Shown: positions 1-64,000, counted from the first letter of the stretch. The stretch is 64,000 bases of DNA from Bradyrhizobiaceae bacterium (GCA_036676315.1 JAKFDB010000067.1:2180-66179); one strand, 5' to 3'. Notes: generated from the sequence alone by a model not told the origin. Numbers and translations are program-made.

Positions 1-2
1 AT

Positions 3-1676
3 CAGTTCCGGAGATTTGGCGCGGCGCGGCTGGCGGCGATGCTGGCGGTGACGCTGGCGCTGGTCGGCTTCTTCGGCTTCGTCATGCTGCGCATGTCGCA
101 GCCGGCGATGGGCGTGCTGTTCGCCGACCTGTCGAGCCAGGATGTCAGTGCGATCCTGAAGGACCTCGATGCGCGTGGCGTCAAATACGAGCTGCGCGGC
201 GACGGTCAGACCATCCTGGCTCCCCGAACCGAGGTGCCGCGCCTGCGGCTTGATCTTGCCGGCAAGGGCATTCCGTCCGGCGGTGGCGTCGGCTACGAGA
301 TCTTCGACAAGGGCGACGCCTTCTCGTCGACCAGCTTCGTCCAGAACATCAACCATCTGCGCGCGCTCGAGGGCGAGCTGTCGCGCACCATCCGCTCGAT
401 CAGCCGGGTTCAGGCCGCCCGCGTCCACCTCGTCATCCCCGAGCGCCGCCTGTTCGAGCGCGACCGCGAGCCGCCGCGCGCCTCGATCGCGCTCAAGCTC
501 GCCGGTGATCTCGACGCCGCCCAGGTCCGGGCGGTACGCCATCTCGTCGCCTCGGCAGTGGACGGGCTGAAGCCCGAGCGGGTCTCGATCGTCGACGAGC
601 GCGGCCGGTTGCTGGCCGACGGTGCCCAGGGCGAGCAGGGCATGGCCGGCGTCGGCCTCGATGAGCGCCAGGGCGCGATCGAGCGGCGGATCAAGTCGCA
701 GGTCGAGGACATCGTCGCCAGCATCGTCGGTCCCGGCCGGGCGCGCGTCCAGGTCTCGGCCTCGCTCGACAGCAACCGCATCGAAAGCCGTTCGGAGACT
801 TTCGACCCCGAGAGCAAGGTCATCCGCTCGAGCCAGAACCGCAACGAGACCTCGAGCACCAACGAGGCGCGCGAGGGCGTCACCGTCGGCAACGAGCTGC
901 CGGGCGCCCAGCAGCCCAACCAGGCCCAGCAGGGCGTGCAGAAGGACGCCACCAACAAGAACGAGGAAGTGGTCAACTACGAGATCTCGCGCACCACGCG
1001 CACCGAGGTGCTCGAGGGCGGACGGGTGCGCAAGCTTTCGGTTGCGGTGCTGGTCGACGGCAACTATGCCCGCGGCCAGGGGGCCGAGGCGAGCTACCAG
1101 CCGCGCACCCAGGAGGAGCTGGAGCGGATCAGCCAGCTGGTGCGCACCGCCATCGGCTTCGATCGCCAGCGCGGCGACCAGGTCGAGGTCGTCAACCTGC
1201 GCTTCGCCGAAGGGCCGCAGGCGCAGGCGGATCTCATCGAGCAGAGCCTGATGCAGCAGCTCCTCTCCTTCACCAAGGAGGACATGGTCCGCTTCGCCGA
1301 GATCGGCGTGATCTCGCTCTTGATCCTGATCGTGCTGATGGTGGTGGTCCGCCCGCTGCTGAAGCAGGTGCTGGCACCCGAGCGCGATTTCCGGGCGATT
1401 CCGACCTTCATGCGCAATGGCGTGATCGTCACCACTGCCGAGCAGGGCACCGGCGATCCGGCCAGCTTGCCCTCCGGTTCCGGCGCCGGCTCGGGCTCGG
1501 GCGGGATCGGGGAGATCGACGTCGCCGCTCCGTCCGAGCGGATGCTGGCGATCGCCCAGGTCAAGGGCCAGCTCAAGGCCCAGTCGGTCGAGAAGATCGG
1601 CGCCATGGTCTCGCAGAACCCGGCCGATTCGGTCGCGGTGTTGCGCGGCTGGATCCACGAAAAAGCACCGGCGTAA
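3..1676 (+). CDS. fliF: Flagellar MS-ring protein FliF (5' end truncated by window edge)
   Basis: Frame is open from position 3 (QFRRFGAARLAAM). Contains GYEIFD, RALEGELSRTI and ARVHLVIPE motifs and two TM segments; directly upstream of fliG. Confidence 0.97.
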   Translation, partial: QFRRFGAARLAAMLAVTLALVGFFGFVMLRMSQPAMGVLFADLSSQDVSAILKDLDARGVKYELRGDGQTILAPRTEVPRLRLDLAGKGIPSGGGVGYEIFDKGDAFSSTSFVQNINHLRALEGELSRTIRSISRVQAARVHLVIPERRLFERDREPPRASIALKLAGDLDAAQVRAVRHLVASAVDGLKPERVSIVDERGRLLADGAQGEQGMAGVGLDERQGAIERRIKSQVEDIVASIVGPGRARVQVSASLDSNRIESRSETFDPESKVIRSSQNRNETSSTNEAREGVTVGNELPGAQQPNQAQQGVQKDATNKNEEVVNYEISRTTRTEVLEGGRVRKLSVAVLVDGNYARGQGAEASYQPRTQEELERISQLVRTAIGFDRQRGDQVEVVNLRFAEGPQAQADLIEQSLMQQLLSFTKEDMVRFAEIGVISLLILIVLMVVVRPLLKQVLAPERDFRAIPTFMRNGVIVTTAEQGTGDPASLPSGSGAGSGSGGIGEIDVAAPSERMLAIAQVKGQLKAQSVEKIGAMVSQNPADSVAVLRGWIHEKAPA

Positions 1677-1687
1677 GGGGCTGAGAC

Positions 1688-2767
1688 ATGGCCACACGCT
1701 CGATCGCCACCCGCAGCTCCGGCGACAACGACCTCGTCGAAAGCGGCGGCGGGATGCTGCCGATGTCGCTCGAGGGCATGACCGGCCCGCAGCGCGCCGC
1801 CGTCATCCTGCTGGTTCTCGGCGAGGATCATGGCCGGGTGATCTGGCAGGAGTTCGACGACGAGGAGATCCGGATCATCACCCGGGCGATGGCGGAGCTC
1901 GGCACGGTCGATTCCGACCAGGTCGAGCGGCTGATGCTCGAATTCGTCGGCAAGCTCTCCAGCGCCGGCGCGATCACCGGCTCTTTCGACCGGACGATCT
2001 CGCTGCTGGAGAAGATCCTGCCGACCGATCAGGTTGCCCTGATCATGGAGGAAATCCGCGGCCCGGCCGGCCGCAACATGTGGCAGAAGCTCGGCAATAT
2101 CGACGCCGTCGTGCTCGCCAACTTCCTCAAGAACGAGTACCCGCAGACCATCGCGGTGATCCTGTCGCGCATCCGTCCCGAGCATTCCGCCAATGTGCTG
2201 CGCAATCTGCCCGGTGAGCTCTCGATCGAGGTGGTGAGCCGGATGCTGCGGATGGAATCGGTGCAGAAGGAAGCGCTCGACCATATCGAGAACACGCTGC
2301 GCACGGAGTTCGTCTCGACCTTGACGCAGACGCGCCGGCGCGACCCGCACGAGATGATGGCCGAGATCTTCAACGGCTTCGACCGTCAGACCGAGATGCG
2401 TTTCCTCGCCGCGCTCGATGCCACCAACCAGGAATCGGCCGAGCGCATCCGGGCGCTGATGTTCACCTTCGAGGACCTCGCCAAGCTCGATTCTGCCGGG
2501 CTGCAGACGCTGATGCGCCAGATCGACAAGGACACGCTGGCGCGCGCCCTAAAGGGTGCAGGCGAAGAAATGCGCAACTTCTTCCTCGGCGCCATGTCGC
2601 AACGCGCCGCGAAAAATCTGCTGGACGACATGCAGGGACTCGGGCCGCTGCGCCTCAAGGAAGTCGATGAGGCGCAGATGAAGATGGTGACGCTGACCAA
2701 GGACCTCTCCGAGAAGGGCGAGATCGTCATCGCCAAGGGCAATTCCGAAGACGAGCTGGTGTACTGA
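1688..2767 (+). CDS. fliG: Flagellar motor switch protein FliG
   Basis: EYPQTIAVILS, MFTFEDL and MSQRAAKNL motifs; operon position. Confidence 0.97.
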   Translation: MATRSIATRSSGDNDLVESGGGMLPMSLEGMTGPQRAAVILLVLGEDHGRVIWQEFDDEEIRIITRAMAELGTVDSDQVERLMLEFVGKLSSAGAITGSFDRTISLLEKILPTDQVALIMEEIRGPAGRNMWQKLGNIDAVVLANFLKNEYPQTIAVILSRIRPEHSANVLRNLPGELSIEVVSRMLRMESVQKEALDHIENTLRTEFVSTLTQTRRRDPHEMMAEIFNGFDRQTEMRFLAALDATNQESAERIRALMFTFEDLAKLDSAGLQTLMRQIDKDTLARALKGAGEEMRNFFLGAMSQRAAKNLLDDMQGLGPLRLKEVDEAQMKMVTLTKDLSEKGEIVIAKGNSEDELVY

Positions 2768-2769
2768 CG

Positions 2770-3372
2770 ATGGCCGCAGCCAAGAAATTCCTGTTCGAGA
2801 CCGATTTCCGCAGCGATGGCCGCCGCGGGGTCGACGAGGCGGCGCTCGCTGCCGCCCGGGCCGAAGGGGTGCGCAGCGGCCAGGAGCAGGCACGGCGCGA
2901 GGCCGACGAACAGGCCGGGGTGGCACTGTCGCAACTGGTCCGGTCCTGCGAGCGGCTCCTGGCGCAGCAGGACGAGCGGCTCGCCGCGATCGAGGAACAA
3001 GCTGCGCATCTTGCGGTGGCTGCGGCGCGCGGCCTTGCAGGAGCAGCGCTGGCGGACAAGCCGCTGGTGCAGCTCATGGCGGCTGCCCGTGAATGCCTCG
3101 GTCATGCGCGGCAGGCGCCGCATCTGGTGATCCACGTGCATGAGAGCCTGGTGGAGACCGTCGAGGGCAAGCTGGCAGGCCTGGCGCGCGAAACCGGTTT
3201 CGCCGGACGGGTCGTCGTGCTCGGCGAGCCGGACATCGCTCTCGGCGACGGGCGGATCGAATGGGCCGATGGCGGGCTGGTCATCGACCGCTCCCAGCTC
3301 GATGACGCAATCGAGACGGCGATCAGAAGCGTATTTGGCCCGGCGTCTTCGCCCGGCCAGGCGGAGAGGTGA
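2770..3372 (+). CDS. fliH: Flagellar assembly protein FliH
   Basis: N-terminal KKFLFETDF and C-terminal GDGRIEWADGG; lies between fliG and fliN. Confidence 0.9.
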   Translation: MAAAKKFLFETDFRSDGRRGVDEAALAAARAEGVRSGQEQARREADEQAGVALSQLVRSCERLLAQQDERLAAIEEQAAHLAVAAARGLAGAALADKPLVQLMAAARECLGHARQAPHLVIHVHESLVETVEGKLAGLARETGFAGRVVVLGEPDIALGDGRIEWADGGLVIDRSQLDDAIETAIRSVFGPASSPGQAER

Positions 3373-3377
3373 CAGAC

Positions 3378-3728
3378 ATGGCCGACAACGACCTCAACCT
3401 GCCGCCGCTCAATCCCGCCGATCTGTCCTTCGATCACAACAACGACACCTCCGTCGCCCGCTCGGGCCCGGTGCCGGTGAAGACGGCCGAGGATCTGGAG
3501 CAGGTCTTCGACGTGCCGGTGACCGTCTCGGCGGTGCTCGGTTCCTCGCGCATCGCGGTCGGCGATCTCCTGCGGATCACCCCGGGCGCCGTGCTCGAGC
3601 TCGACCGGCGCGTCGGCGAGGCCATCGACATCTTCGTCAACGAGCGCCTGGTGGCGCGCGGCGAGGTGGTGGTGGTCGAGGAGCGCCTCGGCGTCACCAT
3701 GACGGAAATCATCAAGGCCGACCGGTGA
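3378..3728 (+). CDS. fliN: Flagellar switch protein FliN
   Basis: SpoA domain VFDVPVTVSAVLG...VGEAIDIFVNERLVARGEVVVV. Confidence 0.95.
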   Translation: MADNDLNLPPLNPADLSFDHNNDTSVARSGPVPVKTAEDLEQVFDVPVTVSAVLGSSRIAVGDLLRITPGAVLELDRRVGEAIDIFVNERLVARGEVVVVEERLGVTMTEIIKADR

Positions 3729-3772
3729 CGAACTGGGCAGCCACCGCAGATCACGCAAGGAAGGCCTGAGCC

Positions 3773-5137
3773 ATGCGCCTCATCATCGTCGGTAGCCTCA
3801 AGGGCCAGCTCATCACCGCGGCCAAGATCGCCGTCTCGCACGGCGCCGCCGTGACCCATGCGGAGAGCATCGAACAGGCGCTTGCGGTGCTGCGCGCCAA
3901 GGGCGGCGACCTCTTGATGGTCGATGTCGAGCAGCCGATCGCCAAACTGGTCGCGGCGCTGGAGGCCGAGCGCATCCGCACCCCGCTGGTCGCCTGCGGT
4001 ACCTCGACCGATGCGCGGGCCGCGGTCGCGGCGATCCAGGCCGGCGCGCGCGAATATGTGCCCCTGCCGCCTGATCCCGAGCTGATCGCGGCGGTGCTCG
4101 CCGCCGTCGCCTCCGACAAGGCCAGCCTGATCTGGCGCGATCCGGCGATGGAGCGTGTCGTCCAGCTCGCCAACCAGATCGCCCGCTCCGACGCGCCGGT
4201 GCTGGTGACCGGCGAGAGCGGCACCGGCAAGGAGATGATCGCCCAGCATCTGCACCAGAAGTCGCTGCGCAAGGACAAGCCCTTCGTCGCGGTGAACTGC
4301 GCGGCCATTCCCGACAACCTGCTGGAATCCGAGCTGTTCGGCCATGAGAAGGGCGCTTTCACGGGGGCGATCGCCCGGCGCATCGGCAAGTTCGAGGAAG
4401 CCAATGGCGGCACGCTGCTGCTCGACGAGGTCTCGGAGATGGACGTCCGGCTGCAGGCCAAGCTGCTGCGCGCCCTGCAGGAACGGATGATCGACCGGGT
4501 CGGCGGTTCCCAGCCCGTCAAGGTGGACCTGCGCATCATCGCGACCTCGAACCGCAATCTCGGCGACGCCGTGCGCGAAGGTTCGTTCCGCGAGGATCTG
4601 TTCTACCGGCTCAATGTCGTGCACCTGCGTCTGCCGGCGCTGCGCGAGCGGCCGGGCGACATCCTGGCGCTGGCCGACCATTTTGCCAGGAAATATGCCG
4701 AGCTGAACGGACTGCCGCTGCGCCCGATCGCCACCGAGGCGCGCAAGCTGCTGCTCGCCAATGGCTGGCGCGGCAATGTCCGCGAACTCGAGAACACCGT
4801 GCATCGCGCCGTGCTGCTGGCGCAGGGCGTCGAGATCGGCACGGAGGCGATGCTGACGCCGGAGGGCGAGACGCTCGGGCCGGCCACCGGCCGCGATGCC
4901 GCCTCGCGCGCCGCCCAGACGGCGGAGGCGATGACGCGCGGCCTGGTCGGGCGCACCGTCGCCGATGTCGAGCGCGACCTGATCCTCGACACTCTCGACC
5001 ATTGCCTCGGCAATCGCACGCATGCGTCGAAGATCCTCGGCATCTCGATCCGGACCCTGCGCAACAAGCTCGGCGAATATCTTTCTGCCGGAATCCCGGT
5101 CGCGGAGCCGGGGCAGGCGCGGACGCAGTCGCTCTGA
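3773..5137 (+). CDS. flbD: Sigma54-dependent flagellar activator FlbD (atypical REC, AAA+, HTH)
   Basis: [21 protein letters not shown] and C-terminal [12 protein letters not shown]; follows fliN as in Caulobacter-type clusters. Confidence 0.92.
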
Positions 5138-5154
5138 CGGACGCTCAAACGAAG

Positions 5155-5180
5155 CGGGCCGGAGCGAAGGCTCCGGCCCG
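5155..5180. terminator. GC-rich hairpin between convergent flbD and small protein gene
   Basis: CGGGCCGGAGC-gaag-GCTCCGGCCCG, a perfect 11-bp stem. Confidence 0.7.
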
Positions 5181-5191
5181 TCGAAAACCGC

Positions 5192-5512
5192 TCAGTAGTA
5201 GTAACGGCGGCGATAATAGGGCCGCGGGCGATAATAGTAGCGCGGGCGATAATAGGGACGCCGATAATAGCGCGGACGATAGTAAGGGCGCCGATAATAG
5301 GGGCGGCGATAATAATACTGGCTGAAATCAGCGTCGGTCTTGTCCAGCGCGGCGCTGGTCTCGGCGTCGAGTGCTTCCGGCGCCTTGGGCTCGGGCTCAG
5401 GCGTCGGCGTCGGAACGAGCTTCGGCTGCGCCGCTTCCGCGGCGGCGATGCCGCCGATGCTGGCAGCGGCGAGACCGCCGAACAGCGCCATCACGAATGA
5501 ACGTCTATCCAT
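5192..5512 (-). CDS. Small Tat-signal protein with Tyr/Arg/Pro repeat C-terminus (106 aa)
   Basis: GGAGG RBS and ATG at 5512; MDRRSF twin-arginine motif, hydrophobic stretch, AEA site, Pro-rich linker, LDKTDADFSQ, then 41 aa made only of Y, R and P. Confidence 0.85.
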   Translation of the reverse strand: MDRRSFVMALFGGLAAASIGGIAAAEAAQPKLVPTPTPEPEPKAPEALDAETSAALDKTDADFSQYYYRRPYYRRPYYRPRYYRRPYYRPRYYYRPRPYYRRRYYY

Positions 5513-5716
5513 GCATTCCTCCATCAGGTTCGATCCGAGCGCCGCGTTCCCGCGAGGCCACTCTATTCCCCGTCCGACCATCCGTCACGTCCGGGACGCG
5601 CCGAGAGCCGGCGGGAACTGACGGCGCGGGAGTCCGGCCGTTAGCGCTTTGGGGCGATCTGAGGCGGAATCGCCGCGCCTCGTCAGGGCCCCGCAATTTC
5701 ACGCGCCCGGGCGGCT

Positions 5717-7150
5717 TCATAGCGCACCGAGCGGCCGGCTGACGTCCTCCAGGGAGCGTCGTTCGGCCCGTACCGCGAATTTCCAGGCGATCAGCCCGGC
5801 GCCGATCATCAGCACGGCACCGAACAGATAGCCGCCGAAGACGCTGCCGCGCGAGCCGGTGTCGATCAGCGCGCCGAACAGCCAGGGACCGGCAACGCCG
5901 CCGAGACCGGTGCCGAGCGCATAGAAGACGGCGATGGCGAGCGCCCTGATCTCGAGCGGATAGGTTTCGCTCACCGTCAGATACGCCGAACTTGCCGCGG
6001 CGGATGCGAAGAAGAAGACGACGCTCCAGCAGGCGGTGAGCTGCGCGGCGCTGAGCCAGTCGCGCTCGAAGAGGAAGCCGGTTCCGGCCAGAAGAACGCC
6101 CGACAGCACATAGGTCGCCGCGATCATCGTCCGTCGCCCGAGGCTGTCGAAGAGCCGGCCGAGCAGGAGCGGGCCGAGGAAGTTGCCGGCGGCGAAGGGC
6201 AGGATGAACCAGCCGATCGCATTGGACGGGACATCGTAGAAATCGGTCAGGATCAGCGCATAGCTGAAGAAGATGGCGTTGTAGAAGAAGGCCTGCGAGG
6301 ACATCAGCGCCAGCGCCACCAGCGTGCGCGGGCGGTGGGTCACGAACAGGGTGTGGCCGACTTCCTTCATCGGCGTGAAGCTTCGCGGCCGGAGCGTCAG
6401 CGTCGGCAACGGTAGCTGCGATGCGGGCGCGGGGCCGAAGGCCTCGATCTTCGCCACGACGGCTTCCGCCTCGGCGATGCGACCATGGCTCATCAGCCAG
6501 CGTGGGCTTTCGGGAATCCAGCGACGCAGGACGAGGATGATCAGGCCGAGCGCGGCGCCGATGAAGAAGGCGAGGCGCCAACCGAGCTCCGGATCGATCA
6601 CCCTGGGGTCGAGCAGCACGATGGCGCCGACGCCACCCATCGCGGCGCCGACCCAGAAGGAGCCGTTGATGACGAGGTCGGTCCAGCCGCGGACGCGGGC
6701 CGGGATCAGCTCCTGGATGGTTGAGTTGATCGCCGTGTATTCGCCGCCGATGCCCATTCCGGTCACGAAGCGGAAGAGCAGGAAGCTCCAGAGATTCCAC
6801 GAGAAGGCGGTGGCGGCGGTGGCGGCGAGGTAGACGAAGAGGGTGATCGAGAACAGGCGCTTGCGGCCGAGCCGGTCGGTCAGCCAGCCAAAGAGCAGGG
6901 CGCCGATCACCGCACCGGCCAGATAGGCGGCGCCGGCCAGTCCGACATCGGTATTGCTGAAGCGCAGGACCGGGCTTTCCTTGAGTGCGCCGGAGACTGC
7001 GCCAGCCAGCGTGACCTCGAGCCCGTCGAGGATCCAGGTGATGCCGAGGGCGACGACGACGAGCGTGTGGAAGCGCGACCAGGACAGCCGGTCGAGCCTG
7101 GCTGGAATGTCGGTGACGATCTCGCGGGGGATGTCGCGCGCTTCGTTCAC
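5717..7150 (-). CDS. MFS transporter (sugar/aromatic acid porter-like)
   Basis: About 12 TM segments; GWLTDRLGRKR, GMGIGGEY and IPESPRWL motifs; GTG start. Confidence 0.92.
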   Translation of the reverse strand: MNEARDIPREIVTDIPARLDRLSWSRFHTLVVVALGITWILDGLEVTLAGAVSGALKESPVLRFSNTDVGLAGAAYLAGAVIGALLFGWLTDRLGRKRLFSITLFVYLAATAATAFSWNLWSFLLFRFVTGMGIGGEYTAINSTIQELIPARVRGWTDLVINGSFWVGAAMGGVGAIVLLDPRVIDPELGWRLAFFIGAALGLIILVLRRWIPESPRWLMSHGRIAEAEAVVAKIEAFGPAPASQLPLPTLTLRPRSFTPMKEVGHTLFVTHRPRTLVALALMSSQAFFYNAIFFSYALILTDFYDVPSNAIGWFILPFAAGNFLGPLLLGRLFDSLGRRTMIAATYVLSGVLLAGTGFLFERDWLSAAQLTACWSVVFFFASAAASSAYLTVSETYPLEIRALAIAVFYALGTGLGGVAGPWLFGALIDTGSRGSVFGGYLFGAVLMIGAGLIAWKFAVRAERRSLEDVSRPLGAL

Positions 7151-7189
7151 TGCTCCCGTCCCGTCAAGGCGCGGCTGAGTGGCCGCGAG

Positions 7190-7219
7190 AAGGAAAAGGC
7201 CGGCGCCTTGGCGCCGGCC
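7190..7219 (-). terminator. Rho-independent terminator after second small Tat protein
   Basis: 9-bp stem GGCCGGCGC/GCGCCGGCC followed by TTTTCCTTCT on the minus strand. Confidence 0.7.
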
Positions 7220-7228
7220 CGTTCGGCA

Positions 7229-7573
7229 TCAGCGCACGTAGACGCGGCGCGGGCGTACGACGGTGGTGCGCCGGACCACGACCGGGCGGCGGTAATAGCC
7301 GGGCGGCCGGCGGACTACCGTGGTGCGCCGGACCACGACCGGACGGCGATAATAGCCGGCCGGACGGCGCACGACGGTGGTACGGCGGACGACGGCCTGG
7401 CTGAAATCGGCCTCGGTCTGGTCGAGCCCGGCCTTCAATTCGGGCGCGAGATCCTCGGGATTGGGAACCGGGGTGGCCGCAGCAGGAGCGGCCGCCTGGG
7501 CCAGGCTGACGCCGCCGAGGCCGGCGGCGGCGAGGCCGCCGAAAAGGCTCAGTACAAATGAACGTCTATCCAA
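7229..7573 (-). CDS. Small Tat-signal protein with VVRRTTVVRRPxGYYRRPV repeats (114 aa), paralog of 5192-5512
   Basis: GGAGG RBS and TTG start at 7573; (M)DRRSFVLSLFGGLAAA, LDQTEADFSQ, then 19-aa tandem repeats. Confidence 0.85.
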   Translation of the reverse strand: MDRRSFVLSLFGGLAAAGLGGVSLAQAAAPAAATPVPNPEDLAPELKAGLDQTEADFSQAVVRRTTVVRRPAGYYRRPVVVRRTTVVRRPPGYYRRPVVVRRTTVVRPRRVYVR

Positions 7574-7665
7574 GATTTCCTCCAATAAATCCGGCCCGAA
7601 AGCCCGAGTTCGTCGACCCGGTGCGAGTTGGCTGGCCGAATGCGGCCAGAACGGGGCCATTCGAT

Positions 7666-7690
7666 AACGGTCTGTTCAGGGAAAGGTTCC
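7666..7690 (-). promoter_or_regulatory. EcfG/sigmaT-type promoter GGAAC-N16-CGTT
   Basis: Minus strand reads GGAAC CTTTCCCTGAACAGAC CGTT, about 90 nt upstream of the TTG at 7573. Confidence 0.75.
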
Positions 7691-7712
7691 AGACGGGATT
7701 TTTTCGCCTGCC

Positions 7713-7729
7713 TTAACCACTCGTTCACC
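7713..7729 (+). promoter_or_regulatory. CtrA-binding box upstream of flhA
   Basis: TTAA-CCACTCG-TTCACC, one mismatch to TTAA-N7-TTAAC. Confidence 0.75.
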
Positions 7730-7798
7730 ATGCACCCGGCAAGAATTGCCGGGTACGGGTCGCGCCTCGCGATGACCGTGCATGGGGCGGGCTACTCG

Positions 7799-9925
7799 AT
7801 GAGCGATGTGACAGCAGGCGCGAGCGGCGGCATGACGATGCCGACCCGCGGCCAGATGGGCACCTGGCTCAACCGGCCGGACCTGTTCCTCGCCATCGGC
7901 GTGATGGGCATCCTCGTGGTGCTGATCTTCCCGCTGCCGGCGGTTCTGCTCGACCTGCTGCTGGCGCTCTCGATCATCCTGTCGGTGCTGGTGCTGATGA
8001 CGGCGCTGTTCATCGAGGAGCCGCTCGAGTTCTCCGCCTTCCCGACCGTGCTGCTGATCGTCACCATGTTCCGGCTGGCGCTCAACCTCGCCTCGACGCG
8101 CCTGATCCTGTCGCATGGGCATGAGGGCGGCGCGGCTGCCGGCCATGTCATCGAGGCCTTCGGCAACTTCGTGATGAGCGGCAATTTCGTGATCGGGGTG
8201 ATCGTCTTCACCATCCTGATCATCGTCAACTTCGTCGTCATCACCAAGGGTTCGGGCCGCATCGCCGAGGTTGCGGCGCGCTTCGCGCTCGACGCCCTGC
8301 CGGGCAAGCAGATGGCGATCGACGCCGATCTCTCGGCCGGGCTGATCGACCAGGATGTCGCCAAGGCCCGCCGCAAGGCGCTGGAGGACGAGGCCTCGTT
8401 CTTCGGCTCGATGGACGGCGCCTCGAAATTCGTGCGCGGCGACGCCATCGCCGGCCTGCTGATCACCTTCATCAACGTCATCGGCGGCATCATCATCGGC
8501 GTCGCGCAGCAGGGCATGAGCTTCGGCGCCGCCGCCACCAACTACACTCAGCTGACCGTCGGCGACGGCCTCGTCAGCCAGATCCCGGCCTTGATCGTCT
8601 CGACCGCGGCGGGCCTGCTCGTCTCGAAATCGGGCGTGCGCGGTGCCGCCGACAAGGCGCTGGGCAAGCAGCTCTCGGGCTATCCCAAGGCGCTCGGCAT
8701 GTCGGCGGCGGTGATGGCGCTGATCGCGGTCCTGCCCGGCATTCCCATGCTGCCTTTCCTCGCGCTCGCCGGCGGCGCGGCCTGGCTCGCCCGCCATTTC
8801 GGCCAGATCGGCAAGGCGCGCGAAGCGGAGACCGCGGCGCGGGCGGCGCAGGAGGCCTCGCCGCTGGCTGCCGACGGCACGCCGAAGGAAGAGACGCTGA
8901 ACGATCTGCTGAAGCTCGACGAGCTCAAGATCGAGATCGGCTACGGGCTGCTGCCGCTGGTCAACGCGCCGGGCGGGGCCGATCGCTTGACCGACCAGGT
9001 GAGGGCGCTGCGCCGCCAGCTTGCCGCGGAACTGGGCTTCGTCATGCCGGCGGTGCGGATCGTCGACAACGTCCAGCTCGAGGCGAACCACTACTACATC
9101 AAGATCAAGGAGATCGATGCCGGTCACGGCATCGTCTATGCCGGCCAGTACATGGCGATGGATCCGATGGGCGGCAGCGTCAACCTGCCGGGCCACAACG
9201 TGCTGGAGCCGACCTTCGGCCTGCCAGCGACCTGGATCGACGCCGCCCTGCAGGACGAGGCGCAGCTGCGCGGCTTCACCGTCGTCGACGCCGCGACCGT
9301 GATCTCGACGCATCTCACCGAGGTGCTGAAGTCGCACATGCCGGAGCTGCTCTCGCATGGCGAGGTGCAGAAGCTGCTGCGCGAACTACCCAAGGACCAT
9401 GCCGACCTGGTCAAGGAGATCGTGCCGAGCCAGATCTCGACCACCGGCATCCAGCGCGTGCTGCAGCTCCTGCTCGCCGAGCGCATCTCGATCCGCGACC
9501 TTGCGACCATCGTCGAGGGCATCGCCGAGGTCGCCGGCGGCATCAAGAACCCGCGCGACATTGCCGAGCACGTCCGGGTGCGGCTCGCCCGCCAGATCTG
9601 CGCGCAGTTCTCCAACCAGCACGGGCAGTTGCCGATCATCACGATGTCACCGGCCTGGGAGAGCGTCTTCGCCGAATCGATCGTCGGCCAGGGCGAGGAT
9701 CGCCACCTCGCCATGCAGCCCTCGCGCCTGCAGGACTTCGTCCATGCGGTGCGCGACAAGTTCGAGGATGCGGCGCGGATGGGCGAGATGCCGGCGCTCG
9801 TCACCTCCGGCATGTCGCGGCCCTTCGTGCGCCAGATCGTCGAGCGCTTCCGGCGCGAGACCCCGGTGCTCTCGCAGGGCGAGATCCATCCGCGGGCCAA
9901 GCTCCGGACGGTGGGGAGCGTGTAA
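7799..9925 (+). CDS. flhA: Flagellar export protein FlhA
   Basis: FSAFPTVLL, RIAEVAARFALDALPGKQMAIDADL and GSMDGASKFVRGDA; likely start MSDV at 7799. Confidence 0.97.
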   Translation: MSDVTAGASGGMTMPTRGQMGTWLNRPDLFLAIGVMGILVVLIFPLPAVLLDLLLALSIILSVLVLMTALFIEEPLEFSAFPTVLLIVTMFRLALNLASTRLILSHGHEGGAAAGHVIEAFGNFVMSGNFVIGVIVFTILIIVNFVVITKGSGRIAEVAARFALDALPGKQMAIDADLSAGLIDQDVAKARRKALEDEASFFGSMDGASKFVRGDAIAGLLITFINVIGGIIIGVAQQGMSFGAAATNYTQLTVGDGLVSQIPALIVSTAAGLLVSKSGVRGAADKALGKQLSGYPKALGMSAAVMALIAVLPGIPMLPFLALAGGAAWLARHFGQIGKAREAETAARAAQEASPLAADGTPKEETLNDLLKLDELKIEIGYGLLPLVNAPGGADRLTDQVRALRRQLAAELGFVMPAVRIVDNVQLEANHYYIKIKEIDAGHGIVYAGQYMAMDPMGGSVNLPGHNVLEPTFGLPATWIDAALQDEAQLRGFTVVDAATVISTHLTEVLKSHMPELLSHGEVQKLLRELPKDHADLVKEIVPSQISTTGIQRVLQLLLAERISIRDLATIVEGIAEVAGGIKNPRDIAEHVRVRLARQICAQFSNQHGQLPIITMSPAWESVFAESIVGQGEDRHLAMQPSRLQDFVHAVRDKFEDAARMGEMPALVTSGMSRPFVRQIVERFRRETPVLSQGEIHPRAKLRTVGSV

Positions 9926-9948
9926 CTTCCCCGCTTCAAGACATGCCG

Positions 9949-10053
9949 GTCATCCCGGCCGAAGCGAAGCGCAGAGCCGGGATCCATGCCCGAACCTCTC
10001 CGACCAAGGCTCAGGCATGGATCCCGGGCCTCCCTGCGGTCGCCCGGGATGAC
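9949..10053. repeat. Palindromic intergenic repeat (GTCA/CGTC-tagged REP-like), subfamily A
   Basis: GTCATCCCGG...CCGGGATGAC terminal inverted repeat with inner GGATCCATGCC/GGCATGGATCC; closely similar to 49775-49879. Confidence 0.85.
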
Positions 10054-10091
10054 ACGCGTTCCATGAACTCCTTGAGAGAGTCCCTAGGAGC

Positions 10092-10652
10092 TCAACGCCG
10101 CGCCACCACCACGAGATAGCGTGCCGACTCCGTACCCGGATTGCTGAAGCGGCAATCGCTCGGCGGACCGAGCTCCATGCAATCACCCGGTCCGAGCCGC
10201 GTGACGATGCCACCTTCGTCGAAGTCGAGCAGGCCCGACTGCATCCAGATCTGCTGGCGGATGAAGGCGTAGGAACTGGCGGGATAGCCGATCGCCGCGC
10301 CGGGCGGGAGTTCGCCGGCGACGAGCTCGAGGTCGCCATTGCCGGCCGGCGAAATCGCACGCCGGACAAAGCCGGTCTCGGGATCGCGCCAGGCAGGCTG
10401 GTCGGCGGCACGCCGGAGGCGCTCGCCGGTGCTCTCGATGCGGGCGAGCAGGTTGGATAGCGTCAGGCCGAAGGCACCGGAGAGGCGGCCGAGCAGCACC
10501 GCCGTCGGGCTGGCCTCGCCGCGCTCGATCCGGCTGATCATGGCGCGCGACACGCCCGAGCGCTCGGCGAGATCGTTCAGGCTCCAGCCGCGCGCCTCGC
10601 GCTCGCCGCGCAGCCGTTCCGCCATTCTTGACGCGAGATCGTCCACCATCAT
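10092..10652 (-). CDS. XRE-family HTH transcriptional regulator with cupin domain
   Basis: GWSLNDLAERSGVSRAMISRIERGEASPT followed by a cupin-like C-terminus. Confidence 0.9.
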   Translation of the reverse strand: MMVDDLASRMAERLRGEREARGWSLNDLAERSGVSRAMISRIERGEASPTAVLLGRLSGAFGLTLSNLLARIESTGERLRRAADQPAWRDPETGFVRRAISPAGNGDLELVAGELPPGAAIGYPASSYAFIRQQIWMQSGLLDFDEGGIVTRLGPGDCMELGPPSDCRFSNPGTESARYLVVVARR

Positions 10653-10769
10653 AGCGTCGATTCTCTTATCGTAGAAATCCGCCGCCGCCAACCGGCCCTG
10701 CGCGCTGGCCATGCCGGCATGCCGCGCCTGCTATGGCGGCCCTTGCCTGCTTCACCTAAGCCCCGCTTC

Positions 10770-11657
10770 ATGTCGCGCAACGCCATCCTCTTCGCCCTGA
10801 TGTGCCTCGTCTGGGGCCTGACATGGTTGCCGGTCAAGGTCGGCTCCAGCCATGTGCCACCGGTCTTCCTGGCGGCCTGCCGTTTCACCATCGCCGGTGT
10901 GTTGATGCTCGCCTGGGCGCGGCGCGACCTGCTGAAGGTACCTGCGGATGCATGGCCGCGCCTGATCGTGACCGCGCTGCTGCTCAACACCGGAAACTAT
11001 GCCCTGCTGTTCTGGGGCGCCGCGCAGGCGCCGAGCGGTCTTGCGGCGATCGTCAACTTCGCCACCATCCCGATCTTCACGATCGTCGCCAGCCGAATGA
11101 TCGAAGGGCATCACGTCGGCGCCCGCAAGCTGGCCGCCATCGGCCTCGGCACCCTGGGGCTCGGCTTCCTGTTCGCGACGCGTGCTCTCGGCGGGCTGCA
11201 GGCGGCAAGCGGCAATCCGCTGGAGATCTGGGGCCTGGCGGCGATCGCGCTGGGAACCTTGCTGTACTGCTTCGGCGCGGTGCTCGCGCGGCCGATCACC
11301 AGCCGCATGCCGACGCTTGCGCTCGCCGGCTGGCAGACGCTGATCGGCGGGCTCGGACTCAGCATCGTTTCGGCCAGCTTCGAGACCGTGACGGCCGAGC
11401 ATGTCCGGGCGCTCGGCATGTGGCCGACCCTGCCATCGCTTCTCTTCCTGATCGTCGGCGGCTCGCTGATCGGCTTCACCGTCTACATGCGGCTGGTGCG
11501 CGACTGGGGCGCCTTCCGGGCGGGGCTCTACGCCTTCATCAGCCCGGCGGTCGCAGTGGCGGCCGGCGTCTTCGTGCTGTCGGAGCCATTCGGCTGGCGC
11601 GAGGCGGTCGGCAGCCTATTGATGTTCGGCGCGGCCGCGATCGCCCTCAAGCGCTAG
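10770..11657 (+). CDS. EamA/DMT family transporter
   Basis: LMCLVWGLTW start, 10 TM segments in two EamA repeats; divergent from the XRE regulator. Confidence 0.9.
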   Translation: MSRNAILFALMCLVWGLTWLPVKVGSSHVPPVFLAACRFTIAGVLMLAWARRDLLKVPADAWPRLIVTALLLNTGNYALLFWGAAQAPSGLAAIVNFATIPIFTIVASRMIEGHHVGARKLAAIGLGTLGLGFLFATRALGGLQAASGNPLEIWGLAAIALGTLLYCFGAVLARPITSRMPTLALAGWQTLIGGLGLSIVSASFETVTAEHVRALGMWPTLPSLLFLIVGGSLIGFTVYMRLVRDWGAFRAGLYAFISPAVAVAAGVFVLSEPFGWREAVGSLLMFGAAAIALKR

Positions 11658-12728
11658 CGCCTCCGCCTTGGCGGCTGCTTGTGCCTGCGCCTTTATCTGG
11701 ATTTCATGCGCCAGCGCCTTGCGTAATTGCGCCCGCTCGAAGGCAAGCACGATCGGCAGCGAGAGCACCAGCGGCAGGATGAGATAGAACAGGCGCCAGA
11801 TCAGCAGCGCCGCGAACACGGCCGGGGCCGGCACGCCGGGCATGACGGCGAGGAACACCGCCTCCATCACTCCGACGCCGCCCGGAACTTGGCTGAGCAG
11901 GCCGGCCGAGAACGAGATCAGGAAGGCGCCGAGCACGATGAAGAAGCCGGGATTTCCCTGGTCCGGCAGGGCGAAATAAATGATGCCGGCGGCGCCCATC
12001 AGCTCCAGCGGCGCGGCGAGATACTGCCGTGCGACGATCGGCAGGCGCGGATAGACCAGCTCGAACTTGCCGATCTTCAGCGGCTTGAAGCGCAGCCAGG
12101 AGCCGATCGTGTAGAGCACGCAGAAGGCGAGCAGGCCGAAGCCGATCAGGCGGGCCTGCGAGTCGCCGATGCCGAACCATTGCGAGAGCCGGTGCAGTGG
12201 CCGCAGGATCTGCGGCTCACCGATGAGGACGAGGCCGAGCAGCAGGATCGTGCCGAAGGCGAAGGTGAACGAGCACAGGGCGACGAGCACAGCGATCTCG
12301 GCCCCGGTCAGCCCCTTCGCGTGATAGGCGCGGTAGCGCACCATGCCGCCGGAGAAGACCGAGGCGCCGATGTTGTGGGAGAGCGCGTAGGTGACGAAGG
12401 AGCAGAGCGAGATGTAGGGCCAGGAAATGCCCTTCTCCTTGCCGAGATGGAGCAGGGCGATGCGGTCGTACCAGGCGAGCGCGGCATAGGCGACGAGCGT
12501 CGCCAGGCCGGCATGGAAGAAGGCGGCGGGCGAGATCAGCGCGATCTTTTCGCCGATGCCGCCGGCGACGATGGCGATGCTGTCCCATAGCCCGGCATGC
12601 TCGAGGCGCGCATTCATCGCCTCGTTGGTAAGCGCCTCGGCCTTGAGCTTGTCCCAGAGCAGGTCGATCGACCAGATGACAGCGACGAGGCCGATCAGCG
12701 GCCAGAGGTAGTCGAGATACTTCTTCAT
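11616..12728 (-). CDS. UPF0104/YbhN-like (lysylphosphatidylglycerol synthase TM domain) membrane protein
   Basis: YALSHNIGASVFSGGMVRYRAY, SQVPGGVGVMEAVF and ALLIWRLFYLILP motifs. Confidence 0.85.
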   Translation of the reverse strand: MKKYLDYLWPLIGLVAVIWSIDLLWDKLKAEALTNEAMNARLEHAGLWDSIAIVAGGIGEKIALISPAAFFHAGLATLVAYAALAWYDRIALLHLGKEKGISWPYISLCSFVTYALSHNIGASVFSGGMVRYRAYHAKGLTGAEIAVLVALCSFTFAFGTILLLGLVLIGEPQILRPLHRLSQWFGIGDSQARLIGFGLLAFCVLYTIGSWLRFKPLKIGKFELVYPRLPIVARQYLAAPLELMGAAGIIYFALPDQGNPGFFIVLGAFLISFSAGLLSQVPGGVGVMEAVFLAVMPGVPAPAVFAALLIWRLFYLILPLVLSLPIVLAFERAQLRKALAHEIQIKAQAQAAAKAEALALEGDRGRAEHQ

Positions 12729-12911
12729 GAAACCCGCAGGCGGCCGGACGGCGACGGAGGTGGCAGGAGAGGGACGAAGCTATGCGCAATCTGCAGCCTG
12801 CGCATGCGAAAACCGCGCGGGTCGCGTCCGCTTCTCTCTGCCAGCGGGCGGCGGCGAGGGCAAGCAGCCCGACAGGATTTAGCTCTCCCCGGGCGGCCTG
12901 CAGTAAGCTTC

Positions 12912-13286
12912 TCAGTGGCCGTTCTTCTTCAGCCAGGCGCGCATGACCGCGATCTCCTTCTCCTGCTCGGCGATGATGCCGTTCGCCAGCTTGCGCAGTT
13001 CCGGGTCCTTGCCATGGGCGAGCACGACCTTCGCCATATCGATCGCGCCCTGGTGGTGCGGGATCATGCCGCGAACGAAATCGGCGTCCGCATCGCCGGT
13101 GAAGGTGATCGTCATGTCCTTGTGCATCTTGTCGTTGGCAGCCTTGTAGGCGGCGGTCGCCGCGCTGTCGGAGGCGGCGCTGCCATGGCCGGCATGACCC
13201 TGATGGCCCTGGGCGAAGGTCTGGCCGGAGAGGGCGAGCGCACCGGAAAATGCGAGGCCGGCCAGAATCCTGCGGTTGCTGATCAT
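12912..13286 (-). CDS. DUF305/CopM-like periplasmic metal-binding protein
   Basis: Signal peptide, His-rich N-terminus, MIPHHQGAIDMA and IIAEQEKEI. Confidence 0.85.
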   Translation of the reverse strand: MISNRRILAGLAFSGALALSGQTFAQGHQGHAGHGSAASDSAATAAYKAANDKMHKDMTITFTGDADADFVRGMIPHHQGAIDMAKVVLAHGKDPELRKLANGIIAEQEKEIAVMRAWLKKNGH

Positions 13287-13454
13287 CGGGGAAGTCCTTT
13301 CGAGAAACGGGCTTGGCGACCCGTCGGGCCGGGTCGGCGGCGCTGGCCGCCATAGGACGCGGCCTGCTCCAGTTGGGCCGGGATCATGTCATGATCGCGG
13401 CGAATCGAGACCGAGCCTGGACCCGTCGGTCCGGCGAGCCGCCAGCGGAGCCCC

Positions 13455-14069
13455 ATGTCCGAGACTTTCAGCATCAGCCTGCACGGCACCACCGACCTGC
13501 CGCCGGGCAAGGTCGCCGCCATCGTCACTTCGCTCGAAATGCTGTCCGCCCCGCCGCTGCGGCCGGATCCGCCCGGAACCGACGGGCTGACGCTGGAGCC
13601 GATCGGAGCACCGGACACGGCACGCTATCTGGCGATCTACCGGGTGCTCGGCGAGCGCTGGATGTGGTTCAGCCGCCTCGTCAAGCCGGCGGCCCATAGC
13701 GAGGCGATCCTCGGCGACCCGGCAGTACAATGCTTCGCCGTGCGGTGGCAGGGGCGCGATGTCGGCCTGCTCGAGCTTGATTTCCGGGTGGCGGGGGAGG
13801 GCGAGCTCGCCTTTTTCGGCCTCGAGGAGAGCGTCTTGGGCAAGGGCGCCGGGCGCTGGCTGATGAACCGGGCGCTGGAGCTGGCCTGGGCGCAGCCGAT
13901 CGGGCGCTTCTGGGTGCATACCTGCACGCTCGACCACCAGGGCGCGCCGGAATTCTACCAGCGCTCAGGCTTCACGGCGTTCAAGCGCAGCATCGAGGTG
14001 GTCGACGACCCCAGGCTCGCGGGGCATATGCCCCGCGCCGCCGTGCCGCATCATCCGGTGATCGAATGA
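13455..14069 (+). CDS. GNAT family N-acetyltransferase
   Basis: FFGL...GKGAGRWLM acetyl-CoA motif and WVHTCTLDH...FYQRSGF. Confidence 0.85.
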   Translation: MSETFSISLHGTTDLPPGKVAAIVTSLEMLSAPPLRPDPPGTDGLTLEPIGAPDTARYLAIYRVLGERWMWFSRLVKPAAHSEAILGDPAVQCFAVRWQGRDVGLLELDFRVAGEGELAFFGLEESVLGKGAGRWLMNRALELAWAQPIGRFWVHTCTLDHQGAPEFYQRSGFTAFKRSIEVVDDPRLAGHMPRAAVPHHPVIE

Positions 14070-14082
14070 TGCGGGCGGGCGT

Positions 14083-14496
14083 TCAGAAGCCGGGGCGGGG
14101 CGAGCGCAGGCCGATCGAATCCATCATCGCCTGATCGCGGGCGGCGTCGGCCGCGCGCTCCGAGGCGCGCTCGCGGTCCTCGAGAATCTCGACCTTCTTC
14201 ATTTCCTCGAAGGCTTCCTGCAGCTCGCCCTTGGCCTCCTCGAGCTGCCCCTGCAGGTTGTCGGCCGACTGGCGCAGATTGTCCCGGCGGCCGAGCGCGG
14301 CCTTGGCATAGGTCGGATAGGCGAAATGGGCGGGGTCGGAGATGCCGGCGCGGGTCTCCTCGTTCTGGATCTCGCGATCCAAATCCCCCGCCATGCGGTG
14401 AAACTCGGCGATCATCATCTCGATCTGGCTCACGCGGCGACGCTTCTCGTCCACCTGGAACCGTTTGAGACGTAAAAGGGTCTCTCGCGACTTCAT
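14083..14496 (-). CDS. fliJ: Flagellar export chaperone FliJ
   Basis: MKSRETLLRLKRFQVDEKRR...HFAYPTYAKAA, the alphaproteobacterial FliJ signature. Confidence 0.9.
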   Translation of the reverse strand: MKSRETLLRLKRFQVDEKRRRVSQIEMMIAEFHRMAGDLDREIQNEETRAGISDPAHFAYPTYAKAALGRRDNLRQSADNLQGQLEEAKGELQEAFEEMKKVEILEDRERASERAADAARDQAMMDSIGLRSPRPGF

Positions 14497-14595
14497 GTCG
14501 GTTCTAACTCCTGATTACGCATGGTGTCGCACCGACCCCTCGGCGCGGCACCCGAACGACTTCCGCGAGACGAAAAGGACAATGGCGCAAGGAGG

Positions 14596-14610
14596 TTGAC
14601 CGTTCCTTAC
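14596..14610 (-). promoter_or_regulatory. CtrA-like box upstream of fliJ
   Basis: Minus strand GTAA-GGAACGG-TCAACC, two mismatches to consensus, about 100 nt upstream of fliJ. Confidence 0.45.
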
Positions 14611-14731
14611 CGGCAATGACCGCATTTGATGCATGTTGCATCTGCGCCGCGGAGCCTGTCGGCGGGGCGCTGCCTCGACTAATCTCGGCGGAATCAAGAA
14701 CCAGCACAACACGTGCTGCCGGACGTTCGCC

Positions 14732-15934
14732 TTGCCTGGCTTTTCCCGCCTTCCCCAACATGGACCGCTGCTCGCTGGTCTCGCCCTCACCCGCATCATC
14801 GGCTGGGGCTCGATCTACTATGCGCCCTCGGTGCTGGCCGCCTATCTCGACAGAGAACTCGGCCTCGGCCCGGCCGTCGTCTTCAGCGGCGTGACCATCC
14901 TGCTGATCACCGGCGCTGCGCTTTCGCCGGCGCTCGGGCGCCATCTCGATCAGCGCGGCACGCGGCAGGCGATGTGCATCGGCGCAGTGATCGCCGCCAT
15001 CGGGCTCGCGCTGCTCTCCCAGGCCCAGGGACCGGTGAGCTATCTTGCGACCTGGTTCGTCATCGGCATCGGCCATGCGATGCAGCTCGCCAACACCGGC
15101 AATGTCACTGTCGCGCAATTGATGGGTGAGCGCACGCGCCGGGTCATCGGGCTGATGATGCTGGTGACCGGGCTCGCCTCCAGCGTGTTCTGGCCACTCA
15201 CCGCGGCGCTTTCCGCTGCCTATGGCTGGCGTGCCTGCCTGCTGATCTTCGCCGCGATCCAGCTGTTCGTCGTCCTGCCGATCCACCTCGCCATCCCGCG
15301 CTATCGGACGAAACCTGCCGCCGAAACGGCGGAGGCTGGTCGGCTGCCGGAAGATGAGGGCAGGGTGCCGGCGGCCGAGCGGCGCGTCACCTTCTGGCTG
15401 ATGGCGCTCAGCTTCTCCGCCAGCGGCCTGGTGTCCTGGGGCCTGCCGCTGCACGTGATCGGCCTGATGCAGAGTGCCGGCCTCAGCAATGCCACGGCGG
15501 TCGCGATCGCCACGCTCAGCGGCCCGGCGACGCTGGTCGCCCGGGCGGTCGACACGCTCGCGGGCGACAGGCTGCCGGTGGAGCGCGTCGCGCTGGCAGG
15601 GCTTGCGCTCGGGCCGGCCTCCTGCCTGCTGATGGCGTTCGCACCCGGCTCTGCCGCGATCGCGACCAGCTTCGTCCTGCTTTTCAGCGCCGCGATGGGG
15701 GTGATCGCGGTCGCACGCGCGACCCTGCCGCTGGCGCTGTTCGGCCGGCGCGGCTTCGGCAGCATGCTCGGACGGCTGGCGGTTCCGCAGAACCTGACCT
15801 TCGCCGCGGCGCCGGTGCTGTTTGCGCTGATGATCGAGCGGATCGGCCCGTCCGGAACCCTCTACATCTCCGCTGCTATCCAGTTTGCGGCGCTGCTGAC
15901 GATGTTCGCTCTGGTGCGTCGGCTCAGGGCCTGA
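14732..15934 (+). CDS. MFS transporter (YbfB/ArsK-like subfamily); start uncertain (TTG 14732 or ATG 14633)
   Basis: TRIIGWGSIYYAPSVL, ASSVFWPL and GWRACLLIFA; about 12 TM segments. Confidence 0.82.
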   Translation: MPGFSRLPQHGPLLAGLALTRIIGWGSIYYAPSVLAAYLDRELGLGPAVVFSGVTILLITGAALSPALGRHLDQRGTRQAMCIGAVIAAIGLALLSQAQGPVSYLATWFVIGIGHAMQLANTGNVTVAQLMGERTRRVIGLMMLVTGLASSVFWPLTAALSAAYGWRACLLIFAAIQLFVVLPIHLAIPRYRTKPAAETAEAGRLPEDEGRVPAAERRVTFWLMALSFSASGLVSWGLPLHVIGLMQSAGLSNATAVAIATLSGPATLVARAVDTLAGDRLPVERVALAGLALGPASCLLMAFAPGSAAIATSFVLLFSAAMGVIAVARATLPLALFGRRGFGSMLGRLAVPQNLTFAAAPVLFALMIERIGPSGTLYISAAIQFAALLTMFALVRRLRA

Positions 15935-16083
15935 ACCTGCCGGGCGCAAATGTCGCGGCCCGTGCCTTGAGTACGCCGTGTTAGCGCGGGAACGGTCTCA
16001 TACCGCAGTTCTTTCCCTCCCGAGACGATCGTGCCATCGCGGTGGCGATGTGCGCGGGCCCAATGTGAGAATCGCCCAGACCA

Positions 16084-16671
16084 ATGCCGTTTCCGCTTCT
16101 TTCCCGCCGCCTGGCCCTGCAGACCTTGCTCGGCGGGCTCGCCGTCTCGGCTCGCGCCGGGGAACGTCCGCCGGTTTTCCGCACCTCCCGCTATCAATTC
16201 AGAGAGCTCGACCCGGTCGTCGCCATGACGCCGCTGGCGCTGTCACGGCTCGACGGCAAGCCGGCATTGGCAAGACCGCCGGCCGGCAAGGTCACGCTGG
16301 TCTATCTGTGGGCGACCTGGTGCCCGGTGTGCCGGATCGAATTGCCGCGCTTCGAGCGTCAGCTCGCCGAGTTCAGGCGCAACGGCATCGAATTGCTGAC
16401 GATCGCCACCGATGAGCGCGAACCGGCGCATGTTCGGGCCTATCTTGCCCGGCTCGGCGTGAAGCAGCTCCCGGTCTTCCTCGATCGCGGCGGGGTGCGG
16501 CTCTCGGCGCGGCGCGAGGATGGCAGCGAGTCCCCATTCTCGCTCGCCGAGGGGCAGCCGATCACCTATGCGGTCGATGCACGGGGCGGGGTGCGCGGAT
16601 ATCTTCTCGGAGAGGCCGACTGGACCTCGCCGCAGGCGCAAGCCTTGCTGGCCCATTTCGCCAGGGCCTGA
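16084..16671 (+). CDS. TlpA-like thioredoxin/disulfide reductase with Tat-like signal
   Basis: YLWATWCPVC active site; SRRLAL at the N-terminus. Confidence 0.85.
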   Translation: MPFPLLSRRLALQTLLGGLAVSARAGERPPVFRTSRYQFRELDPVVAMTPLALSRLDGKPALARPPAGKVTLVYLWATWCPVCRIELPRFERQLAEFRRNGIELLTIATDEREPAHVRAYLARLGVKQLPVFLDRGGVRLSARREDGSESPFSLAEGQPITYAVDARGGVRGYLLGEADWTSPQAQALLAHFARA

Positions 16672-16683
16672 AGGCCCCGGCGC

Positions 16684-18024
16684 TCACATCGACATGATGC
16701 GCGCCAGCCTGGCATAGCCCTCGTCCAGGCCCGTCGCCTCGTCCTTGGCCTGCTTCAGGAAGGCCTCGAGCTCCGGATTGAGCCGGATCGCCTCGTCGAC
16801 TTCGGCGGAGGCGCCCTGGCGGTAGGCGCCGAGGCGAATCAGTTCCTCCATGTCGGCATAGGTGGCGAGCGTGGCGCGCGCCTTCTGCACGACCGGGTAA
16901 TAGCCCGGGTCGCAGGAGCGCGGCATGGTGCGCGAGACCGATTTCAGCACGTTCACGGCGGGATAGCGCCCGCGCTCGGCGATGCCGCGTTCCATCACGA
17001 TATGGCCGTCCAGGATGCCGCGCACCGCGTCCGCGACCGGCTCGTCATGGTCGCCGCCATCGACCAGCACGGTGAACAGGCCGGTGATGGCGCCGTCGCC
17101 GGTGCCCGGCCCGGCACGCTCCAGCAGGCGCGGCAATTCGGCGAAGACGGTTGGAGTGTAGCCTTTGGTGGTCGGCGGCTCGCCGGCGGCCAGCCCGATC
17201 TCGCGCATCGCCATGGCAAAGCGCGTCACCGAGTCCATCAGGCACATCACCTGCAGGCCCTGGTCGCGGAAGAACTCGGCGAGCGCCAGGGTCGTCAACG
17301 CCGCCTGCTTGCGCATCAGGGCGGGCTCGTCCGAGGTCGCGACGACGACGACGGAGCGGGCGAGCCCTTCCGGCCCGAGATCGTCCTGCAGGAACTCCTG
17401 GACCTCGCGACCGCGCTCGCCGACCAGGCCGATGATGTTGACGTCGGCCCTGGCATAGCGCGCGAGCATCGAGAGCAGGACCGATTTGCCGACGCCTGAG
17501 CCGGCGAAGATGCCCATGCGCTGGCCAAGGCAGCAGGTCAGGAAGGTGTTCAGCGCCCGCACGCCGAGATCGAGCGGCGGCCCGACGCGCCGCCTGGCAT
17601 GCGCCGGAGGCGGGTCGTTGCGGAACGGAATGGTGCGCTCGCCGAGCGGCAGGGCCGGGCCGCCATCGACCGGGCGGCCGAGCGCATCGACGACGCGGCC
17701 GAGCCAGGCGGTCGTGGGACGCAGGCCCGGCACGGTGCGCTCGACATAGGCCGGGCAGCCGCGCCTGACGCCGTCGAGCCCGCCATAGGGCATGACCAGC
17801 GCCTTCTCGCCGGAAAAGCCGATGACCTCGCAAGGTATCCGGGTGCCGGCTGCGATCTCGATCCCAACCCGTCCGCCCAGGCTCATCGCCGAGATCGGTC
17901 CCGACACCTCGACCATCAGCCCGCGGACCGCGGTGACCCGGCCATAGACGGTTGTCTCCTCGATGCCGCCGATGAGGGCGGTGAGGTGGGACAGCCGGTC
18001 CGGATCGCGCTGTGCGCCGCTCAT
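16684..18024 (-). CDS. fliI: Flagellar export ATPase FliI
   Basis: [31 protein letters not shown] and [22 protein letters not shown]. Confidence 0.97.
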
Positions 18025-18177
18025 AATGCCTCCCGTAAACCTTTCATTTACCTCTGTGATTAACACTGCGTATCGAAGTTATGCCGAGGGGAAGGGCCGT
18101 TTTGACGGAATTCCTCGGAGCGAACTTCCGCGAAGGGCGTTTTCGCGGCTGAAGCCAGACCGATCCGTGTCAAATTC

Positions 18178-18328
18178 GACTCACCTCGACAAGGATCGTT
18201 AGCTTTTACCGAAGAAGCGCTTGCGCCAGGGAATCAGGGTTTGTTAACCATTTCCCCGTAGCGTGTCGCGTGGCGTTTCATCAGGCAAGCTTTCGCCGTC
18301 CAGGGCCGTGGGGGTTCGGGGCGGAGTC
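18178..18328 (+). promoter_or_regulatory. ctrA promoter region with three GANTC (CcrM) sites and a CtrA half/near site
   Basis: GACTC 18178, GAATC 18231, GAGTC 18324; ATCA-N7-TTAACC at 18233-18249 overlaps the middle GANTC. Confidence 0.6.
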
Positions 18329-18368
18329 AATCGGATCGCTGGCCTCGGGGCGAAATTGGGGACGTGAC

Positions 18369-19070
18369 ATGCGGGTTCTGCTGATCGAAGACGATAGCGC
18401 AACCGCCCAAAGCATCGAGCTGATGCTGAAGTCAGAGAGCTTCAACGTCTACACGACGGACCTGGGCGAAGAGGGCGTCGATCTCGGCAAGCTCTACGAT
18501 TACGACATCATCCTGCTGGACCTCAACCTGCCCGACATGTCGGGCTACGAGGTGCTGCGCTCCTTGCGCGTCGCCAAGGTCAAGACCCCGATCCTGATCC
18601 TCTCGGGCCTTGCCGGCATCGAGGACAAGGTCAAGGGCCTCGGCTTCGGGGCCGATGACTACCTGACCAAGCCGTTCCACAAGGACGAGCTGGTTGCGCG
18701 CATCCACGCCATCGTCCGCCGCTCGAAGGGCCACGCCCAGTCGGTGATCACGACCGGCGACCTTATCGTCAACCTCGACACCAAGACCGTCGAAGTGGAT
18801 GCAGCCCGGGTGCACCTGACCGGCAAGGAATACCAGATGCTGGAGCTGCTCTCGCTCCGCAAGGGCACGACGCTCACCAAGGAGATGTTCCTCAACCATC
18901 TCTATGGCGGCATGGACGAGCCCGAGCTCAAGATCATCGACGTCTTCATCTGCAAGCTGCGCAAGAAGCTGGCGAATGCCTCCGACGGCAAGAACTACAT
19001 CGAGACGGTGTGGGGCCGTGGCTATGTCCTGCGCGAGCCGTCCGAAGTCGAGGAACGCATCCCGGCCTGA
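18369..19070 (+). CDS. ctrA: Cell cycle master regulator CtrA
   Basis: [20 protein letters not shown]...[12 protein letters not shown], the canonical CtrA sequence. Confidence 0.99.
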
Positions 19071-19150
19071 GTTTCGTCATCAGCGCGTCATCGCCGGCGC
19101 GCTACCAGTAAGTCGCCTGATCGTCGGATGTACACGACAGGTGCACGGGG

Positions 19151-19178
19151 ACCCCGCCGAGAGGCGGGGTTTTTGTTT
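19151..19178 (+). terminator. Rho-independent terminator after ctrA
   Basis: ACCCCGCC-gaga-GGCGGGGT followed by TTTTGTTT. Confidence 0.85.
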
Positions 19179-19208
19179 GGCGCCCTCTCGGATTGGGTGC
19201 GGGGCGGC

Positions 19209-20093
19209 TCAGGCCAGCTGCGCAAGGGTGCGCGCGCGCTGCTCTGCCGGGGTGGCCGGCGCGGGACGCTGCGCCGGCCGGGTCGCGGCGTCGCGATACA
19301 GGCCGCGATGGACGGCGTCGGGAACCAGCGTCGTGGTGATGCCGATCACGGTCTCGGCCGCGCCGAGAATGAAGGCGCCGTTCGGTGCCAGGCGCTGGGA
19401 CAGCGCGGCCATGACCCGGGCCTTGGTCGGCACGTCGAAATAGATCAGGACGTTGCGGCAGAAGATGACGTCGAACTGCCCGAGATGGGCGCTCGATTCG
19501 AGCAGATTGTGCTGCTTCAGCTCGACCATGGCGCGAATGCGCTCGTTGACCCGCCATTTGTCGCCTTCCTGGCGAAAATACTTCAGCAGGAGCTGGATCG
19601 GCAGGCCGCGCTGGACCTCGAACTGGCTGTAGATGCCCTGGCGGGCCTTCTCGAGCACCTCCGTCGAGATGTCGGTGCCGAGGATCTCGACCTTCCAGCC
19701 GGCAAGCCGGCCGGCGGCGTCGTCGAGCAGCATCGCCAGCGAATAGGCCTCCTGTCCGCTCGAGACCGCCGCGCACCAGATGCGCAATTGCCGGCTCTGC
19801 GCGTTGGCTGCAAGCTTCTCGGGCAGGATCACGTCGCGGAACAGGTCGAACGGCGTCCGGTCGCGGAAGAACAGGGTCTCGTTGGTCGTCATCGCCTCGA
19901 CGACGGCGTTCTCGAGCTCGCGGCCGGGCTCGCGCCGCAGGGTCGCGACGAGCGCGCTGATGCCTTCGATGCTGCGTCGCCGGCAGAGCATGCCGAGACG
20001 GCTCTCGACCAGATAGCGCTTCTCCTGGCTGAGATGGAGGCCGGAGCGGACCTGGAGCAGGATGCGCAGGAAGTCGAAGTCTTGCTCCGTCAT
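19209..20093 (-). CDS. cheR: Chemotaxis methyltransferase CheR
   Basis: MTTNETLFFRD, IWCAAVSSGQEAYS, GTDIS and IFCRNVLIYFD. Confidence 0.97.
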   Translation of the reverse strand: MTEQDFDFLRILLQVRSGLHLSQEKRYLVESRLGMLCRRRSIEGISALVATLRREPGRELENAVVEAMTTNETLFFRDRTPFDLFRDVILPEKLAANAQSRQLRIWCAAVSSGQEAYSLAMLLDDAAGRLAGWKVEILGTDISTEVLEKARQGIYSQFEVQRGLPIQLLLKYFRQEGDKWRVNERIRAMVELKQHNLLESSAHLGQFDVIFCRNVLIYFDVPTKARVMAALSQRLAPNGAFILGAAETVIGITTTLVPDAVHRGLYRDAATRPAQRPAPATPAEQRARTLAQLA

Positions 20094-21208
20094 GCGCCGC
20101 GGCCTCCGCCGACGAGGGCGCGGATGGCTGGGCCGATATTGCCGAGCGGGACGATGGCGCTGGCGTGGCGGGCCCGGACGACGGAGCCGGGCATGCCCCA
20201 GATGGTGCTCGACGCCTCGTCCTGGGCAATGACGGCAGCGCCGGCGCGCCGCAGCGCTGCGGCGCCCTCGGTGCCGTCGCTGCCCATGCCGGTCATCACC
20301 AGGCCGAGTGCGGCAGGGCCGAGATGGCGCGCCGCCTCGTTGAACAGGACGTCGACGGCCGGGCGGCAGAAGCGCACTGGCGGGCCGTCGCTTACACTGG
20401 CGACGATGTGGCCGAGCTTGCGCTCGATGCCGAGATGGCGCCCGCCCGGCGCGATGTAGACGGTGCCGCGCGCCAGCCGCTCGCCATCATAGGGCTCGCG
20501 TGCGGGAACGCCGATCTGGGCGGCGATCTGGTCGGCGAAGGAAGCGGTGAACAGCGGCGGCATGTGCTGCACGATCAATGTCGTCAGATTGTGCACGGCG
20601 TCGCCGAGGTCGGACAGCACGCGGGCGACAGCGCGCGGACCGCCGGTGGAAGCGCCGATCACGAGATAGCGCGGCAGCACCGAGATCAGTGGCTTGAGGT
20701 CGACCACGCCGCTCAGGGACGTGGTCGGCGGCGGTGACAATTCGGAATCGGCAAGGGCAGTCCGGCTGCGGGACTGGCCGATGCTGGCGAGCTTGCCGAG
20801 GAACTCGCCGCGGAAATCGAGCGACAGGGTGAGGCCGCTGCGGCTATCGGGCTTCGGCAATACATCGACGGCGCCCATGGTCATGCATTGCAGCGCGAGG
20901 CGGGCATTGCGTTCAGTCAGCGTCGTCGTCATCAGCACGGCGGTGCCGGGGCTCTCCTTGACCAGCCGGGGGAGGGCGGCGACGCCGTCCAGCCCGGGCA
21001 TGTCGATGTCGAGCACCACGATGTCGGGGTGATAGCGGGCGGCATGCTCGATCGCCATCTCGCCGTCGCCGGCGACGGCGACGACATGGAATTTGCCGCT
21101 CTCGCCAAGCCAGCGCGCAAACAGCCCGCGCACGACGACGGAATCGTCGGCGATCACCACGGTACTGGGCCGCGGGCTGGTTTGGGGCGTGGGGCTCGTG
21201 GTCAGCAT
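20090..21208 (-). CDS. cheB: Chemotaxis methylesterase CheB (REC plus esterase)
   Basis: GASTGGP, QHMPP and MTGMGSDG catalytic triad; N-terminal REC domain. Confidence 0.97.
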   Translation of the reverse strand: MLTTSPTPQTSPRPSTVVIADDSVVVRGLFARWLGESGKFHVVAVAGDGEMAIEHAARYHPDIVVLDIDMPGLDGVAALPRLVKESPGTAVLMTTTLTERNARLALQCMTMGAVDVLPKPDSRSGLTLSLDFRGEFLGKLASIGQSRSRTALADSELSPPPTTSLSGVVDLKPLISVLPRYLVIGASTGGPRAVARVLSDLGDAVHNLTTLIVQHMPPLFTASFADQIAAQIGVPAREPYDGERLARGTVYIAPGGRHLGIERKLGHIVASVSDGPPVRFCRPAVDVLFNEAARHLGPAALGLVMTGMGSDGTEGAAALRRAGAAVIAQDEASSTIWGMPGSVVRARHASAIVPLGNIGPAIRALVGGGRGA

Positions 21209-21267
21209 CGGTGGCGCATGTCCCGGAAAGGTCGCGGCGTCAGGAGCCGAGCCGCAGGTGCGTCCCG

Positions 21268-21633
21268 TCAGAGCAGGCCGACCTGATGGAACTTCGAGGC
21301 CACGATTTCCTTGTCGAACGGCTTCATGATGTACTCGTCGGCGCCGGCATGCATGGCGCGGGCGATATGGGCGATGTCGTTCTCGGTGGTGCAGAACACG
21401 ACCTTGGGGCGCTTGCCGCCCGGCATCTGCCGCAGGTTCCGCAGGAAATCATAGCCGTCCATGATCGGCATGTTCCAGTCGAGCAGCACGGCGTCGGGCA
21501 TCTCGCCCTTGCAGGCGTCGATCGCGCGCGCGCCGTCCTCGGCCTCGGTAATGCGGAACTGCAGGCCCTCGAGGATCCGGCGGGCGACCTTGCGAATGAC
21601 GGCGGAGTCATCGACCACGAGGCAGTATTTCAT
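21268..21633 (-). CDS. cheY: Chemotaxis response regulator CheY
   Basis: LVVDDS...LLDWNMP...FCTTE...IMKPF single REC domain. Confidence 0.92.
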   Translation of the reverse strand: MKYCLVVDDSAVIRKVARRILEGLQFRITEAEDGARAIDACKGEMPDAVLLDWNMPIMDGYDFLRNLRQMPGGKRPKVVFCTTENDIAHIARAMHAGADEYIMKPFDKEIVASKFHQVGLL

Positions 21634-21661
21634 TTTCAATTCTCCGGGCAGGGTCGGCACC

Positions 21662-22168
21662 TCAGGCGGCGACCGGCAATTCGATTTTGAGGATGGCGTC
21701 GACGTCGAGAACGACCAGCAGGCGATCTTCGAGCCGGTGCACGCCCTTGGCGAGACCGGCCCAGCCGCGGTCGAGATGGATCGGCACAGGCTCGAAGGTA
21801 GAGCGCTCGAGGCGCATGACTTCGCCGACCTTGTCGACGATCAGCGCGAAGGCTTCGCCGCCCTGGTCGATGCCGACCGCGACGAGCTCGCAATCGGCGC
21901 CGCTTTTCGGGGCGGGGGCAGGGGCGGGCAGGAGGCCCATGCGCTGGCGCATGCAGATGGCGGTGACGATGCGGCCGCGCAGGTTCAGGAGGCCGACGAT
22001 CTCGCGCGGCGCCAGCGGCACCGGCGTGATGCGCGTGGCGATGAAGACGTCCTGGACGCGGCCGATCGGCAGGCCGAGCAGCTGTTCACCGATGGAGACG
22101 GTGACGTAGTCGAGCGAATCCTCGAAGCCGGAGCTGCCGGTCTCGTCCCTGGTGACCTCTGTGCTCAT
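21662..22168 (-). CDS. cheW: Chemotaxis coupling protein CheW
   Basis: ITPVPLAPREIVGLLNLRGRIVT and LIVDKVGEV. Confidence 0.95.
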   Translation of the reverse strand: MSTEVTRDETGSSGFEDSLDYVTVSIGEQLLGLPIGRVQDVFIATRITPVPLAPREIVGLLNLRGRIVTAICMRQRMGLLPAPAPAPKSGADCELVAVGIDQGGEAFALIVDKVGEVMRLERSTFEPVPIHLDRGWAGLAKGVHRLEDRLLVVLDVDAILKIELPVAA

Positions 22169-24750
22169 GCGGCTTGCCTCAGTCCCGGCCGGCACTCGGT
22201 CAACTCCGCGATCAGGGCGCGGCGGTCGAATTTGGTCACGACCTCGTCGAAGCGGGCCTGTGCCGCAGCGACATGCAGCTCGGGAGTGGGCAGGGTCGAC
22301 AGCCCGATGATCCGCAGGCCGGCATGTCTGGGTTCGGCGCGCAGACGGATGGCGAGCGCGAGGCCGGCCTCGGGATCGCGGTCGAGATCGAGCACGATCG
22401 CCGCGAGATCGGCGTGGCCGGCCGCGATGCCCGCCGCGAGTGCGATATCGCCGCTCTGGCTGACCCGCATGCCCGAGGCCTTGAGCACGGGCACCAGCAT
22501 CTCGCGCAGGAAGTCGGAAGGCTCGATCAGCAGGACATGCGGCCCATTGGCCAGCGTCTCGTCGCGGCGGCTGCGCAGCCAGTTGGCGTTGGCCTGGGGC
22601 AGGTAGTGGGCGAGATCGAGGATTTCGGTGGCGCGCCCGCGGATGATCGCCGAGCCGACGACACCATTCTCGACCATGGCGACCATCTCGATGTCGAGCG
22701 TTTCCTCGACGATGTCGACGATGGCATCGACGGCGAGCGCCATGGTGAACTCGCCATCCGAGAAGATGACCAGCGGCTGCAGGCCGCTCTGCCGGATCTC
22801 GACGCCCTCGACGGGGACGATCGGCATCAGCTTGCCGCGATAATTCAACAGGGAGCGTCCGCCGCCGCTTTCGAAAAGCGCGGCGTCGACCTCTTCGAGC
22901 CGGGTGACCAGCGCGAGCGGCACGGCCTTGAGCTGATTGGCGCCGGCCCGGAAGACCAGCATGGTGGTCCGCTCGGCGGCCGAGACGATGTCGCCGGCGG
23001 TGCTTTGGACAGCAGCCTCGTGGCCGCCGGAGAGGGCGCCGACCAGGCGCGCGACGCCGTTGGGGTCGATGATCAGCACGACCGCGCCGTCGCCCAGTAT
23101 GGTGTTGCCGGAGAACAGCGGGATGTGCCGCAGCTTGGTCGACATCGGTTTGACGACGATTTCCTCGGTATGGAACACCGAGTCGACGAGGATGCCGAAC
23201 TGGCGCTCGCCGACCTGCGTCACCACGATGAAGCCATCCTCCATCGGCGCTGAGCCCCGGTTCATGACGCCGGCGAGCGCGATGATCGGGAGCAACCGGT
23301 CACGCAGGCGCAGCACCGGCGAGTCGTTGATGCGCTCGATACGGTGCTCGCTGCCGGCCTTGACCCGCACCAGTTCGCGCACGACGACCTGCGGAATGGC
23401 GAAGCGCTGAGCGCCCGAAGCGACGATCAGTGCCGAGACGATCGCCAGCGTGAGCGGGATCTTGATGGTGATCGCGGTGCCGACGCCGGCGATGCTGGCG
23501 ATGTCGACGACGCCGCCGATCGCGTCGACATTGACCTTGACGACGTCCATGCCGACGCCGCGCCCGGAAATCGCGGTGATGTCCTCGGTGGTCGAGAAGC
23601 CCGGATGGAAGACGAAGCGCAGGATCTGCGCCTCGGTCATCTTCTCGATCTCCGCCTCGCTCGCCAGCGCGTGCTGGATCGCCTTGCTGCGGATGCGAGC
23701 GACGTCCATGCCGCGGCCGTCATCATTGATGGCGATGGTGACCGAACCGCCCTCGTGATAGGCCGAGACGCGGATCGTGCCGTTCTCGGGCTTGCCGAGG
23801 GCCAGCCGCTCCGCCGGCGGCTCGATGGCATGGTCGGCGCAGTTGCGCACCATGTGGGTGAGCGGATCCTTGATCAGGTCCAGGATCTGCCGGTCGAGTT
23901 CGGTGTCCTCGCCCTCCATCACCAGCTCGATCTTCTTGTCGAGATCGGTGGAGAGATCACGCACGATGCGCGGCAGCTTCGACCAGGCGTTGCCGATCGG
24001 CTGCATGCGGGTCTTCATCACGCCGTCCTGCAGTTCGGCAGTGATCAGGGACAGCCGCTGCAGCGGCGCCTTCAGTCCAGCATCCTCCTGCTGACGCGAG
24101 ATCTCGAGGAGCTGGTTGCGGGTCAGCACCAGCTCCGAGACCATCGTCATCAGATGCTCGAGCGTGTCGACGTTGACGCGCAGCGTGGCGGGGCCGACGG
24201 CGCGCGCCACCGTCTCCTCGCTGCCGGGCGCACGCGGCTGGTCGAGCGGACTGGGCGCCGCCCGGAAGACCAGGTCGAGATCATCGGGCTTGCCCGCTCC
24301 GGCCGATTTGGCGAGATAGGCCGCGACCGGATCGAGGCCAGCGGTGGGTTCTTGCCGGGCTGCCAGTTCCTGCTTGGCCTTGGCCGCGAGCGCGCGCAGC
24401 TCGCCGATCAGCGGGTCGTCATTGCCCGGCGGCTCCTGCCCCTTCTCGGTCAGCTCGGCCATGATCTCCTTGATCTGGTCGATCGTCTCGAGGATCGCGG
24501 TGACGGCGGTGGAGGAGACCGAGGCCCCGTCGCGGAACTGGCCCATCACCGATTCCGCGGCGTGGGTCAGCGCTTCCAGACGCGGCAGGCCGATGAAGCC
24601 GCAGGTGCCTTTGACGGTGTGGACCAGCCGGAAGATGTTGCGCAGGATGTCGGTATTGTTCGGTTCCTGCTCGAAGCGAACGAGCTCGCGATCCACCGTG
24701 TCGAGATGCTCGCCGGTCTCGCTAAGGAACTCTTGCAGCAACTCGTCCAT
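22165..24750 (-). CDS. cheA: Hybrid CheA kinase (Hpt, dimerisation, HATPase, two CheW domains, C-terminal REC)
   Basis: FRLVHTVKG, HMVRNCADH, DDGRG and SGRGVGMDVV; two P5 domains; REC-like tail. Confidence 0.97.
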   Translation of the reverse strand: MDELLQEFLSETGEHLDTVDRELVRFEQEPNNTDILRNIFRLVHTVKGTCGFIGLPRLEALTHAAESVMGQFRDGASVSSTAVTAILETIDQIKEIMAELTEKGQEPPGNDDPLIGELRALAAKAKQELAARQEPTAGLDPVAAYLAKSAGAGKPDDLDLVFRAAPSPLDQPRAPGSEETVARAVGPATLRVNVDTLEHLMTMVSELVLTRNQLLEISRQQEDAGLKAPLQRLSLITAELQDGVMKTRMQPIGNAWSKLPRIVRDLSTDLDKKIELVMEGEDTELDRQILDLIKDPLTHMVRNCADHAIEPPAERLALGKPENGTIRVSAYHEGGSVTIAINDDGRGMDVARIRSKAIQHALASEAEIEKMTEAQILRFVFHPGFSTTEDITAISGRGVGMDVVKVNVDAIGGVVDIASIAGVGTAITIKIPLTLAIVSALIVASGAQRFAIPQVVVRELVRVKAGSEHRIERINDSPVLRLRDRLLPIIALAGVMNRGSAPMEDGFIVVTQVGERQFGILVDSVFHTEEIVVKPMSTKLRHIPLFSGNTILGDGAVVLIIDPNGVARLVGALSGGHEAAVQSTAGDIVSAAERTTMLVFRAGANQLKAVPLALVTRLEEVDAALFESGGGRSLLNYRGKLMPIVPVEGVEIRQSGLQPLVIFSDGEFTMALAVDAIVDIVEETLDIEMVAMVENGVVGSAIIRGRATEILDLAHYLPQANANWLRSRRDETLANGPHVLLIEPSDFLREMLVPVLKASGMRVSQSGDIALAAGIAAGHADLAAIVLDLDRDPEAGLALAIRLRAEPRHAGLRIIGLSTLPTPELHVAAAQARFDEVVTKFDRRALIAELTECRPGLRQAA

Positions 24751-24803
24751 GCGAGGACCGTTCACTCACGCCACTGATGCAGCCTCGGATAGTGCGGGCG
24801 AAG

Positions 24804-24820
24804 GGTTTATGATCAGTTGA
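24804..24820 (-). promoter_or_regulatory. CtrA-like box upstream of cheA
   Basis: Minus strand TCAA-CTGATCA-TAAACC, two mismatches. Confidence 0.4.
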
Positions 24821-24876
24821 GATCGCCCGGAAAGCTGGTCGAGATCGTGCTTTCGGCTGATTTGACCGGCCGTGGC

Positions 24877-25515
24877 TCAGGCCGGATCGGCGGAGATGCT
24901 GACGGTGTCGCCTTCGATGCTGAAGCTGATCGTCATTCCGGCCGCGCGGGCCACCATTCCGGTATAGACCGGCTGGACGGCGTGGGCGTCGATCGTGCCG
25001 CCCTCGGCCCGGCCGGCGATGAGTTCTTCGACATGGGCGGGGATGCGGGCATGCGAGCCCGTCGCCGTGATCCTGAAGCTGCCCTGCTCGCCGGTCACCG
25101 TGGTACGGCAGATGATCTTGCCGCCGCGCGGGATCGCCTGCGTCGCCAGCACCAGCAGGTTGAGGACGAGCTTGACCTGGTTCTTCGGCAGCAGCGCGCG
25201 CGGCGCTTCCCAGTCGAGCGAGAGCTTCTCGTCGTTGAGGAAGCCGTTGGCGACGTTGCCGGCGTCGCCGAGGTCGATCATCGCACCGGCAGATCCGGCC
25301 GCGCCGAAGGCAAGGCGGGCGAACTGCAGGCGGGCCGAGGCGTTGCGTGCACTCTTCTTGATCAGGTCGAGCGCGAACTCCTTCATCGAGGGATCGTCCT
25401 CCTCGAGCACCTCAAGCGCGTTGACGATGGCACCGACCGGGCTGATCACGTCATGGCAGACGCGGCTGCACAGAAGCGCGGCCAGATCGAGCGGCTCGAG
25501 CGTGATGGCGGTCAT
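24877..25515 (-). CDS. chpT: Histidine phosphotransferase ChpT
   Basis: LAALLCSRVCHDVISPVGAI...ARLQFARLAFGAAGS. Confidence 0.96.
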   Translation of the reverse strand: MTAITLEPLDLAALLCSRVCHDVISPVGAIVNALEVLEEDDPSMKEFALDLIKKSARNASARLQFARLAFGAAGSAGAMIDLGDAGNVANGFLNDEKLSLDWEAPRALLPKNQVKLVLNLLVLATQAIPRGGKIICRTTVTGEQGSFRITATGSHARIPAHVEELIAGRAEGGTIDAHAVQPVYTGMVARAAGMTISFSIEGDTVSISADPA

Positions 25516-25755
25516 GATCTGGTCCTAGGTCATAAGGGGGGCGGCGCCTTCGGCACCGGCCATAAGCACCGCAGAATGCGCGAGTCTGGTTTGCAGGGAG
25601 TTAAGCATGCGGAGCCGGCAGGAATAACTTCGGCGAGCATGCTCCGGCAGGATGGCGGCCAGAAGGCGAGCCGGCTTTCCCTTTCTGCTGCAATGCTCTA
25701 GGTGATCTCATATCGCGCGGCGCGGCTGATCAGCTGCGGATTTGGCTCGGAACCC

Positions 25756-26601
25756 ATGACGATTGCTCCCGATGATCCGCTCCTGCTGGACCGGGACCGG
25801 CTTGCCGGCCTGCTGGGTGAAGCGGCATGCCGCAGTGCCGCGGTGCTGCTGGCCAAGCGCTCGGCCTGCGACGTCAAGCTGAAGCCCGACGGCTCGCCGG
25901 TCTGCTCCGCCGACATTGCGGCTGACGAGGCGGCGAAGGCGGCGCTGGCGCAACTGCTGCCCGACTTTCCGGTGATCAGCGAGGAAAGCGTCGGCGAGGT
26001 CGAGGTCAAGCCGGTCTTCATCCTGCTCGACCCGCTGGACGGTACGCGTGAATTCCTGGCAGGCGGCGACAGCTATTGCGTCTGCATCGCCATCATCTGC
26101 GCCGGGCGGCCGATCGCGGGGGCGATCGCGGCTCCCGGCCTCGGCCGGCTCTGGTATGGCGGCGAGCGAGCCTTCGCCCAGGCACTGGGTCCGGATGCGG
26201 CGCCGGCCGGTGCGCCCGTCATGATCCAGGTCCGGGCCGAGCCGCCGGCGGGACCGCGCATGCTGGTCAGCCGCTTTCATGGCGATGCGCTGAGCGCTGG
26301 AATCGCTGCTGCCATGGGCGATGGCGAAGGTGCTCCGGTGTCCTCCGCGGTGAAATTCGGCCTGATCGCCGCTGGCGAGGCGGATCTGCATGTCCGTGGC
26401 GGCGCGACGATGGAATGGGACGTCGCCGCCGGGGAAGCGATCCTCGACGCTGCCGGCGGCGTGGTCCGCACCCTCACGGGAGCGGTGCCCGCCTATGGCT
26501 GCAGCGAGCGCGCCTTCCGCAATCCGCCTTTCGTCGCGGCCGGCAGCGAGGATCTCGCGGCGCGCGCCATCGCACAGGCGCTCGGCGGGCCTTCGGCCTG
26601 A
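25756..26601 (+). CDS. cysQ: 3'(2'),5'-bisphosphate nucleotidase CysQ / inositol monophosphatase family
   Basis: KPDGSPV, DPLDGTREF and EWDVAAG motifs. Confidence 0.85.
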   Translation: MTIAPDDPLLLDRDRLAGLLGEAACRSAAVLLAKRSACDVKLKPDGSPVCSADIAADEAAKAALAQLLPDFPVISEESVGEVEVKPVFILLDPLDGTREFLAGGDSYCVCIAIICAGRPIAGAIAAPGLGRLWYGGERAFAQALGPDAAPAGAPVMIQVRAEPPAGPRMLVSRFHGDALSAGIAAAMGDGEGAPVSSAVKFGLIAAGEADLHVRGGATMEWDVAAGEAILDAAGGVVRTLTGAVPAYGCSERAFRNPPFVAAGSEDLAARAIAQALGGPSA

Positions 26602-26604
26602 GAT

Positions 26605-27129
26605 TCAGCGAGCGACCTGGCGTGCGACGGCCGGCCAGTTGGCCCGCGCCTGCTCCCGCAGCGGGGCTTCGGCAAGGAAGCGGCGACGGCTTTCCTCGGT
26701 CCGGAAAAAGAACAGCTCGTTGTCGATGACGGCGTAGCGGCGGGGATCGGCATCGACCGCGTGCCCTGCGGCGACAGCGCTGGCGTCGAAGCCGGCGAAA
26801 CGCGGCTCGTAGAGCGCGGGAGCGTCGAGGAAGGCGTCGCGATTGGCGGCGCTGGCGAAGCGCCAGACCGCGCCGTCATGGGTCAGTTCATGCTCCGGCA
26901 GTCCCGGTGCCAGGCCGTTGTCGAGATGATAGGCGACAGGATCGAAGCCGGCGAGCGCGATCGGCGAACGCGTCCCGCGCATCATCGTTTCGCCGAGACC
27001 CGGCAGATCGGGCAATCCTGCCGGCAAGGCAGAGGCCGATTCCTGGCTACCGGCGGGGCTGGCAGACAGAAAGATCAGGGCTCCGATGACGGCGAGCAGG
27101 TGCCGCCTCTGCCTTGCTGCGGCCTTCAT
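26605..27129 (-). CDS. YHS-domain-type secreted protein
   Basis: Signal peptide; GFDPVAY, WRFASAANRDAF and YEPRFAG. Confidence 0.75.
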   Translation of the reverse strand: MKAAARQRRHLLAVIGALIFLSASPAGSQESASALPAGLPDLPGLGETMMRGTRSPIALAGFDPVAYHLDNGLAPGLPEHELTHDGAVWRFASAANRDAFLDAPALYEPRFAGFDASAVAAGHAVDADPRRYAVIDNELFFFRTEESRRRFLAEAPLREQARANWPAVARQVAR

Positions 27130-27182
27130 TGCCGTAAAATCCTCGGAAAAGCGTCGTCGCGCCGGCAGGCGGGCGGTTCTTC

Positions 27183-27217
27183 ACTGCTTGGATACACATG
27201 CAGGGTATCCAAGCAGT
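27183..27217. promoter_or_regulatory. Perfect 13-bp inverted repeat in a divergent promoter region
   Basis: ACTGCTTGGATAC-N9-GTATCCAAGCAGT. Confidence 0.5.
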
Positions 27218-27323
27218 TACCGTAATCGCGTGAATCGACGCGCATTGGCGCGCTCTTGCGCCGCCGCCGCCCGGGTCGAAAGGCCGCAAGCCTTGAGTCC
27301 GGCGCTGGCCTGGAGACGATGTG

Positions 27324-27893
27324 ATGGACCATACCCGCCGCAACCTTTTGGCAGCCGCGCTCCTGCTCGCGGCCACTGCCGCCAGCGCTCCTGCCGCCGC
27401 CCAGAACGAACGCTCCTTCTCGCAGAACGAGCTGGTCGGCTCCGGTCACCAGTTCTTCGGCAATGTCTCGCGCGGCTTCGCGCTCACCGTCGAGGAGGCG
27501 GTGCGCCGCTGGGGCGAGCCGAACGGCTATGTGCTTGGCCAGGAAGCGTCAGGCGCCTTCGTCGGCGGCCTGCGTTATGGCGAGGGCACGCTGTTCACCC
27601 GCAATGCCGGCGACCGCAAGGTCTTCTGGCAGGGACCCTCGGTCGGCTTCGACTTCGGCGGCGAGGGCGCCCGCACGATGATGCTGGTCTACAACCTGCC
27701 CAGCGTCAGCGCGCTCTATCAGCGTTTCGCCGGCGTCGACGGCTCGGTCTATTTCGTCGGTGGCTTCGGCTTCACGGCGATGACGGCCGAGGGCGTCATG
27801 CTGGTGCCGATCCGCACCGGCGTCGGCTGGCGGCTCGGCGTCAATCTCGGCTACCTGAAGTTCACGCCGCAGGCGACCTGGAATCCGTTCTGA
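27324..27893 (+). CDS. eipA: DUF1134 periplasmic protein (EipA family)
   Basis: GLRYGEG, FWQGPSVGFDFG and PIRTGVGWRLGVNLGYLKFT; sits near chpT/ctrA as known for eipA. Confidence 0.8.
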   Translation: MDHTRRNLLAAALLLAATAASAPAAAQNERSFSQNELVGSGHQFFGNVSRGFALTVEEAVRRWGEPNGYVLGQEASGAFVGGLRYGEGTLFTRNAGDRKVFWQGPSVGFDFGGEGARTMMLVYNLPSVSALYQRFAGVDGSVYFVGGFGFTAMTAEGVMLVPIRTGVGWRLGVNLGYLKFTPQATWNPF

Positions 27894-27964
27894 GCGATCG
27901 AGCTGCCGTTACTGGAATTGTGCTTTCGGTCATGGCAAGCTGACTTTTCGCGCCATAGTCTAGA

Positions 27965-29230
27965 ATGGAGCCGCCAGCCTTGATTGAAGCCGTCATGCTC
28001 GTCACGCTCGGCTTCCTGGCTGCCAGTCTGCTTGCGCTTGCAGCGCTGCCGGCTCTGGCACGCCGGGCGGACAGGTTGGCGCGCCGACGGGCCGAAGCCG
28101 CCTTTCCGCTTTCGCTGGCGGAGATCGCCGCTGACCGCGACCATCTGCGGGCCGAACTCGCCATGCGCGAGCGGGCGCTCGAGCAGCGGGCCGAGAGCGG
28201 CTTTGCCGCCAAGGCCGGCGCGATGAACGAGATCGGTCGGCGCGACATGGCGATCAGCCAGCTCGAGCGCGATCTCGCCGAGCGGCGAAAGCGCGTCGCG
28301 GGGCTCGAAACGGAGCTGGCACAGACCGAGCAGAATCTCGCCCGGACCCGCGAGGAGCTCGCCCGGGAGAGCGCCGGCCACCAGACGACGCAAGCAACGC
28401 TTTCGGTGCGCGTCAGCGACCTCGCGGCGCTGGAGCAGCGCCTGGCCGAGACGCGGACCGCGCTCAGCGGCACCAGCGCCGATCTCGCTGCGCGAAGCCA
28501 TGAGCTCTCGGAGACACGGGCGACGAACGGGCGGCTGGAAGCCGTCCTGACGGAGCGCGATGCGGCGCTGGCGACGCTCAGGAGCGAGCATGCCGGCCAG
28601 CATGTCGCTTTGGTCGAGGCCGGCACGCTGCGCCTGACGCTGGAGACCAGGCGCGACGAGCTTGCCGGGCGGCTGACGGCGAGCGAGAAGGCCCTGGCCG
28701 AGACCAGGACTGCGCTGGCTGCGATGAAGGTCGACCGCGACAGCGAGAGACTGCGCGCCGACGCGGTCACTGGCCGTGCGGTCGAGGCCGAGGCGGCTCA
28801 GGCGAGCGCCGATGCCAACGCCGCCAAGCTCGGCGCCGAGATCGCCAGACAGGAGGCCGCCGTGAAGCAGGGATCTGTCGAGCTCGCCGTGGCGCTGGCC
28901 CGGATCGCGACGCTGGAAAGCGAGCTGGGCGCGGCGGCCGCCGCCAATGCCGAACTCAAGCAGGAATTCGTCGCCGAGGCCAAGCGGCAGCGCGAGGGCA
29001 TGCGCCAGCGCGACGAGGCGGTTGAGGCGATACATGCCGAAATGCTCACCCTCCAGGGCGCGCGCGACCAGGCGAGGGCCGACCGCGCCGGCCTGAAGCG
29101 CGAGCTTGCGAAGCTGCGGCGCGAGGGCGGCACCGGCGACAAGGCGGACGAGACCGCCTTGCGCCAGGAGATCGTGAGGCTCGCCGACGCGCTGCTGACC
29201 TCGGCCGAGAACCGCGAGGCGGCGGAGTAG
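27965..29230 (+). CDS. Membrane-anchored long coiled-coil protein, unknown function
   Basis: One N-terminal TM segment followed by about 380 aa of A/E/R/L heptad-rich sequence. Confidence 0.8.
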   Translation: MEPPALIEAVMLVTLGFLAASLLALAALPALARRADRLARRRAEAAFPLSLAEIAADRDHLRAELAMRERALEQRAESGFAAKAGAMNEIGRRDMAISQLERDLAERRKRVAGLETELAQTEQNLARTREELARESAGHQTTQATLSVRVSDLAALEQRLAETRTALSGTSADLAARSHELSETRATNGRLEAVLTERDAALATLRSEHAGQHVALVEAGTLRLTLETRRDELAGRLTASEKALAETRTALAAMKVDRDSERLRADAVTGRAVEAEAAQASADANAAKLGAEIARQEAAVKQGSVELAVALARIATLESELGAAAAANAELKQEFVAEAKRQREGMRQRDEAVEAIHAEMLTLQGARDQARADRAGLKRELAKLRREGGTGDKADETALRQEIVRLADALLTSAENREAAE

Positions 29231-29332
29231 CCGCCACTTCGTCAGTATGGATGGCGGTCCCTCCGGTTCATCCAGGCTTCATAGGCCCTGAGCCCGGTCT
29301 CACCTTCCGTCAGGTGCCGGTTGGCGGGAGGG

Positions 29333-29371
29333 TCGGAAAACCGGTTTCCCCTTTTCGGCGGGATGCTCTAG
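29333..29371 (-). repeat. Partial copy of the Rhizobiales TAGAGCAT...GAAAAG...AACCGGTTTTCCG repeat
   Basis: Minus strand CTAGAGCATCCCGCCGAAAAGGGGAAACCGGTTTTCCGA resembles the 61281-61328 element. Confidence 0.5.
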
Positions 29372-29411
29372 GGAGACGGCGCGCCTTCTCGGCACGGCTT
29401 TCTCGGTTGGG

Positions 29412-30347
29412 ATGATGACGGATATCGTTTGTATCGGTGAGCCCCTGGGCGAGTTCAACGCGACGCGCGGCGAGGCGGGGGCCTATCGCTTCGGCCTGGG
29501 TGGAGACACCTCCAATTGCGCCATCGCGGCGGCCAGGCAGGGCGCCAGGGTCGCCTATGCCGGGGCGCTCGGCAATGACGATCCCGGCCGCGCCCTCCGC
29601 ACGGCCTGGGCGCAGGAAGGCATCGACGACCGCCATGTCGCGACCCACCCGTCGGCGCCGACAGGGCTCTACTTCGTGGCGCACGGCCCGCAGGGGCATG
29701 TCTTCTCCTATCTGCGCGCCGGCTCGGCGGCGAGCCTTTACGGCCCGGCCGATCTGCCGACGGAACTGATCGCCTCGGCCAAGGTGGTCCAGGCCTCCGG
29801 CATCAGCCAGGCGATCTCGGCCAGCGCCTGCGATGCGGTGTTCGAGGCTTTCGCGCTGGCGCGCCAGAACGGCGTTCTCACCGCCTACGACACCAATCTG
29901 CGCCTCAAGCTCTGGCCGCTGACGCGGGCGCGGGCGATCATCCATGCCGCTTGCGAGATGGCGGACATCGTCCTGCCGGGCGATGCCGACGCCAAGCTGC
30001 TGACCGGGCTGGAGCAGCCCGACGCCATCGTCGACTTCTATCTGGGGCTGGGCGCCAAGGTCGTGGCGCTGACGCTCGGCCATGAGGGCTCGCTGGTGGC
30101 GACACCCGGGCGGCGCGAGCGCTTCGTGCCGATCAAGGTCGAGGCGATCGACGCGACAGGCGCCGGCGACTGCTATGACGGCGCTTTCCTCGCCGAATAT
30201 ATCCGCACCGGCGACGCCTTCGCCGCCGGAGCCTATGCCAATGTCGCGGCGGCGCTGTCGACCCAGGGCTATGGCGCGGTGGCCCCATTGCCGCGCCGGG
30301 CCGAGATCGAGGCGCGGATCGCAGCAGAGGCGGCTCTCCAGGCATGA
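29412..30347 (+). CDS. PfkB-family sugar kinase (KdgK-like)
   Basis: GGDTSNCAIAAARQG and DATGAGDCYDG. Confidence 0.88.
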   Translation: MMTDIVCIGEPLGEFNATRGEAGAYRFGLGGDTSNCAIAAARQGARVAYAGALGNDDPGRALRTAWAQEGIDDRHVATHPSAPTGLYFVAHGPQGHVFSYLRAGSAASLYGPADLPTELIASAKVVQASGISQAISASACDAVFEAFALARQNGVLTAYDTNLRLKLWPLTRARAIIHAACEMADIVLPGDADAKLLTGLEQPDAIVDFYLGLGAKVVALTLGHEGSLVATPGRRERFVPIKVEAIDATGAGDCYDGAFLAEYIRTGDAFAAGAYANVAAALSTQGYGAVAPLPRRAEIEARIAAEAALQA

Positions 30348-31204
30348 ATATCCCGATCCTGACTGAAGCGGGCGAGCTCCTCGCCCGCTACGAAGTGCTG
30401 ATCAGCGACGTCTGGGGCGTCGTCCATGACGGCGTGCTGGCGCTGCCCCCGGCTTGCGAGACGCTGATGCGCTATCGCGAGGCGGGCGGAATCGTCGTCC
30501 TGCTCTCGAATGCGCCTGGCCCGTCGGAGCAGATCGCCGGCGTGCTCGACGACAAGCGTGTGCCGCGCACCGCCTGGGACCGGCTGGTCACCTCCGGCGA
30601 CGTGACGCGGGCGCTGGTCAGCGCGAGCCATCTGCGCAAGGCCTATCATATCGGCTGGCATGAAGACCGCGCCGTGTTCGATGGCTTCGACGTCGAACTC
30701 GTCGACGAGGCGCAAGCCGAATTCGTCGTTGCGACCGAGCTGAACGACTACCGGACCGAGACGCCGGAGCAGTACCGGCCGCAGCTGGAGCGCTTCGCGG
30801 CGCGGGGCCTGCCCTTCATCTGCGGCAATCCCGATCTCGTCGTGCATGTCGGCGAGGATCTGCTGCCCTGCGCGGGCGCACTGGCGACGATCTATGAGGA
30901 GCTCGGCGGTCGGGTCGCCTGGGCCGGCAAGCCGCATCGGCCGGCCTATGACCTCGCCCTGGCGGCGGTGCGCGACGTGCGCGGCGGCCGCGATGTCGAT
31001 GCCGGCAAGGTGCTGGTGATCGGCGATGCGGTGCGCACCGATCTCGCCGGAGCCCGTTTGATGGGCTTCGACAGCCTGTTCATCGCCGGCGGCATCCATC
31101 GCGACGAGACGATCCGCGACGGCGCGGTCGAGCCGGCGGGACTGGCACAGGTCCTGGCGGCACACCGGCCATTGCCGGTCGCGGCGATGGTGGCGCTGAG
31201 CTGA
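30344..31204 (+). CDS. HAD-superfamily class IIA hydrolase (TIGR01459-like)
   Basis: SDVWGVVHDG, CGNPD, GKPHRPAY and IGDAVRTD. Confidence 0.9.
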   Translation: MNIPILTEAGELLARYEVLISDVWGVVHDGVLALPPACETLMRYREAGGIVVLLSNAPGPSEQIAGVLDDKRVPRTAWDRLVTSGDVTRALVSASHLRKAYHIGWHEDRAVFDGFDVELVDEAQAEFVVATELNDYRTETPEQYRPQLERFAARGLPFICGNPDLVVHVGEDLLPCAGALATIYEELGGRVAWAGKPHRPAYDLALAAVRDVRGGRDVDAGKVLVIGDAVRTDLAGARLMGFDSLFIAGGIHRDETIRDGAVEPAGLAQVLAAHRPLPVAAMVALS

Positions 31205-31232
31205 CGGCGCCAGGCTCGCGCGGAACCGCCGC

Positions 31233-31374
31233 GTCATTCCGGGACGCCGCGGAGCGGCGGGCCCGGAACCCATGAACACGACCTCCCGCGAATACGCCGC
31301 GGTCGTCTCGTCGTATTCGGAGCCGTCCTGGTCATGGGTTCCGGGCTCAGGCCTTTCGGCTGCCCCGGAATGAC
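31233..31374. repeat. CGTC-tagged palindromic intergenic repeat
   Basis: GTCATTCCGGG...CCCGGAATGAC with inner GGAACCCATGA/TCATGGGTTCC; between convergent genes. Confidence 0.85.
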
Positions 31375-31397
31375 GGCAAGGCGCCGGATCTTTCACT

Positions 31398-33764
31398 CTA
31401 CACCGGCGGCGCGTTGGCCTTGCGGACGCGCTCGCCGACCGCCCGGAAGAGACCTTCGAAGGGGCGGAAGACGAAGCGGATCGTCGAGCGGCCGGGCGGC
31501 ACCTGCACGGCGCGGAAGATGACGTTCGCCCGAAGCAGCTCGGCCGGCTTGCCGTTGACCTCGACCTGCCACCAGGGCTGCCAGACATCGTTGAGGACGA
31601 CGAAGCCGCCGCGCGGCGCCTCCGCCTCCAGCGTGACCTCCGTGGTGCCGTAATCGCGGATGCTCACCGTGCCGGGCCCGGCAGCGCCGCCCGGCAGTAC
31701 GGGCGGCGTCCTGTCGAGCAACACCGTGCGCCGCGGATCGAAGCCGGCGGGCCATTGGCCGCTCTTCAGGATGGCGTCGAAATCGGCAGCTTGCGCCTCG
31801 CTGACGAGCAGGACGCGCGGCAGGGCGCGCGGGTTCTCGTAGATGAAGGCGTCGGCAGTGCGGGCGATCTGGATGAGGTCGCCGGGCTTCAGCGCCTTGT
31901 CGATCTGCTCGACCGGCACGCCGGTGGCGATGAAGCGCAGGCCGAGCATGTCGGCGAGCAGCGAGCGATAGGACGGCATCAGCGCCGAGAAGGTCCGCTG
32001 GTCGGGCAGGGCGACATGATCGCCGGCCCCGGTGGCGGCGCTGTAGAGGCCGAGCCGCAGGGGATTGTAGCCCAGCGTGTTGTCGAGGCCGTGGACGAGG
32101 CTGGCATTGGGCCAGTGGAAATCGATGCCGGCGAGCTCGATACGGTCGCGCCGGTCAGGCCCGGCGGTGCGGGCGGTCTCACGCTTGAGCAGTCCGATGG
32201 TCTCGTTGCTGCTGTCGGCGCGCAGCACCTCGTATCTGGATGCGGGCAGCGCCGTCGATTCGCTCGGGCCGTTGTTGACCGAGAGATCGATGGTCATGGT
32301 CATGGCGAGAATGATGGCAGCGCCCATGCCGGCGCCCTGCAGGGCCAGCCCGCGCGCCGCGACGAGGGCGCCTGCGACCAGCAGCAGGCAGAGTGCGGCG
32401 GTGATCAGCGGGATTGCGGCCACGCCGAGCCTTCCGCTCGTCCAGGCCAGCCAGATGGCGAGGCCGAAGGCGCCGCCGAGCAGCGCAACCTCGAGGACGA
32501 TCTGCCAGGGCCGGGGCCGCGGCGCCGTATCCGTCAGGACGAGGTGGGTGAAATAGCCGCCGAGGATCGCGAGCAGTGCGCCGAGGATGAAGAGCGCATC
32601 GGCCGGCCGGCGATAGAGATCGATGCCGGGAAGCGCGGCGAAGAGGATCTGGAAGCCCGGCGTGTAGCGTCCGAGCGCGTAGACCAGCACGAGGATGGCG
32701 GCGATGCTGAGCGCCACGATCTCGCGCCGCCAGAGGCCGCCGCGCACGAGGCCGACACCGACGACCAGCAGCAACGGCAGCAGGCCGAGATAGAGCTCGC
32801 TCATGTTGCGGGCGAGATAGAGATCGACCGGGCCGAAGCGTGCCTCCCAGGCCGGGCTCGGCGGCCCCCAGAAATTCTCCAGCGGGCCGGCGGCGCCATA
32901 GAGATTGGCGACGATCCCGGTCAGCAGCGAGGCCGGGTGCAGCGAGCCCTTGCCGGCACCGGCAAGGTCGATCGCGGGCCGGTTGGATTCCTGGGCCAGG
33001 AAGGCGGTGAGCAGGATCGGTACAGCGGCGACCAGCACCGCGCCGACGACGCCGAGGCAAAGCGGCATCAGGCTGGCCCGGAGGGCCTTCAGCGGCCGGC
33101 TCGCCATGGCGATCGCGGCGAGCACCAGGCCGGAGAGGACATAGACGCCGATCAGCGCGACCTGGTCGCGCCCGAGCACCATGAAGCCGGCGACGATGCC
33201 GGCGCAGAAGCCATAGCTCCAGGAGCCGCGCTCCAGCGCCCGCGAGAGCAGCAGCAGGGTGACGGCGAAATAAGCCAGGCTGAGTACCTGGCCGACATGC
33301 TGGATGCGCCAGGCGGCGGCGGCCCCGAAAGCGAAGGCGAGGGCGCAGACCACAGCGCCGGCCGGATGCCAGTTCCGGTCGCGGAAGACCAGGGCGAGGC
33401 AGAGCGCGCCGACCAGCAGGGAGCCGAGCAGCGCCCCGTCGCTCCAGCGGAAATCCGGGGTCGGGTTGACCAGGGCGATCAGGGCGAAGGGCGGCGAGAA
33501 GATCAGCGATTGCGGATCGGCGACCTGCGGCGAGCCGGCGAAGACGAAGGGCGTCCAGAACGGCGAAAGCCCCTTGTGCAGGGCGCTGGCGAGGAACTGC
33601 AATTGCGGGTGGAAATGCGCCTTGGCGTCCCAGGGAACGGTGAGGACGCCGGAAAGCCAGGGCCAGGACAGGGCGAGCCAGGCGGCGCAGATGATCAGGA
33701 AGACCTTGGCGACGGGCCAGGGTGCGCGCGCTGGCGCGGGATCGGGACGCTCTTGCTCGGACAT
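31398..33764 (-). CDS. YfhO-like polytopic membrane protein (putative GT-C glycosyltransferase)
   Basis: About 13 TM segments, N-terminal PWDAKAHF...WTPFVFAGSPQVADPQ and C-terminal GFVVLNDVWQPWW...RANVIFRAVQVPPG typical of YfhO. Confidence 0.7.
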   Translation of the reverse strand: MSEQERPDPAPARAPWPVAKVFLIICAAWLALSWPWLSGVLTVPWDAKAHFHPQLQFLASALHKGLSPFWTPFVFAGSPQVADPQSLIFSPPFALIALVNPTPDFRWSDGALLGSLLVGALCLALVFRDRNWHPAGAVVCALAFAFGAAAAWRIQHVGQVLSLAYFAVTLLLLSRALERGSWSYGFCAGIVAGFMVLGRDQVALIGVYVLSGLVLAAIAMASRPLKALRASLMPLCLGVVGAVLVAAVPILLTAFLAQESNRPAIDLAGAGKGSLHPASLLTGIVANLYGAAGPLENFWGPPSPAWEARFGPVDLYLARNMSELYLGLLPLLLVVGVGLVRGGLWRREIVALSIAAILVLVYALGRYTPGFQILFAALPGIDLYRRPADALFILGALLAILGGYFTHLVLTDTAPRPRPWQIVLEVALLGGAFGLAIWLAWTSGRLGVAAIPLITAALCLLLVAGALVAARGLALQGAGMGAAIILAMTMTIDLSVNNGPSESTALPASRYEVLRADSSNETIGLLKRETARTAGPDRRDRIELAGIDFHWPNASLVHGLDNTLGYNPLRLGLYSAATGAGDHVALPDQRTFSALMPSYRSLLADMLGLRFIATGVPVEQIDKALKPGDLIQIARTADAFIYENPRALPRVLLVSEAQAADFDAILKSGQWPAGFDPRRTVLLDRTPPVLPGGAAGPGTVSIRDYGTTEVTLEAEAPRGGFVVLNDVWQPWWQVEVNGKPAELLRANVIFRAVQVPPGRSTIRFVFRPFEGLFRAVGERVRKANAPPV

Positions 33765-33788
33765 GGCCGCTTCCTGCCCCAGGCCCCG

Positions 33789-33836
33789 CACGGGATCAAT
33801 GCCCGACACGGGATCAGTGCCCGGCGCGAGGTCAAT
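33789..33836. repeat. 18-nt-period tandem repeat at the ribA 3' end
   Basis: CACGGGATCAATGCCCG (33789), CACGGGATCAGTGCCCG (33807) and a degenerate third copy CGCGAGGTCAAT overlapping the ribA stop. Confidence 0.6.
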
Positions 33837-34959
33837 CCTTCGGTGCGGCCCGCGCCATCAGCGCGTCCATGTCGATGAAATGGCCGGCCCGGTCGCGCTT
33901 CGAGGCGAGGTAGCGGACATTGTGGACGTTGGGGCGCCCGAGCACGCGCTGGGTCGCCGCGACTTCCAGCCCGGCCGCCTTGATCGCGCCGACCTTGAGC
34001 GGGTTGTTGGTCAGCGCCGTGATCCTGCTGACGCCGAGCTGGGTCAGCATCGCGGCGGCGAAGTCGAAATGGCGCTGGTCGAGATCGAAGCCGAGCACTT
34101 CGTCGGCGTCGTAGGTGTCCCAGCCCTGGCTCTGCAGCTTGTAGGCGCGCATCTTGTTGGAGATGCCGTTGCCGCGGCCTTCCTGGTCGAGATAGAGCAG
34201 GATGCCGCCCTCGTTCTGGGCCATCCACTCGACCGTCTCGCGCAACTGGTCGCCGCAATCGCATTTCAGCGAGCCGAACAGGTCGCCGGTCAGGCAGGCG
34301 GAGTGCAGGCGCACCGGTACGGCGGCCGAGAGGTCCGGCTTGCCGACGATGATCGCCACCTGATCGCGCAGGCCCTCGCCGCCGCGGAAGACCACGAATT
34401 CGGTATCGGGCGCGCCTTCCAGCGGCACCGGCGCGCGGCCGACGATGGCGAGCGTCGCCACCTGCGCGGCACGGTAGCCGTTGATGGCGGTGATGTTGGC
34501 CTCGACCAGCGGCTCCCCGGCGATTTGCGCCGCGGCAACCGGCACCAGGACCACCGCCGGCAGGACGAGCGCAAGCCGTGCCAGTTCGAGTGCCGCGGTG
34601 TCGAGCGCGTTGGCCGGACCGACCGGCGCATCGACGCGCGCCTCGATCTTGAGGGCAAGGGCTTCGACGCGGGCGATGTCGATTGCGGGCATGGCGAGGA
34701 CGCCGGTCTCGCTGCGGCCCTTGGCTCCAAGGCGGCGCAGGCGTGCGGCGCTCAGCACCAGCCGGGCATTGCCTTCGGCGAGGCCGTCGAGCCGCCCGGC
34801 GATGTCGGTGTCGGCGAGCTCTGCCGAAAGCGCCAGCGCCAGCGTCTCGCCGTCGCGCAGCAGCACGGGTCGGCCGGCACGGAATTCGGCGAGTGCCCGG
34901 TCGACTGCGATGATCTCGGTCTCGCCGGGACGGCCGAAAAGCGTACGCGACTTAGGCAT
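33832..34959 (-). CDS. ribA: GTP cyclohydrolase II with degenerate RibB-like N-terminal domain
   Basis: VRLHSACLTGDLFGSLKCDCG Zn motif, QEGRG and TNNPLK. Confidence 0.92.
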   Translation of the reverse strand: MPKSRTLFGRPGETEIIAVDRALAEFRAGRPVLLRDGETLALALSAELADTDIAGRLDGLAEGNARLVLSAARLRRLGAKGRSETGVLAMPAIDIARVEALALKIEARVDAPVGPANALDTAALELARLALVLPAVVLVPVAAAQIAGEPLVEANITAINGYRAAQVATLAIVGRAPVPLEGAPDTEFVVFRGGEGLRDQVAIIVGKPDLSAAVPVRLHSACLTGDLFGSLKCDCGDQLRETVEWMAQNEGGILLYLDQEGRGNGISNKMRAYKLQSQGWDTYDADEVLGFDLDQRHFDFAAAMLTQLGVSRITALTNNPLKVGAIKAAGLEVAATQRVLGRPNVHNVRYLASKRDRAGHFIDMDALMARAAPKD

Positions 34960-35060
34960 GGCTGCGTCCGTCAGATTGCGCCGGCTAGCGGCGGAGGAGA
35001 TGGTCTAATACGCTCGTCTCGGCGGGACGGATGCCATCCGGCGCAATACGGCGTTGCTAC

Positions 35061-35085
35061 AACGTGTCCAGTCGTGTGTGGTTCC
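35061..35085 (-). promoter_or_regulatory. EcfG/sigmaT-type promoter upstream of ribA
   Basis: Minus strand GGAAC CACACACGACTGGACA CGTT (N16), about 100 nt upstream of the ATG. Confidence 0.75.
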
Positions 35086-35229
35086 CAAATTCGTGAGCTC
35101 AGCCGGATTTCAGGCGACTTTCGAAAGCCATCCGGTTGGCCGCAGTGTGGCGTATAAGAACGGGACGTTGAACGCGAGATGAATGGCGGTGCCAGGCCCT
35201 AATCTGGGGCATCGAGGGGTGGATGCGAA

Positions 35230-35814
35230 ATGATGCAGGCACATGACCCCATGACCGGGATCGCAGGTCGTGATGCCGTCTACAGCGCCGCGGCGCGGCG
35301 GTTCCACTGGGTCACGGTGGCGGCGGTCTTCGTGATGATCCCGCTGGGCCTTGGCATGACCTATCGCGGCAACACGCTCAATCTCTGGGACGGGCTGACC
35401 AACGGGCTCTATTCCGCGCACAAGCTGCTCGGCTTCATCGTGCTCTGGCTGACTGCCGGCCGGCTGGTCCACCGGCTGCTGCGCGGCGCTCCGCCTGACG
35501 AGCCGACACTCGAATGGTGGCAGAAGGCCGCGTCCCATCTGGTCCATTGGGCGCTCTACGGATTGCTGCTCGCGGTGCCCTTGCTGGGCTGGATCGGGGT
35601 CTCGCTGTTTCCGGCGCTGACGATCTTCGACCTGTTCAACCTGCCGGCGCTGGCCAGGCCCGATGAGGAGGCTGCCAAGCGGGTGCTTGCGCTGCATGGC
35701 TGGCTCGCGAGGCTGCTGGCGCTCGCCATAGTCGGGCATATCGGCGCGGCGCTCTATCACTACTTCATCCGCAAGGATGGCGTGCTGCGGCGCATGCTGC
35801 CGGGGGTGAGATAG
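35230..35814 (+). CDS. Cytochrome b561 (YceJ/CybB-like)
   Basis: RRFHW, HKLLG, SHLVHWALY and HGWL...GHIGAALYHYF...VLRRML heme-ligand pattern. Confidence 0.9.
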   Translation: MMQAHDPMTGIAGRDAVYSAAARRFHWVTVAAVFVMIPLGLGMTYRGNTLNLWDGLTNGLYSAHKLLGFIVLWLTAGRLVHRLLRGAPPDEPTLEWWQKAASHLVHWALYGLLLAVPLLGWIGVSLFPALTIFDLFNLPALARPDEEAAKRVLALHGWLARLLALAIVGHIGAALYHYFIRKDGVLRRMLPGVR

Positions 35815-35817
35815 GCC

Positions 35818-36336
35818 TCACCAACGGCCGTCGGCGGGTTCCCCCGCGGCGATTTCGGCGAGCCGGCGACGTGTGCCGGGCGTCGTGCCTTCCGGCAGGG
35901 CCGAAAGCGCGAAGAAGCCCGCTTCGGCGATCTCGTAATCGGGCCGTTTCGGCGCGGGTGGCGCGAAATCGCGGACCACGAAGACCGCGACATGATCGCG
36001 CTGCGAGCTCTCGCAGCTGAGAAACAGCCCGTGCAGCACGGCCGGCCCGCTCAGCACGACATTGGCCTCCTCGCGTAGCTCCTTGCTGAGCGCCTCGGCG
36101 GCGGTCTCGCCCGGCTCGACGCCGCCGCCCGGCAGGTGCCAGCCGGGCGTGTAGGTGTGGCGCACCAGCAGGACCTCGCCCGCCTCGTTCAGGACGGCGC
36201 CGCGGACGCCCAGCGTCATGCCGCGGCTGACCCGGAAATACAGGTGCAGCACCTGGCCGATCAGGCGCCGCAGCGGCCTGGGCAGCCGATCGATGGGCGC
36301 GCGCGACGGGTTTCGCATCGGAGTCGAACTGCTCAT
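35818..36336 (-). CDS. NUDIX hydrolase (start 36336 or 36318)
   Basis: LPGGGVEPGETAAEALSKELREEA Nudix box. Confidence 0.9.
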   Translation of the reverse strand: MSSSTPMRNPSRAPIDRLPRPLRRLIGQVLHLYFRVSRGMTLGVRGAVLNEAGEVLLVRHTYTPGWHLPGGGVEPGETAAEALSKELREEANVVLSGPAVLHGLFLSCESSQRDHVAVFVVRDFAPPAPKRPDYEIAEAGFFALSALPEGTTPGTRRRLAEIAAGEPADGRW

Positions 36337-36371
36337 TTCAGCGCCATTTTCCAAAGCGTCGCTCAATTGTC

Positions 36372-36388
36372 TATGCAAGGTATGCATA
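36372..36388. promoter_or_regulatory. LysR-type palindrome (T-N11-A)
   Basis: TATGCA-AGGTA-TGCATA, i.e. ATGC-N7-GCAT, in an AT-rich divergent intergenic region. Confidence 0.55.
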
Positions 36389-36474
36389 ACAGCTCTCTGT
36401 TTGGCCTCGGGCTCCAACACAAACGCGCCGCAAATCAGGAGGATAAAGCCGACATCACCGCTGGGGAATTCGTC

Positions 36475-36591
36475 ATGTTGCTCGCCCTCATCACCTCCTG
36501 GTTTCAGGCCAAGCCCGCCTTCGTCTGGAAGCCGGCGTTGACCCTGACCGACCCGCGCATCGTCTCCGAGCTGACCGCCTCGCTCAACTGA
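36475..36591 (+). CDS. Putative 38-aa small protein MLLALITSWFQAKPAFVWKPALTLTDPRIVSELTASLN
   Basis: Nearly all codons end in G/C like host genes; sits in an otherwise empty gap downstream of the palindrome. Confidence 0.6.
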   Translation: MLLALITSWFQAKPAFVWKPALTLTDPRIVSELTASLN

Positions 36592-36674
36592 GCCGGCCGC
36601 GGGCCCTGCGTCACATTCATCCGATTGCGCGTCTGCGCTTGACTGCGCCTGCCTGCTGAGGGCAAGCGCAAGGC

Positions 36675-37574
36675 GTGTTCACGCTTGCGCATCTGTCGGA
36701 CCCGCATCTCGGGCCGCTCGCCCGGTTCTCCCTGCGGGAGCTGATCGGCAAGCGCGCGACCGGCTATGTCAACTGGCGGCGGAAACGCCGCCATGCGCAT
36801 GACATGGAGATCCTCGGGCTGATCGTCGCCGATATCCTGGCGCAGAAGCCCGACCACATCGCCTGCACCGGCGACGTCTCCCATATCGGCCTGCCGAACG
36901 AGTTCAAGACGGCGCTGACCTTCCTCGACACGCTCGGCCCGCGCGAGAAGGTCTCGTTCGTCCCCGGCAATCACGACGCCTATGCCCGCTCCTCGCTGAA
37001 AGCGCTGGCCGGCGAACTCGGTCCCTGGTGCGCCAGCGACGACGGCGAGGCCGGCTACCCCTGGTATCGCCGGCGCGGCCCGGTCGCTCTGATCGGCATG
37101 AACACCGGCATCCCGACGCTGCCGCTGATGGCGACCGGCCGCATCGGCCCGGCGCAGATCGTCCTGGCGGAGCGAATGCTCGCGCAGGCCAAGGCCGACG
37201 GCCTGATCCGCGTCATCCTGATCCATCACCCGCCCTATGTCGGCGGTGCCCGGCGCACCCGTGAACTGCTCGACGCGCCGGCCTTCGAGGCGATGCTGGC
37301 GCGTGTCGGGGCCGACCTCGTCCTGCACGGCCATAATCACCGCTTCTCACTGGCCTGGCGGCCGGGCGCGGGCCGGGACGTGCCGATCGTCGGCGTGCCC
37401 TCGGCCTCGATCGGGCCGCGCGGCGGCCATGGCGAGCTCGCCTCCTGGCATCTGCTGCGGATCGAGGGGACGGCGGAGGCTCCGGCGATCACCCTCGAAC
37501 GGCGCTGCTTCGACCTCGACGGCACGGTGAAGCTGCAGCAGTCGATACCGCTGATCGGCGGCGGGATGGTCTAG
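36675..37574 (+). CDS. Calcineurin-like metallophosphoesterase
   Basis: LSDPH, TGD, VPGNHD, HHPP and LHGHNH motifs; GTG start. Confidence 0.92.
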   Translation: MFTLAHLSDPHLGPLARFSLRELIGKRATGYVNWRRKRRHAHDMEILGLIVADILAQKPDHIACTGDVSHIGLPNEFKTALTFLDTLGPREKVSFVPGNHDAYARSSLKALAGELGPWCASDDGEAGYPWYRRRGPVALIGMNTGIPTLPLMATGRIGPAQIVLAERMLAQAKADGLIRVILIHHPPYVGGARRTRELLDAPAFEAMLARVGADLVLHGHNHRFSLAWRPGAGRDVPIVGVPSASIGPRGGHGELASWHLLRIEGTAEAPAITLERRCFDLDGTVKLQQSIPLIGGGMV

Positions 37575-37585
37575 GAACCGGCGTC

Positions 37586-37681
37586 GTCATTCTCGGGCGA
37601 AGCGCAGCGCAGACCCGAGAATCCCATGACGAGAAGGTGCCTCTTCCGGCGCGAGATGCTCGGATCAAGTCCGAGCATGAC
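37586..37681. repeat. CGTC-tagged palindromic repeat, subfamily B
   Basis: GTCATTCTCGGGCGAAGCGCAGCGCAGACCCGAGAATC...GATGCTCGGATCAAGTCCGAGCATGAC; similar to 52807 and (reversed) 41034. Confidence 0.85.
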
Positions 37682-37694
37682 GCGTGTCTCGCCG

Positions 37695-38441
37695 TCAGAC
37701 GCAGCGGCCGCCGTCGACGGCGAGCACCGAGCCGGTCACCATCTCGGATTCATCCGAGCACAGGAACAGCGCTGCGTTGGCGATGTCCTGCGGCGTCGAG
37801 AAGCGGCCCCAGGGTATCGTCGCGGTGAAGGCCTTGCGCTTCTCCGGCGTGTCCTCGCCCATGAAGGTCGCGAGCAGCGGCGTCTCGCCGGCGACCGGGG
37901 CGATGGCGTTGACGCGGATCCGGTCAGGCGCGAGCTCGACGGCCATCGACTTGGAGAGCAGGTTCGCGGCGCCCTTCGAGCCATTGTACCAGGTCAGACC
38001 GGGCCGGGGGCGCACGCCCGCGGTCGAGCCGATATTGAGGATGACGCCGCCGCCATGCTCGCGGAAATGCGGCACCGTCGCCTTGGCCATCAGGTAGATC
38101 GACTTGACGTTGACGTCGAAGACGCGGTCGAATTCGGCCTCGCTGACGTCGAGCATCGGCTGGTTGCGATGGCTGATGCCGGCATTGTTGACGACGATGT
38201 CGAGCCGGCCGAAGCGGGCGATCACCTTCGCCACGGCGCTGTCGACGCTCTTGCCCTTGCCGACGTCGCAGGCGACCGCGAAGGCCTTGCGGCCGATCGC
38301 CTTAGCCGCTTCCTTCGCCTTGTCGCCGTTGATGTCGAGCACGGCGACGCGGGCGCCCTCGCGCACGAAGGTCTCGGCGATGCCGAAGCCGAACCCCTGC
38401 GCCGCGCCGGTAATCAGCGCGGTCTTGCCCTTCAGTCTCAT
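37695..38441 (-). CDS. SDR family oxidoreductase (FabG-like)
   Basis: TGAAQGFG, NNAG and YNGSK motifs. Confidence 0.92.
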   Translation of the reverse strand: MRLKGKTALITGAAQGFGFGIAETFVREGARVAVLDINGDKAKEAAKAIGRKAFAVACDVGKGKSVDSAVAKVIARFGRLDIVVNNAGISHRNQPMLDVSEAEFDRVFDVNVKSIYLMAKATVPHFREHGGGVILNIGSTAGVRPRPGLTWYNGSKGAANLLSKSMAVELAPDRIRVNAIAPVAGETPLLATFMGEDTPEKRKAFTATIPWGRFSTPQDIANAALFLCSDESEMVTGSVLAVDGGRCV

Positions 38442-38580
38442 GGTGTTTCCTCGGATGCTTTCTGCCGCGCGACTGTGGGGCGATTTGCCGGCCGGGATAA
38501 ATACGCTTTCGCGATTGGGCGGATAGCGAAAAGGTATGGGCCGATGGCGTTCTCGGGCGGAGCGCCGGATGAAGGGCGCG

Positions 38581-38720
38581 GGGAACCCTTCTCCCGTGTG
38601 GGAGAAGGGCAGGGATGAGGGCCTGCCCTATCCGCAGAAGGCACAGCGACCCTGCATCGCTTCAATAATCAGCGGCGGTCCCTCACCCCTGCCCCTCTCC
38701 CATCCGGGAGAGGGGTTCCC
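38581..38720. repeat. MITE-like CCCTCTCCC/GGGAGAGGG family repeat
   Basis: 15-bp near-perfect terminal inverted repeats GGGAACCCTTCTCCC / GGGAGAGGGGTTCCC, each end folding into its own hairpin. Confidence 0.75.
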
Positions 38721-38726
38721 CGCGCC

Positions 38727-40538
38727 TTACGCCCCGATTTCCTCGCGCAGCATCTCCAGCTCCAACCAGCGCTCCTCGGCCTCGGCGATCTCGCGCGTCA
38801 CCTCGTCCAGCCGGGCGGTCGCCTTGGCGAAGAGCTTCGGGTCGCGGGTGTAGAGATCGCCCGCCAGCGCGGCGTTGAGTTTGCCGGCCTCGGTCTGCAG
38901 CTTCCCGAGCTGCTGGGGCAGCGTCTTCAGAGCGTGCTGCTCGTTGAAGGAGAGCTTGCGCTTCGGGGCTGTCGCGCCTGCTGCGAGGGCGGCCTTCTGC
39001 GGCCCGGACGCAGCCGTCTTCACCGGGACGGCGCGCGCCTTGGCGCCGACGCCGCGGCCGCGCTGGGCCAGCATGTCGGAATAGCCGCCGGCGAACTCGG
39101 TCCAGACGCCGTCGCCGTCCGAGATCAGGGTCGAGGAGACGACGCGGTCGAGGAAGTCGCGGTCATGGCTGACCAGCAGCACGGTGCCGGCATAGTCGGC
39201 GAGCAGTTCCTGCAGCAGGTCGAGCGTTTCGATGTCGAGATCGTTGGTCGGCTCGTCGAGCACCAAGAGGTTGGAGGGCTTGGCGAGGGCGCGGGCCAGC
39301 ATCAGCCGGCCACGTTCGCCACCCGAGAGCGCGCCGACCGCGGTGCCGCGCTGGATCGGCTGGAACAGGAAGTCCTTCATGTAGCTGATGACATGGCGCG
39401 GCTGGCCGCCGACCATGATCTGGTCCGAGCCGCCGCCGGTCAGCGCGTCGCCGAGCGGCGTCGCCGGATCGAGGCTCTCGCGGCGCTGGTCGAGCGTCAC
39501 CATCTCGAGCGTGGCGCCGAGCTTGACCTTCCCTGAGTCGGGCTTGAGCGCGCCGGTGAGCAGGTTGATCAGTGTCGTCTTGCCGGCGCCGTTGGGACCG
39601 ACAATGCCGATGCAGTCGCCGCGGGCGACGCGCAATGAGAAGTCCTTGACCACCGGCCGACCGTCATAGGCCTTGGCGATGTCGACGGCCTCGATCACCA
39701 GCTTGCCGGAGGCCTGCGCCTCGCTCGCTTCGAGCCGGACGGAGCCGACGGCGTGGCGGGCGGTGCGGCGCTGCTCGCGCAGGCCATGCAGTTCGCCGAG
39801 CCGGCGCTGATTGCGGGTGCGCCGGGCGCTGACGCCGTAGCGCAGCCAATCCTCCTCGCGGGCGATCTTGCGGTCGAGCTTGTGGCGGTCGAGTTCCTCC
39901 TGCGCCAGCACCTCGTCGCGCCAGGCCTCGAACTCGCCGAAGCCGCGCTCGACGCGCCGGGTGACGCCGCGGTCGAGCCAGATCGTGGCGCGCGAGAGCG
40001 AGCTCAGGAAGCGGCGGTCATGGCTGATCAGCACCATGGCCGAGCGCAACGATTTCAGCTCCTGCTCGAGCCATTCGATCACGGGCAGGTCGAGATGGTT
40101 GGTCGGCTCGTCGAGCAGCAGGATGTCGGGCTCGGGCGCGAGCACGCGGGCGAGTGCGGCGCGGCGCGATTCGCCGCCCGACATGCTGGCCGGATCTTCC
40201 TCGCCGGTCAGGCCCAGTTCCTCGATCAGGTATTGCGCGCGATAGGCATCGTCGCCGGGTCCGAGCCCCGCCTCGACATAGGAAAGCGAGGTCTTGTAGC
40301 CGGAAAAGTCGGGCTCTTGCGGCAGATAGCGGATGGTCGCGCCCGGCTGGACGAACCGCTCGGCGCTGTCCGGCTCGACCAGCCCAGCCACGATCTTGAG
40401 CAGGGTCGACTTGCCGGAGCCGTTGCGGCCGACCAGGCAGACCCGCTCGCCGGCGGAAACCGCGATCTCGGCGCCCTCGAGCAGCGGATGGCCGCCGAAG
40501 GTGAGAGCAACGTCGCGGAGATGCAGCAGGGGGGCCAT
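38727..40538 (-). CDS. uup: ABC-F ATP-binding protein, Uup-like
   Basis: Two ABC domains (GRNGSGKST, GPNGAGKTT), LLDEPTNHLD and a C-terminal KRKLSFNEQ coiled coil; no TM segments. Confidence 0.85.
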   Translation of the reverse strand: MAPLLHLRDVALTFGGHPLLEGAEIAVSAGERVCLVGRNGSGKSTLLKIVAGLVEPDSAERFVQPGATIRYLPQEPDFSGYKTSLSYVEAGLGPGDDAYRAQYLIEELGLTGEEDPASMSGGESRRAALARVLAPEPDILLLDEPTNHLDLPVIEWLEQELKSLRSAMVLISHDRRFLSSLSRATIWLDRGVTRRVERGFGEFEAWRDEVLAQEELDRHKLDRKIAREEDWLRYGVSARRTRNQRRLGELHGLREQRRTARHAVGSVRLEASEAQASGKLVIEAVDIAKAYDGRPVVKDFSLRVARGDCIGIVGPNGAGKTTLINLLTGALKPDSGKVKLGATLEMVTLDQRRESLDPATPLGDALTGGGSDQIMVGGQPRHVISYMKDFLFQPIQRGTAVGALSGGERGRLMLARALAKPSNLLVLDEPTNDLDIETLDLLQELLADYAGTVLLVSHDRDFLDRVVSSTLISDGDGVWTEFAGGYSDMLAQRGRGVGAKARAVPVKTAASGPQKAALAAGATAPKRKLSFNEQHALKTLPQQLGKLQTEAGKLNAALAGDLYTRDPKLFAKATARLDEVTREIAEAEERWLELEMLREEIGA

Positions 40539-40659
40539 GGCGTTCCTTCGATGTCAGGCCGCCCGGATAGACCGCCCGGCCGCCACTGTCACGCCCGGCA
40601 CCGAATTTGCCTGTCCACCATAGGATACGAATCGTATCTTTTAGTGGATGAGAGGCCCT

Positions 40660-41016
40660 GTGAGACAGCCGAAGCTTCGCAAGCCCCGCCCGGCGAGGAT
40701 GGGCGACAATGGCGGCCCGCCGCTGGTGGAGAAGCCGCATGAACCGGAATGGGGCAAGGGCGAGATCGCCCGCTATTTCGAGTGGCGTACCGCGCATCGC
40801 AAGGCCTGGCGCAAGCCGAGCGGCATCGTGCTGCGGCGGATGGAGCGGGCCGAGGAACTCGGCCTGACCTATGAGGAATATACGCTGGAAATCATGGAGC
40901 GCGGCTATTTCCCGCAGCCCGAACATGTCGCGGCGATTGTGGCGAGACGGCCGGAGCGGCGGCGCGCCGGCGGCGTGGTCGGCCAATCGCTGAAGGGCAT
41001 GCGGCTGAAGGGGTAG
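40660..41016 (+). CDS. Small conserved-looking hypothetical protein (GDNGGPPL...GLTYEEY)
   Basis: GAGG RBS before the GTG at 40660; host-like codon usage. Confidence 0.7.
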   Translation: MRQPKLRKPRPARMGDNGGPPLVEKPHEPEWGKGEIARYFEWRTAHRKAWRKPSGIVLRRMERAEELGLTYEEYTLEIMERGYFPQPEHVAAIVARRPERRRAGGVVGQSLKGMRLKG

Positions 41017-41033
41017 CGGACGAGCACGGGGCC

Positions 41034-41144
41034 GTCATGCCCGGGCTTGACCCGGGCATCCCCGGGCAGAGATTCTCGGATCTGCGCGGAGTTTATCCTT
41101 GGGCCGACCGAAGGTCGGACCCGAGGGCTCCGCCCGAGAAGGAC
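41034..41144. repeat. Subfamily B repeat (reverse orientation) carrying a nested 39-nt hairpin insert
   Basis: GTCATGCCCGGGCTTGACCCGGGCATC...GCTCCGCCCGAGAAGGAC; extra segment at 41088-41126. Confidence 0.75.
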
Positions 41145-41159
41145 GCGGCGCTCAGGCTT

Positions 41160-42203
41160 TCACGCCCGCAGCAGGCGCCGCAGCGTCTTCGTCAGCGGCC
41201 GCTCGAACCAGCGGTACACGGCGAAGGCGGCAAGGATCGCGGCGGCCAGCGCCGCCACGACGAACAGTCCCGTCGCCCCGGGAGCGACGCGCAGGAAAAG
41301 CTCGCGCATGGCGCGCATCGCAAAGGGATGGATGAGATAGAGCGCATAGGAGGCGTCGCCGAGCCGGGCGAGCAGGCGCACCAGCGCCGAGGGCGCCGAC
41401 CGTCCCTTGCCGCAGGCGGCGGCGGTAACGAGGAGGAGCGCCGCCGGGCCGCGAAAGGCGAGGGATCCCCAGGGCGTCTCGGCCCAGGCATTGCCGACTG
41501 CCGCGACCAGCAGCGCCGTTCCGGCCGCGACCATCAGCCAGCGCAAACGGCCATCGAGGCGCAGGCCGCGGTTCCGTAGCAGGGCGACCGCCATGCCGCC
41601 GGCGAATTCGAGCACGATCGGCTGGCCCCAGAAGCCGAAAGGCAGCGGCAGGGGGCCGGCAGCCTCGGCGGCGACCAGCCCCGCCAGCGCCAGAGCCGTC
41701 GCCGGCACGACCAGCGCGCGCGGCAGCAGCAGCGCCGCCGCGAACAGGGCGTAGAACAGCATCTCATAGTTCAGCGTCCAGCCCAGCGAATAGACCGGCT
41801 GGAGGGCGCCGGCGGCGTTGGGAGCCGGCCAGAACAGGTAGGAGGCGGCGATCTGCCCGAATGTCGGGGCGGCCGAGTTGACCAGGGCCGGCGAGGCAGC
41901 GAGCACGAGCAGGAACAAGGTCGTCGCCGCCCAGTAGAGCGGCACGATCCGGGCGACGCGGCGGGCGAGGAAAAGGCGCGCGCCGTCGCGTTTGCCGAAC
42001 AGGCCGGCCGAGGCGTGGACCATGATGAAGCCGGAGATGACGAAGAACAGGTCGACGCCGGCGGTCCAGGGCAGCAGGTGCCAGGGCGAGAACTGCGCGC
42101 CGGCCCGCTCCGCCAGGAAGCCGGCATCCGACTGGACATGGTGCACGGCGACCATCAGCGCCGCGAGCGCGCGCAGGACCTGGATGCCGTAGAGCTGGGA
42201 CAA
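41160..42203 (-). CDS. Acyltransferase-3 (OafA-like) membrane O-acyltransferase; start uncertain (TTG 42203)
   Basis: IQVLRALAALMV, GVDLFFVISGF, GWTLNYEMLFY and LGDASYALYLIH. Confidence 0.88.
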   Translation of the reverse strand: MSQLYGIQVLRALAALMVAVHHVQSDAGFLAERAGAQFSPWHLLPWTAGVDLFFVISGFIMVHASAGLFGKRDGARLFLARRVARIVPLYWAATTLFLLVLAASPALVNSAAPTFGQIAASYLFWPAPNAAGALQPVYSLGWTLNYEMLFYALFAAALLLPRALVVPATALALAGLVAAEAAGPLPLPFGFWGQPIVLEFAGGMAVALLRNRGLRLDGRLRWLMVAAGTALLVAAVGNAWAETPWGSLAFRGPAALLLVTAAACGKGRSAPSALVRLLARLGDASYALYLIHPFAMRAMRELFLRVAPGATGLFVVAALAAAILAAFAVYRWFERPLTKTLRRLLRA

Positions 42204-42264
42204 GGCGGGCGCGGCTCGAAAGCGAGAAAGGGAGTGCTGCGGCGTCAGGCGAGCCGCAGCGGGT

Positions 42265-43269
42265 TCACGCAAACCACAACCGCGCGGGATCGTCGAGCCC
42301 GAAACGCGCCGGCGCGCTGGCGATCGCGGCGATACCCCGTTCGGCGGGGGCGTCGCAGGTGATGACATGCAGGGCGAAGCGGGCTGCGAGATCCTCGACC
42401 GGCGGCTTGCCGCTGAACACGGCGTGGATCGTCGCTTTGTCGGCGAGCGGCAGGATACGCGGCGCGATGCCGCCGGCAAGATAGACCCCGCCGGTCGCCT
42501 TGAAGGCGAGGGCGAGATCGCCGGCGACGCGCGCCAGCAAGCGCCAGAAGCAGATGACGGCCTTCAGCGCCGCCGGGTTGCCGTCGAGGGCGAGGGTGGT
42601 GACGTCGGCGGCGCTGACATCGGGCTCGGAGAGGCCGGATTCCTGCACTACGGCCCGGTGGAAGCGCACGAGCCCGTCGCCGCGCAGCAGCGCCTCGATC
42701 GTCACACGCGGCAGGCCTTCCGCCAGTGCTGGCCAGAGCCGTGTCTCGGCCGGGTCCTCCGGGCCGATGCCGATATGGCCGCATTCGGTCGGCACCAGCA
42801 CGCCGGCCTTGCCGCGCATCAACAGCGCTGCGGCGCCGAAGCCGGTGCCGGGCCCGAGCACCAGGCGCGGGCCGGTCGCCTCGGGCCGGCCCGGCACCAG
42901 GGTCGTGACGTCGCCCTCGCGCAGCACGGCGAGCGAAGCGGCCAGAGACTCGAAATCATTGACCAGCAGGCCCTGCTCGAACCCGAGCGCCTGCGCCAGC
43001 TGCGGCCCGTCGAAGTGCCAGTTTGCATTGGTCAGCTGGGCCGCGCGCCCGTCGAGCGGACCGGCGACCGCCAGGATCGCCGAGCGCGGCCTGTCGTGGA
43101 GCGTGGCGAGCACTGCTTCGAGTGCGGCTTCCGGGGTCGGATGGGCACCAGTACTGATGCGGGCGAGGGGCTCCGGCTCGGCGCCGTGCTTGGACAGCAG
43201 CGACAGACGACAGTTCGTGCCGCCGATGTCGGCGATCAGGACCGGGCAGGGGAAGAGCGGGGCGCTCAA
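42265..43269 (-). CDS. glk: Glucokinase (Glk family)
   Basis: DIGGTN, VNDF, GPGTGFG, TECGH and YLAGGI. Confidence 0.88.
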   Translation of the reverse strand: MSAPLFPCPVLIADIGGTNCRLSLLSKHGAEPEPLARISTGAHPTPEAALEAVLATLHDRPRSAILAVAGPLDGRAAQLTNANWHFDGPQLAQALGFEQGLLVNDFESLAASLAVLREGDVTTLVPGRPEATGPRLVLGPGTGFGAAALLMRGKAGVLVPTECGHIGIGPEDPAETRLWPALAEGLPRVTIEALLRGDGLVRFHRAVVQESGLSEPDVSAADVTTLALDGNPAALKAVICFWRLLARVAGDLALAFKATGGVYLAGGIAPRILPLADKATIHAVFSGKPPVEDLAARFALHVITCDAPAERGIAAIASAPARFGLDDPARLWFA

Positions 43270-44045
43270 GCCGGCGCCTTCCAGTCGGCAAACCAGCCCA
43301 GCCCTTCGAGCGTGCCGGCGCGCGGGCGGTACTCGCAGCCGACGAAGCCGGGATAGCCGAGCGAATCGAGCTGGGTGAACAGTCGCGGATAGTCCGGCCT
43401 GGTGCCGTCAGGCTCGTGCCGGCCCTCGGCATTGGCGATCTGGACATGGCCGACGAGCGGGTAGAGTGCCTCCAGGCGTGCGCCGACACCGCCGTGGATC
43501 AGCTCGCAGTGATACATGTCGAACTGCAGCTTGACGTTCGGCCGGCCGGATTCGCGGACATAGGCCGCTGCCTGGTCGAAGTCGTTGAGGAAATAGCCCG
43601 GCATGTCCTTGCCGTTGATCGGCTCGAGCAGGAGGTCGATGCCGTGCTCGCCGAGCTTGTCGGCGGCATAGGCGAGCGAGGCACGATAGGCCTCCTGCGC
43701 CGCGGGATCGTTCGGGTCGGCGTGGCCGGCCATCATGTGAAGGCGCTTGACCCCGGTCTCGTGGACATAGGCCAAGGCAGTCTCGATGCCCTTGCGGAAT
43801 TCGGCCTCGCGGCCGGGGATCGCGGCCATGCCGCGCTCGCCCTTGTCCCAGTCGCCCGGCGGCAGGTTGAACAGGGCCTGTTCGAGTTCGCCGCCGGCCA
43901 GGGCGAGACCGACCTTCTCCGCTGGGTGCTCATAGGGAAAGAGGAATTCGACGGCCTCGAAGCCGGCCTCGGACGCCGCCTTGAAGCGGTCGAGGAAGGC
44001 CCATTCGGTGAACATCATCGAAAGGTTGGCGGCGAAGCGAGGCAT
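43266..44045 (-). CDS. hyi: Hydroxypyruvate/2-oxo-tetronate isomerase family (Hyi/OtnI)
   Basis: MPRFAANLSMMFTE, LLEPIN, QFDMYH and GHVQIA...GRHEP. Confidence 0.85.
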   Translation of the reverse strand: MPRFAANLSMMFTEWAFLDRFKAASEAGFEAVEFLFPYEHPAEKVGLALAGGELEQALFNLPPGDWDKGERGMAAIPGREAEFRKGIETALAYVHETGVKRLHMMAGHADPNDPAAQEAYRASLAYAADKLGEHGIDLLLEPINGKDMPGYFLNDFDQAAAYVRESGRPNVKLQFDMYHCELIHGGVGARLEALYPLVGHVQIANAEGRHEPDGTRPDYPRLFTQLDSLGYPGFVGCEYRPRAGTLEGLGWFADWKAPA

Positions 44046-44110
44046 GGAATTCTCTTCAATCGATTCAGCCGGGGCAAGCTAGTCCGATCCGCCCGCCGCG
44101 TCATGCGGAT

Positions 44111-44135
44111 AACGCGACTGGCGGCACTCCGTTCC
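44111..44135 (-). promoter_or_regulatory. EcfG/sigmaT-type promoter upstream of hyi-glk-acyltransferase
   Basis: Minus strand GGAAC GGAGTGCCGCCAGTCG CGTT (N16), about 65 nt upstream of the ATG. Confidence 0.72.
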
Positions 44136-44185
44136 GGCATGCTGGGCAGGATGTCGGCTCAGCTGCGGCTCTGGCCCGGCGCCAT

Positions 44186-44938
44186 TCAGAAGCGGCCTGC
44201 GAGCTTCGGCAACGACGATGCGAGCAGAGCAAAGCCGGACAATGTCAGCAGCCCCAGCACGATCCTGCGGAAGGCCGCTTCGCTGATGCCGATGTAAAGC
44301 CGCGTACCCAGCAGCGTCGGGATCAGCATGGCCGGAGCGACGACGGCGAACATCGGCAGCATCTCGCGGGTGACCGTGCCGCTGGCGAGATAGGCCGCCA
44401 TGGTGACGGCGAGCGTCGCCAGGTTGAAGTTCTGGATGATGCTGCGCTGGGTATGCTTGTCGAGCCGGCGCAAGGTGCACCACAGCGTCGGGAACACGCC
44501 GGTAAAGCCGCCGAATCCGCCCATGATGCCGCCTGCGAGCCCGATCACGCCATCGGCCACGCGGCCGCCGAAGCGGATGGCCGGCAAATGCGGCGCGAGC
44601 AGCATGGTCGGGCACCAGATGACGAGCAGGCAGCCGAGCGCCGCCTTGAACAGGTTCGCATCGAGCAACGGCAGCAGCCCGACGCCGATCGGGATGCCGG
44701 CGAGGCCGCCGAGCAGGAAGGGCCAGAGCCGGGCGAAGTCGAAGCCGCGGCGAACCGAGAGGGCGGCGATGATCTGCCCGGTGAGGCTGCCGAAGACCGC
44801 CATGACGGCAGCGAGCTTGGGATCCAGCGTCCAGGCCCAGATCGTCATGGCGACCAGGCTGAAGGCGAAGCCGGAGAGACCCTGCACGAAACCAGCCACG
44901 ATCGCACCGAGGGCGAGGCTCAGGATCGTCACGTCCAT
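44186..44938 (-). CDS. TauE/SafE family exporter
   Basis: GFVQGLSGFAFSLV and GGIMGGFGGFTG; about 8 TM segments. Confidence 0.88.
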   Translation of the reverse strand: MDVTILSLALGAIVAGFVQGLSGFAFSLVAMTIWAWTLDPKLAAVMAVFGSLTGQIIAALSVRRGFDFARLWPFLLGGLAGIPIGVGLLPLLDANLFKAALGCLLVIWCPTMLLAPHLPAIRFGGRVADGVIGLAGGIMGGFGGFTGVFPTLWCTLRRLDKHTQRSIIQNFNLATLAVTMAAYLASGTVTREMLPMFAVVAPAMLIPTLLGTRLYIGISEAAFRRIVLGLLTLSGFALLASSLPKLAGRF

Positions 44939-45000
44939 GAAGAGGCCCCCGGTCCGCAATCTGACGCCTAGCCCATGCGCCTCGCTCTGAAAACTCGCTA

Positions 45001-45098
45001 TCGTCCCGGGCGACCGCAGGGAGACCCGGGACCCATGCCGGAACCGTTCAGGCATGGGTCCCGGATCGGCGCCGCTGACGCGGCTTGTCCGGGATGAC
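45001..45098. repeat. Mosaic GTC-tagged palindromic repeat
   Basis: Left half is the reverse complement of the subfamily A right arm; right half GGATCGGCGCCGCTGACGCGGCTTGTCCGGGATGAC is shared with 62868. Confidence 0.8.
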
Positions 45099-45124
45099 CT
45101 TCGAGGGAGTCGCTCGTGCGAAGG

Positions 45125-46117
45125 CTACTTCTTCGCTTCCGGCTTGGCCGGCGGGTTCGGGTCCTTCGAGAAGTTGCGGAAGACCATGTCGGGCGAGGAG
45201 GTGTTGTGGCGCGAATGGGTGGCGCGGCCCATCCAGACATCGGTCGCCTTGCCGCCGGTGAAGGGCATCAGGGGCTCCTCGCGCCAGCCCTTGGCGCCGG
45301 GCTCGCGGATGGCGATGCGGGCGACGTCGTTGTTGAATTCGGTGACATACATCGAGCGCAGCGCGGCGAAGGCCTTGCCGCCGGTGACCGGCTTGTCGAG
45401 CACCGCGTCGAGCACCATGCGGTTCTGGTCGACGCTGTCGAGCTTGAGCGTGCCGGCGGAGCCGTCCTTGAAGGCGAGGTTGAAGGAGAGCGTCTTCGGG
45501 TCGAAGGCGATCTCCCTGATGTTCACCACCGGCCGGGCGCCGTCCTGCTCGACCGGGCCGAACAGGAAGGAGGAGCCGTAAGCCGCGGCGGAGAGCTGCT
45601 GCGGCGGCAGCGGCCGGACGCGCCAGTAGCCGTCCTGCGGATAGACGACGAGCACCTCATAGGAGCCGGTCTTGCCGAGCTTCCAGAGTTGGACGAGGTG
45701 CAAGCCCTTCTCGACGCGGTCGCCGACCCGGAAGGTCGTCTCGGCCGGGCGCCAGAAGCTCTCGAAGGTGTAGCCGACCAGCCAGTACTCGATGCTCTCG
45801 TAGAAGGTGACCCGCTGCGGCGGCACGGGTGCCTTGAAGACCGGATCGCCGGTCATGTCGCAATCCGTCCAGTCGGCATCCCAGTTGTCGCGCAGGAGCC
45901 CGGCGATGTAGGCCGGATGCGCCGCCTCGATGCGGAAGCGCCGGACCTCCGGCGAGATCGCCTTGATGGTGACGTTGTCCTTTTCGGCACAAAGCACCGG
46001 CTCGGATTCGTTCTTGACCTCGACGGCGACATCGCTGGCAGCATGGGCCGGCAGGGCGAACAGAAGCGCCAGTGGAACGAGCAGTGGGCGCAGGCGCGCA
46101 GGAAGCGTCATCATCAT
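45125..46117 (-). CDS. Secreted/periplasmic hypothetical protein, beta-rich
   Basis: Sec signal ending AHA; starts 4 nt after the fkbM stop; host-like codons; no family recognised. Confidence 0.8.
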   Translation of the reverse strand: MMMTLPARLRPLLVPLALLFALPAHAASDVAVEVKNESEPVLCAEKDNVTIKAISPEVRRFRIEAAHPAYIAGLLRDNWDADWTDCDMTGDPVFKAPVPPQRVTFYESIEYWLVGYTFESFWRPAETTFRVGDRVEKGLHLVQLWKLGKTGSYEVLVVYPQDGYWRVRPLPPQQLSAAAYGSSFLFGPVEQDGARPVVNIREIAFDPKTLSFNLAFKDGSAGTLKLDSVDQNRMVLDAVLDKPVTGGKAFAALRSMYVTEFNNDVARIAIREPGAKGWREEPLMPFTGGKATDVWMGRATHSRHNTSSPDMVFRNFSKDPNPPAKPEAKK

Positions 46118-46121
46118 CGAA

Positions 46122-46880
46122 TCAACCTTGCAGGATGGCGTAGATATCGCCCGAATTGGCGGTGTGCGGCAGGTCGCGGATATAGCCGCCCATGACCTCG
46201 GTGCCGACCGCCTCCGGGAAGACCAGCTTCTGGCTTTCACCGAGCGCGACATTGAAACGGTAGGGACCGAGCGCCTCGACGAGAGCGAGGCAGGCCTCGG
46301 CGACGTCGCGCTGGATGGTGGTGAATTCGAAGGAGAGTGCTGGGACCGGCCGCGTCAGCCCGGCCAGCACATGCGCCTCGAAACCCTCGACATCGATCTT
46401 GACGAAGGCCGGCAGGCCGTACCGGCAGATCAGCGCATCGAGCGTGGTGCAGGGAACCGAGAGTTCACGGTCCCAGACCTGTTCGCGCCAGCCATCGGCA
46501 TTGCTGGCGGCGCCGACGAAATCCTGTGAAACGGTCGAGACCGTCGGGTTGGCGCTGTTGATCCGGAGCGCCACCGTGCCCGGCCGGTCGCCGCAGGCAG
46601 CCTCGACCAGGGTGACATCGGGGTCGCGGCCATGGATCAGCCGGATGGCGCGGGCCGGGCCCGGCTGCGGCTCGAGGGCGACGACGCGCGCGCCGAGCCG
46701 GCGGAAGGAGGAGATGCGATCGCCGACATGCGAGCCGATATCGAAGGCGAGGTCGCCGGGGCCGAGAAACCGGGCGTAGAGGGTATCCATCGCGGCGTTG
46801 CGGACCCGGTCGCCATGGTAGACGCGCAGCGAGCGCGACAGGCTTTTCGCCGTGCCCTTGGGATAGGCGACGGACTTCAT
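46122..46880 (-). CDS. FkbM family methyltransferase
   Basis: FDIGSHVG, VALEPQP and FVKIDVEGFE; ATG overlaps the opgH stop (ATGA). Confidence 0.9.
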   Translation of the reverse strand: MKSVAYPKGTAKSLSRSLRVYHGDRVRNAAMDTLYARFLGPGDLAFDIGSHVGDRISSFRRLGARVVALEPQPGPARAIRLIHGRDPDVTLVEAACGDRPGTVALRINSANPTVSTVSQDFVGAASNADGWREQVWDRELSVPCTTLDALICRYGLPAFVKIDVEGFEAHVLAGLTRPVPALSFEFTTIQRDVAEACLALVEALGPYRFNVALGESQKLVFPEAVGTEVMGGYIRDLPHTANSGDIYAILQG

Positions 46881-48709
46881 TTCGGCTCGCCCGCCAGAAT
46901 GGCGGTGAGCTCGGCCGGCGGATCGAAATCCTCCGGGATGCCGCAGAGGCCGCGGCGCGCGAACCAGCGGCCGAGCGCCGGCGAGGCGGTGAGCATGGCG
47001 AAGGGGATCGCCAGCACGTAGCCCGCGGTCAGCGGCAGCGACCAGAGCAGCACCGTCGGCGAAAGCAAGGCGAGCGCCCCGAAGATGTAGAGGCCGAAGA
47101 GCAGGTGCGGCCACAAGCCCGCGAAGGCGGTGGCGAAGGAGAGGGCGTGGGCATCGCGGGCCTGGCCGTTCCAGCCGATCCTCGCCTTGCCGAAGGCGAG
47201 GCCGACCATGAAGATCGTGGTCCGGAAGGTCGAGACCGCGCCCTGCAGGAAGGCGAAGACGATCTCGATCAGCGAGGAGGCGACGAAGCGGCCGGTCCCG
47301 CCATAGCGCTTGGTGCCGCCCTTGCTGAGCAGGATGTCGGCGAAGCCGGCGAGCTTCGGCGAGAGATACATCGCGAAGAACAGGACATAGAGAGTGGCGG
47401 CCAGGCCGGCCGGGTAATCGGCGAGGCCGCGATCCTCCCAGACCTTCACCGGCAGCAGCGCGATCATCAGCGTCCAGGCCGGCAGGCCGATGAACATCAG
47501 GATCGCCCAGGCGAGCTGGAAGCGGCTCATGAACTTGAGCCCCGGGATATCCATCAGCTTGAGATATTGCAGGTTGCCGAGGCACCAGCGCAGGTCGCGC
47601 CGGGCGAATTCGAGCATGGTCGGCGGGTTCTCCTCCCAGCTGCCCATCTCGACCGGCAGGACGCGCACTTCATAGCCGGCGCGGCGCATCAGGGTCGCCT
47701 CGACCTGGTCATGGCTCATGACATGGCCGCCGAGCGGCGGGCCACCCGGCAGGACCGGCAGATGGCACTCGTCGCGGAAGGGCGCGATCCGGACCATGGC
47801 GTTATGGCCCCAGAACGGGCCGCAATCGCCGATCCACCAGGCCGAGCCCATGGTGTAGGGCCGCATGCCGTGGCGCATGCCGAACTGGAAGATGCGCGCA
47901 AAGGCCGATTTGCTCGGCATGCCGACGACGAGGCTCTGCAGGATGCCGAGCTTCGGCCAGGCCTGCATCATCCGGGCGAGTTTCACGATCGCCGCGCCGG
48001 ACATGACGCTGTCGGCGTCGAGCGGCAGCATGACCTCGTAGCGCTCGCCCCAGCGTTCGCAGAAGTCGCGGACATTGCCGGCCTTGTAGCCGGTATTATC
48101 GGTGCGGCGGCGATAGGTCAGGCGCGAGGCGTCGCCGATCGTGGCGGCAAGGGAGGCGGCGAGCTTTTCCTCCGCCGCGGCGACTGCCGGGTCGTCAGTG
48201 TCGGAGAGCACGAAATAGTCGAACCACTCGCCTTCGCCGGTGGCATCGAGGCTCGCCTTGACGATCTCGAGGCGGCGGAAGGCGCGAGCCGGGTCCTCGT
48301 TGCGCAGCGTCATCAGGATTGCGGTGCGGATCGCGATCGGCGTCGGGGCATCGCCTGCGGCGGCGAAGGGCGCAACGCGGCGCTGCCCATCCTCGATGCC
48401 ATGCAGCAGCCAGAGGCCGATCACGGCGTTCCAGAAGCCGAGCACCGTCCAGGGCGCGCCGAACAGGAAGGCGATGAAGATCACGATGTCCGCCGCACTC
48501 CAGCCGCCGGCCGAGAGGACGCGCGAGAGGCCGTAGAGCAGGGCGGCGAGCGTCGCCAGGTTGAGGCCTGCGACCAGCAGCCGGCGCGCACGCAGCGTTC
48601 CTGTCGCCTGGAGGCCGGCCGGGGTCAGGCCCGGACCAAGCCGTTGCTCTTGCGCCGCCGCCTGGAACGTGGTCGGACCGGGACGCTGGTTCATGGCGGA
48701 CTCTGTCAT
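46877..48709 (-). CDS. opgH: Glucans biosynthesis glucosyltransferase OpgH/MdoH-like GT2 (short form; start 48709 or 48694)
   Basis: RNEDP, YFVLSDTDD, GYKAGNV, LDADS, FWGHNA, SHDQVEA and RRDLRWCLGNLQ. Confidence 0.88.
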   Translation of the reverse strand: MTESAMNQRPGPTTFQAAAQEQRLGPGLTPAGLQATGTLRARRLLVAGLNLATLAALLYGLSRVLSAGGWSAADIVIFIAFLFGAPWTVLGFWNAVIGLWLLHGIEDGQRRVAPFAAAGDAPTPIAIRTAILMTLRNEDPARAFRRLEIVKASLDATGEGEWFDYFVLSDTDDPAVAAAEEKLAASLAATIGDASRLTYRRRTDNTGYKAGNVRDFCERWGERYEVMLPLDADSVMSGAAIVKLARMMQAWPKLGILQSLVVGMPSKSAFARIFQFGMRHGMRPYTMGSAWWIGDCGPFWGHNAMVRIAPFRDECHLPVLPGGPPLGGHVMSHDQVEATLMRRAGYEVRVLPVEMGSWEENPPTMLEFARRDLRWCLGNLQYLKLMDIPGLKFMSRFQLAWAILMFIGLPAWTLMIALLPVKVWEDRGLADYPAGLAATLYVLFFAMYLSPKLAGFADILLSKGGTKRYGGTGRFVASSLIEIVFAFLQGAVSTFRTTIFMVGLAFGKARIGWNGQARDAHALSFATAFAGLWPHLLFGLYIFGALALLSPTVLLWSLPLTAGYVLAIPFAMLTASPALGRWFARRGLCGIPEDFDPPAELTAILAGEPK

Positions 48710-48755
48710 GCGATGGGCTGAGCGGAAGCTGGCAGGGAACGTCGCGGAGGTCGGA

Positions 48756-49754
48756 GTGATAGAACCGGCAAAGGCCGCCAAGGCAAGCGGCAAAGCGGCT
48801 GCAACAGCGCTCTGGTATGTCGCGCCGCGTGAATGCGCCCTGAACGACCTCGAGCTGCCGCAGCGCGGACCGCAGGACTGCCTTGTCCGCGCGCTGTGGA
48901 GCGGCATCAGCCGCGGTACGGAACGGCTGGTCTTCGAAGGGCGGGTTCCGGTTTCCGAGCATGACCGCATGCGCGCTCCGTTCCAGGAGGGCGCCTTCCC
49001 GTTCCCGGTCAAATACGGCTACTGCGCCGTCGGAACCGTCGAAGAAGGCCCTCCGGTGCTCGTCGGCGAGACCGCGTTCTGCCTCTATCCGCATCAGGAT
49101 CGCTTCGTCGTGCCGGCCGGCCGCGTCGTGGTGGTGCCGAAGGCGGTGCCGGCGCGGCGGGCCGTGCTCGCCGCCAACATGGAAACGGCGCTGAACGCGC
49201 ATTGGGACGCCGGCTCCGGCCCGGCCGACCGGACCGTCGTGGTCGGCGGCGGCGTGCTCGGCCTGCTCGTCGCCTATATCGGCGCGCGGTTGCCGGGCGC
49301 GCAGGTGACTTTGGTCGACATCGATCCGGGGCGCGCTGCGCTGGCGGCGGCGCTCGGCTTCGACTTCGCCTTGCCGCAGGACTGCCCCGGCGAAGCCGAT
49401 CTCGTTTTCCACGCCAGCGCCAGCGCGGCGGGCCTGTCGACCGCCATCGGCGCGGCCGGCTTCGAGGCCCGCATCGTCGAATTGAGCTGGTATGGCGAGG
49501 GCGTGGTCGCGGTTCCGCTCGGCGGCGCCTTCCATTCGAAGCGGTTGCAACTGGTCTCGTCACAGGTCGGGCAGGTCTCGCCGTCGCGCCGGCCGCGCTT
49601 CGACTATGCGCGCCGGACGCAGGCCGCGCTGTCGCTGCTGGCGGACGCCCGGCTCGATGCGCTGATCACCGACGAGATCGCCTTCACGGAAGCGCCGGAA
49701 CGGTTACCGGCGCTGTTCGCCGGCGCAGGGCTGACCGCGGTTCTGCGCTATTGA
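48756..49754 (+). CDS. MDR/zinc-binding alcohol dehydrogenase-like protein
   Basis: GGAGG RBS and GTG; SGISRGTE, PVKYGY, ANMETALN and VVGGGVLG. Confidence 0.85.
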   Translation: MIEPAKAAKASGKAAATALWYVAPRECALNDLELPQRGPQDCLVRALWSGISRGTERLVFEGRVPVSEHDRMRAPFQEGAFPFPVKYGYCAVGTVEEGPPVLVGETAFCLYPHQDRFVVPAGRVVVVPKAVPARRAVLAANMETALNAHWDAGSGPADRTVVVGGGVLGLLVAYIGARLPGAQVTLVDIDPGRAALAAALGFDFALPQDCPGEADLVFHASASAAGLSTAIGAAGFEARIVELSWYGEGVVAVPLGGAFHSKRLQLVSSQVGQVSPSRRPRFDYARRTQAALSLLADARLDALITDEIAFTEAPERLPALFAGAGLTAVLRY

Positions 49755-49774
49755 GTGCTCAAACTCATTGCCGG

Positions 49775-49879
49775 GTCATCCCGGCCGGAGCGCAGCGAAG
49801 AGCCGGGATCCATGCCTGAGCCTTGCCGATAAAGGTTCCGGCATGGGCCCCGGGTCTCCCTTCGGTCGCCCGGGACGAC
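49775..49879. repeat. Subfamily A palindromic repeat inside the dehydrogenase-PTPS operon gap
   Basis: Closely similar to 9949-10053. Confidence 0.85.
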
Positions 49880-49946
49880 TCGCGTCGGGGAGGGTAGGCA
49901 GAAGCGCGCGGCGGCCTTAAGCAGACTGTGCTGAAGGAGACCACGC

Positions 49947-50348
49947 ATGTTTTCCGTCGAAGTCCGCGACCGCATCATGATCGGCCACTCCCTGCCGGAC
50001 CCGTTCTTTGGCCCGGCGCAGGGGATGCATGGTGCGACCTTCATCGTCGATGTCGCCTTCTTCCGCGAACATCTGACGAAGCAGAACGTGGTGGTCGACA
50101 TCGGCGCCGCGCTCGATGTCCTCAACAAGACGCTGAAGCCGCTGAACTACCAGAATCTCGACGCGCTGCCGCAGTTCAAGGGCGTGCTGACGACCACGGA
50201 ATTCCTCTGCAAGCACATCTTCGACGCGATGTCGGCCGCGGCGAAATCGGGCGCGCTCGGCGCCGACGGCGCCGGCCTCGCCAAGATCCGCGTCACCCTG
50301 CACGAAACCGACCTCGCCCGCGCCAGCTATGAGGGCGCGCTCGCGTGA
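49947..50348 (+). CDS. 6-pyruvoyl-tetrahydropterin synthase-like (COG0720) protein, atypical subfamily
   Basis: T-fold pattern IGHSL...FFGPAQGMHGAT...NYQNLD...TTTEF; lacks CxxxHGH and ExxHGH. Confidence 0.85.
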   Translation: MFSVEVRDRIMIGHSLPDPFFGPAQGMHGATFIVDVAFFREHLTKQNVVVDIGAALDVLNKTLKPLNYQNLDALPQFKGVLTTTEFLCKHIFDAMSAAAKSGALGADGAGLAKIRVTLHETDLARASYEGALA

Positions 50349-51394
50349 GCGAGATCGCCTTCGCCATTCCCGGCGATCTGTCGCTGCCGACCGGCGGCTA
50401 TGCCTATGACCGGCGGCTGCTGGCGGAGTGGGCGCAGATGGGCGTGGCGGCGCATCATCTCGAGCTTCCGGGCAGCTTTCCCGCTCCGAGCGAGGCCGAT
50501 CTCGCCGAGACCGGCAGGGCGATCCTGTCGCAGCCCTATGACCGGGTGCTGCTGATCGATGGGCTTGCCTATGGCGCCTTCCCGGAGAGCATCGCGGCCG
50601 GGCTTGCCGGCCGTGTCGTCGCACTGGTGCACCATCCGCTCGGGCTCGAGGCGGGGCTTTCCCCGGAACGCGCGGCGGCCTTGCTGGCGAGGGAAGCCGC
50701 AGCGCTGCGCCATGCCAGTGCCGTCATCGTCACCAGCCCAGCCACAAAGCGTCTGCTCGTCAGCGATTTTTCCGTGCCGGAAACCCGCATCACCGTGGCC
50801 GAGCCGGGCGTTGATCCGGCGCCGCGCGCCACAGGCTCTGCCGCAGGCGCGCCGCTCCAGCTGCTCGCGGTGGGCTCGCTGGTGCCGCGCAAGGGCTATG
50901 ACGTGCTGGTCGAGGCGCTCGCCGGACTGGCCGAGCGGAACTGGCGGCTGACCATCATCGGCGCCGACCGGGCGCCGGCGACCGCGGCAGCGCTGGCGGC
51001 GCAGATCGCTGCAGCCAGTCTCGGCGATCATGTCCGGATTGCCGGTGCGGTCGACCAGGCGACGCTCGAGGCCGCCTATGCCGGCGCGGATCTCTTCGTC
51101 CTGCCCTCGCTGTTCGAGGGCTATGGCATGGTGCTGACGGAAGCGCTGGCGCGCGGCCTGCCGATCCTCTGCACCACCGGCGGTGCGGCGGCAGAGACGG
51201 CGCCCGATGCGGCAGCGCTGAAGGTTTCCCCCGGCGATGCCGAAGCGTTGCGCGCCGGGCTCGCCCGCCTCCTTGCCGATGGCGAGGAGCGCAAACGGCG
51301 TTCCGACGCCGCCTGGCATGCCGCCGGCGCATTGCCAGCTTGGCGGCAGACCGCGACAATCGTCGCCGAAACCTGTGCGAAGGTGTCACCATGA
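50345..51394 (+). CDS. Glycosyltransferase family 4
   Basis: TGGYAYDRR, VGSLVPRKGYD and PSLFEGYGMVLTEA; GTGA overlap with the PTPS-like gene. Confidence 0.9.
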   Translation: MSEIAFAIPGDLSLPTGGYAYDRRLLAEWAQMGVAAHHLELPGSFPAPSEADLAETGRAILSQPYDRVLLIDGLAYGAFPESIAAGLAGRVVALVHHPLGLEAGLSPERAAALLAREAAALRHASAVIVTSPATKRLLVSDFSVPETRITVAEPGVDPAPRATGSAAGAPLQLLAVGSLVPRKGYDVLVEALAGLAERNWRLTIIGADRAPATAAALAAQIAAASLGDHVRIAGAVDQATLEAAYAGADLFVLPSLFEGYGMVLTEALARGLPILCTTGGAAAETAPDAAALKVSPGDAEALRAGLARLLADGEERKRRSDAAWHAAGALPAWRQTATIVAETCAKVSP

Positions 51395-52230
51395 GTGGAT
51401 TTTCCCCGGACTGGCTCGCCTTGCGCGAGCCGGCCGACCATGCCGCCCGCAACCCGCAGGTGCTGGCCGCGGTCGGCGCCACCTTCTCCAGCCGGCAATC
51501 GCTGACGATCGTCGATCTCGGCTGCGGCGCCGGCTCGAATCTGCGCGGCACCTACTCGGTGCTGCCGGCGCGTCAGTACTGGACGCTGGTCGATTTCGAT
51601 GCGCGCCTGCTTGCGGTGGCTCGCGAGCGCCTCACCGATTGGGCCGACGAGGCGGAAGGGCTGGGTGAGGAGCTCGTGCTGCGCAAGGGCGAGAAGTCGC
51701 TGACGGTCGATTTCCGCCGCGCCGACCTCAATACCGATCTCGAATGGGTGCTGGGCTGGCAGCCCGACCTTGTCACCGCCGCCGCGCTGTTCGACCTGAC
51801 TTCGGTGCGCTGGCTGGAGCGCTTCGTCGCCTCGCTGGCGAGCCAGCGGCTGCCGCTCTACACGGCGCTGACCTATGACGGGCGGGAGAGCTGGGAGCCG
51901 GCCCATCCGGCCGATGCCAGGATGCTCGTCGCCTTCAACCACCACCAGCACAGCGACAAGGGTTTTGGTCCCGCCGCCGGACCGGAGGCGACCGAGACGC
52001 TGGCGCAGGCCTTCCGCAAGTCGGGCTGCGCCGTTACCGTCGGCGAAAGTCCCTGGCTGCTCGACGCGGGGAGCGCGACGCTGACGCGCGAACTGGCCGC
52101 CGGCATCGCCGCGGCGGTCGCCGAGACCGGACATGTCGAGCCGGAGACGATCGAAAGCTGGCTTGCGGCCAAGCGCGAGGCGGTTTCCGGCCGCATCGGC
52201 CATCAGGACCTATGGGCACGCCCGGTCTGA
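51391..52230 (+). CDS. Class I SAM-dependent methyltransferase-like protein
   Basis: DWLALREPAD, VDLGCGAGSN and ALFDL; start overlaps the GT4 stop (ATGA). Confidence 0.82.
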   Translation: MSGFSPDWLALREPADHAARNPQVLAAVGATFSSRQSLTIVDLGCGAGSNLRGTYSVLPARQYWTLVDFDARLLAVARERLTDWADEAEGLGEELVLRKGEKSLTVDFRRADLNTDLEWVLGWQPDLVTAAALFDLTSVRWLERFVASLASQRLPLYTALTYDGRESWEPAHPADARMLVAFNHHQHSDKGFGPAAGPEATETLAQAFRKSGCAVTVGESPWLLDAGSATLTRELAAGIAAAVAETGHVEPETIESWLAAKREAVSGRIGHQDLWARPV

Positions 52231-52296
52231 CGCCACGGCGACCTGCATCGCCGCCAATTGCCATTTCCGACAAATTCCGCCATCCCGCTCGCGACC

Positions 52297-52797
52297 ATGA
52301 CCTCCCTGCCTCTGACCATCCGCCAGGAACTGCCGGGCGACGCCGCCGCGATCGAGCGCCTGCATGAGCGTGCCTTCGGGCCGGGGCGCTATGCCCGCAC
52401 CGCCTTTCGCCTGCGCGAGGGCCGGCCGCCGGACCCGGCCCTGTCTTTCGCCAGCCATGTCGGCACCTTCCTCGTCGGCTCGGTGCGGGTGACGCCGATC
52501 CTGGCCGGTGGCGGACCAGGGCTGATGCTTGGGCCGCTGACGGTCGATCCGGCTTTCGAGGGGCGCGGCATCGGGGCTGCACTGATGAACGCCGCGATCG
52601 AGGCGGCGCGGGCCGCCGGCCACGAGCTGGTCCTGCTCGTTGGCGACGCGCCCTATTACGCGCGCTTCGGCTTCAAGCCGATCAGGCCGGGACAGCTGAT
52701 GCTTCCGGGCCCGGCCGACCCCGGCCGCTTCCTGGCGCTCGAGCTCGTCGAAGGCGTGCTGGCAAAGCGCAGCGGCGCGGTTGTGCCGCTGCGCTAG
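52297..52797 (+). CDS. GNAT acetyltransferase (YhbS-like)
   Basis: FGPGRYARTAFRLREG, LGPLTVDPAFEGRGIG and VGDAPYYARFGF. Confidence 0.88.
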   Translation: MTSLPLTIRQELPGDAAAIERLHERAFGPGRYARTAFRLREGRPPDPALSFASHVGTFLVGSVRVTPILAGGGPGLMLGPLTVDPAFEGRGIGAALMNAAIEAARAAGHELVLLVGDAPYYARFGFKPIRPGQLMLPGPADPGRFLALELVEGVLAKRSGAVVPLR

Positions 52798-52806
52798 ATA
52801 AAGCGC

Positions 52807-52912
52807 GTCGTTCTCGGGCGGAGCGAAGCGCAGACCCGAGAATCTCTCGACGAGAAGACGCCGACCGGCACCTCGTCCGGCCTGAGATGCTCGGGACAAG
52901 CCCGAGCATGAC
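52807..52912. repeat. Subfamily B palindromic repeat
   Basis: GTCGTTCTCGGGCGGAGCGAAGCGCAGACCCGAGAATC...GATGCTCGGGACAAGCCCGAGCATGAC. Confidence 0.85.
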
Positions 52913-52919
52913 GCGAGTG

Positions 52920-55007
52920 CTATGCCTCGCGCTTGAACCTGCGGCCGCTCTCGCCGATCCAGCCGGCGACCAGCGCGCCGAAGAGCAGGGCAAGTCCGAT
53001 CAGCCCGATGAACAGCGGCGAGATCTGGACACCGCGGACGATGCCGGAATCGCTGATGTGCAGGCCGATCCAGTCGGCCCCCGCGAATTGCCGCCCCGAG
53101 CGCACCGGCACGATCCGCGGCACGCTGACGCCGGAGCCGCTCTCCTGGCCGATCCGGCGCGAGGAGCCGCCGGTGGCCTCGGCGAGCGTTTCGAGCTTGG
53201 TCGGATCGCTGACCACCTCCATCAGCTCGCGCGGGTTCTCCGGGCCGACGCTGGCGAAGGCGGTGAGGTTCTCGGTGGTGATCTTGTGCAGGCCGAACTC
53301 GGTCGTCGCCGTGCGGGCGGTGAACAGCCCGGGGCGGCCGGGCTCGAAGGGCACGGTGCGGGTCGAACCGTCGGGAGCGGTGATCGTCGCCGGAGCCGGC
53401 GCATCGCCCAGCGTCTGACGCTCGATCTCGAGATTGCGGCCGCGCGCGACGGCACGCAGCGCCTCCTCCTCCAGATCGGGCTCCTTCATCAGCCAGTGGC
53501 CGAGCCGGCGCAGCAGGTCGAGATGCGGGCCGCCATCGCGGAAGCCGCGGGCCCAGAGCCAGGCATGGTCGGAGAGGAAGAGGGCGACGCGGCCCTTCTG
53601 CTCGCGTGCCAGCATCAGCAGCGGGCGCTCGCCCGGGCCGGTCATCACGGCCGAGCCGGTGCGGGCGCGGGCGCCGACCATGCGCAGCCATTCGCCCCAG
53701 CGCGGCGGCTCGACCTCGGCGCCCGGCAGGTCGCGGGTGACGGGGTGGCGGCGGCCGGGCTCGCTGACGCGGGCGCGATAGGCCTCGTCGATGACGCTGC
53801 CATCGGGCTGGGCCGGCAGGATCTGGCCGAGCGGCGTGCGCGCCAGCGATTGCGAGCCGGAATATTCCGGCCCGGCGGCAACCAGCAGGGCGCCGCCCTC
53901 GCGGACATAGCGGACGATGTTGTCGAAGTAGAGCAGCGGCAGGATCGACTGGTTGGCGTAGCGGTCGAAGATGATCAGGTCGAAATCCTTGATCTTGACC
54001 TGGAACAGCTCGCGCGTCGGGAAGGCGATCAGCGAGAGCTCGTTGATCGGCGTGCCGTCCTGCTTCTCCGGCGGGCGCAGGATGGTGAAGTGCACGAGGT
54101 CGACATTGGCGTCGGCCTTGAGCAGGTTGCGCCAGGTGCGCTCGCCCGGATGCGGCTCGCCGGAGACCAGAAGCACACGCAATTTGTCTCTGACGCCATC
54201 AATCGTAATGACGGCGCGGTTGTTGGCGAGCGTCAGCTCGTTGTCGAGCGGGGCGGCCTCGATCTCGACGACGTTCGGCCCGCCGCGGTCGATCCGGACC
54301 GGCACCTGCACCGTCTGCCCGGCGATGACCTCGCGGCGCGCGATGACCTCCCCGTCGCGGCGCACAGTCAGCGCGGCGCGGCCGGGCCCGCCCTTCTCGA
54401 CGACGCGCAGGCGGATGTTCTGGTCCTTGCCGACGATGCCGAAGCGCGGCGAATCGACCAGCACGATGCGGCGGTCGATCTCGGCCTCGCGGCCGGTGGT
54501 CAGGACATGCAGCGGGGCACGCAGGCCGAGAGCCTCGGCCGTCGCCGGCGCGTCATGGGCGAGGCCGTCGCTGATCACGATCGCGCCCGCGACGCGCTCG
54601 GAAGGCACGTCGGCGAGGCTCGATGCCAGCGCCTCGAACAGCCGGGTGCCGTCGCCGGCGCCCTGCGCGTCGGTGACTTCCACGGTGCGCGACTCGACGC
54701 CGCTGACGCCGCGAAGCTGGCGCTCGACCTCCGCCTGGGCGGCCTGCGTCTGCGCCGAGCGGTCGGACAGTCGGTTCGAGCCGGAGCGGTCGACGACGAC
54801 GGCGACCACGTCCTTGACCGGCTCGCGCTCCTCGAAGACCAGCGAGGGGTCGGCGAGCGCCAGCGTCAGCACGGTCAGCGCCAGCGCCCGCAGGATGGCG
54901 CTGCGGCCGGCGAGCACCAGCGCCGCGCCGGCGGCAAGCGCGGCCAGCACCGCAAGCCCGATCAGCAGCGGCAGCGGCACCAGCGGCGCGAAGGTGAGAC
55001 TCCACAT
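52920..55007 (-). CDS. Membrane protein with vWA-like and class I GATase-like domains (MoxR cluster)
   Basis: N- and C-terminal TM segments, VVDRSGS and VLLVSGEPHPGERTWRNLLK. Confidence 0.75.
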   Translation of the reverse strand: MWSLTFAPLVPLPLLIGLAVLAALAAGAALVLAGRSAILRALALTVLTLALADPSLVFEEREPVKDVVAVVVDRSGSNRLSDRSAQTQAAQAEVERQLRGVSGVESRTVEVTDAQGAGDGTRLFEALASSLADVPSERVAGAIVISDGLAHDAPATAEALGLRAPLHVLTTGREAEIDRRIVLVDSPRFGIVGKDQNIRLRVVEKGGPGRAALTVRRDGEVIARREVIAGQTVQVPVRIDRGGPNVVEIEAAPLDNELTLANNRAVITIDGVRDKLRVLLVSGEPHPGERTWRNLLKADANVDLVHFTILRPPEKQDGTPINELSLIAFPTRELFQVKIKDFDLIIFDRYANQSILPLLYFDNIVRYVREGGALLVAAGPEYSGSQSLARTPLGQILPAQPDGSVIDEAYRARVSEPGRRHPVTRDLPGAEVEPPRWGEWLRMVGARARTGSAVMTGPGERPLLMLAREQKGRVALFLSDHAWLWARGFRDGGPHLDLLRRLGHWLMKEPDLEEEALRAVARGRNLEIERQTLGDAPAPATITAPDGSTRTVPFEPGRPGLFTARTATTEFGLHKITTENLTAFASVGPENPRELMEVVSDPTKLETLAEATGGSSRRIGQESGSGVSVPRIVPVRSGRQFAGADWIGLHISDSGIVRGVQISPLFIGLIGLALLFGALVAGWIGESGRRFKREA

Positions 55008-55042
55008 CGGCTAGACTTCCAATCTCATGCCGGCCCGCCCCA

Positions 55043-57865
55043 TCACTGGCCGAGCCTTTCGAGCAGGGCCGGGACATGGACCTGATCGGCCTTGTAGTTG
55101 CCGGTGAGCGCGTACATCACGAGGTTGACGCCGGCCCGCAGCGCCATTTCGCGCTGGCGCGGATCGCTGCCCGACATCGGCACCACCGCCTCGCCGCGCC
55201 GCCCCACGGCCCAGGCCGCGGCGAGGTCGTTCGAGGTGATGACGATCGGCGAGACGCTGTCGCCGGCCCGGGCCGGCCGCCGGCCGTCCTCGCCTGCAGG
55301 CGGCAGGATCTCGACCCAGGTCGTGCCGGTGTCGTAGCGGCCGACGAAGCCGTCGAGGATGTAGAAGGTCTTGGTCAGCACGTGGTCGCGCGGGATCGGC
55401 TCCAGCTCCGGGATGTCGAGGGTCTGCAGCATGCGGCGGAGCTGGTCGCCCTCGGGTGTGACGCCGCCGCCGGGACGCGCGCTCATCGCGTCGCGGGTAT
55501 CGAAGATCACGAGGCCGCCGCCCTTCATATAGGCTTCGAGCTTGCGCAGGGTCTCCGCCGAGGGGATCGGCCGGCCGGCGACGACCGGCCAGTACAGGAT
55601 CGGGAAGAAGGCGAGCTCGTCGCGGGCGGCATCGACGCCGACCGCTTCGCCGGGTTCGAGCGCAGTGCGGGCGCCGAGCACGATGTTGAGGCCGGCAAGA
55701 CCGGCCTTCGACATGTCGTCGACCGCCTTGTCGCCGGTGATGACATAGGCCAGCCGCGTCACCGCGCCGGCGGCGAAGAGCTCGCGCGGGATCGGCGGGC
55801 GCTGGTCGGGCGGCGCGGCGGGGACAGGGGCGGGCTGCGCCAGCAGAGGTTGGGGAGCGGCGAGCATGCCGAAGGCAAGCGCGACCAGGATCGCGACCGG
55901 CGCGGCCCGGCGCAGGCGCGCCAGATTGAGCCGGCCGCCGAGCCAGAGCGTCGCCAGCGTGTCGGCGACCAGCAGGACGAGTGCGAGCACCAGGAGCTGG
56001 GGCCTTATGTCCTTGGCCACCGGCTGGTCGACCGGCAGGAGCGGGGCGCCGAGTGCGGCGAGATCGAGCGTAGCGAGGCTGTCGGCCGGAGCGAGCGTGT
56101 TTACGGCCATGGTTCCGTCGCTGGGCCCATAGATGCCGGGCGGGTGGGCAAGGGTGGCGCGGCCGGTGAAGCTGCGCGGCACCGGTTGTGCCGTCACCGG
56201 CGGACTGCGGAAGGCGCCGAGCCCGTCGAGGACACGGGTCGGCGACAGGGTCTCGACCCGGGCGTCGCCGGCCTGCGGCTCCGCCGCATTGGTTCCCGAC
56301 AGGGCAACGATCTTGCGCAGCATTTCGACGAACAGGCCCGAGAGCGGCAGGTTCGACCAGGTCGTGTCGGCGGTGACGTGCATCATGGCCAGCATGCCGT
56401 CGCCGCGGCGCTCGCCGGTGACGACCGGGGTGCCGTCCTCCAGCGCCGCCCAGGTCTTGCGGGCGAGGTCGGCCTCGGGCTCGGCCAGGATCTGGCGGCT
56501 GACGCGGATGTCGTCGCTGATCTGCGTGCCGAAGAACGGGCTCTCGCGGCTGAACGGTGCGAGCTTGCGCGGCGTCTCCCAGGACAGGCCGCCGCCGAGC
56601 GTGCGGCCGCCGCGGCGCAGGCGCACCGGCGTCAGCTCGTCGGACGCCGCGGCGAGGCGCGCGCCTGCGAAGCGCAGCAGCACGCCGCCGCGCTCGATGA
56701 AGGCGTTGACCTTGTCGGCGGTGTCGCGATCGAGCGCGCCGATATCGGCCAGCACGAGCACCGAGAGGTTCTGCGCCAGCAATTCGCCGATCGGATCGGT
56801 CGAGCCCGGGCGCGGCTCGCGAATCTCGGCGAAGGGCGAAAGCGCGCGCGAGACGTAATAGGTCGGCGAGAGCAGGGGCTGGGCGGTGTCGGCCGTGGCG
56901 CCCGAGACGATGCCGACGCGGCGGCGCTTGGCGCGGTCGTCGAGCAGGGCGACGGCACCGGCGCTGCGCTCGCCGACGATCTCGAGCCGGGAGACGGCAT
57001 TGCGAACCTCGATCGGCAGCGTTAGCCGGGCCGTGGTCTGCAATTCCGTGGCGCCGAAGACGAAGGGCGCGTCGCCGAGCGGCAGGCCCTTGAGATCGAG
57101 TGCCCGGACCTGGCCGCTGGCGGCGGCATTCACGCTCGGACGCAGCACCTTGACGGTGAGCGCGCCGGCAAGGTTCTCGGCCGCGGTCAGCGCGAGCTGG
57201 TCGGCCGGGCTGGTGTGGATCGACAGGCGTCCGGCCGAGCCTTCCTGCCGCAGCCGGGCGAGGAAATCATCGTCGCCGCCGAGACCCAGCCCGTCGGCGA
57301 TCCAGACGGCTTCGGCCTGCGGCTGGGCGCGCCAGAAGGCTTCGAGCCGCTGCAGATGGGCGCCGCGATCGGGCGCATGCGGCTGCAGCGAGAAGGCGCG
57401 CAAACGTTCCAGCGCGGCGCGCGGCTCCGAAAGCGCGATCTCGGCTGGCGCCTCGGCGAGGCCGACCAGGGCGACGGCGCGGCCGTCACGGGCTGCGGCG
57501 GCGACCCGGTTCTCGGCGATGGCGAGGCGTTCCGTCCAATCGGTCGCGGCACCGAAGCCGTTATCGATCACCAGCAACATCGGGCCACGCAGGACTGCGG
57601 CGTCGCGCACCGGATTCCAGACCGGGCCGGCGACGGCCAGGATCGCCAGCGTCGCCACCGCCATGCGCAGCGCCAGCAGCCACCAAGGGGTGTGGGCCGG
57701 CATCTCGCGCTTGGCGACGAGGTCGCGCATGATCTTCAGCGGCGGAAAGTCGATCCGCCGCGGCCGCGGCGGCGTCACCCGCAGGATCAGCCAGAGCGCC
57801 GGAAGCAGGGCGAGCGCGATCAGGGCCAGCGGGGCGGAGAAGGCGATCGGCAGGGATGACAGCAT
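55043..57865 (-). CDS. BatA-domain / DUF4159 protein
   Basis: N-terminal [12 protein letters not shown]...FPP...LLALRM (BatA); C-terminal [10 protein letters not shown]...YMKGGG...[13 protein letters not shown]. Confidence 0.8.
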
Positions 57866-57878
57866 CGTTCGCCCTCCC

Positions 57879-58793
57879 TCAGCCGCCGGGGCCGCGTGAG
57901 GCGGCGATCAGGCTGGCGATGCGGAGCACGCCCTCGCTGGCCGGGCGGTCGGTCCGGTGCAGGGTCAAGGTCCAGCCGGCATGGCGGCAGGCATCGCGAA
58001 CGGCGTCGCGATGTGCCTGCAGGCGCTGGCGATATTCCTCGCCCCAGGCACCGGCGTCGCCGACGCGCAGCGACAGGCCGTCCTCGAGGTCGAACAGTTC
58101 GGCCTGGCCGGAGAAGGGGAAGGTCTCCTCGATCGGGTCGGCGATCAGCAGGAGATGCCCCTTGGCGCCGCTGCTCGCCATGGTGGCGATGCGCCTCGCC
58201 AGGCCTTCGGCCGGGGTGAGCGCGTCGGTGATCAGGATGGCGTCGGCAAGGCGCGGCAGCGGCTGGTCCGGCGGCAGGTCGGCGTCGCCGCCATGCCGGT
58301 CGGCCAGGATCGCCTGCGCCAGCAATTCGACGATGCGGCGCGAGGCGAGCGCCCGGGTAAGGCCCATATGGCCGACGCGCTCGCCACCCTCGACCAGCGT
58401 CTCCGCCAGAGCGAAGCCGGCGATGAGGGCACGGTCGACCTTGCTGGCCAGCGCCAGCGAGGAGGAGAAACCCATCGATGCCGAGCGGTCGATCCACAGC
58501 CAGATGGCGTGCGAGGCCTCCCATTCGCGCTCGCGCACGAAAAGGTGGCCGTCTCTAGCCGAGCGGCGCCAGTCGATGCGCGAGGCGGCCTCGCCGGTGA
58601 CCAGCGGCCGGTACTGCCAGAAGGTCTCGCCAGGGCCGGAACGGCGGCGGCCATGGATGCCGTGCACGCTGGCCGAGACCCGGCGCGCCTCAAGCACCAG
58701 CCGCGGCAGGCGTGCGGCCAGATCGAGCGAAGCCTTGAGGACCGGCTGGGCCGGCTGGCGTTCGGCCGGCCCGAGGACGCGCGTACGCAGCAT
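57879..58793 (-). CDS. DUF58 (vWA-like) protein
   Basis: [26 protein letters not shown] and WIDRSASM. Confidence 0.9.
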
Positions 58794-58803
58794 CAGCTTT
58801 CCC

Positions 58804-59832
<1,029 letters not shown>

Positions 59833-60017
59833 GGCGATCTCCTTCAGCCTCGCCGCGGCGCGGCCATGACGTGTAATCCGGAACTGTGGGCCCGGGGCGG
59901 GACCGGCTCAAGGGGCCTCAGAGCCGCGGTGCACAACAGTGCGCTTCACGATTATGTAGAGTTCAAGGCGAGAAAGCGATGCAACCGGCATGCCGCAGAT
60001 GAGGAAACGGGTCACAG

Positions 60018-60599
60018 ATGAGTGAGACGGGGAGCGCCATGGACCGGCTGCTCAGCGCGCTGGGCAGTGGAAAAACGCGCGGCCTGCCGCCTGTAGAGCG
60101 CTGGAATCCACCTTTTTGCGGCGATCTCGACATGCGCATCGCCAGCGACGGAACCTGGTTCTATCTGGGGACGCCGATCGGCAGACCGGCGTTGGTCAAG
60201 CTCTTCTCCTCGGTGCTGTGGCGGGAAGGGCCCGATTACTTTCTCGTGACCCCGGTCGAAAAAGTCGGGATCAAGGTCGAGGATGCGCCGTTCCAGGCGG
60301 TCGAGATGGCGGTTTCGGAGGAGGGGGACGCACGCAGCATCGCCTTCAGGACGCAGGTCGACGATCTCGTGAATGTCGACGGCGAGCATCCGATTCGTTT
60401 CGAGCGCTCCGTCGGTGACGGAGTGAAACCCTATATCCATGTTCGGCGCGGCCTCTGGGCGCGGGTGACGCGGGCGCTGACCTACGATCTCCTGGCCCTC
60501 GGCGAAGTGCGCGAGGTCGATGGCGTGGCGCAGTTCGGCGTCGCCATCGCCGAGGCGTTCTACGTCGTCGCGCCGGCGAGCGAGATCGAGGGGCTGTGA
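60018..60599 (+). CDS. DUF1285 family protein
   Basis: [19 protein letters not shown]...GTWFY.GTPI.R...LVTPVEK. Confidence 0.85.
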
Positions 60600-61276
60600 T
60601 GCCGGTTCCAGAGAGGCTGTCGGAAGCCGGGCAGGATTGGGATTTCGCCGACATCGCCCGTCTGCTAGCGGGGCGACTGCGCGAGACGCCGCCCGCCTAT
60701 GGCGACCTGATCGCCCGGCCGCGCGGCGACCACGACCTGCAGGAAGGACCGGCCGAGATTCCCGACGAGGCCAGCGCGATCGAAGCGGCGGTGCTGATCC
60801 CGATCGTGCTGCATCCCGCCGGGCCGACGGTGCTGCTGACGCAGCGGGCGACGGCGCTGCGCAATCATTCAGGGCAGATCGCCTTCCCCGGAGGCCGGGT
60901 GGATGCGGTCGACGGCTCGCCGCTGGTCGCGGCGCTGCGCGAGGCGGAGGAGGAGATCGGGCTGGCGCGCGAGCGGGTCCGGATCGTCGGCTATCTCGAC
61001 GCCTATCTCACCGGCACCGGCTATCGGGTTACGCCGGTGGTCGGGCTGGTCGAGCCGCCGCTGGAGCTGGTGATCAACCCGCACGAGGTCGACGACGCCT
61101 TCGAGACACCGCTCGCCTTCCTGATGGATCCGGCCAACCACCAGCGCCATGGCCGCGAATGGAAGGGGCGACATCGCACCTACTATGCGATGCCGCATGG
61201 CGATCGCTATATCTGGGGCGCAACGGCCGGGATGATCCGCAATCTCTACGAACGTCTCGCCGGCCGAAGCTTATGA
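60596..61276 (+). CDS. nudL: CoA pyrophosphatase (NudL/PCD1-like Nudix)
   Basis: AAVLIPI, HSGQIAFPGG, ALREAEEEIG and IWGATAGM. Confidence 0.85.
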   Translation: MMPVPERLSEAGQDWDFADIARLLAGRLRETPPAYGDLIARPRGDHDLQEGPAEIPDEASAIEAAVLIPIVLHPAGPTVLLTQRATALRNHSGQIAFPGGRVDAVDGSPLVAALREAEEEIGLARERVRIVGYLDAYLTGTGYRVTPVVGLVEPPLELVINPHEVDDAFETPLAFLMDPANHQRHGREWKGRHRTYYAMPHGDRYIWGATAGMIRNLYERLAGRSL

Positions 61277-61280
61277 GAAA

Positions 61281-61328
61281 AGCATGATGCTGCCCAAAAA
61301 CCGGAAGCCCGTTTTCGGCATCATGCTC
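61281..61328. repeat. Rhizobiales AGCATGATGC...GCATCATGCT short palindromic repeat
   Basis: Perfect 10-bp terminal inverted repeat with internal AAAAACCGG...GTTTTCG. Confidence 0.7.
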
Positions 61329-61348
61329 ATGGGGATAGGTCACGCCTA

Positions 61349-61615
61349 ATGCTGCGCACGCTGATCGAGGAGTTCCTGCTCTTCGTCCTGCCGTTCTGCC
61401 TGTTCGCGGGCTATCTCGTGCTGCGGCGGCGCAATCCGTTCGACGTCGAGCACTGGAGCGGCCACTTGTTCTGGCTCTCGGTGGTCGGGCTCGCGTTCGG
61501 CATCGCCTCCTTCATCTATGCCGGCATCGTCGCGCCGCGGCATCAGGGTGCCTTCGAGCCGCCGCATGTCGAAGGCGGCCGGCTGGTGCCAGGCCAGTTC
61601 AATGACAGGCCCTGA
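61349..61615 (+). CDS. Small membrane protein (DUF6111-like)
   Basis: Two TM segments and C-terminal PPHVEGGRLVPG; precedes cca. Confidence 0.72.
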   Translation: MLRTLIEEFLLFVLPFCLFAGYLVLRRRNPFDVEHWSGHLFWLSVVGLAFGIASFIYAGIVAPRHQGAFEPPHVEGGRLVPGQFNDRP

Positions 61616-62858
61616 GCACGGTCGGCTCGGCCCGCTGCTGGCGCGGCACGACATTGCGGCGCTGATGGCGGCGCTGAACCGCGACGGCGAGGAGGCGCGC
61701 ATCGTCGGCGGGGCCGTCCGCAACGCGCTGCTCGGCGAAGCGGTGGCGGACATCGATGTCGCGACGACCGCGCTGCCGCTGGAAACGGTGCGGCGGGCGA
61801 GGGCAGCCGGCTTCAAGCCGGTGCCGACCGGGATCGAGCACGGCACCATCACGGTCGTCGTCGCCGGCACGCCCTTCGAGGTGACGACGCTGCGGCGCGA
61901 TGTCGAGACCGATGGCCGCCATGCCGTCGTCGCCTTCGGTCGGGATTTCCGGCAGGACGCGCTGCGGCGTGATTTCACCATCAATGCACTCGGGCTCGAC
62001 GCGGCCGGGGCCCTGCACGACTATGCCGGAGGGCTGGGCGATCTTGCGGGCCGCCGGGTCCGCTTCATCGGCCAGGCGCGCGATCGCATCGCCGAGGATT
62101 ATCTGCGCATCCTGCGCTTCTTCCGCTTCCATGCCCGTTATGGCGCGGGCGAGCCGGACAAGGGGGCGCTCGAAGCCTGCACGGCCGGGCGGGCCGGGCT
62201 GGAGGGCCTGTCGCGCGAGCGGGTCAGGGCCGAGCTGCTGAAACTGCTCGTCGCACCGCGCGCCACCGCGACCCTGCGGGCGATGGCCGGGGCGGGGCTG
62301 TTGATGCCGGTTCTCGGCAGCGTGCCGCTGCTCTCGCGCTTCGCTGCGATCGCCGGCGATGGCGAGGAGGGTGGGGATCGTGTCCATCCGGCCTTCAGGC
62401 TGGCGGCTCTGACAGTGGCGACGCGGGAGGATGCGGCGCGACTGCGCGAGAGATTGCGCCTGTCGAACGCCGAGTTCGAGCGGATCGAGGCCATCGCGCT
62501 GGCGCTCGAGGCGCTATCGGGGCTGGAAGAGCTGCCCGGCCTTGCCGAACTGCGCGAGACGGCGCATCGCGTCGGGACGGATGCGGTCGCTGCCGGACTG
62601 GTGCTGCTGAATGCCGTCGCCGACAAGGCGCGGGCAGCGGAAGTGCGTGAGCTCATCGCCGGGCTCGGCCGCACGCCGCACTTTCTGCCGAGCGGCCGCG
62701 ATGTAATGGCGCTCGGCGCGGCGGCGGGGCCGCTGGTCGGCAAGGTGCTGGAGCAGGCGCGGCGCGACTGGATCGCGGCCGGCTGCCCGGCCGGGCGGGA
62801 TGAGCAGATGGCGCTGGTCGCGAGGGTGGCCGCCCTCGACGGGATTCCATCGGTATAA
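61602..62858 (+). CDS. cca: CCA tRNA nucleotidyltransferase / poly(A) polymerase family
   Basis: VGGAVRN, DIDVAT, TTLRRD, RRDFTINAL and EDYLRILRFFRF. Confidence 0.9.
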   Translation: MTGPEHGRLGPLLARHDIAALMAALNRDGEEARIVGGAVRNALLGEAVADIDVATTALPLETVRRARAAGFKPVPTGIEHGTITVVVAGTPFEVTTLRRDVETDGRHAVVAFGRDFRQDALRRDFTINALGLDAAGALHDYAGGLGDLAGRRVRFIGQARDRIAEDYLRILRFFRFHARYGAGEPDKGALEACTAGRAGLEGLSRERVRAELLKLLVAPRATATLRAMAGAGLLMPVLGSVPLLSRFAAIAGDGEEGGDRVHPAFRLAALTVATREDAARLRERLRLSNAEFERIEAIALALEALSGLEELPGLAELRETAHRVGTDAVAAGLVLLNAVADKARAAEVRELIAGLGRTPHFLPSGRDVMALGAAAGPLVGKVLEQARRDWIAAGCPAGRDEQMALVARVAALDGIPSV

Positions 62859-62867
62859 GCTCGGCCG

Positions 62868-62914
62868 GTCGTCCCGGGGGATCGGCGCCGCTGACGCGGC
62901 TTGTCCGGGACGAC
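62868..62914. repeat. Internally deleted derivative of the 45001-type repeat
   Basis: GTCGTCCCGGG joined directly to GGATCGGCGCCGCTGACGCGGCTTGTCCGGGACGAC. Confidence 0.75.
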
Positions 62915-62948
62915 CGGGCGTCGCGACGAAGAGTTCTGACGTCGGCCG

Positions 62949-63872
62949 CTACGGCCACCTCACCGTCGGCGGCAGCGAGGACAGGATCGAATCGACATTG
63001 CCGCCGGTCCGCAGCCCGAAGATCGTGCCGCGGTCATGCAGCAGGTTGAACTCGACATAGCGGCCGCGGCGGACCTGCTGCTCGTGCCGGTCGGCCTCGG
63101 ACCAGGGCGTGCCGAGATTGGCGCGCATGATCTTCGGATAGATGTCGAGGAAGGCCTCGCCGACGGCGCGGGTGAAGGCGAGGTCGGCCTCCGGCTCGCC
63201 GCTCCAGAGATAGTCGTAGAAGATGCCGCCGATGCCGCGCGGCTCGCCCCGGTGCTTGAGGAAGAAGTACTCGTCGCACCAGGCCTTGAAGCGCGCATAG
63301 TCGGCGACGCCGGCATGGGCCTCGCAAGGCGCCCGCATGGCGGCGTGGAAGGCCTGCGCATCCGGATCGCCCTGCTCGCGGCGGCGCACCAGCACCGGCG
63401 TCAGGTCGGCACCGCCGCCGAACCAGGGCTTCGTCGTCACGACGAAGCGGGTGTTCATGTGCACGGTCGGCGCGTGCGGGTTCCAGGGATGGGCGATCAG
63501 CGAGATGCCGGTGGCGTGGAAGCGGGGATCCTCGGCAGTACCCGGAATCTGGGCGGCGAATTCGGGCGCGAAGCTGCCATGCACGGTCGAGACATGGACG
63601 CCGACCTTCTCGAAGACGCGGCCGCTCATCAGCGACATCACGCCGCCGCCGCCGGCCGCGCCGTCATGGTTGCGGCGCTGCCAGGGCGTGCGCACGAAGC
63701 GGCCCGGCTTGTCGGCCTCGGGCGGGAAGGGGCCCGTGGCCTCGTCCTCGATTTGCTCGAAGGCGGCGCAGATGCGGTCGCGCAGGCTTTCGAACCAGGC
63801 GGCGGCGCGCGGTTTCAGCGCCTCGACGACGGCAGGATCGAAGCTGGGGTTCGGGGCTTCTTGCTTTTGCAT
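62949..63872 (-). CDS. hemF: Oxygen-dependent coproporphyrinogen III oxidase
   Basis: [32 protein letters not shown] and RGRYVEFNL. Confidence 0.97.
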
Positions 63873-63892
63873 GTCTTTCTCGTCCGAAGGCG

Positions 63893-64000
63893 TCAGCCCG
63901 CCGGGTCGGGATACCCGCCAAGCTGCCGCAAGGCCTCGCCCAGTACCAGTGCGGCGGCGATCGCGACATTGAGCGAACGCAAGCCCGGGCGCATCGGCAC
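63893..64000 (-). CDS. trmL: tRNA 2'-O-methyltransferase TrmL (SPOUT), C-terminal fragment only
   Basis: Manual translation [27 protein letters not shown] matches the SPOUT IPM...RSLN motif; upstream of hemF. Confidence 0.8.

Follow-up and report, generated by a model that had tools for sequence, protein, structure and literature searches.

The locus raises the question of what a bacterium of the Bradyrhizobiaceae makes with a protein of the 6-pyruvoyl-tetrahydropterin synthase (PTPS) family that is encoded together with a dehydrogenase, a glycosyltransferase and a methyltransferase. The first-pass annotation of the 64,000 nt stretch of DNA analysed here (the window) had described an atypical four-gene operon that makes a glycosylated, methylated, GTP-derived heterocycle in the manner of cyanopterin. 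This interpretation was partly supported, the unit having been drawn too small and the analogy with cyanopterin being weak. The dehydrogenase, PTPS-like, GT4 and methyltransferase genes are a genuine operon belonging to a widespread bacterial gene cluster, and the operon probably converts a GTP breakdown product to a sugar-bearing, methylated compound, which is tied here to a membrane glucan synthase. The features of the locus are collected in the table.

Table. Features of the PTPS-IV cluster in the window (positions counted from its first letter).
Feature	Position	Strand	Basis or remark
Large membrane protein, GT-C-like, 803 aa	31398..33809	-	Pfam PMT_2 1.5e-4, below cut-off
Two-domain GTP cyclohydrolase II (GCH II, ribA), 375 aa	33832..34959	-	Pfam GTP_cyclohydro2
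EcfG-type promoter-like motif GGAAC-N16-CGTT	35061..35085	-	~100 nt upstream of GCH II gene; pattern match
Cytochrome b561, cluster member displaced by inversion	35230..35814	+	Pfam Ni_hydr_CYTB 2.5e-27
Secreted protein, family unassigned, 330 aa, all-beta	45125..46117	-	signal peptide ...ALPAHA/AS
FkbM-family methyltransferase	46122..46880	-	Pfam Methyltransf_21, TIGR01444 6.7e-21
OpgH-P, dedicated paralogue of periplasmic-glucan synthase OpgH, 610 aa	46877..48709	-	divergent from dehydrogenase gene
BchC-like MDR-fold dehydrogenase, 332 aa	48756(GTG)..49754	+	weak ADH_zinc_N and bchC matches
Dispersed REP/MITE-like repeat, ~106 bp	49774..49880		in dehydrogenase-PTPS spacer
PTPS-IV protein, 133 aa, T-fold, SCO6650-like	49947..50348	+	Pfam PTPS, FGPAQ motif, PDB 3d7j
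GT4 retaining glycosyltransferase, 349 aa	50345..51394	+	Pfam Glycos_transf_1, E-x7-E
Class I SAM methyltransferase, 279 aa	51391(ATG)..52230	+	weak Pfam Methyltransf_25/12

The four co-directional genes were confirmed: the reading frames occupy 48756-52230 on one strand, their GC3 (0.80-0.89) is host-like, and the last three overlap, i.e. the PTPS stop and the GT4 start share GTGA, and the GT4 stop and the methyltransferase start share ATGA. The gap between the dehydrogenase and PTPS genes is 192 nt, as opposed to a median of about 44 nt in the sister loci. When this spacer was compared with the contigs of the genome by blastn, 109 hits were obtained, concentrated on spacer positions 20-125; since a dispersed repeat with more than 100 genomic hits lies here, it is taken to be an insertion.

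The PTPS-like protein matches the Pfam PTPS family (PF01242) with 2.6e-19 (69.8 bits, cut-off 22.4), and as this is the single match of a genome-wide search, it is the sole COG0720 member of the genome. Residues 20-31 read FFGPAQGMHGAT, i.e. F21-G22-P23-A24-Q25 is followed by HGA where HGH is expected, and none of the motifs CxxxHGH, ExxHGH and CxxxxxHGH is found in the protein. FGPAQ has been named as the signature typical of PTPS-IV (PMC5445326), and it is conserved across 31 diverse homologues in our alignment. The closest solved relative is SCO6650 of Streptomyces coelicolor (PDB 3D7J; E 7.4e-38 over residues 1-132), with which the protein aligns over its full length and shares the motif FGPAQxxHGAT. 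The membership in PTPS-IV, as proposed earlier, is borne out by the signature together with this match.

A comparison with rat PTPS (1b66) is instructive with respect to the chemistry. In the alignment H48 is kept, while H50 is replaced by Ala and D88-H89 by N67-Y68; no Cys is found upstream of the HG motif, so Cys42 of the rat enzyme is missing, and H14 and H28 keep two of the three zinc His positions of true PTPS proteins. The ring-holding residues of the rat enzyme (TTTE85 and E120) are retained. The protein therefore resembles PTPS-II and QueD (PTPS-I) in its T-fold, its Pfam domain, its two zinc His and its TTTE and Glu120, but it has lost the catalytic Cys, the Asp88-His89 pair (now Asn-Tyr) and the third His (now Ala), and it falls in neither functional class. 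6-pyruvoyl-tetrahydropterin synthase (EC 4.2.3.12) was ruled out by these three losses. QueD (6-carboxytetrahydropterin synthase) was rejected as well, because CxxxHGH is absent and NCBIfam TIGR03367 gives 29.2 bits, with a cut-off of 89.25. SCO6650 itself reportedly contains no zinc and has no PTPS activity, as the structure paper of 2008 is said to describe. In the databases the gene is called either "6-carboxytetrahydropterin synthase" or "6-pyruvoyl tetrahydropterin synthase"; neither name is compatible with the active site, which makes the annotation systematically wrong.

The dehydrogenase matches Pfam ADH_zinc_N (2.3e-5) and NCBIfam bchC (1.3e-14), both under the cut-off; it has a nucleotide fold (GGGxxG-...-VTLVD), carries SGISRGTE in place of the usual zinc-ligand Cys, and its 15 aligned homologues have a mean column identity of 60%, with SRGTE, PFPVKYGY and PHQ invariant. 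The GT4 protein matches Glycos_transf_1 with 5e-31 (107.9 bits), its E-x7-E motif reads FEGYGMVLTE in the translation, and its nearest solved relatives (sucrose-phosphate synthase Tll1590, MshA and PimB) have small polyol or sugar-phosphate acceptors. The AF2 model of the methyltransferase (pLDDT 96.7) has small-molecule methyltransferases as its nearest folds (3mgg, RebM, trans-aconitate MT, AtmM), of which RebM and AtmM are glycoside O-methyltransferases, and its DxGxGxG motif is invariant.

The synteny was studied in 80 loci from Hyphomicrobiales, Rhodobacterales, Caulobacteraceae, Acetobacteraceae, Elstera, Burkholderiales-type betaproteobacteria and Xanthomonas. The order dehydrogenase, PTPS, GT4, methyltransferase is found in most of them and in several classes; among loci with enough flank the dehydrogenase immediately precedes PTPS in 66 of 73, GT4 is present in 68 of 71 and the methyltransferase in 63 of 68, although these counts are not independent since the loci are the closest relatives of the alphaproteobacterial query. 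The recurrence of this order is far beyond chance. In one protein (P0268) PTPS is fused to a HAD phosphatase, a methyltransferase and the dehydrogenase, which connects three of the four operon genes and implies that an intermediate is phosphorylated.

The conserved system extends well beyond these four genes, which form its core. In the 80 related loci the core faces an OpgH paralogue, and after it come a cytochrome b561, in most cases a RibD_C reductase, and a two-domain GCH II; the dedicated reductase has been lost from Bosea. In other lineages, Streptomyces included, a CDP-alcohol phosphatidyltransferase replaces OpgH-P at the same divergent position, the two never being found together, and in some of them this module includes a sulfatase-family transferase or an MprF-like flippase domain. 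The neighbourhoods agree with the earlier statement that PTPS-IV genes cluster with those of GCH II, RibD-type reductases, dehydrogenases and glycosyltransferases. It was also correctly noted that the window holds no ribD-like or CDP-alcohol transferase gene, yet the GCH II gene of the cluster is present in it. AGeNNT reports FolE2 (GCYH-IB) near PTPS-IV genes; the recurring cyclohydrolase in the loci studied here differs in being of type II, and no match to FolE2 (PF02649) was found anywhere in the genome.

In 56 of 66 loci the gene divergent from the core is that of OpgH-P. The protein resembles the OpgGH system in as much as it passes the NCBIfam MdoH equivalog model NF003963 (918 bits, cut-off 884), but it has no OpgG beside it and is coupled instead to FkbM and to a protein without a fold match. 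Across 151 genomes of the order the scores are bimodal (at least 510 or at most 340 bits), OpgH-P forming a class separate from canonical OpgH. PTPS-IV is present in 31 of the 33 high-scoring genomes, as opposed to 41 of the 151 overall, and OpgH-P is absent from 10 of these 41. The canonical opgGH pair is found elsewhere in the genome (contig C20), its OpgH being only about 34-36% identical to OpgH-P, and all four OpgG/D genes are on other contigs. The start of fkbM, a gene found in 27 of 64 loci and together with either output module, overlaps the OpgH-P stop as ATGA, and the gene of the secreted protein (25 of 61 loci) begins 4 nt after fkbM. Searches of the secreted protein against Pfam and NCBIfam gave no match, nor did its AF2 model (pLDDT 77) match a PDB fold at E<=0.001; 15 aligned homologues have 61% column identity, with Cys43 and Cys86 invariant.

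It could be argued that the product is a soluble GTP-derived glycoside, cytoplasmic or secreted, that serves as an antioxidant, signal or cofactor, and that OpgH, cytochrome b561 and the lipid enzymes are co-regulated envelope functions rather than consumers. Two loci in which no output module is found near the core (L108, L111) and trimmed PTPS-GT4-MT copies (L026, L034, L072) would agree with this. However, OpgH-P is a separate paralogue that adjoins the operon and is almost confined to PTPS-IV genomes, and two different membrane output modules share one divergent position across phyla, so we regard a soluble product as unlikely.

The remaining part of the cluster was found 15 kb away, where one inversion (35818-52230) carried its tail in this Bosea-like genome; hence ribA lies within the window. 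In 38 of 64 loci the gene directly after the methyltransferase is that of cytochrome b561; in L109 and L110 the cytochrome gene has the same orientation as the dehydrogenase gene or overlaps with it. In Bosea thiooxidans (L025) an 80%-identical GCH II orthologue lies about 0.8 kb after the methyltransferase. The operon, an opgH without opgG, and ribA with the GT-C protein gene are thus one system split by a single inversion, and the four-gene unit was too small, as the divergent OpgH paralogue, FkbM, the secreted protein and the displaced cytochrome b561/ribA/GT-C-like block belong to it too. The OpgH module and the displaced block indicate a role in the cell envelope rather than a soluble pterin or flavin.

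The GCH II protein matches GTP_cyclohydro2 (4.9e-46) over residues 184-335 only, its N-terminal half being without a Pfam match. In the catalytic half the Cys triad (HSACLTGD...CDCG) and a Tyr (NKMRAYKLQ) align with E. coli RibA. This Tyr specifies the normal diaminopyrimidinone product, and it is present in 29 of 30 cluster GCH II copies. Only 23 of 59 loci have GCH II close to PTPS; PTPS-IV occurs in 25 of 30 genomes with a two-domain GCH II, as opposed to 41 of 151 overall in the order sample. The other GCH II-like genes of the genome are one without zinc cysteines (contig C8) and a distant paralogue (contig C113). The window GCH II looks like the only intact classical copy, and its link to the cluster could therefore be mere supply or inherited synteny. 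The gene of the GT-C-like protein lies 22 nt downstream of GCH II and follows it in 14 of 51 loci, all alphaproteobacterial. The EcfG-type motif has three matches in the window (0.87 expected by chance), and it is found at the same distance only in the two other Bosea loci in which GCH II was found (L025, L030).

A decoration of periplasmic glucans (OPG) without any GTP-derived unit, in which the substrate of the enzymes is a sugar or polyol and ribA is nearby by inherited order, would explain the tight coupling of OpgH-P, FkbM and the secreted protein, and the resemblance of the window GCH II to the housekeeping enzyme. Nevertheless, GCH II and RibD_C are also found with the core in Streptomyces, Xanthomonas and betaproteobacteria despite an otherwise unrelated gene order, the Streptomyces locus carries a specialised Met-type GCH II, and the ring-anchoring residues are kept in the T-fold. 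We find this explanation improbable.

We see about an even chance that the four genes provide the tailoring steps at the core of a PTPS-IV (SCO6650-type) pathway leading to a GCH II-derived methylated glycoside bound for the envelope. We infer every chemical step of such a pathway from gene content and synteny. Firstly, the two-domain GCH II would open GTP to 2,5-diamino-6-ribosylamino-4(3H)-pyrimidinone 5'-phosphate, which in most lineages the dedicated RibD_C reductase would convert to the ribityl form; in Bosea, where this reductase is lost, the housekeeping RibD may be used or the step may be skipped. Secondly, the BchC-like dehydrogenase would oxidise or reduce a side-chain carbon, and the metal-poor T-fold protein would grip the 2-amino-4-oxo-pyrimidine ring via its retained Glu and TTTE and remodel or cyclise the side chain. 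GT4 would then transfer a hexose to a hydroxyl of the side chain, much as MshA and sucrose-phosphate synthase glycosylate polyol or sugar phosphates, and the methyltransferase would methylate the glycoside. Finally, the product would reach the envelope, in this genome and most of its relatives via the OpgH paralogue, FkbM and the secreted beta-protein as a periplasmic glucan conjugate or primer, and in other lineages via the CDP-alcohol phosphatidyltransferase with the sulfatase-family transferase or MprF-like flippase domain as a phospholipid head group. The conservation of cytochrome b561 suggests a redox activity of the heterocycle on the side of the periplasm. Although this is speculative, and in its full form doubtful, we can imagine a redox-active glycoside of a new class, tethered to the envelope and of the pterin or diaminopyrimidine type, made from the GCH II product, that primes or caps the periplasmic glucan via OpgH-P here, or forms a phospholipid head group in Streptomyces, Xanthomonas and others, with cytochrome b561 setting its redox state.

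A glycosylated, methylated, GTP-derived product is still the most economical reading, while a classical pterin glycoside did not hold up as its specific form. In that case GCH I would provide H2-neopterin triphosphate for the PTPS-like protein, and GT4 and the methyltransferase would complete a soluble pigment or cofactor similar to cyanopterin or biopterin glucoside. Cyanopterin contains a methylated sugar, and the likeness is one of concept, i.e. a GTP-derived heterocycle with a sugar, possibly methylated; the PTPS fold, the ring-binding Glu and TTTE, and the two FolE copies of the genome would suit it. However, the synthesis of cyanobacterial pteridine glycosides begins with GCH I and a functional PTPS, whereas here the PTPS chemistry is lost, as reportedly in SCO6650, and the cluster is accompanied by a cyclohydrolase of type II and a RibD_C reductase. 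In addition, no sepiapterin-reductase-type gene is present, and a tight coupling to OpgH-P or lipid enzymes is unfit for a soluble pigment. We therefore hold a classical pterin glycoside to be rather unlikely.

It is also useful to compare the envelope pathway with the early steps of riboflavin and F420 synthesis in their archaeal and fungal order, where GCH II or III is followed by a RibD_C-type reductase and deamination comes later. The likeness lies in the GCH II and reductase-only RibD_C of most cluster lineages, a pair that would give 2,5-diamino-ribitylamino-pyrimidinone with the pterin-like 2-amino group still present. The cluster differs in having a dehydrogenase, a T-fold protein, GT4 and a methyltransferase instead of a deaminase, lumazine synthase or Fo synthase, and in Bosea the dedicated reductase is missing. 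A review citing unpublished work places PTPS-IV in F420 synthesis (PMC5041015), and the first steps are common to both cofactors. That the protein serves either of them is nonetheless highly improbable: the genome (99.97% complete) has no CofD, neither cofactor needs a glycosyltransferase, a methyltransferase or envelope enzymes, and neither an FMN riboswitch nor any other Rfam family was found in the window.

The closest known counterpart is the SCO6650 neighbourhood of S. coelicolor up to the GCH II paralogue SCO6655. A Streptomyces locus 98% identical to SCO6650 has a divergent CDP-alcohol phosphatidyltransferase gene upstream, followed by dehydrogenase, PTPS, GT4 and methyltransferase (the last two coupled by ATGA), an LPG_synthase_TM protein and GCH II, i.e. 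the same core order and coupling between a divergent membrane enzyme and a GCH II. The differences are that the phosphatidyltransferase and LPG_synthase_TM protein stand in place of the OpgH paralogue, FkbM and secreted protein of Bosea, and that the Streptomyces GCH II is short and Met-type, that of the window two-domain and Tyr-type. The combination of a CDP-alcohol phosphatidyltransferase with a sulfatase-family membrane protein, seen in sister lineages, may resemble OpgB-type OPG substitution, in that a phospholipid would be made and its head group transferred.

In the literature searched no product or phenotype of PTPS-IV/SCO6650 is on record, in agreement with the first-pass annotation, despite a crystal structure since 2008. 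If the product does go to the envelope, many soil and water bacteria would channel an intermediate of the riboflavin pathway into a molecule of the cell surface; GTP metabolism would then have a new branch, and glucans or lipids a decoration of a new kind. The family is large: one search gave more than 8000 near relatives of PTPS-IV/SCO6650 among the matches listed, and 489 clusters at 50% identity score E<=1e-10 to the PTPS-IV protein.

The four open reading frames of the operon (first four lines of the table) lie on a high-GC contig whose best protein matches bear Bosea names, and their third-position GC is like that of the host. The first-pass annotation had described four co-directional genes, the last three of them with overlapping start and stop codons, and re-reading of the frames, strand and overlaps from the sequence bears this out: GTGA is common to the PTPS stop and the GT4 start, ATGA to the GT4 stop and the methyltransferase (MT) start. 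The spacer between the dehydrogenase (DH) and PTPS genes is 192 nt long, the median in sister loci being about 44 nt. Since spacer positions 20-125 (window 49774-49880) hold a dispersed, REP/MITE-like repeat of about 106 bp with 109 blastn matches over many contigs of the genome, and the sister gap is so short, we regard the spacer as an insertion and not as an operon boundary. Scanning of the operon gave a single weak sigma-70 promoter-like site, inside the GT4 gene, and a single terminator-like site, inside the gene next to the operon. No Rfam family (riboswitch or other RNA control) was detected in the 64 kb window.

Positions of the cluster genes and of the inversion junctions in the window
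Feature	Position	Strand	Remark
Dehydrogenase	48756-49754	+	332 aa
PTPS-fold protein	49947-50348	+	133 aa
GT4 glycosyltransferase	50345-51394	+	349 aa
Methyltransferase	51391-52230	+	279 aa
OpgH paralogue (OpgH-P)	46877-48709	-	divergent from DH
FkbM methyltransferase	46122-46880	-	ATGA overlap with OpgH-P
Secreted protein	45125-46117	-	4-nt gap after fkbM
Cytochrome b561	35230-35814		displaced cluster member
Two-domain GTP cyclohydrolase II (GCH II)	33832-34959	-	between cytochrome b561 and GT-C-like gene
GT-C-like gene	31398-33809		beside GCH II
Inversion junctions	35815-35817 and 52231-52257		in comparison with Bosea thiooxidans (L025) and L052

The PTPS-fold protein is the only COG0720 member of the genome; it scores above the Pfam PTPS cut-off and far under that of the QueD model. 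The unusual motif that had been reported for it is indeed there, as residues 20-31 read FFGPAQGMHGAT; FGPAQ is the signature of the PTPS-IV subfamily (PMC5445326). The nearest solved structure is the "uncharacterized protein SCO6650" of Streptomyces coelicolor (PDB 3D7J; E 7e-38, full length). Residue roles were carried over from PTPS and QueD through alignment. Compared to rat PTPS, His28 (rat H48) is kept, the third zinc His is replaced by Ala30 and the Asp-His pair by Asn67-Tyr68, and the catalytic Cys is lost. Also kept are TTTE85 and Glu120, which in true PTPS hold the pterin ring. The loss of the PTPS catalytic residues and a cyclohydrolase partner of type II both argue against a classical, GCH I-based pterin glycoside. 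Elsewhere in the representative library, five chains of 375-855 aa (P0159, P0160, P0178, P0184 and P0192) carry three or four tandem PTPS-IV domains each.

The dehydrogenase belongs to a highly conserved family; it is BchC-like, of the MDR fold with an NAD-type GGGxxG...VTLVD pattern, and its usual zinc Cys is substituted. The closest solved relatives of the GT4 protein are sucrose-phosphate synthase, MshA and PimB. The predicted structure of the MT is confident (pLDDT 96.7) and its closest folds are small-molecule methyltransferases, including the glycoside O-methyltransferases RebM and AtmM. A natural fusion of 1037 aa (P0268) joins PTPS, HAD phosphatase, methyltransferase and dehydrogenase, which supports a functional link between these parts as well as a phosphorylated intermediate.

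The window proteins were mapped onto 80 named loci encoding PTPS relatives (57-92% identity), a set biased to close relatives of the query. The DH-PTPS-GT4-MT order is almost constant in this set, an OpgH-like gene is divergent from DH in 56 of 66 loci, and a FkbM methyltransferase and a secreted protein of no known family are often found downstream of it. The MT is followed by cytochrome b561 (38/64 loci), a reductase-only RibD_C protein (39/61) and a two-domain GCH II (23/59), and a large GT-C-like membrane protein is added in 14 of 51 loci, alphaproteobacterial without exception. The loci come from Hyphomicrobiales, Rhodobacterales, Caulobacteraceae, Acetobacteraceae, Elstera, two betaproteobacteria and a Xanthomonas, among others. 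The four-gene unit proposed earlier is thus real in its order but too small, as both the OpgH-P/FkbM/secreted side and the MT-side tail recur in sister loci, and the operon is almost certainly part of a PTPS-IV cluster. The secreted protein is all-beta, with 61% column identity and two invariant Cys, and has no Pfam or NCBIfam family. A Foldseek search of its AF2 model (moderate, pLDDT 77) against the PDB found no fold at E<=0.001 (TM about 0.15), so this protein may represent a new fold.

The same plan is seen in a Streptomyces locus with 98% identity to SCO6650. There, a CDP-alcohol phosphatidyltransferase faces DH, after which come PTPS, GT4, a methyltransferase coupled through ATGA, an LPG_synthase_TM protein and GCH II. 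This GCH II has Met at the position of RibA's Tyr, a change that, as Spoonamore et al. reportedly found in 2006, makes SCO6655 formamidopyrimidine-forming.

The CDP-alcohol phosphatidyltransferase occupies the divergent position where OpgH is absent, and at several such loci (L092, L098, L107, L109, L110 and the Xanthomonas locus L095) a sulfatase-family membrane protein and FkbM are added. The two output modules were not found together in any locus examined, and a few loci (L108, L111) have neither. The OpgH scores of 151 genomes sampled from the same order are bimodal: 33 genomes reach 510 bits or more, and all others stay at or below 340 bits. PTPS-IV is present in 31 of the 33 high-scoring genomes, and both genes adjoin in the cases listed; of 30 genomes with a full-length match to the two-domain GCH II, 25 have PTPS-IV, vs. 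a baseline of 41/151. As the genomes are interrelated, these counts are a pattern and not a statistical test. The first OpgH-P genome without PTPS-IV is 69% complete and has the gene on a 2.3-kb contig. The second, a complete genome, is the only one that clearly departs from the coupling: it has an OpgH-P-type gene (L112, G113:C10:335000-354999) without core genes in its vicinity, and gave no match to PTPS-IV.

The window genome has four OpgG/D genes and, on another contig, a canonical opgGH pair; the OpgH of this pair shares about 34-36% identity with OpgH-P. The OpgH of the window is a dedicated paralogue. One Caulobacteraceae genome with the cluster has a canonical OpgH too. The lone, essential OpgH of C. 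crescentus (PMC11389396) was considered as an OpgH-P type and dropped, since just 2 of the 61 genomes sampled from Caulobacter's family have PTPS-IV.

In B. thiooxidans (L025) and in L052 the cytochrome b561, GCH II and GT-C genes come directly after the MT. The order in L052 is GNAT, NUDIX...OpgH, DH...MT, cytochrome b561, GCH II, GT-C, with breakpoints after GNAT and after MT, and the order of the window can be derived from it by a single inversion of 35818-52230 (16.4 kb). No repeats were found inside either junction region, each searched within itself. The inverted form is common to four other Bosea loci (L022-L024, L027). As a result of the inversion, the tail of cytochrome b561, GCH II and GT-C lies apart from the operon, which is why no ribA was seen beside the operon; none adjoins it, but the GCH II of the cluster does lie within the window. 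The inversion likewise accounts for the GNAT gene after the MT, a placement seen in the window and not elsewhere. The earlier statement that the window has no ribD-like gene agrees with our results: none of the Bosea loci has a dedicated RibD_C reductase, and neither does the cluster of the window genome, whose three RibD_C matches are all on other contigs.

Aligned to E. coli RibA, the window GCH II retains both the zinc cysteines and Tyr. No other intact classical GCH II seems to exist in the genome, so the enzyme may serve riboflavin synthesis too. Two related sequences were noted: a fusion to RibB in which the GCH II part is without zinc cysteines (C8:3693-4127) and a distant GCH II-like paralogue of 452 aa with its Cys residues kept (C113:28381-28833). 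An EcfG-type motif, GGAAC-N16-CGTT, lies at 35061-35085 (-), about 100 nt upstream of the GCH II gene. It is present at the same distance in both further Bosea loci with a detected GCH II (L025, L030) and in 0 of 25 non-Bosea GCH II loci; none precedes the operon or opgH.

Taken together, we consider a GCH II-derived precursor probable, and give about even chances to the whole chain, i.e. a GCH II-derived, glycosylated and methylated product that is routed to the envelope. GCH II would provide 2,5-diamino-6-ribosylamino-pyrimidinone phosphate, which a RibD_C-type reductase, where present, would convert into the ribityl form, leaving the pterin-like 2-amino-4-oxo face in place. This face is what T-fold proteins bind. 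DH and PTPS-IV would then remodel the side chain; a chemically attractive but speculative route would be oxidation at C2' and then ring closure on the 5-amino group, giving a dihydropterin. GT4 would add a sugar and the MT would methylate the product. The output modules and cytochrome b561 suggest the periplasmic face as destination, via either a glucan synthase paralogue with a secreted protein, or lipid head-group enzymes with a transferase or flippase domain. Since some genomes hold the core alone, it is possible that the product is soluble and that the envelope neighbours are merely co-regulated. A system of glucan decoration without a GTP-derived unit is disfavoured, given the partnership with GCH II and RibD_C in unrelated phyla.

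Earlier papers describe the PTPS-IV subfamily and some of its gene context (PMC5041015, PMC5445326), and a role in riboflavin or F420 synthesis was asserted (PMC5041015). Such a role does not fit, and the F420 link was rejected, as CofD was not found in the window genome; the FolE2 link reported by AGeNNT was rejected because FolE2 is absent from the same genome. The literature searched (SCO6650 and genes of its region, OpgH and GCH II contexts) gave no identified product of a PTPS-IV cluster. Specific to our analysis are the coupling of one cluster form to OpgH-P, the apparent mutual exclusion of this form and the lipid module, and the inversion by which the window copy is split. Finally, canonical QueD is absent from this genome, as the sole PF01242 match is the PTPS-IV gene, and queuosine precursor synthesis may be incomplete or salvage-reliant. 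On another contig (C34:31164-32445), QueC is followed by a membrane protein resembling a YhhQ-type precursor transporter.
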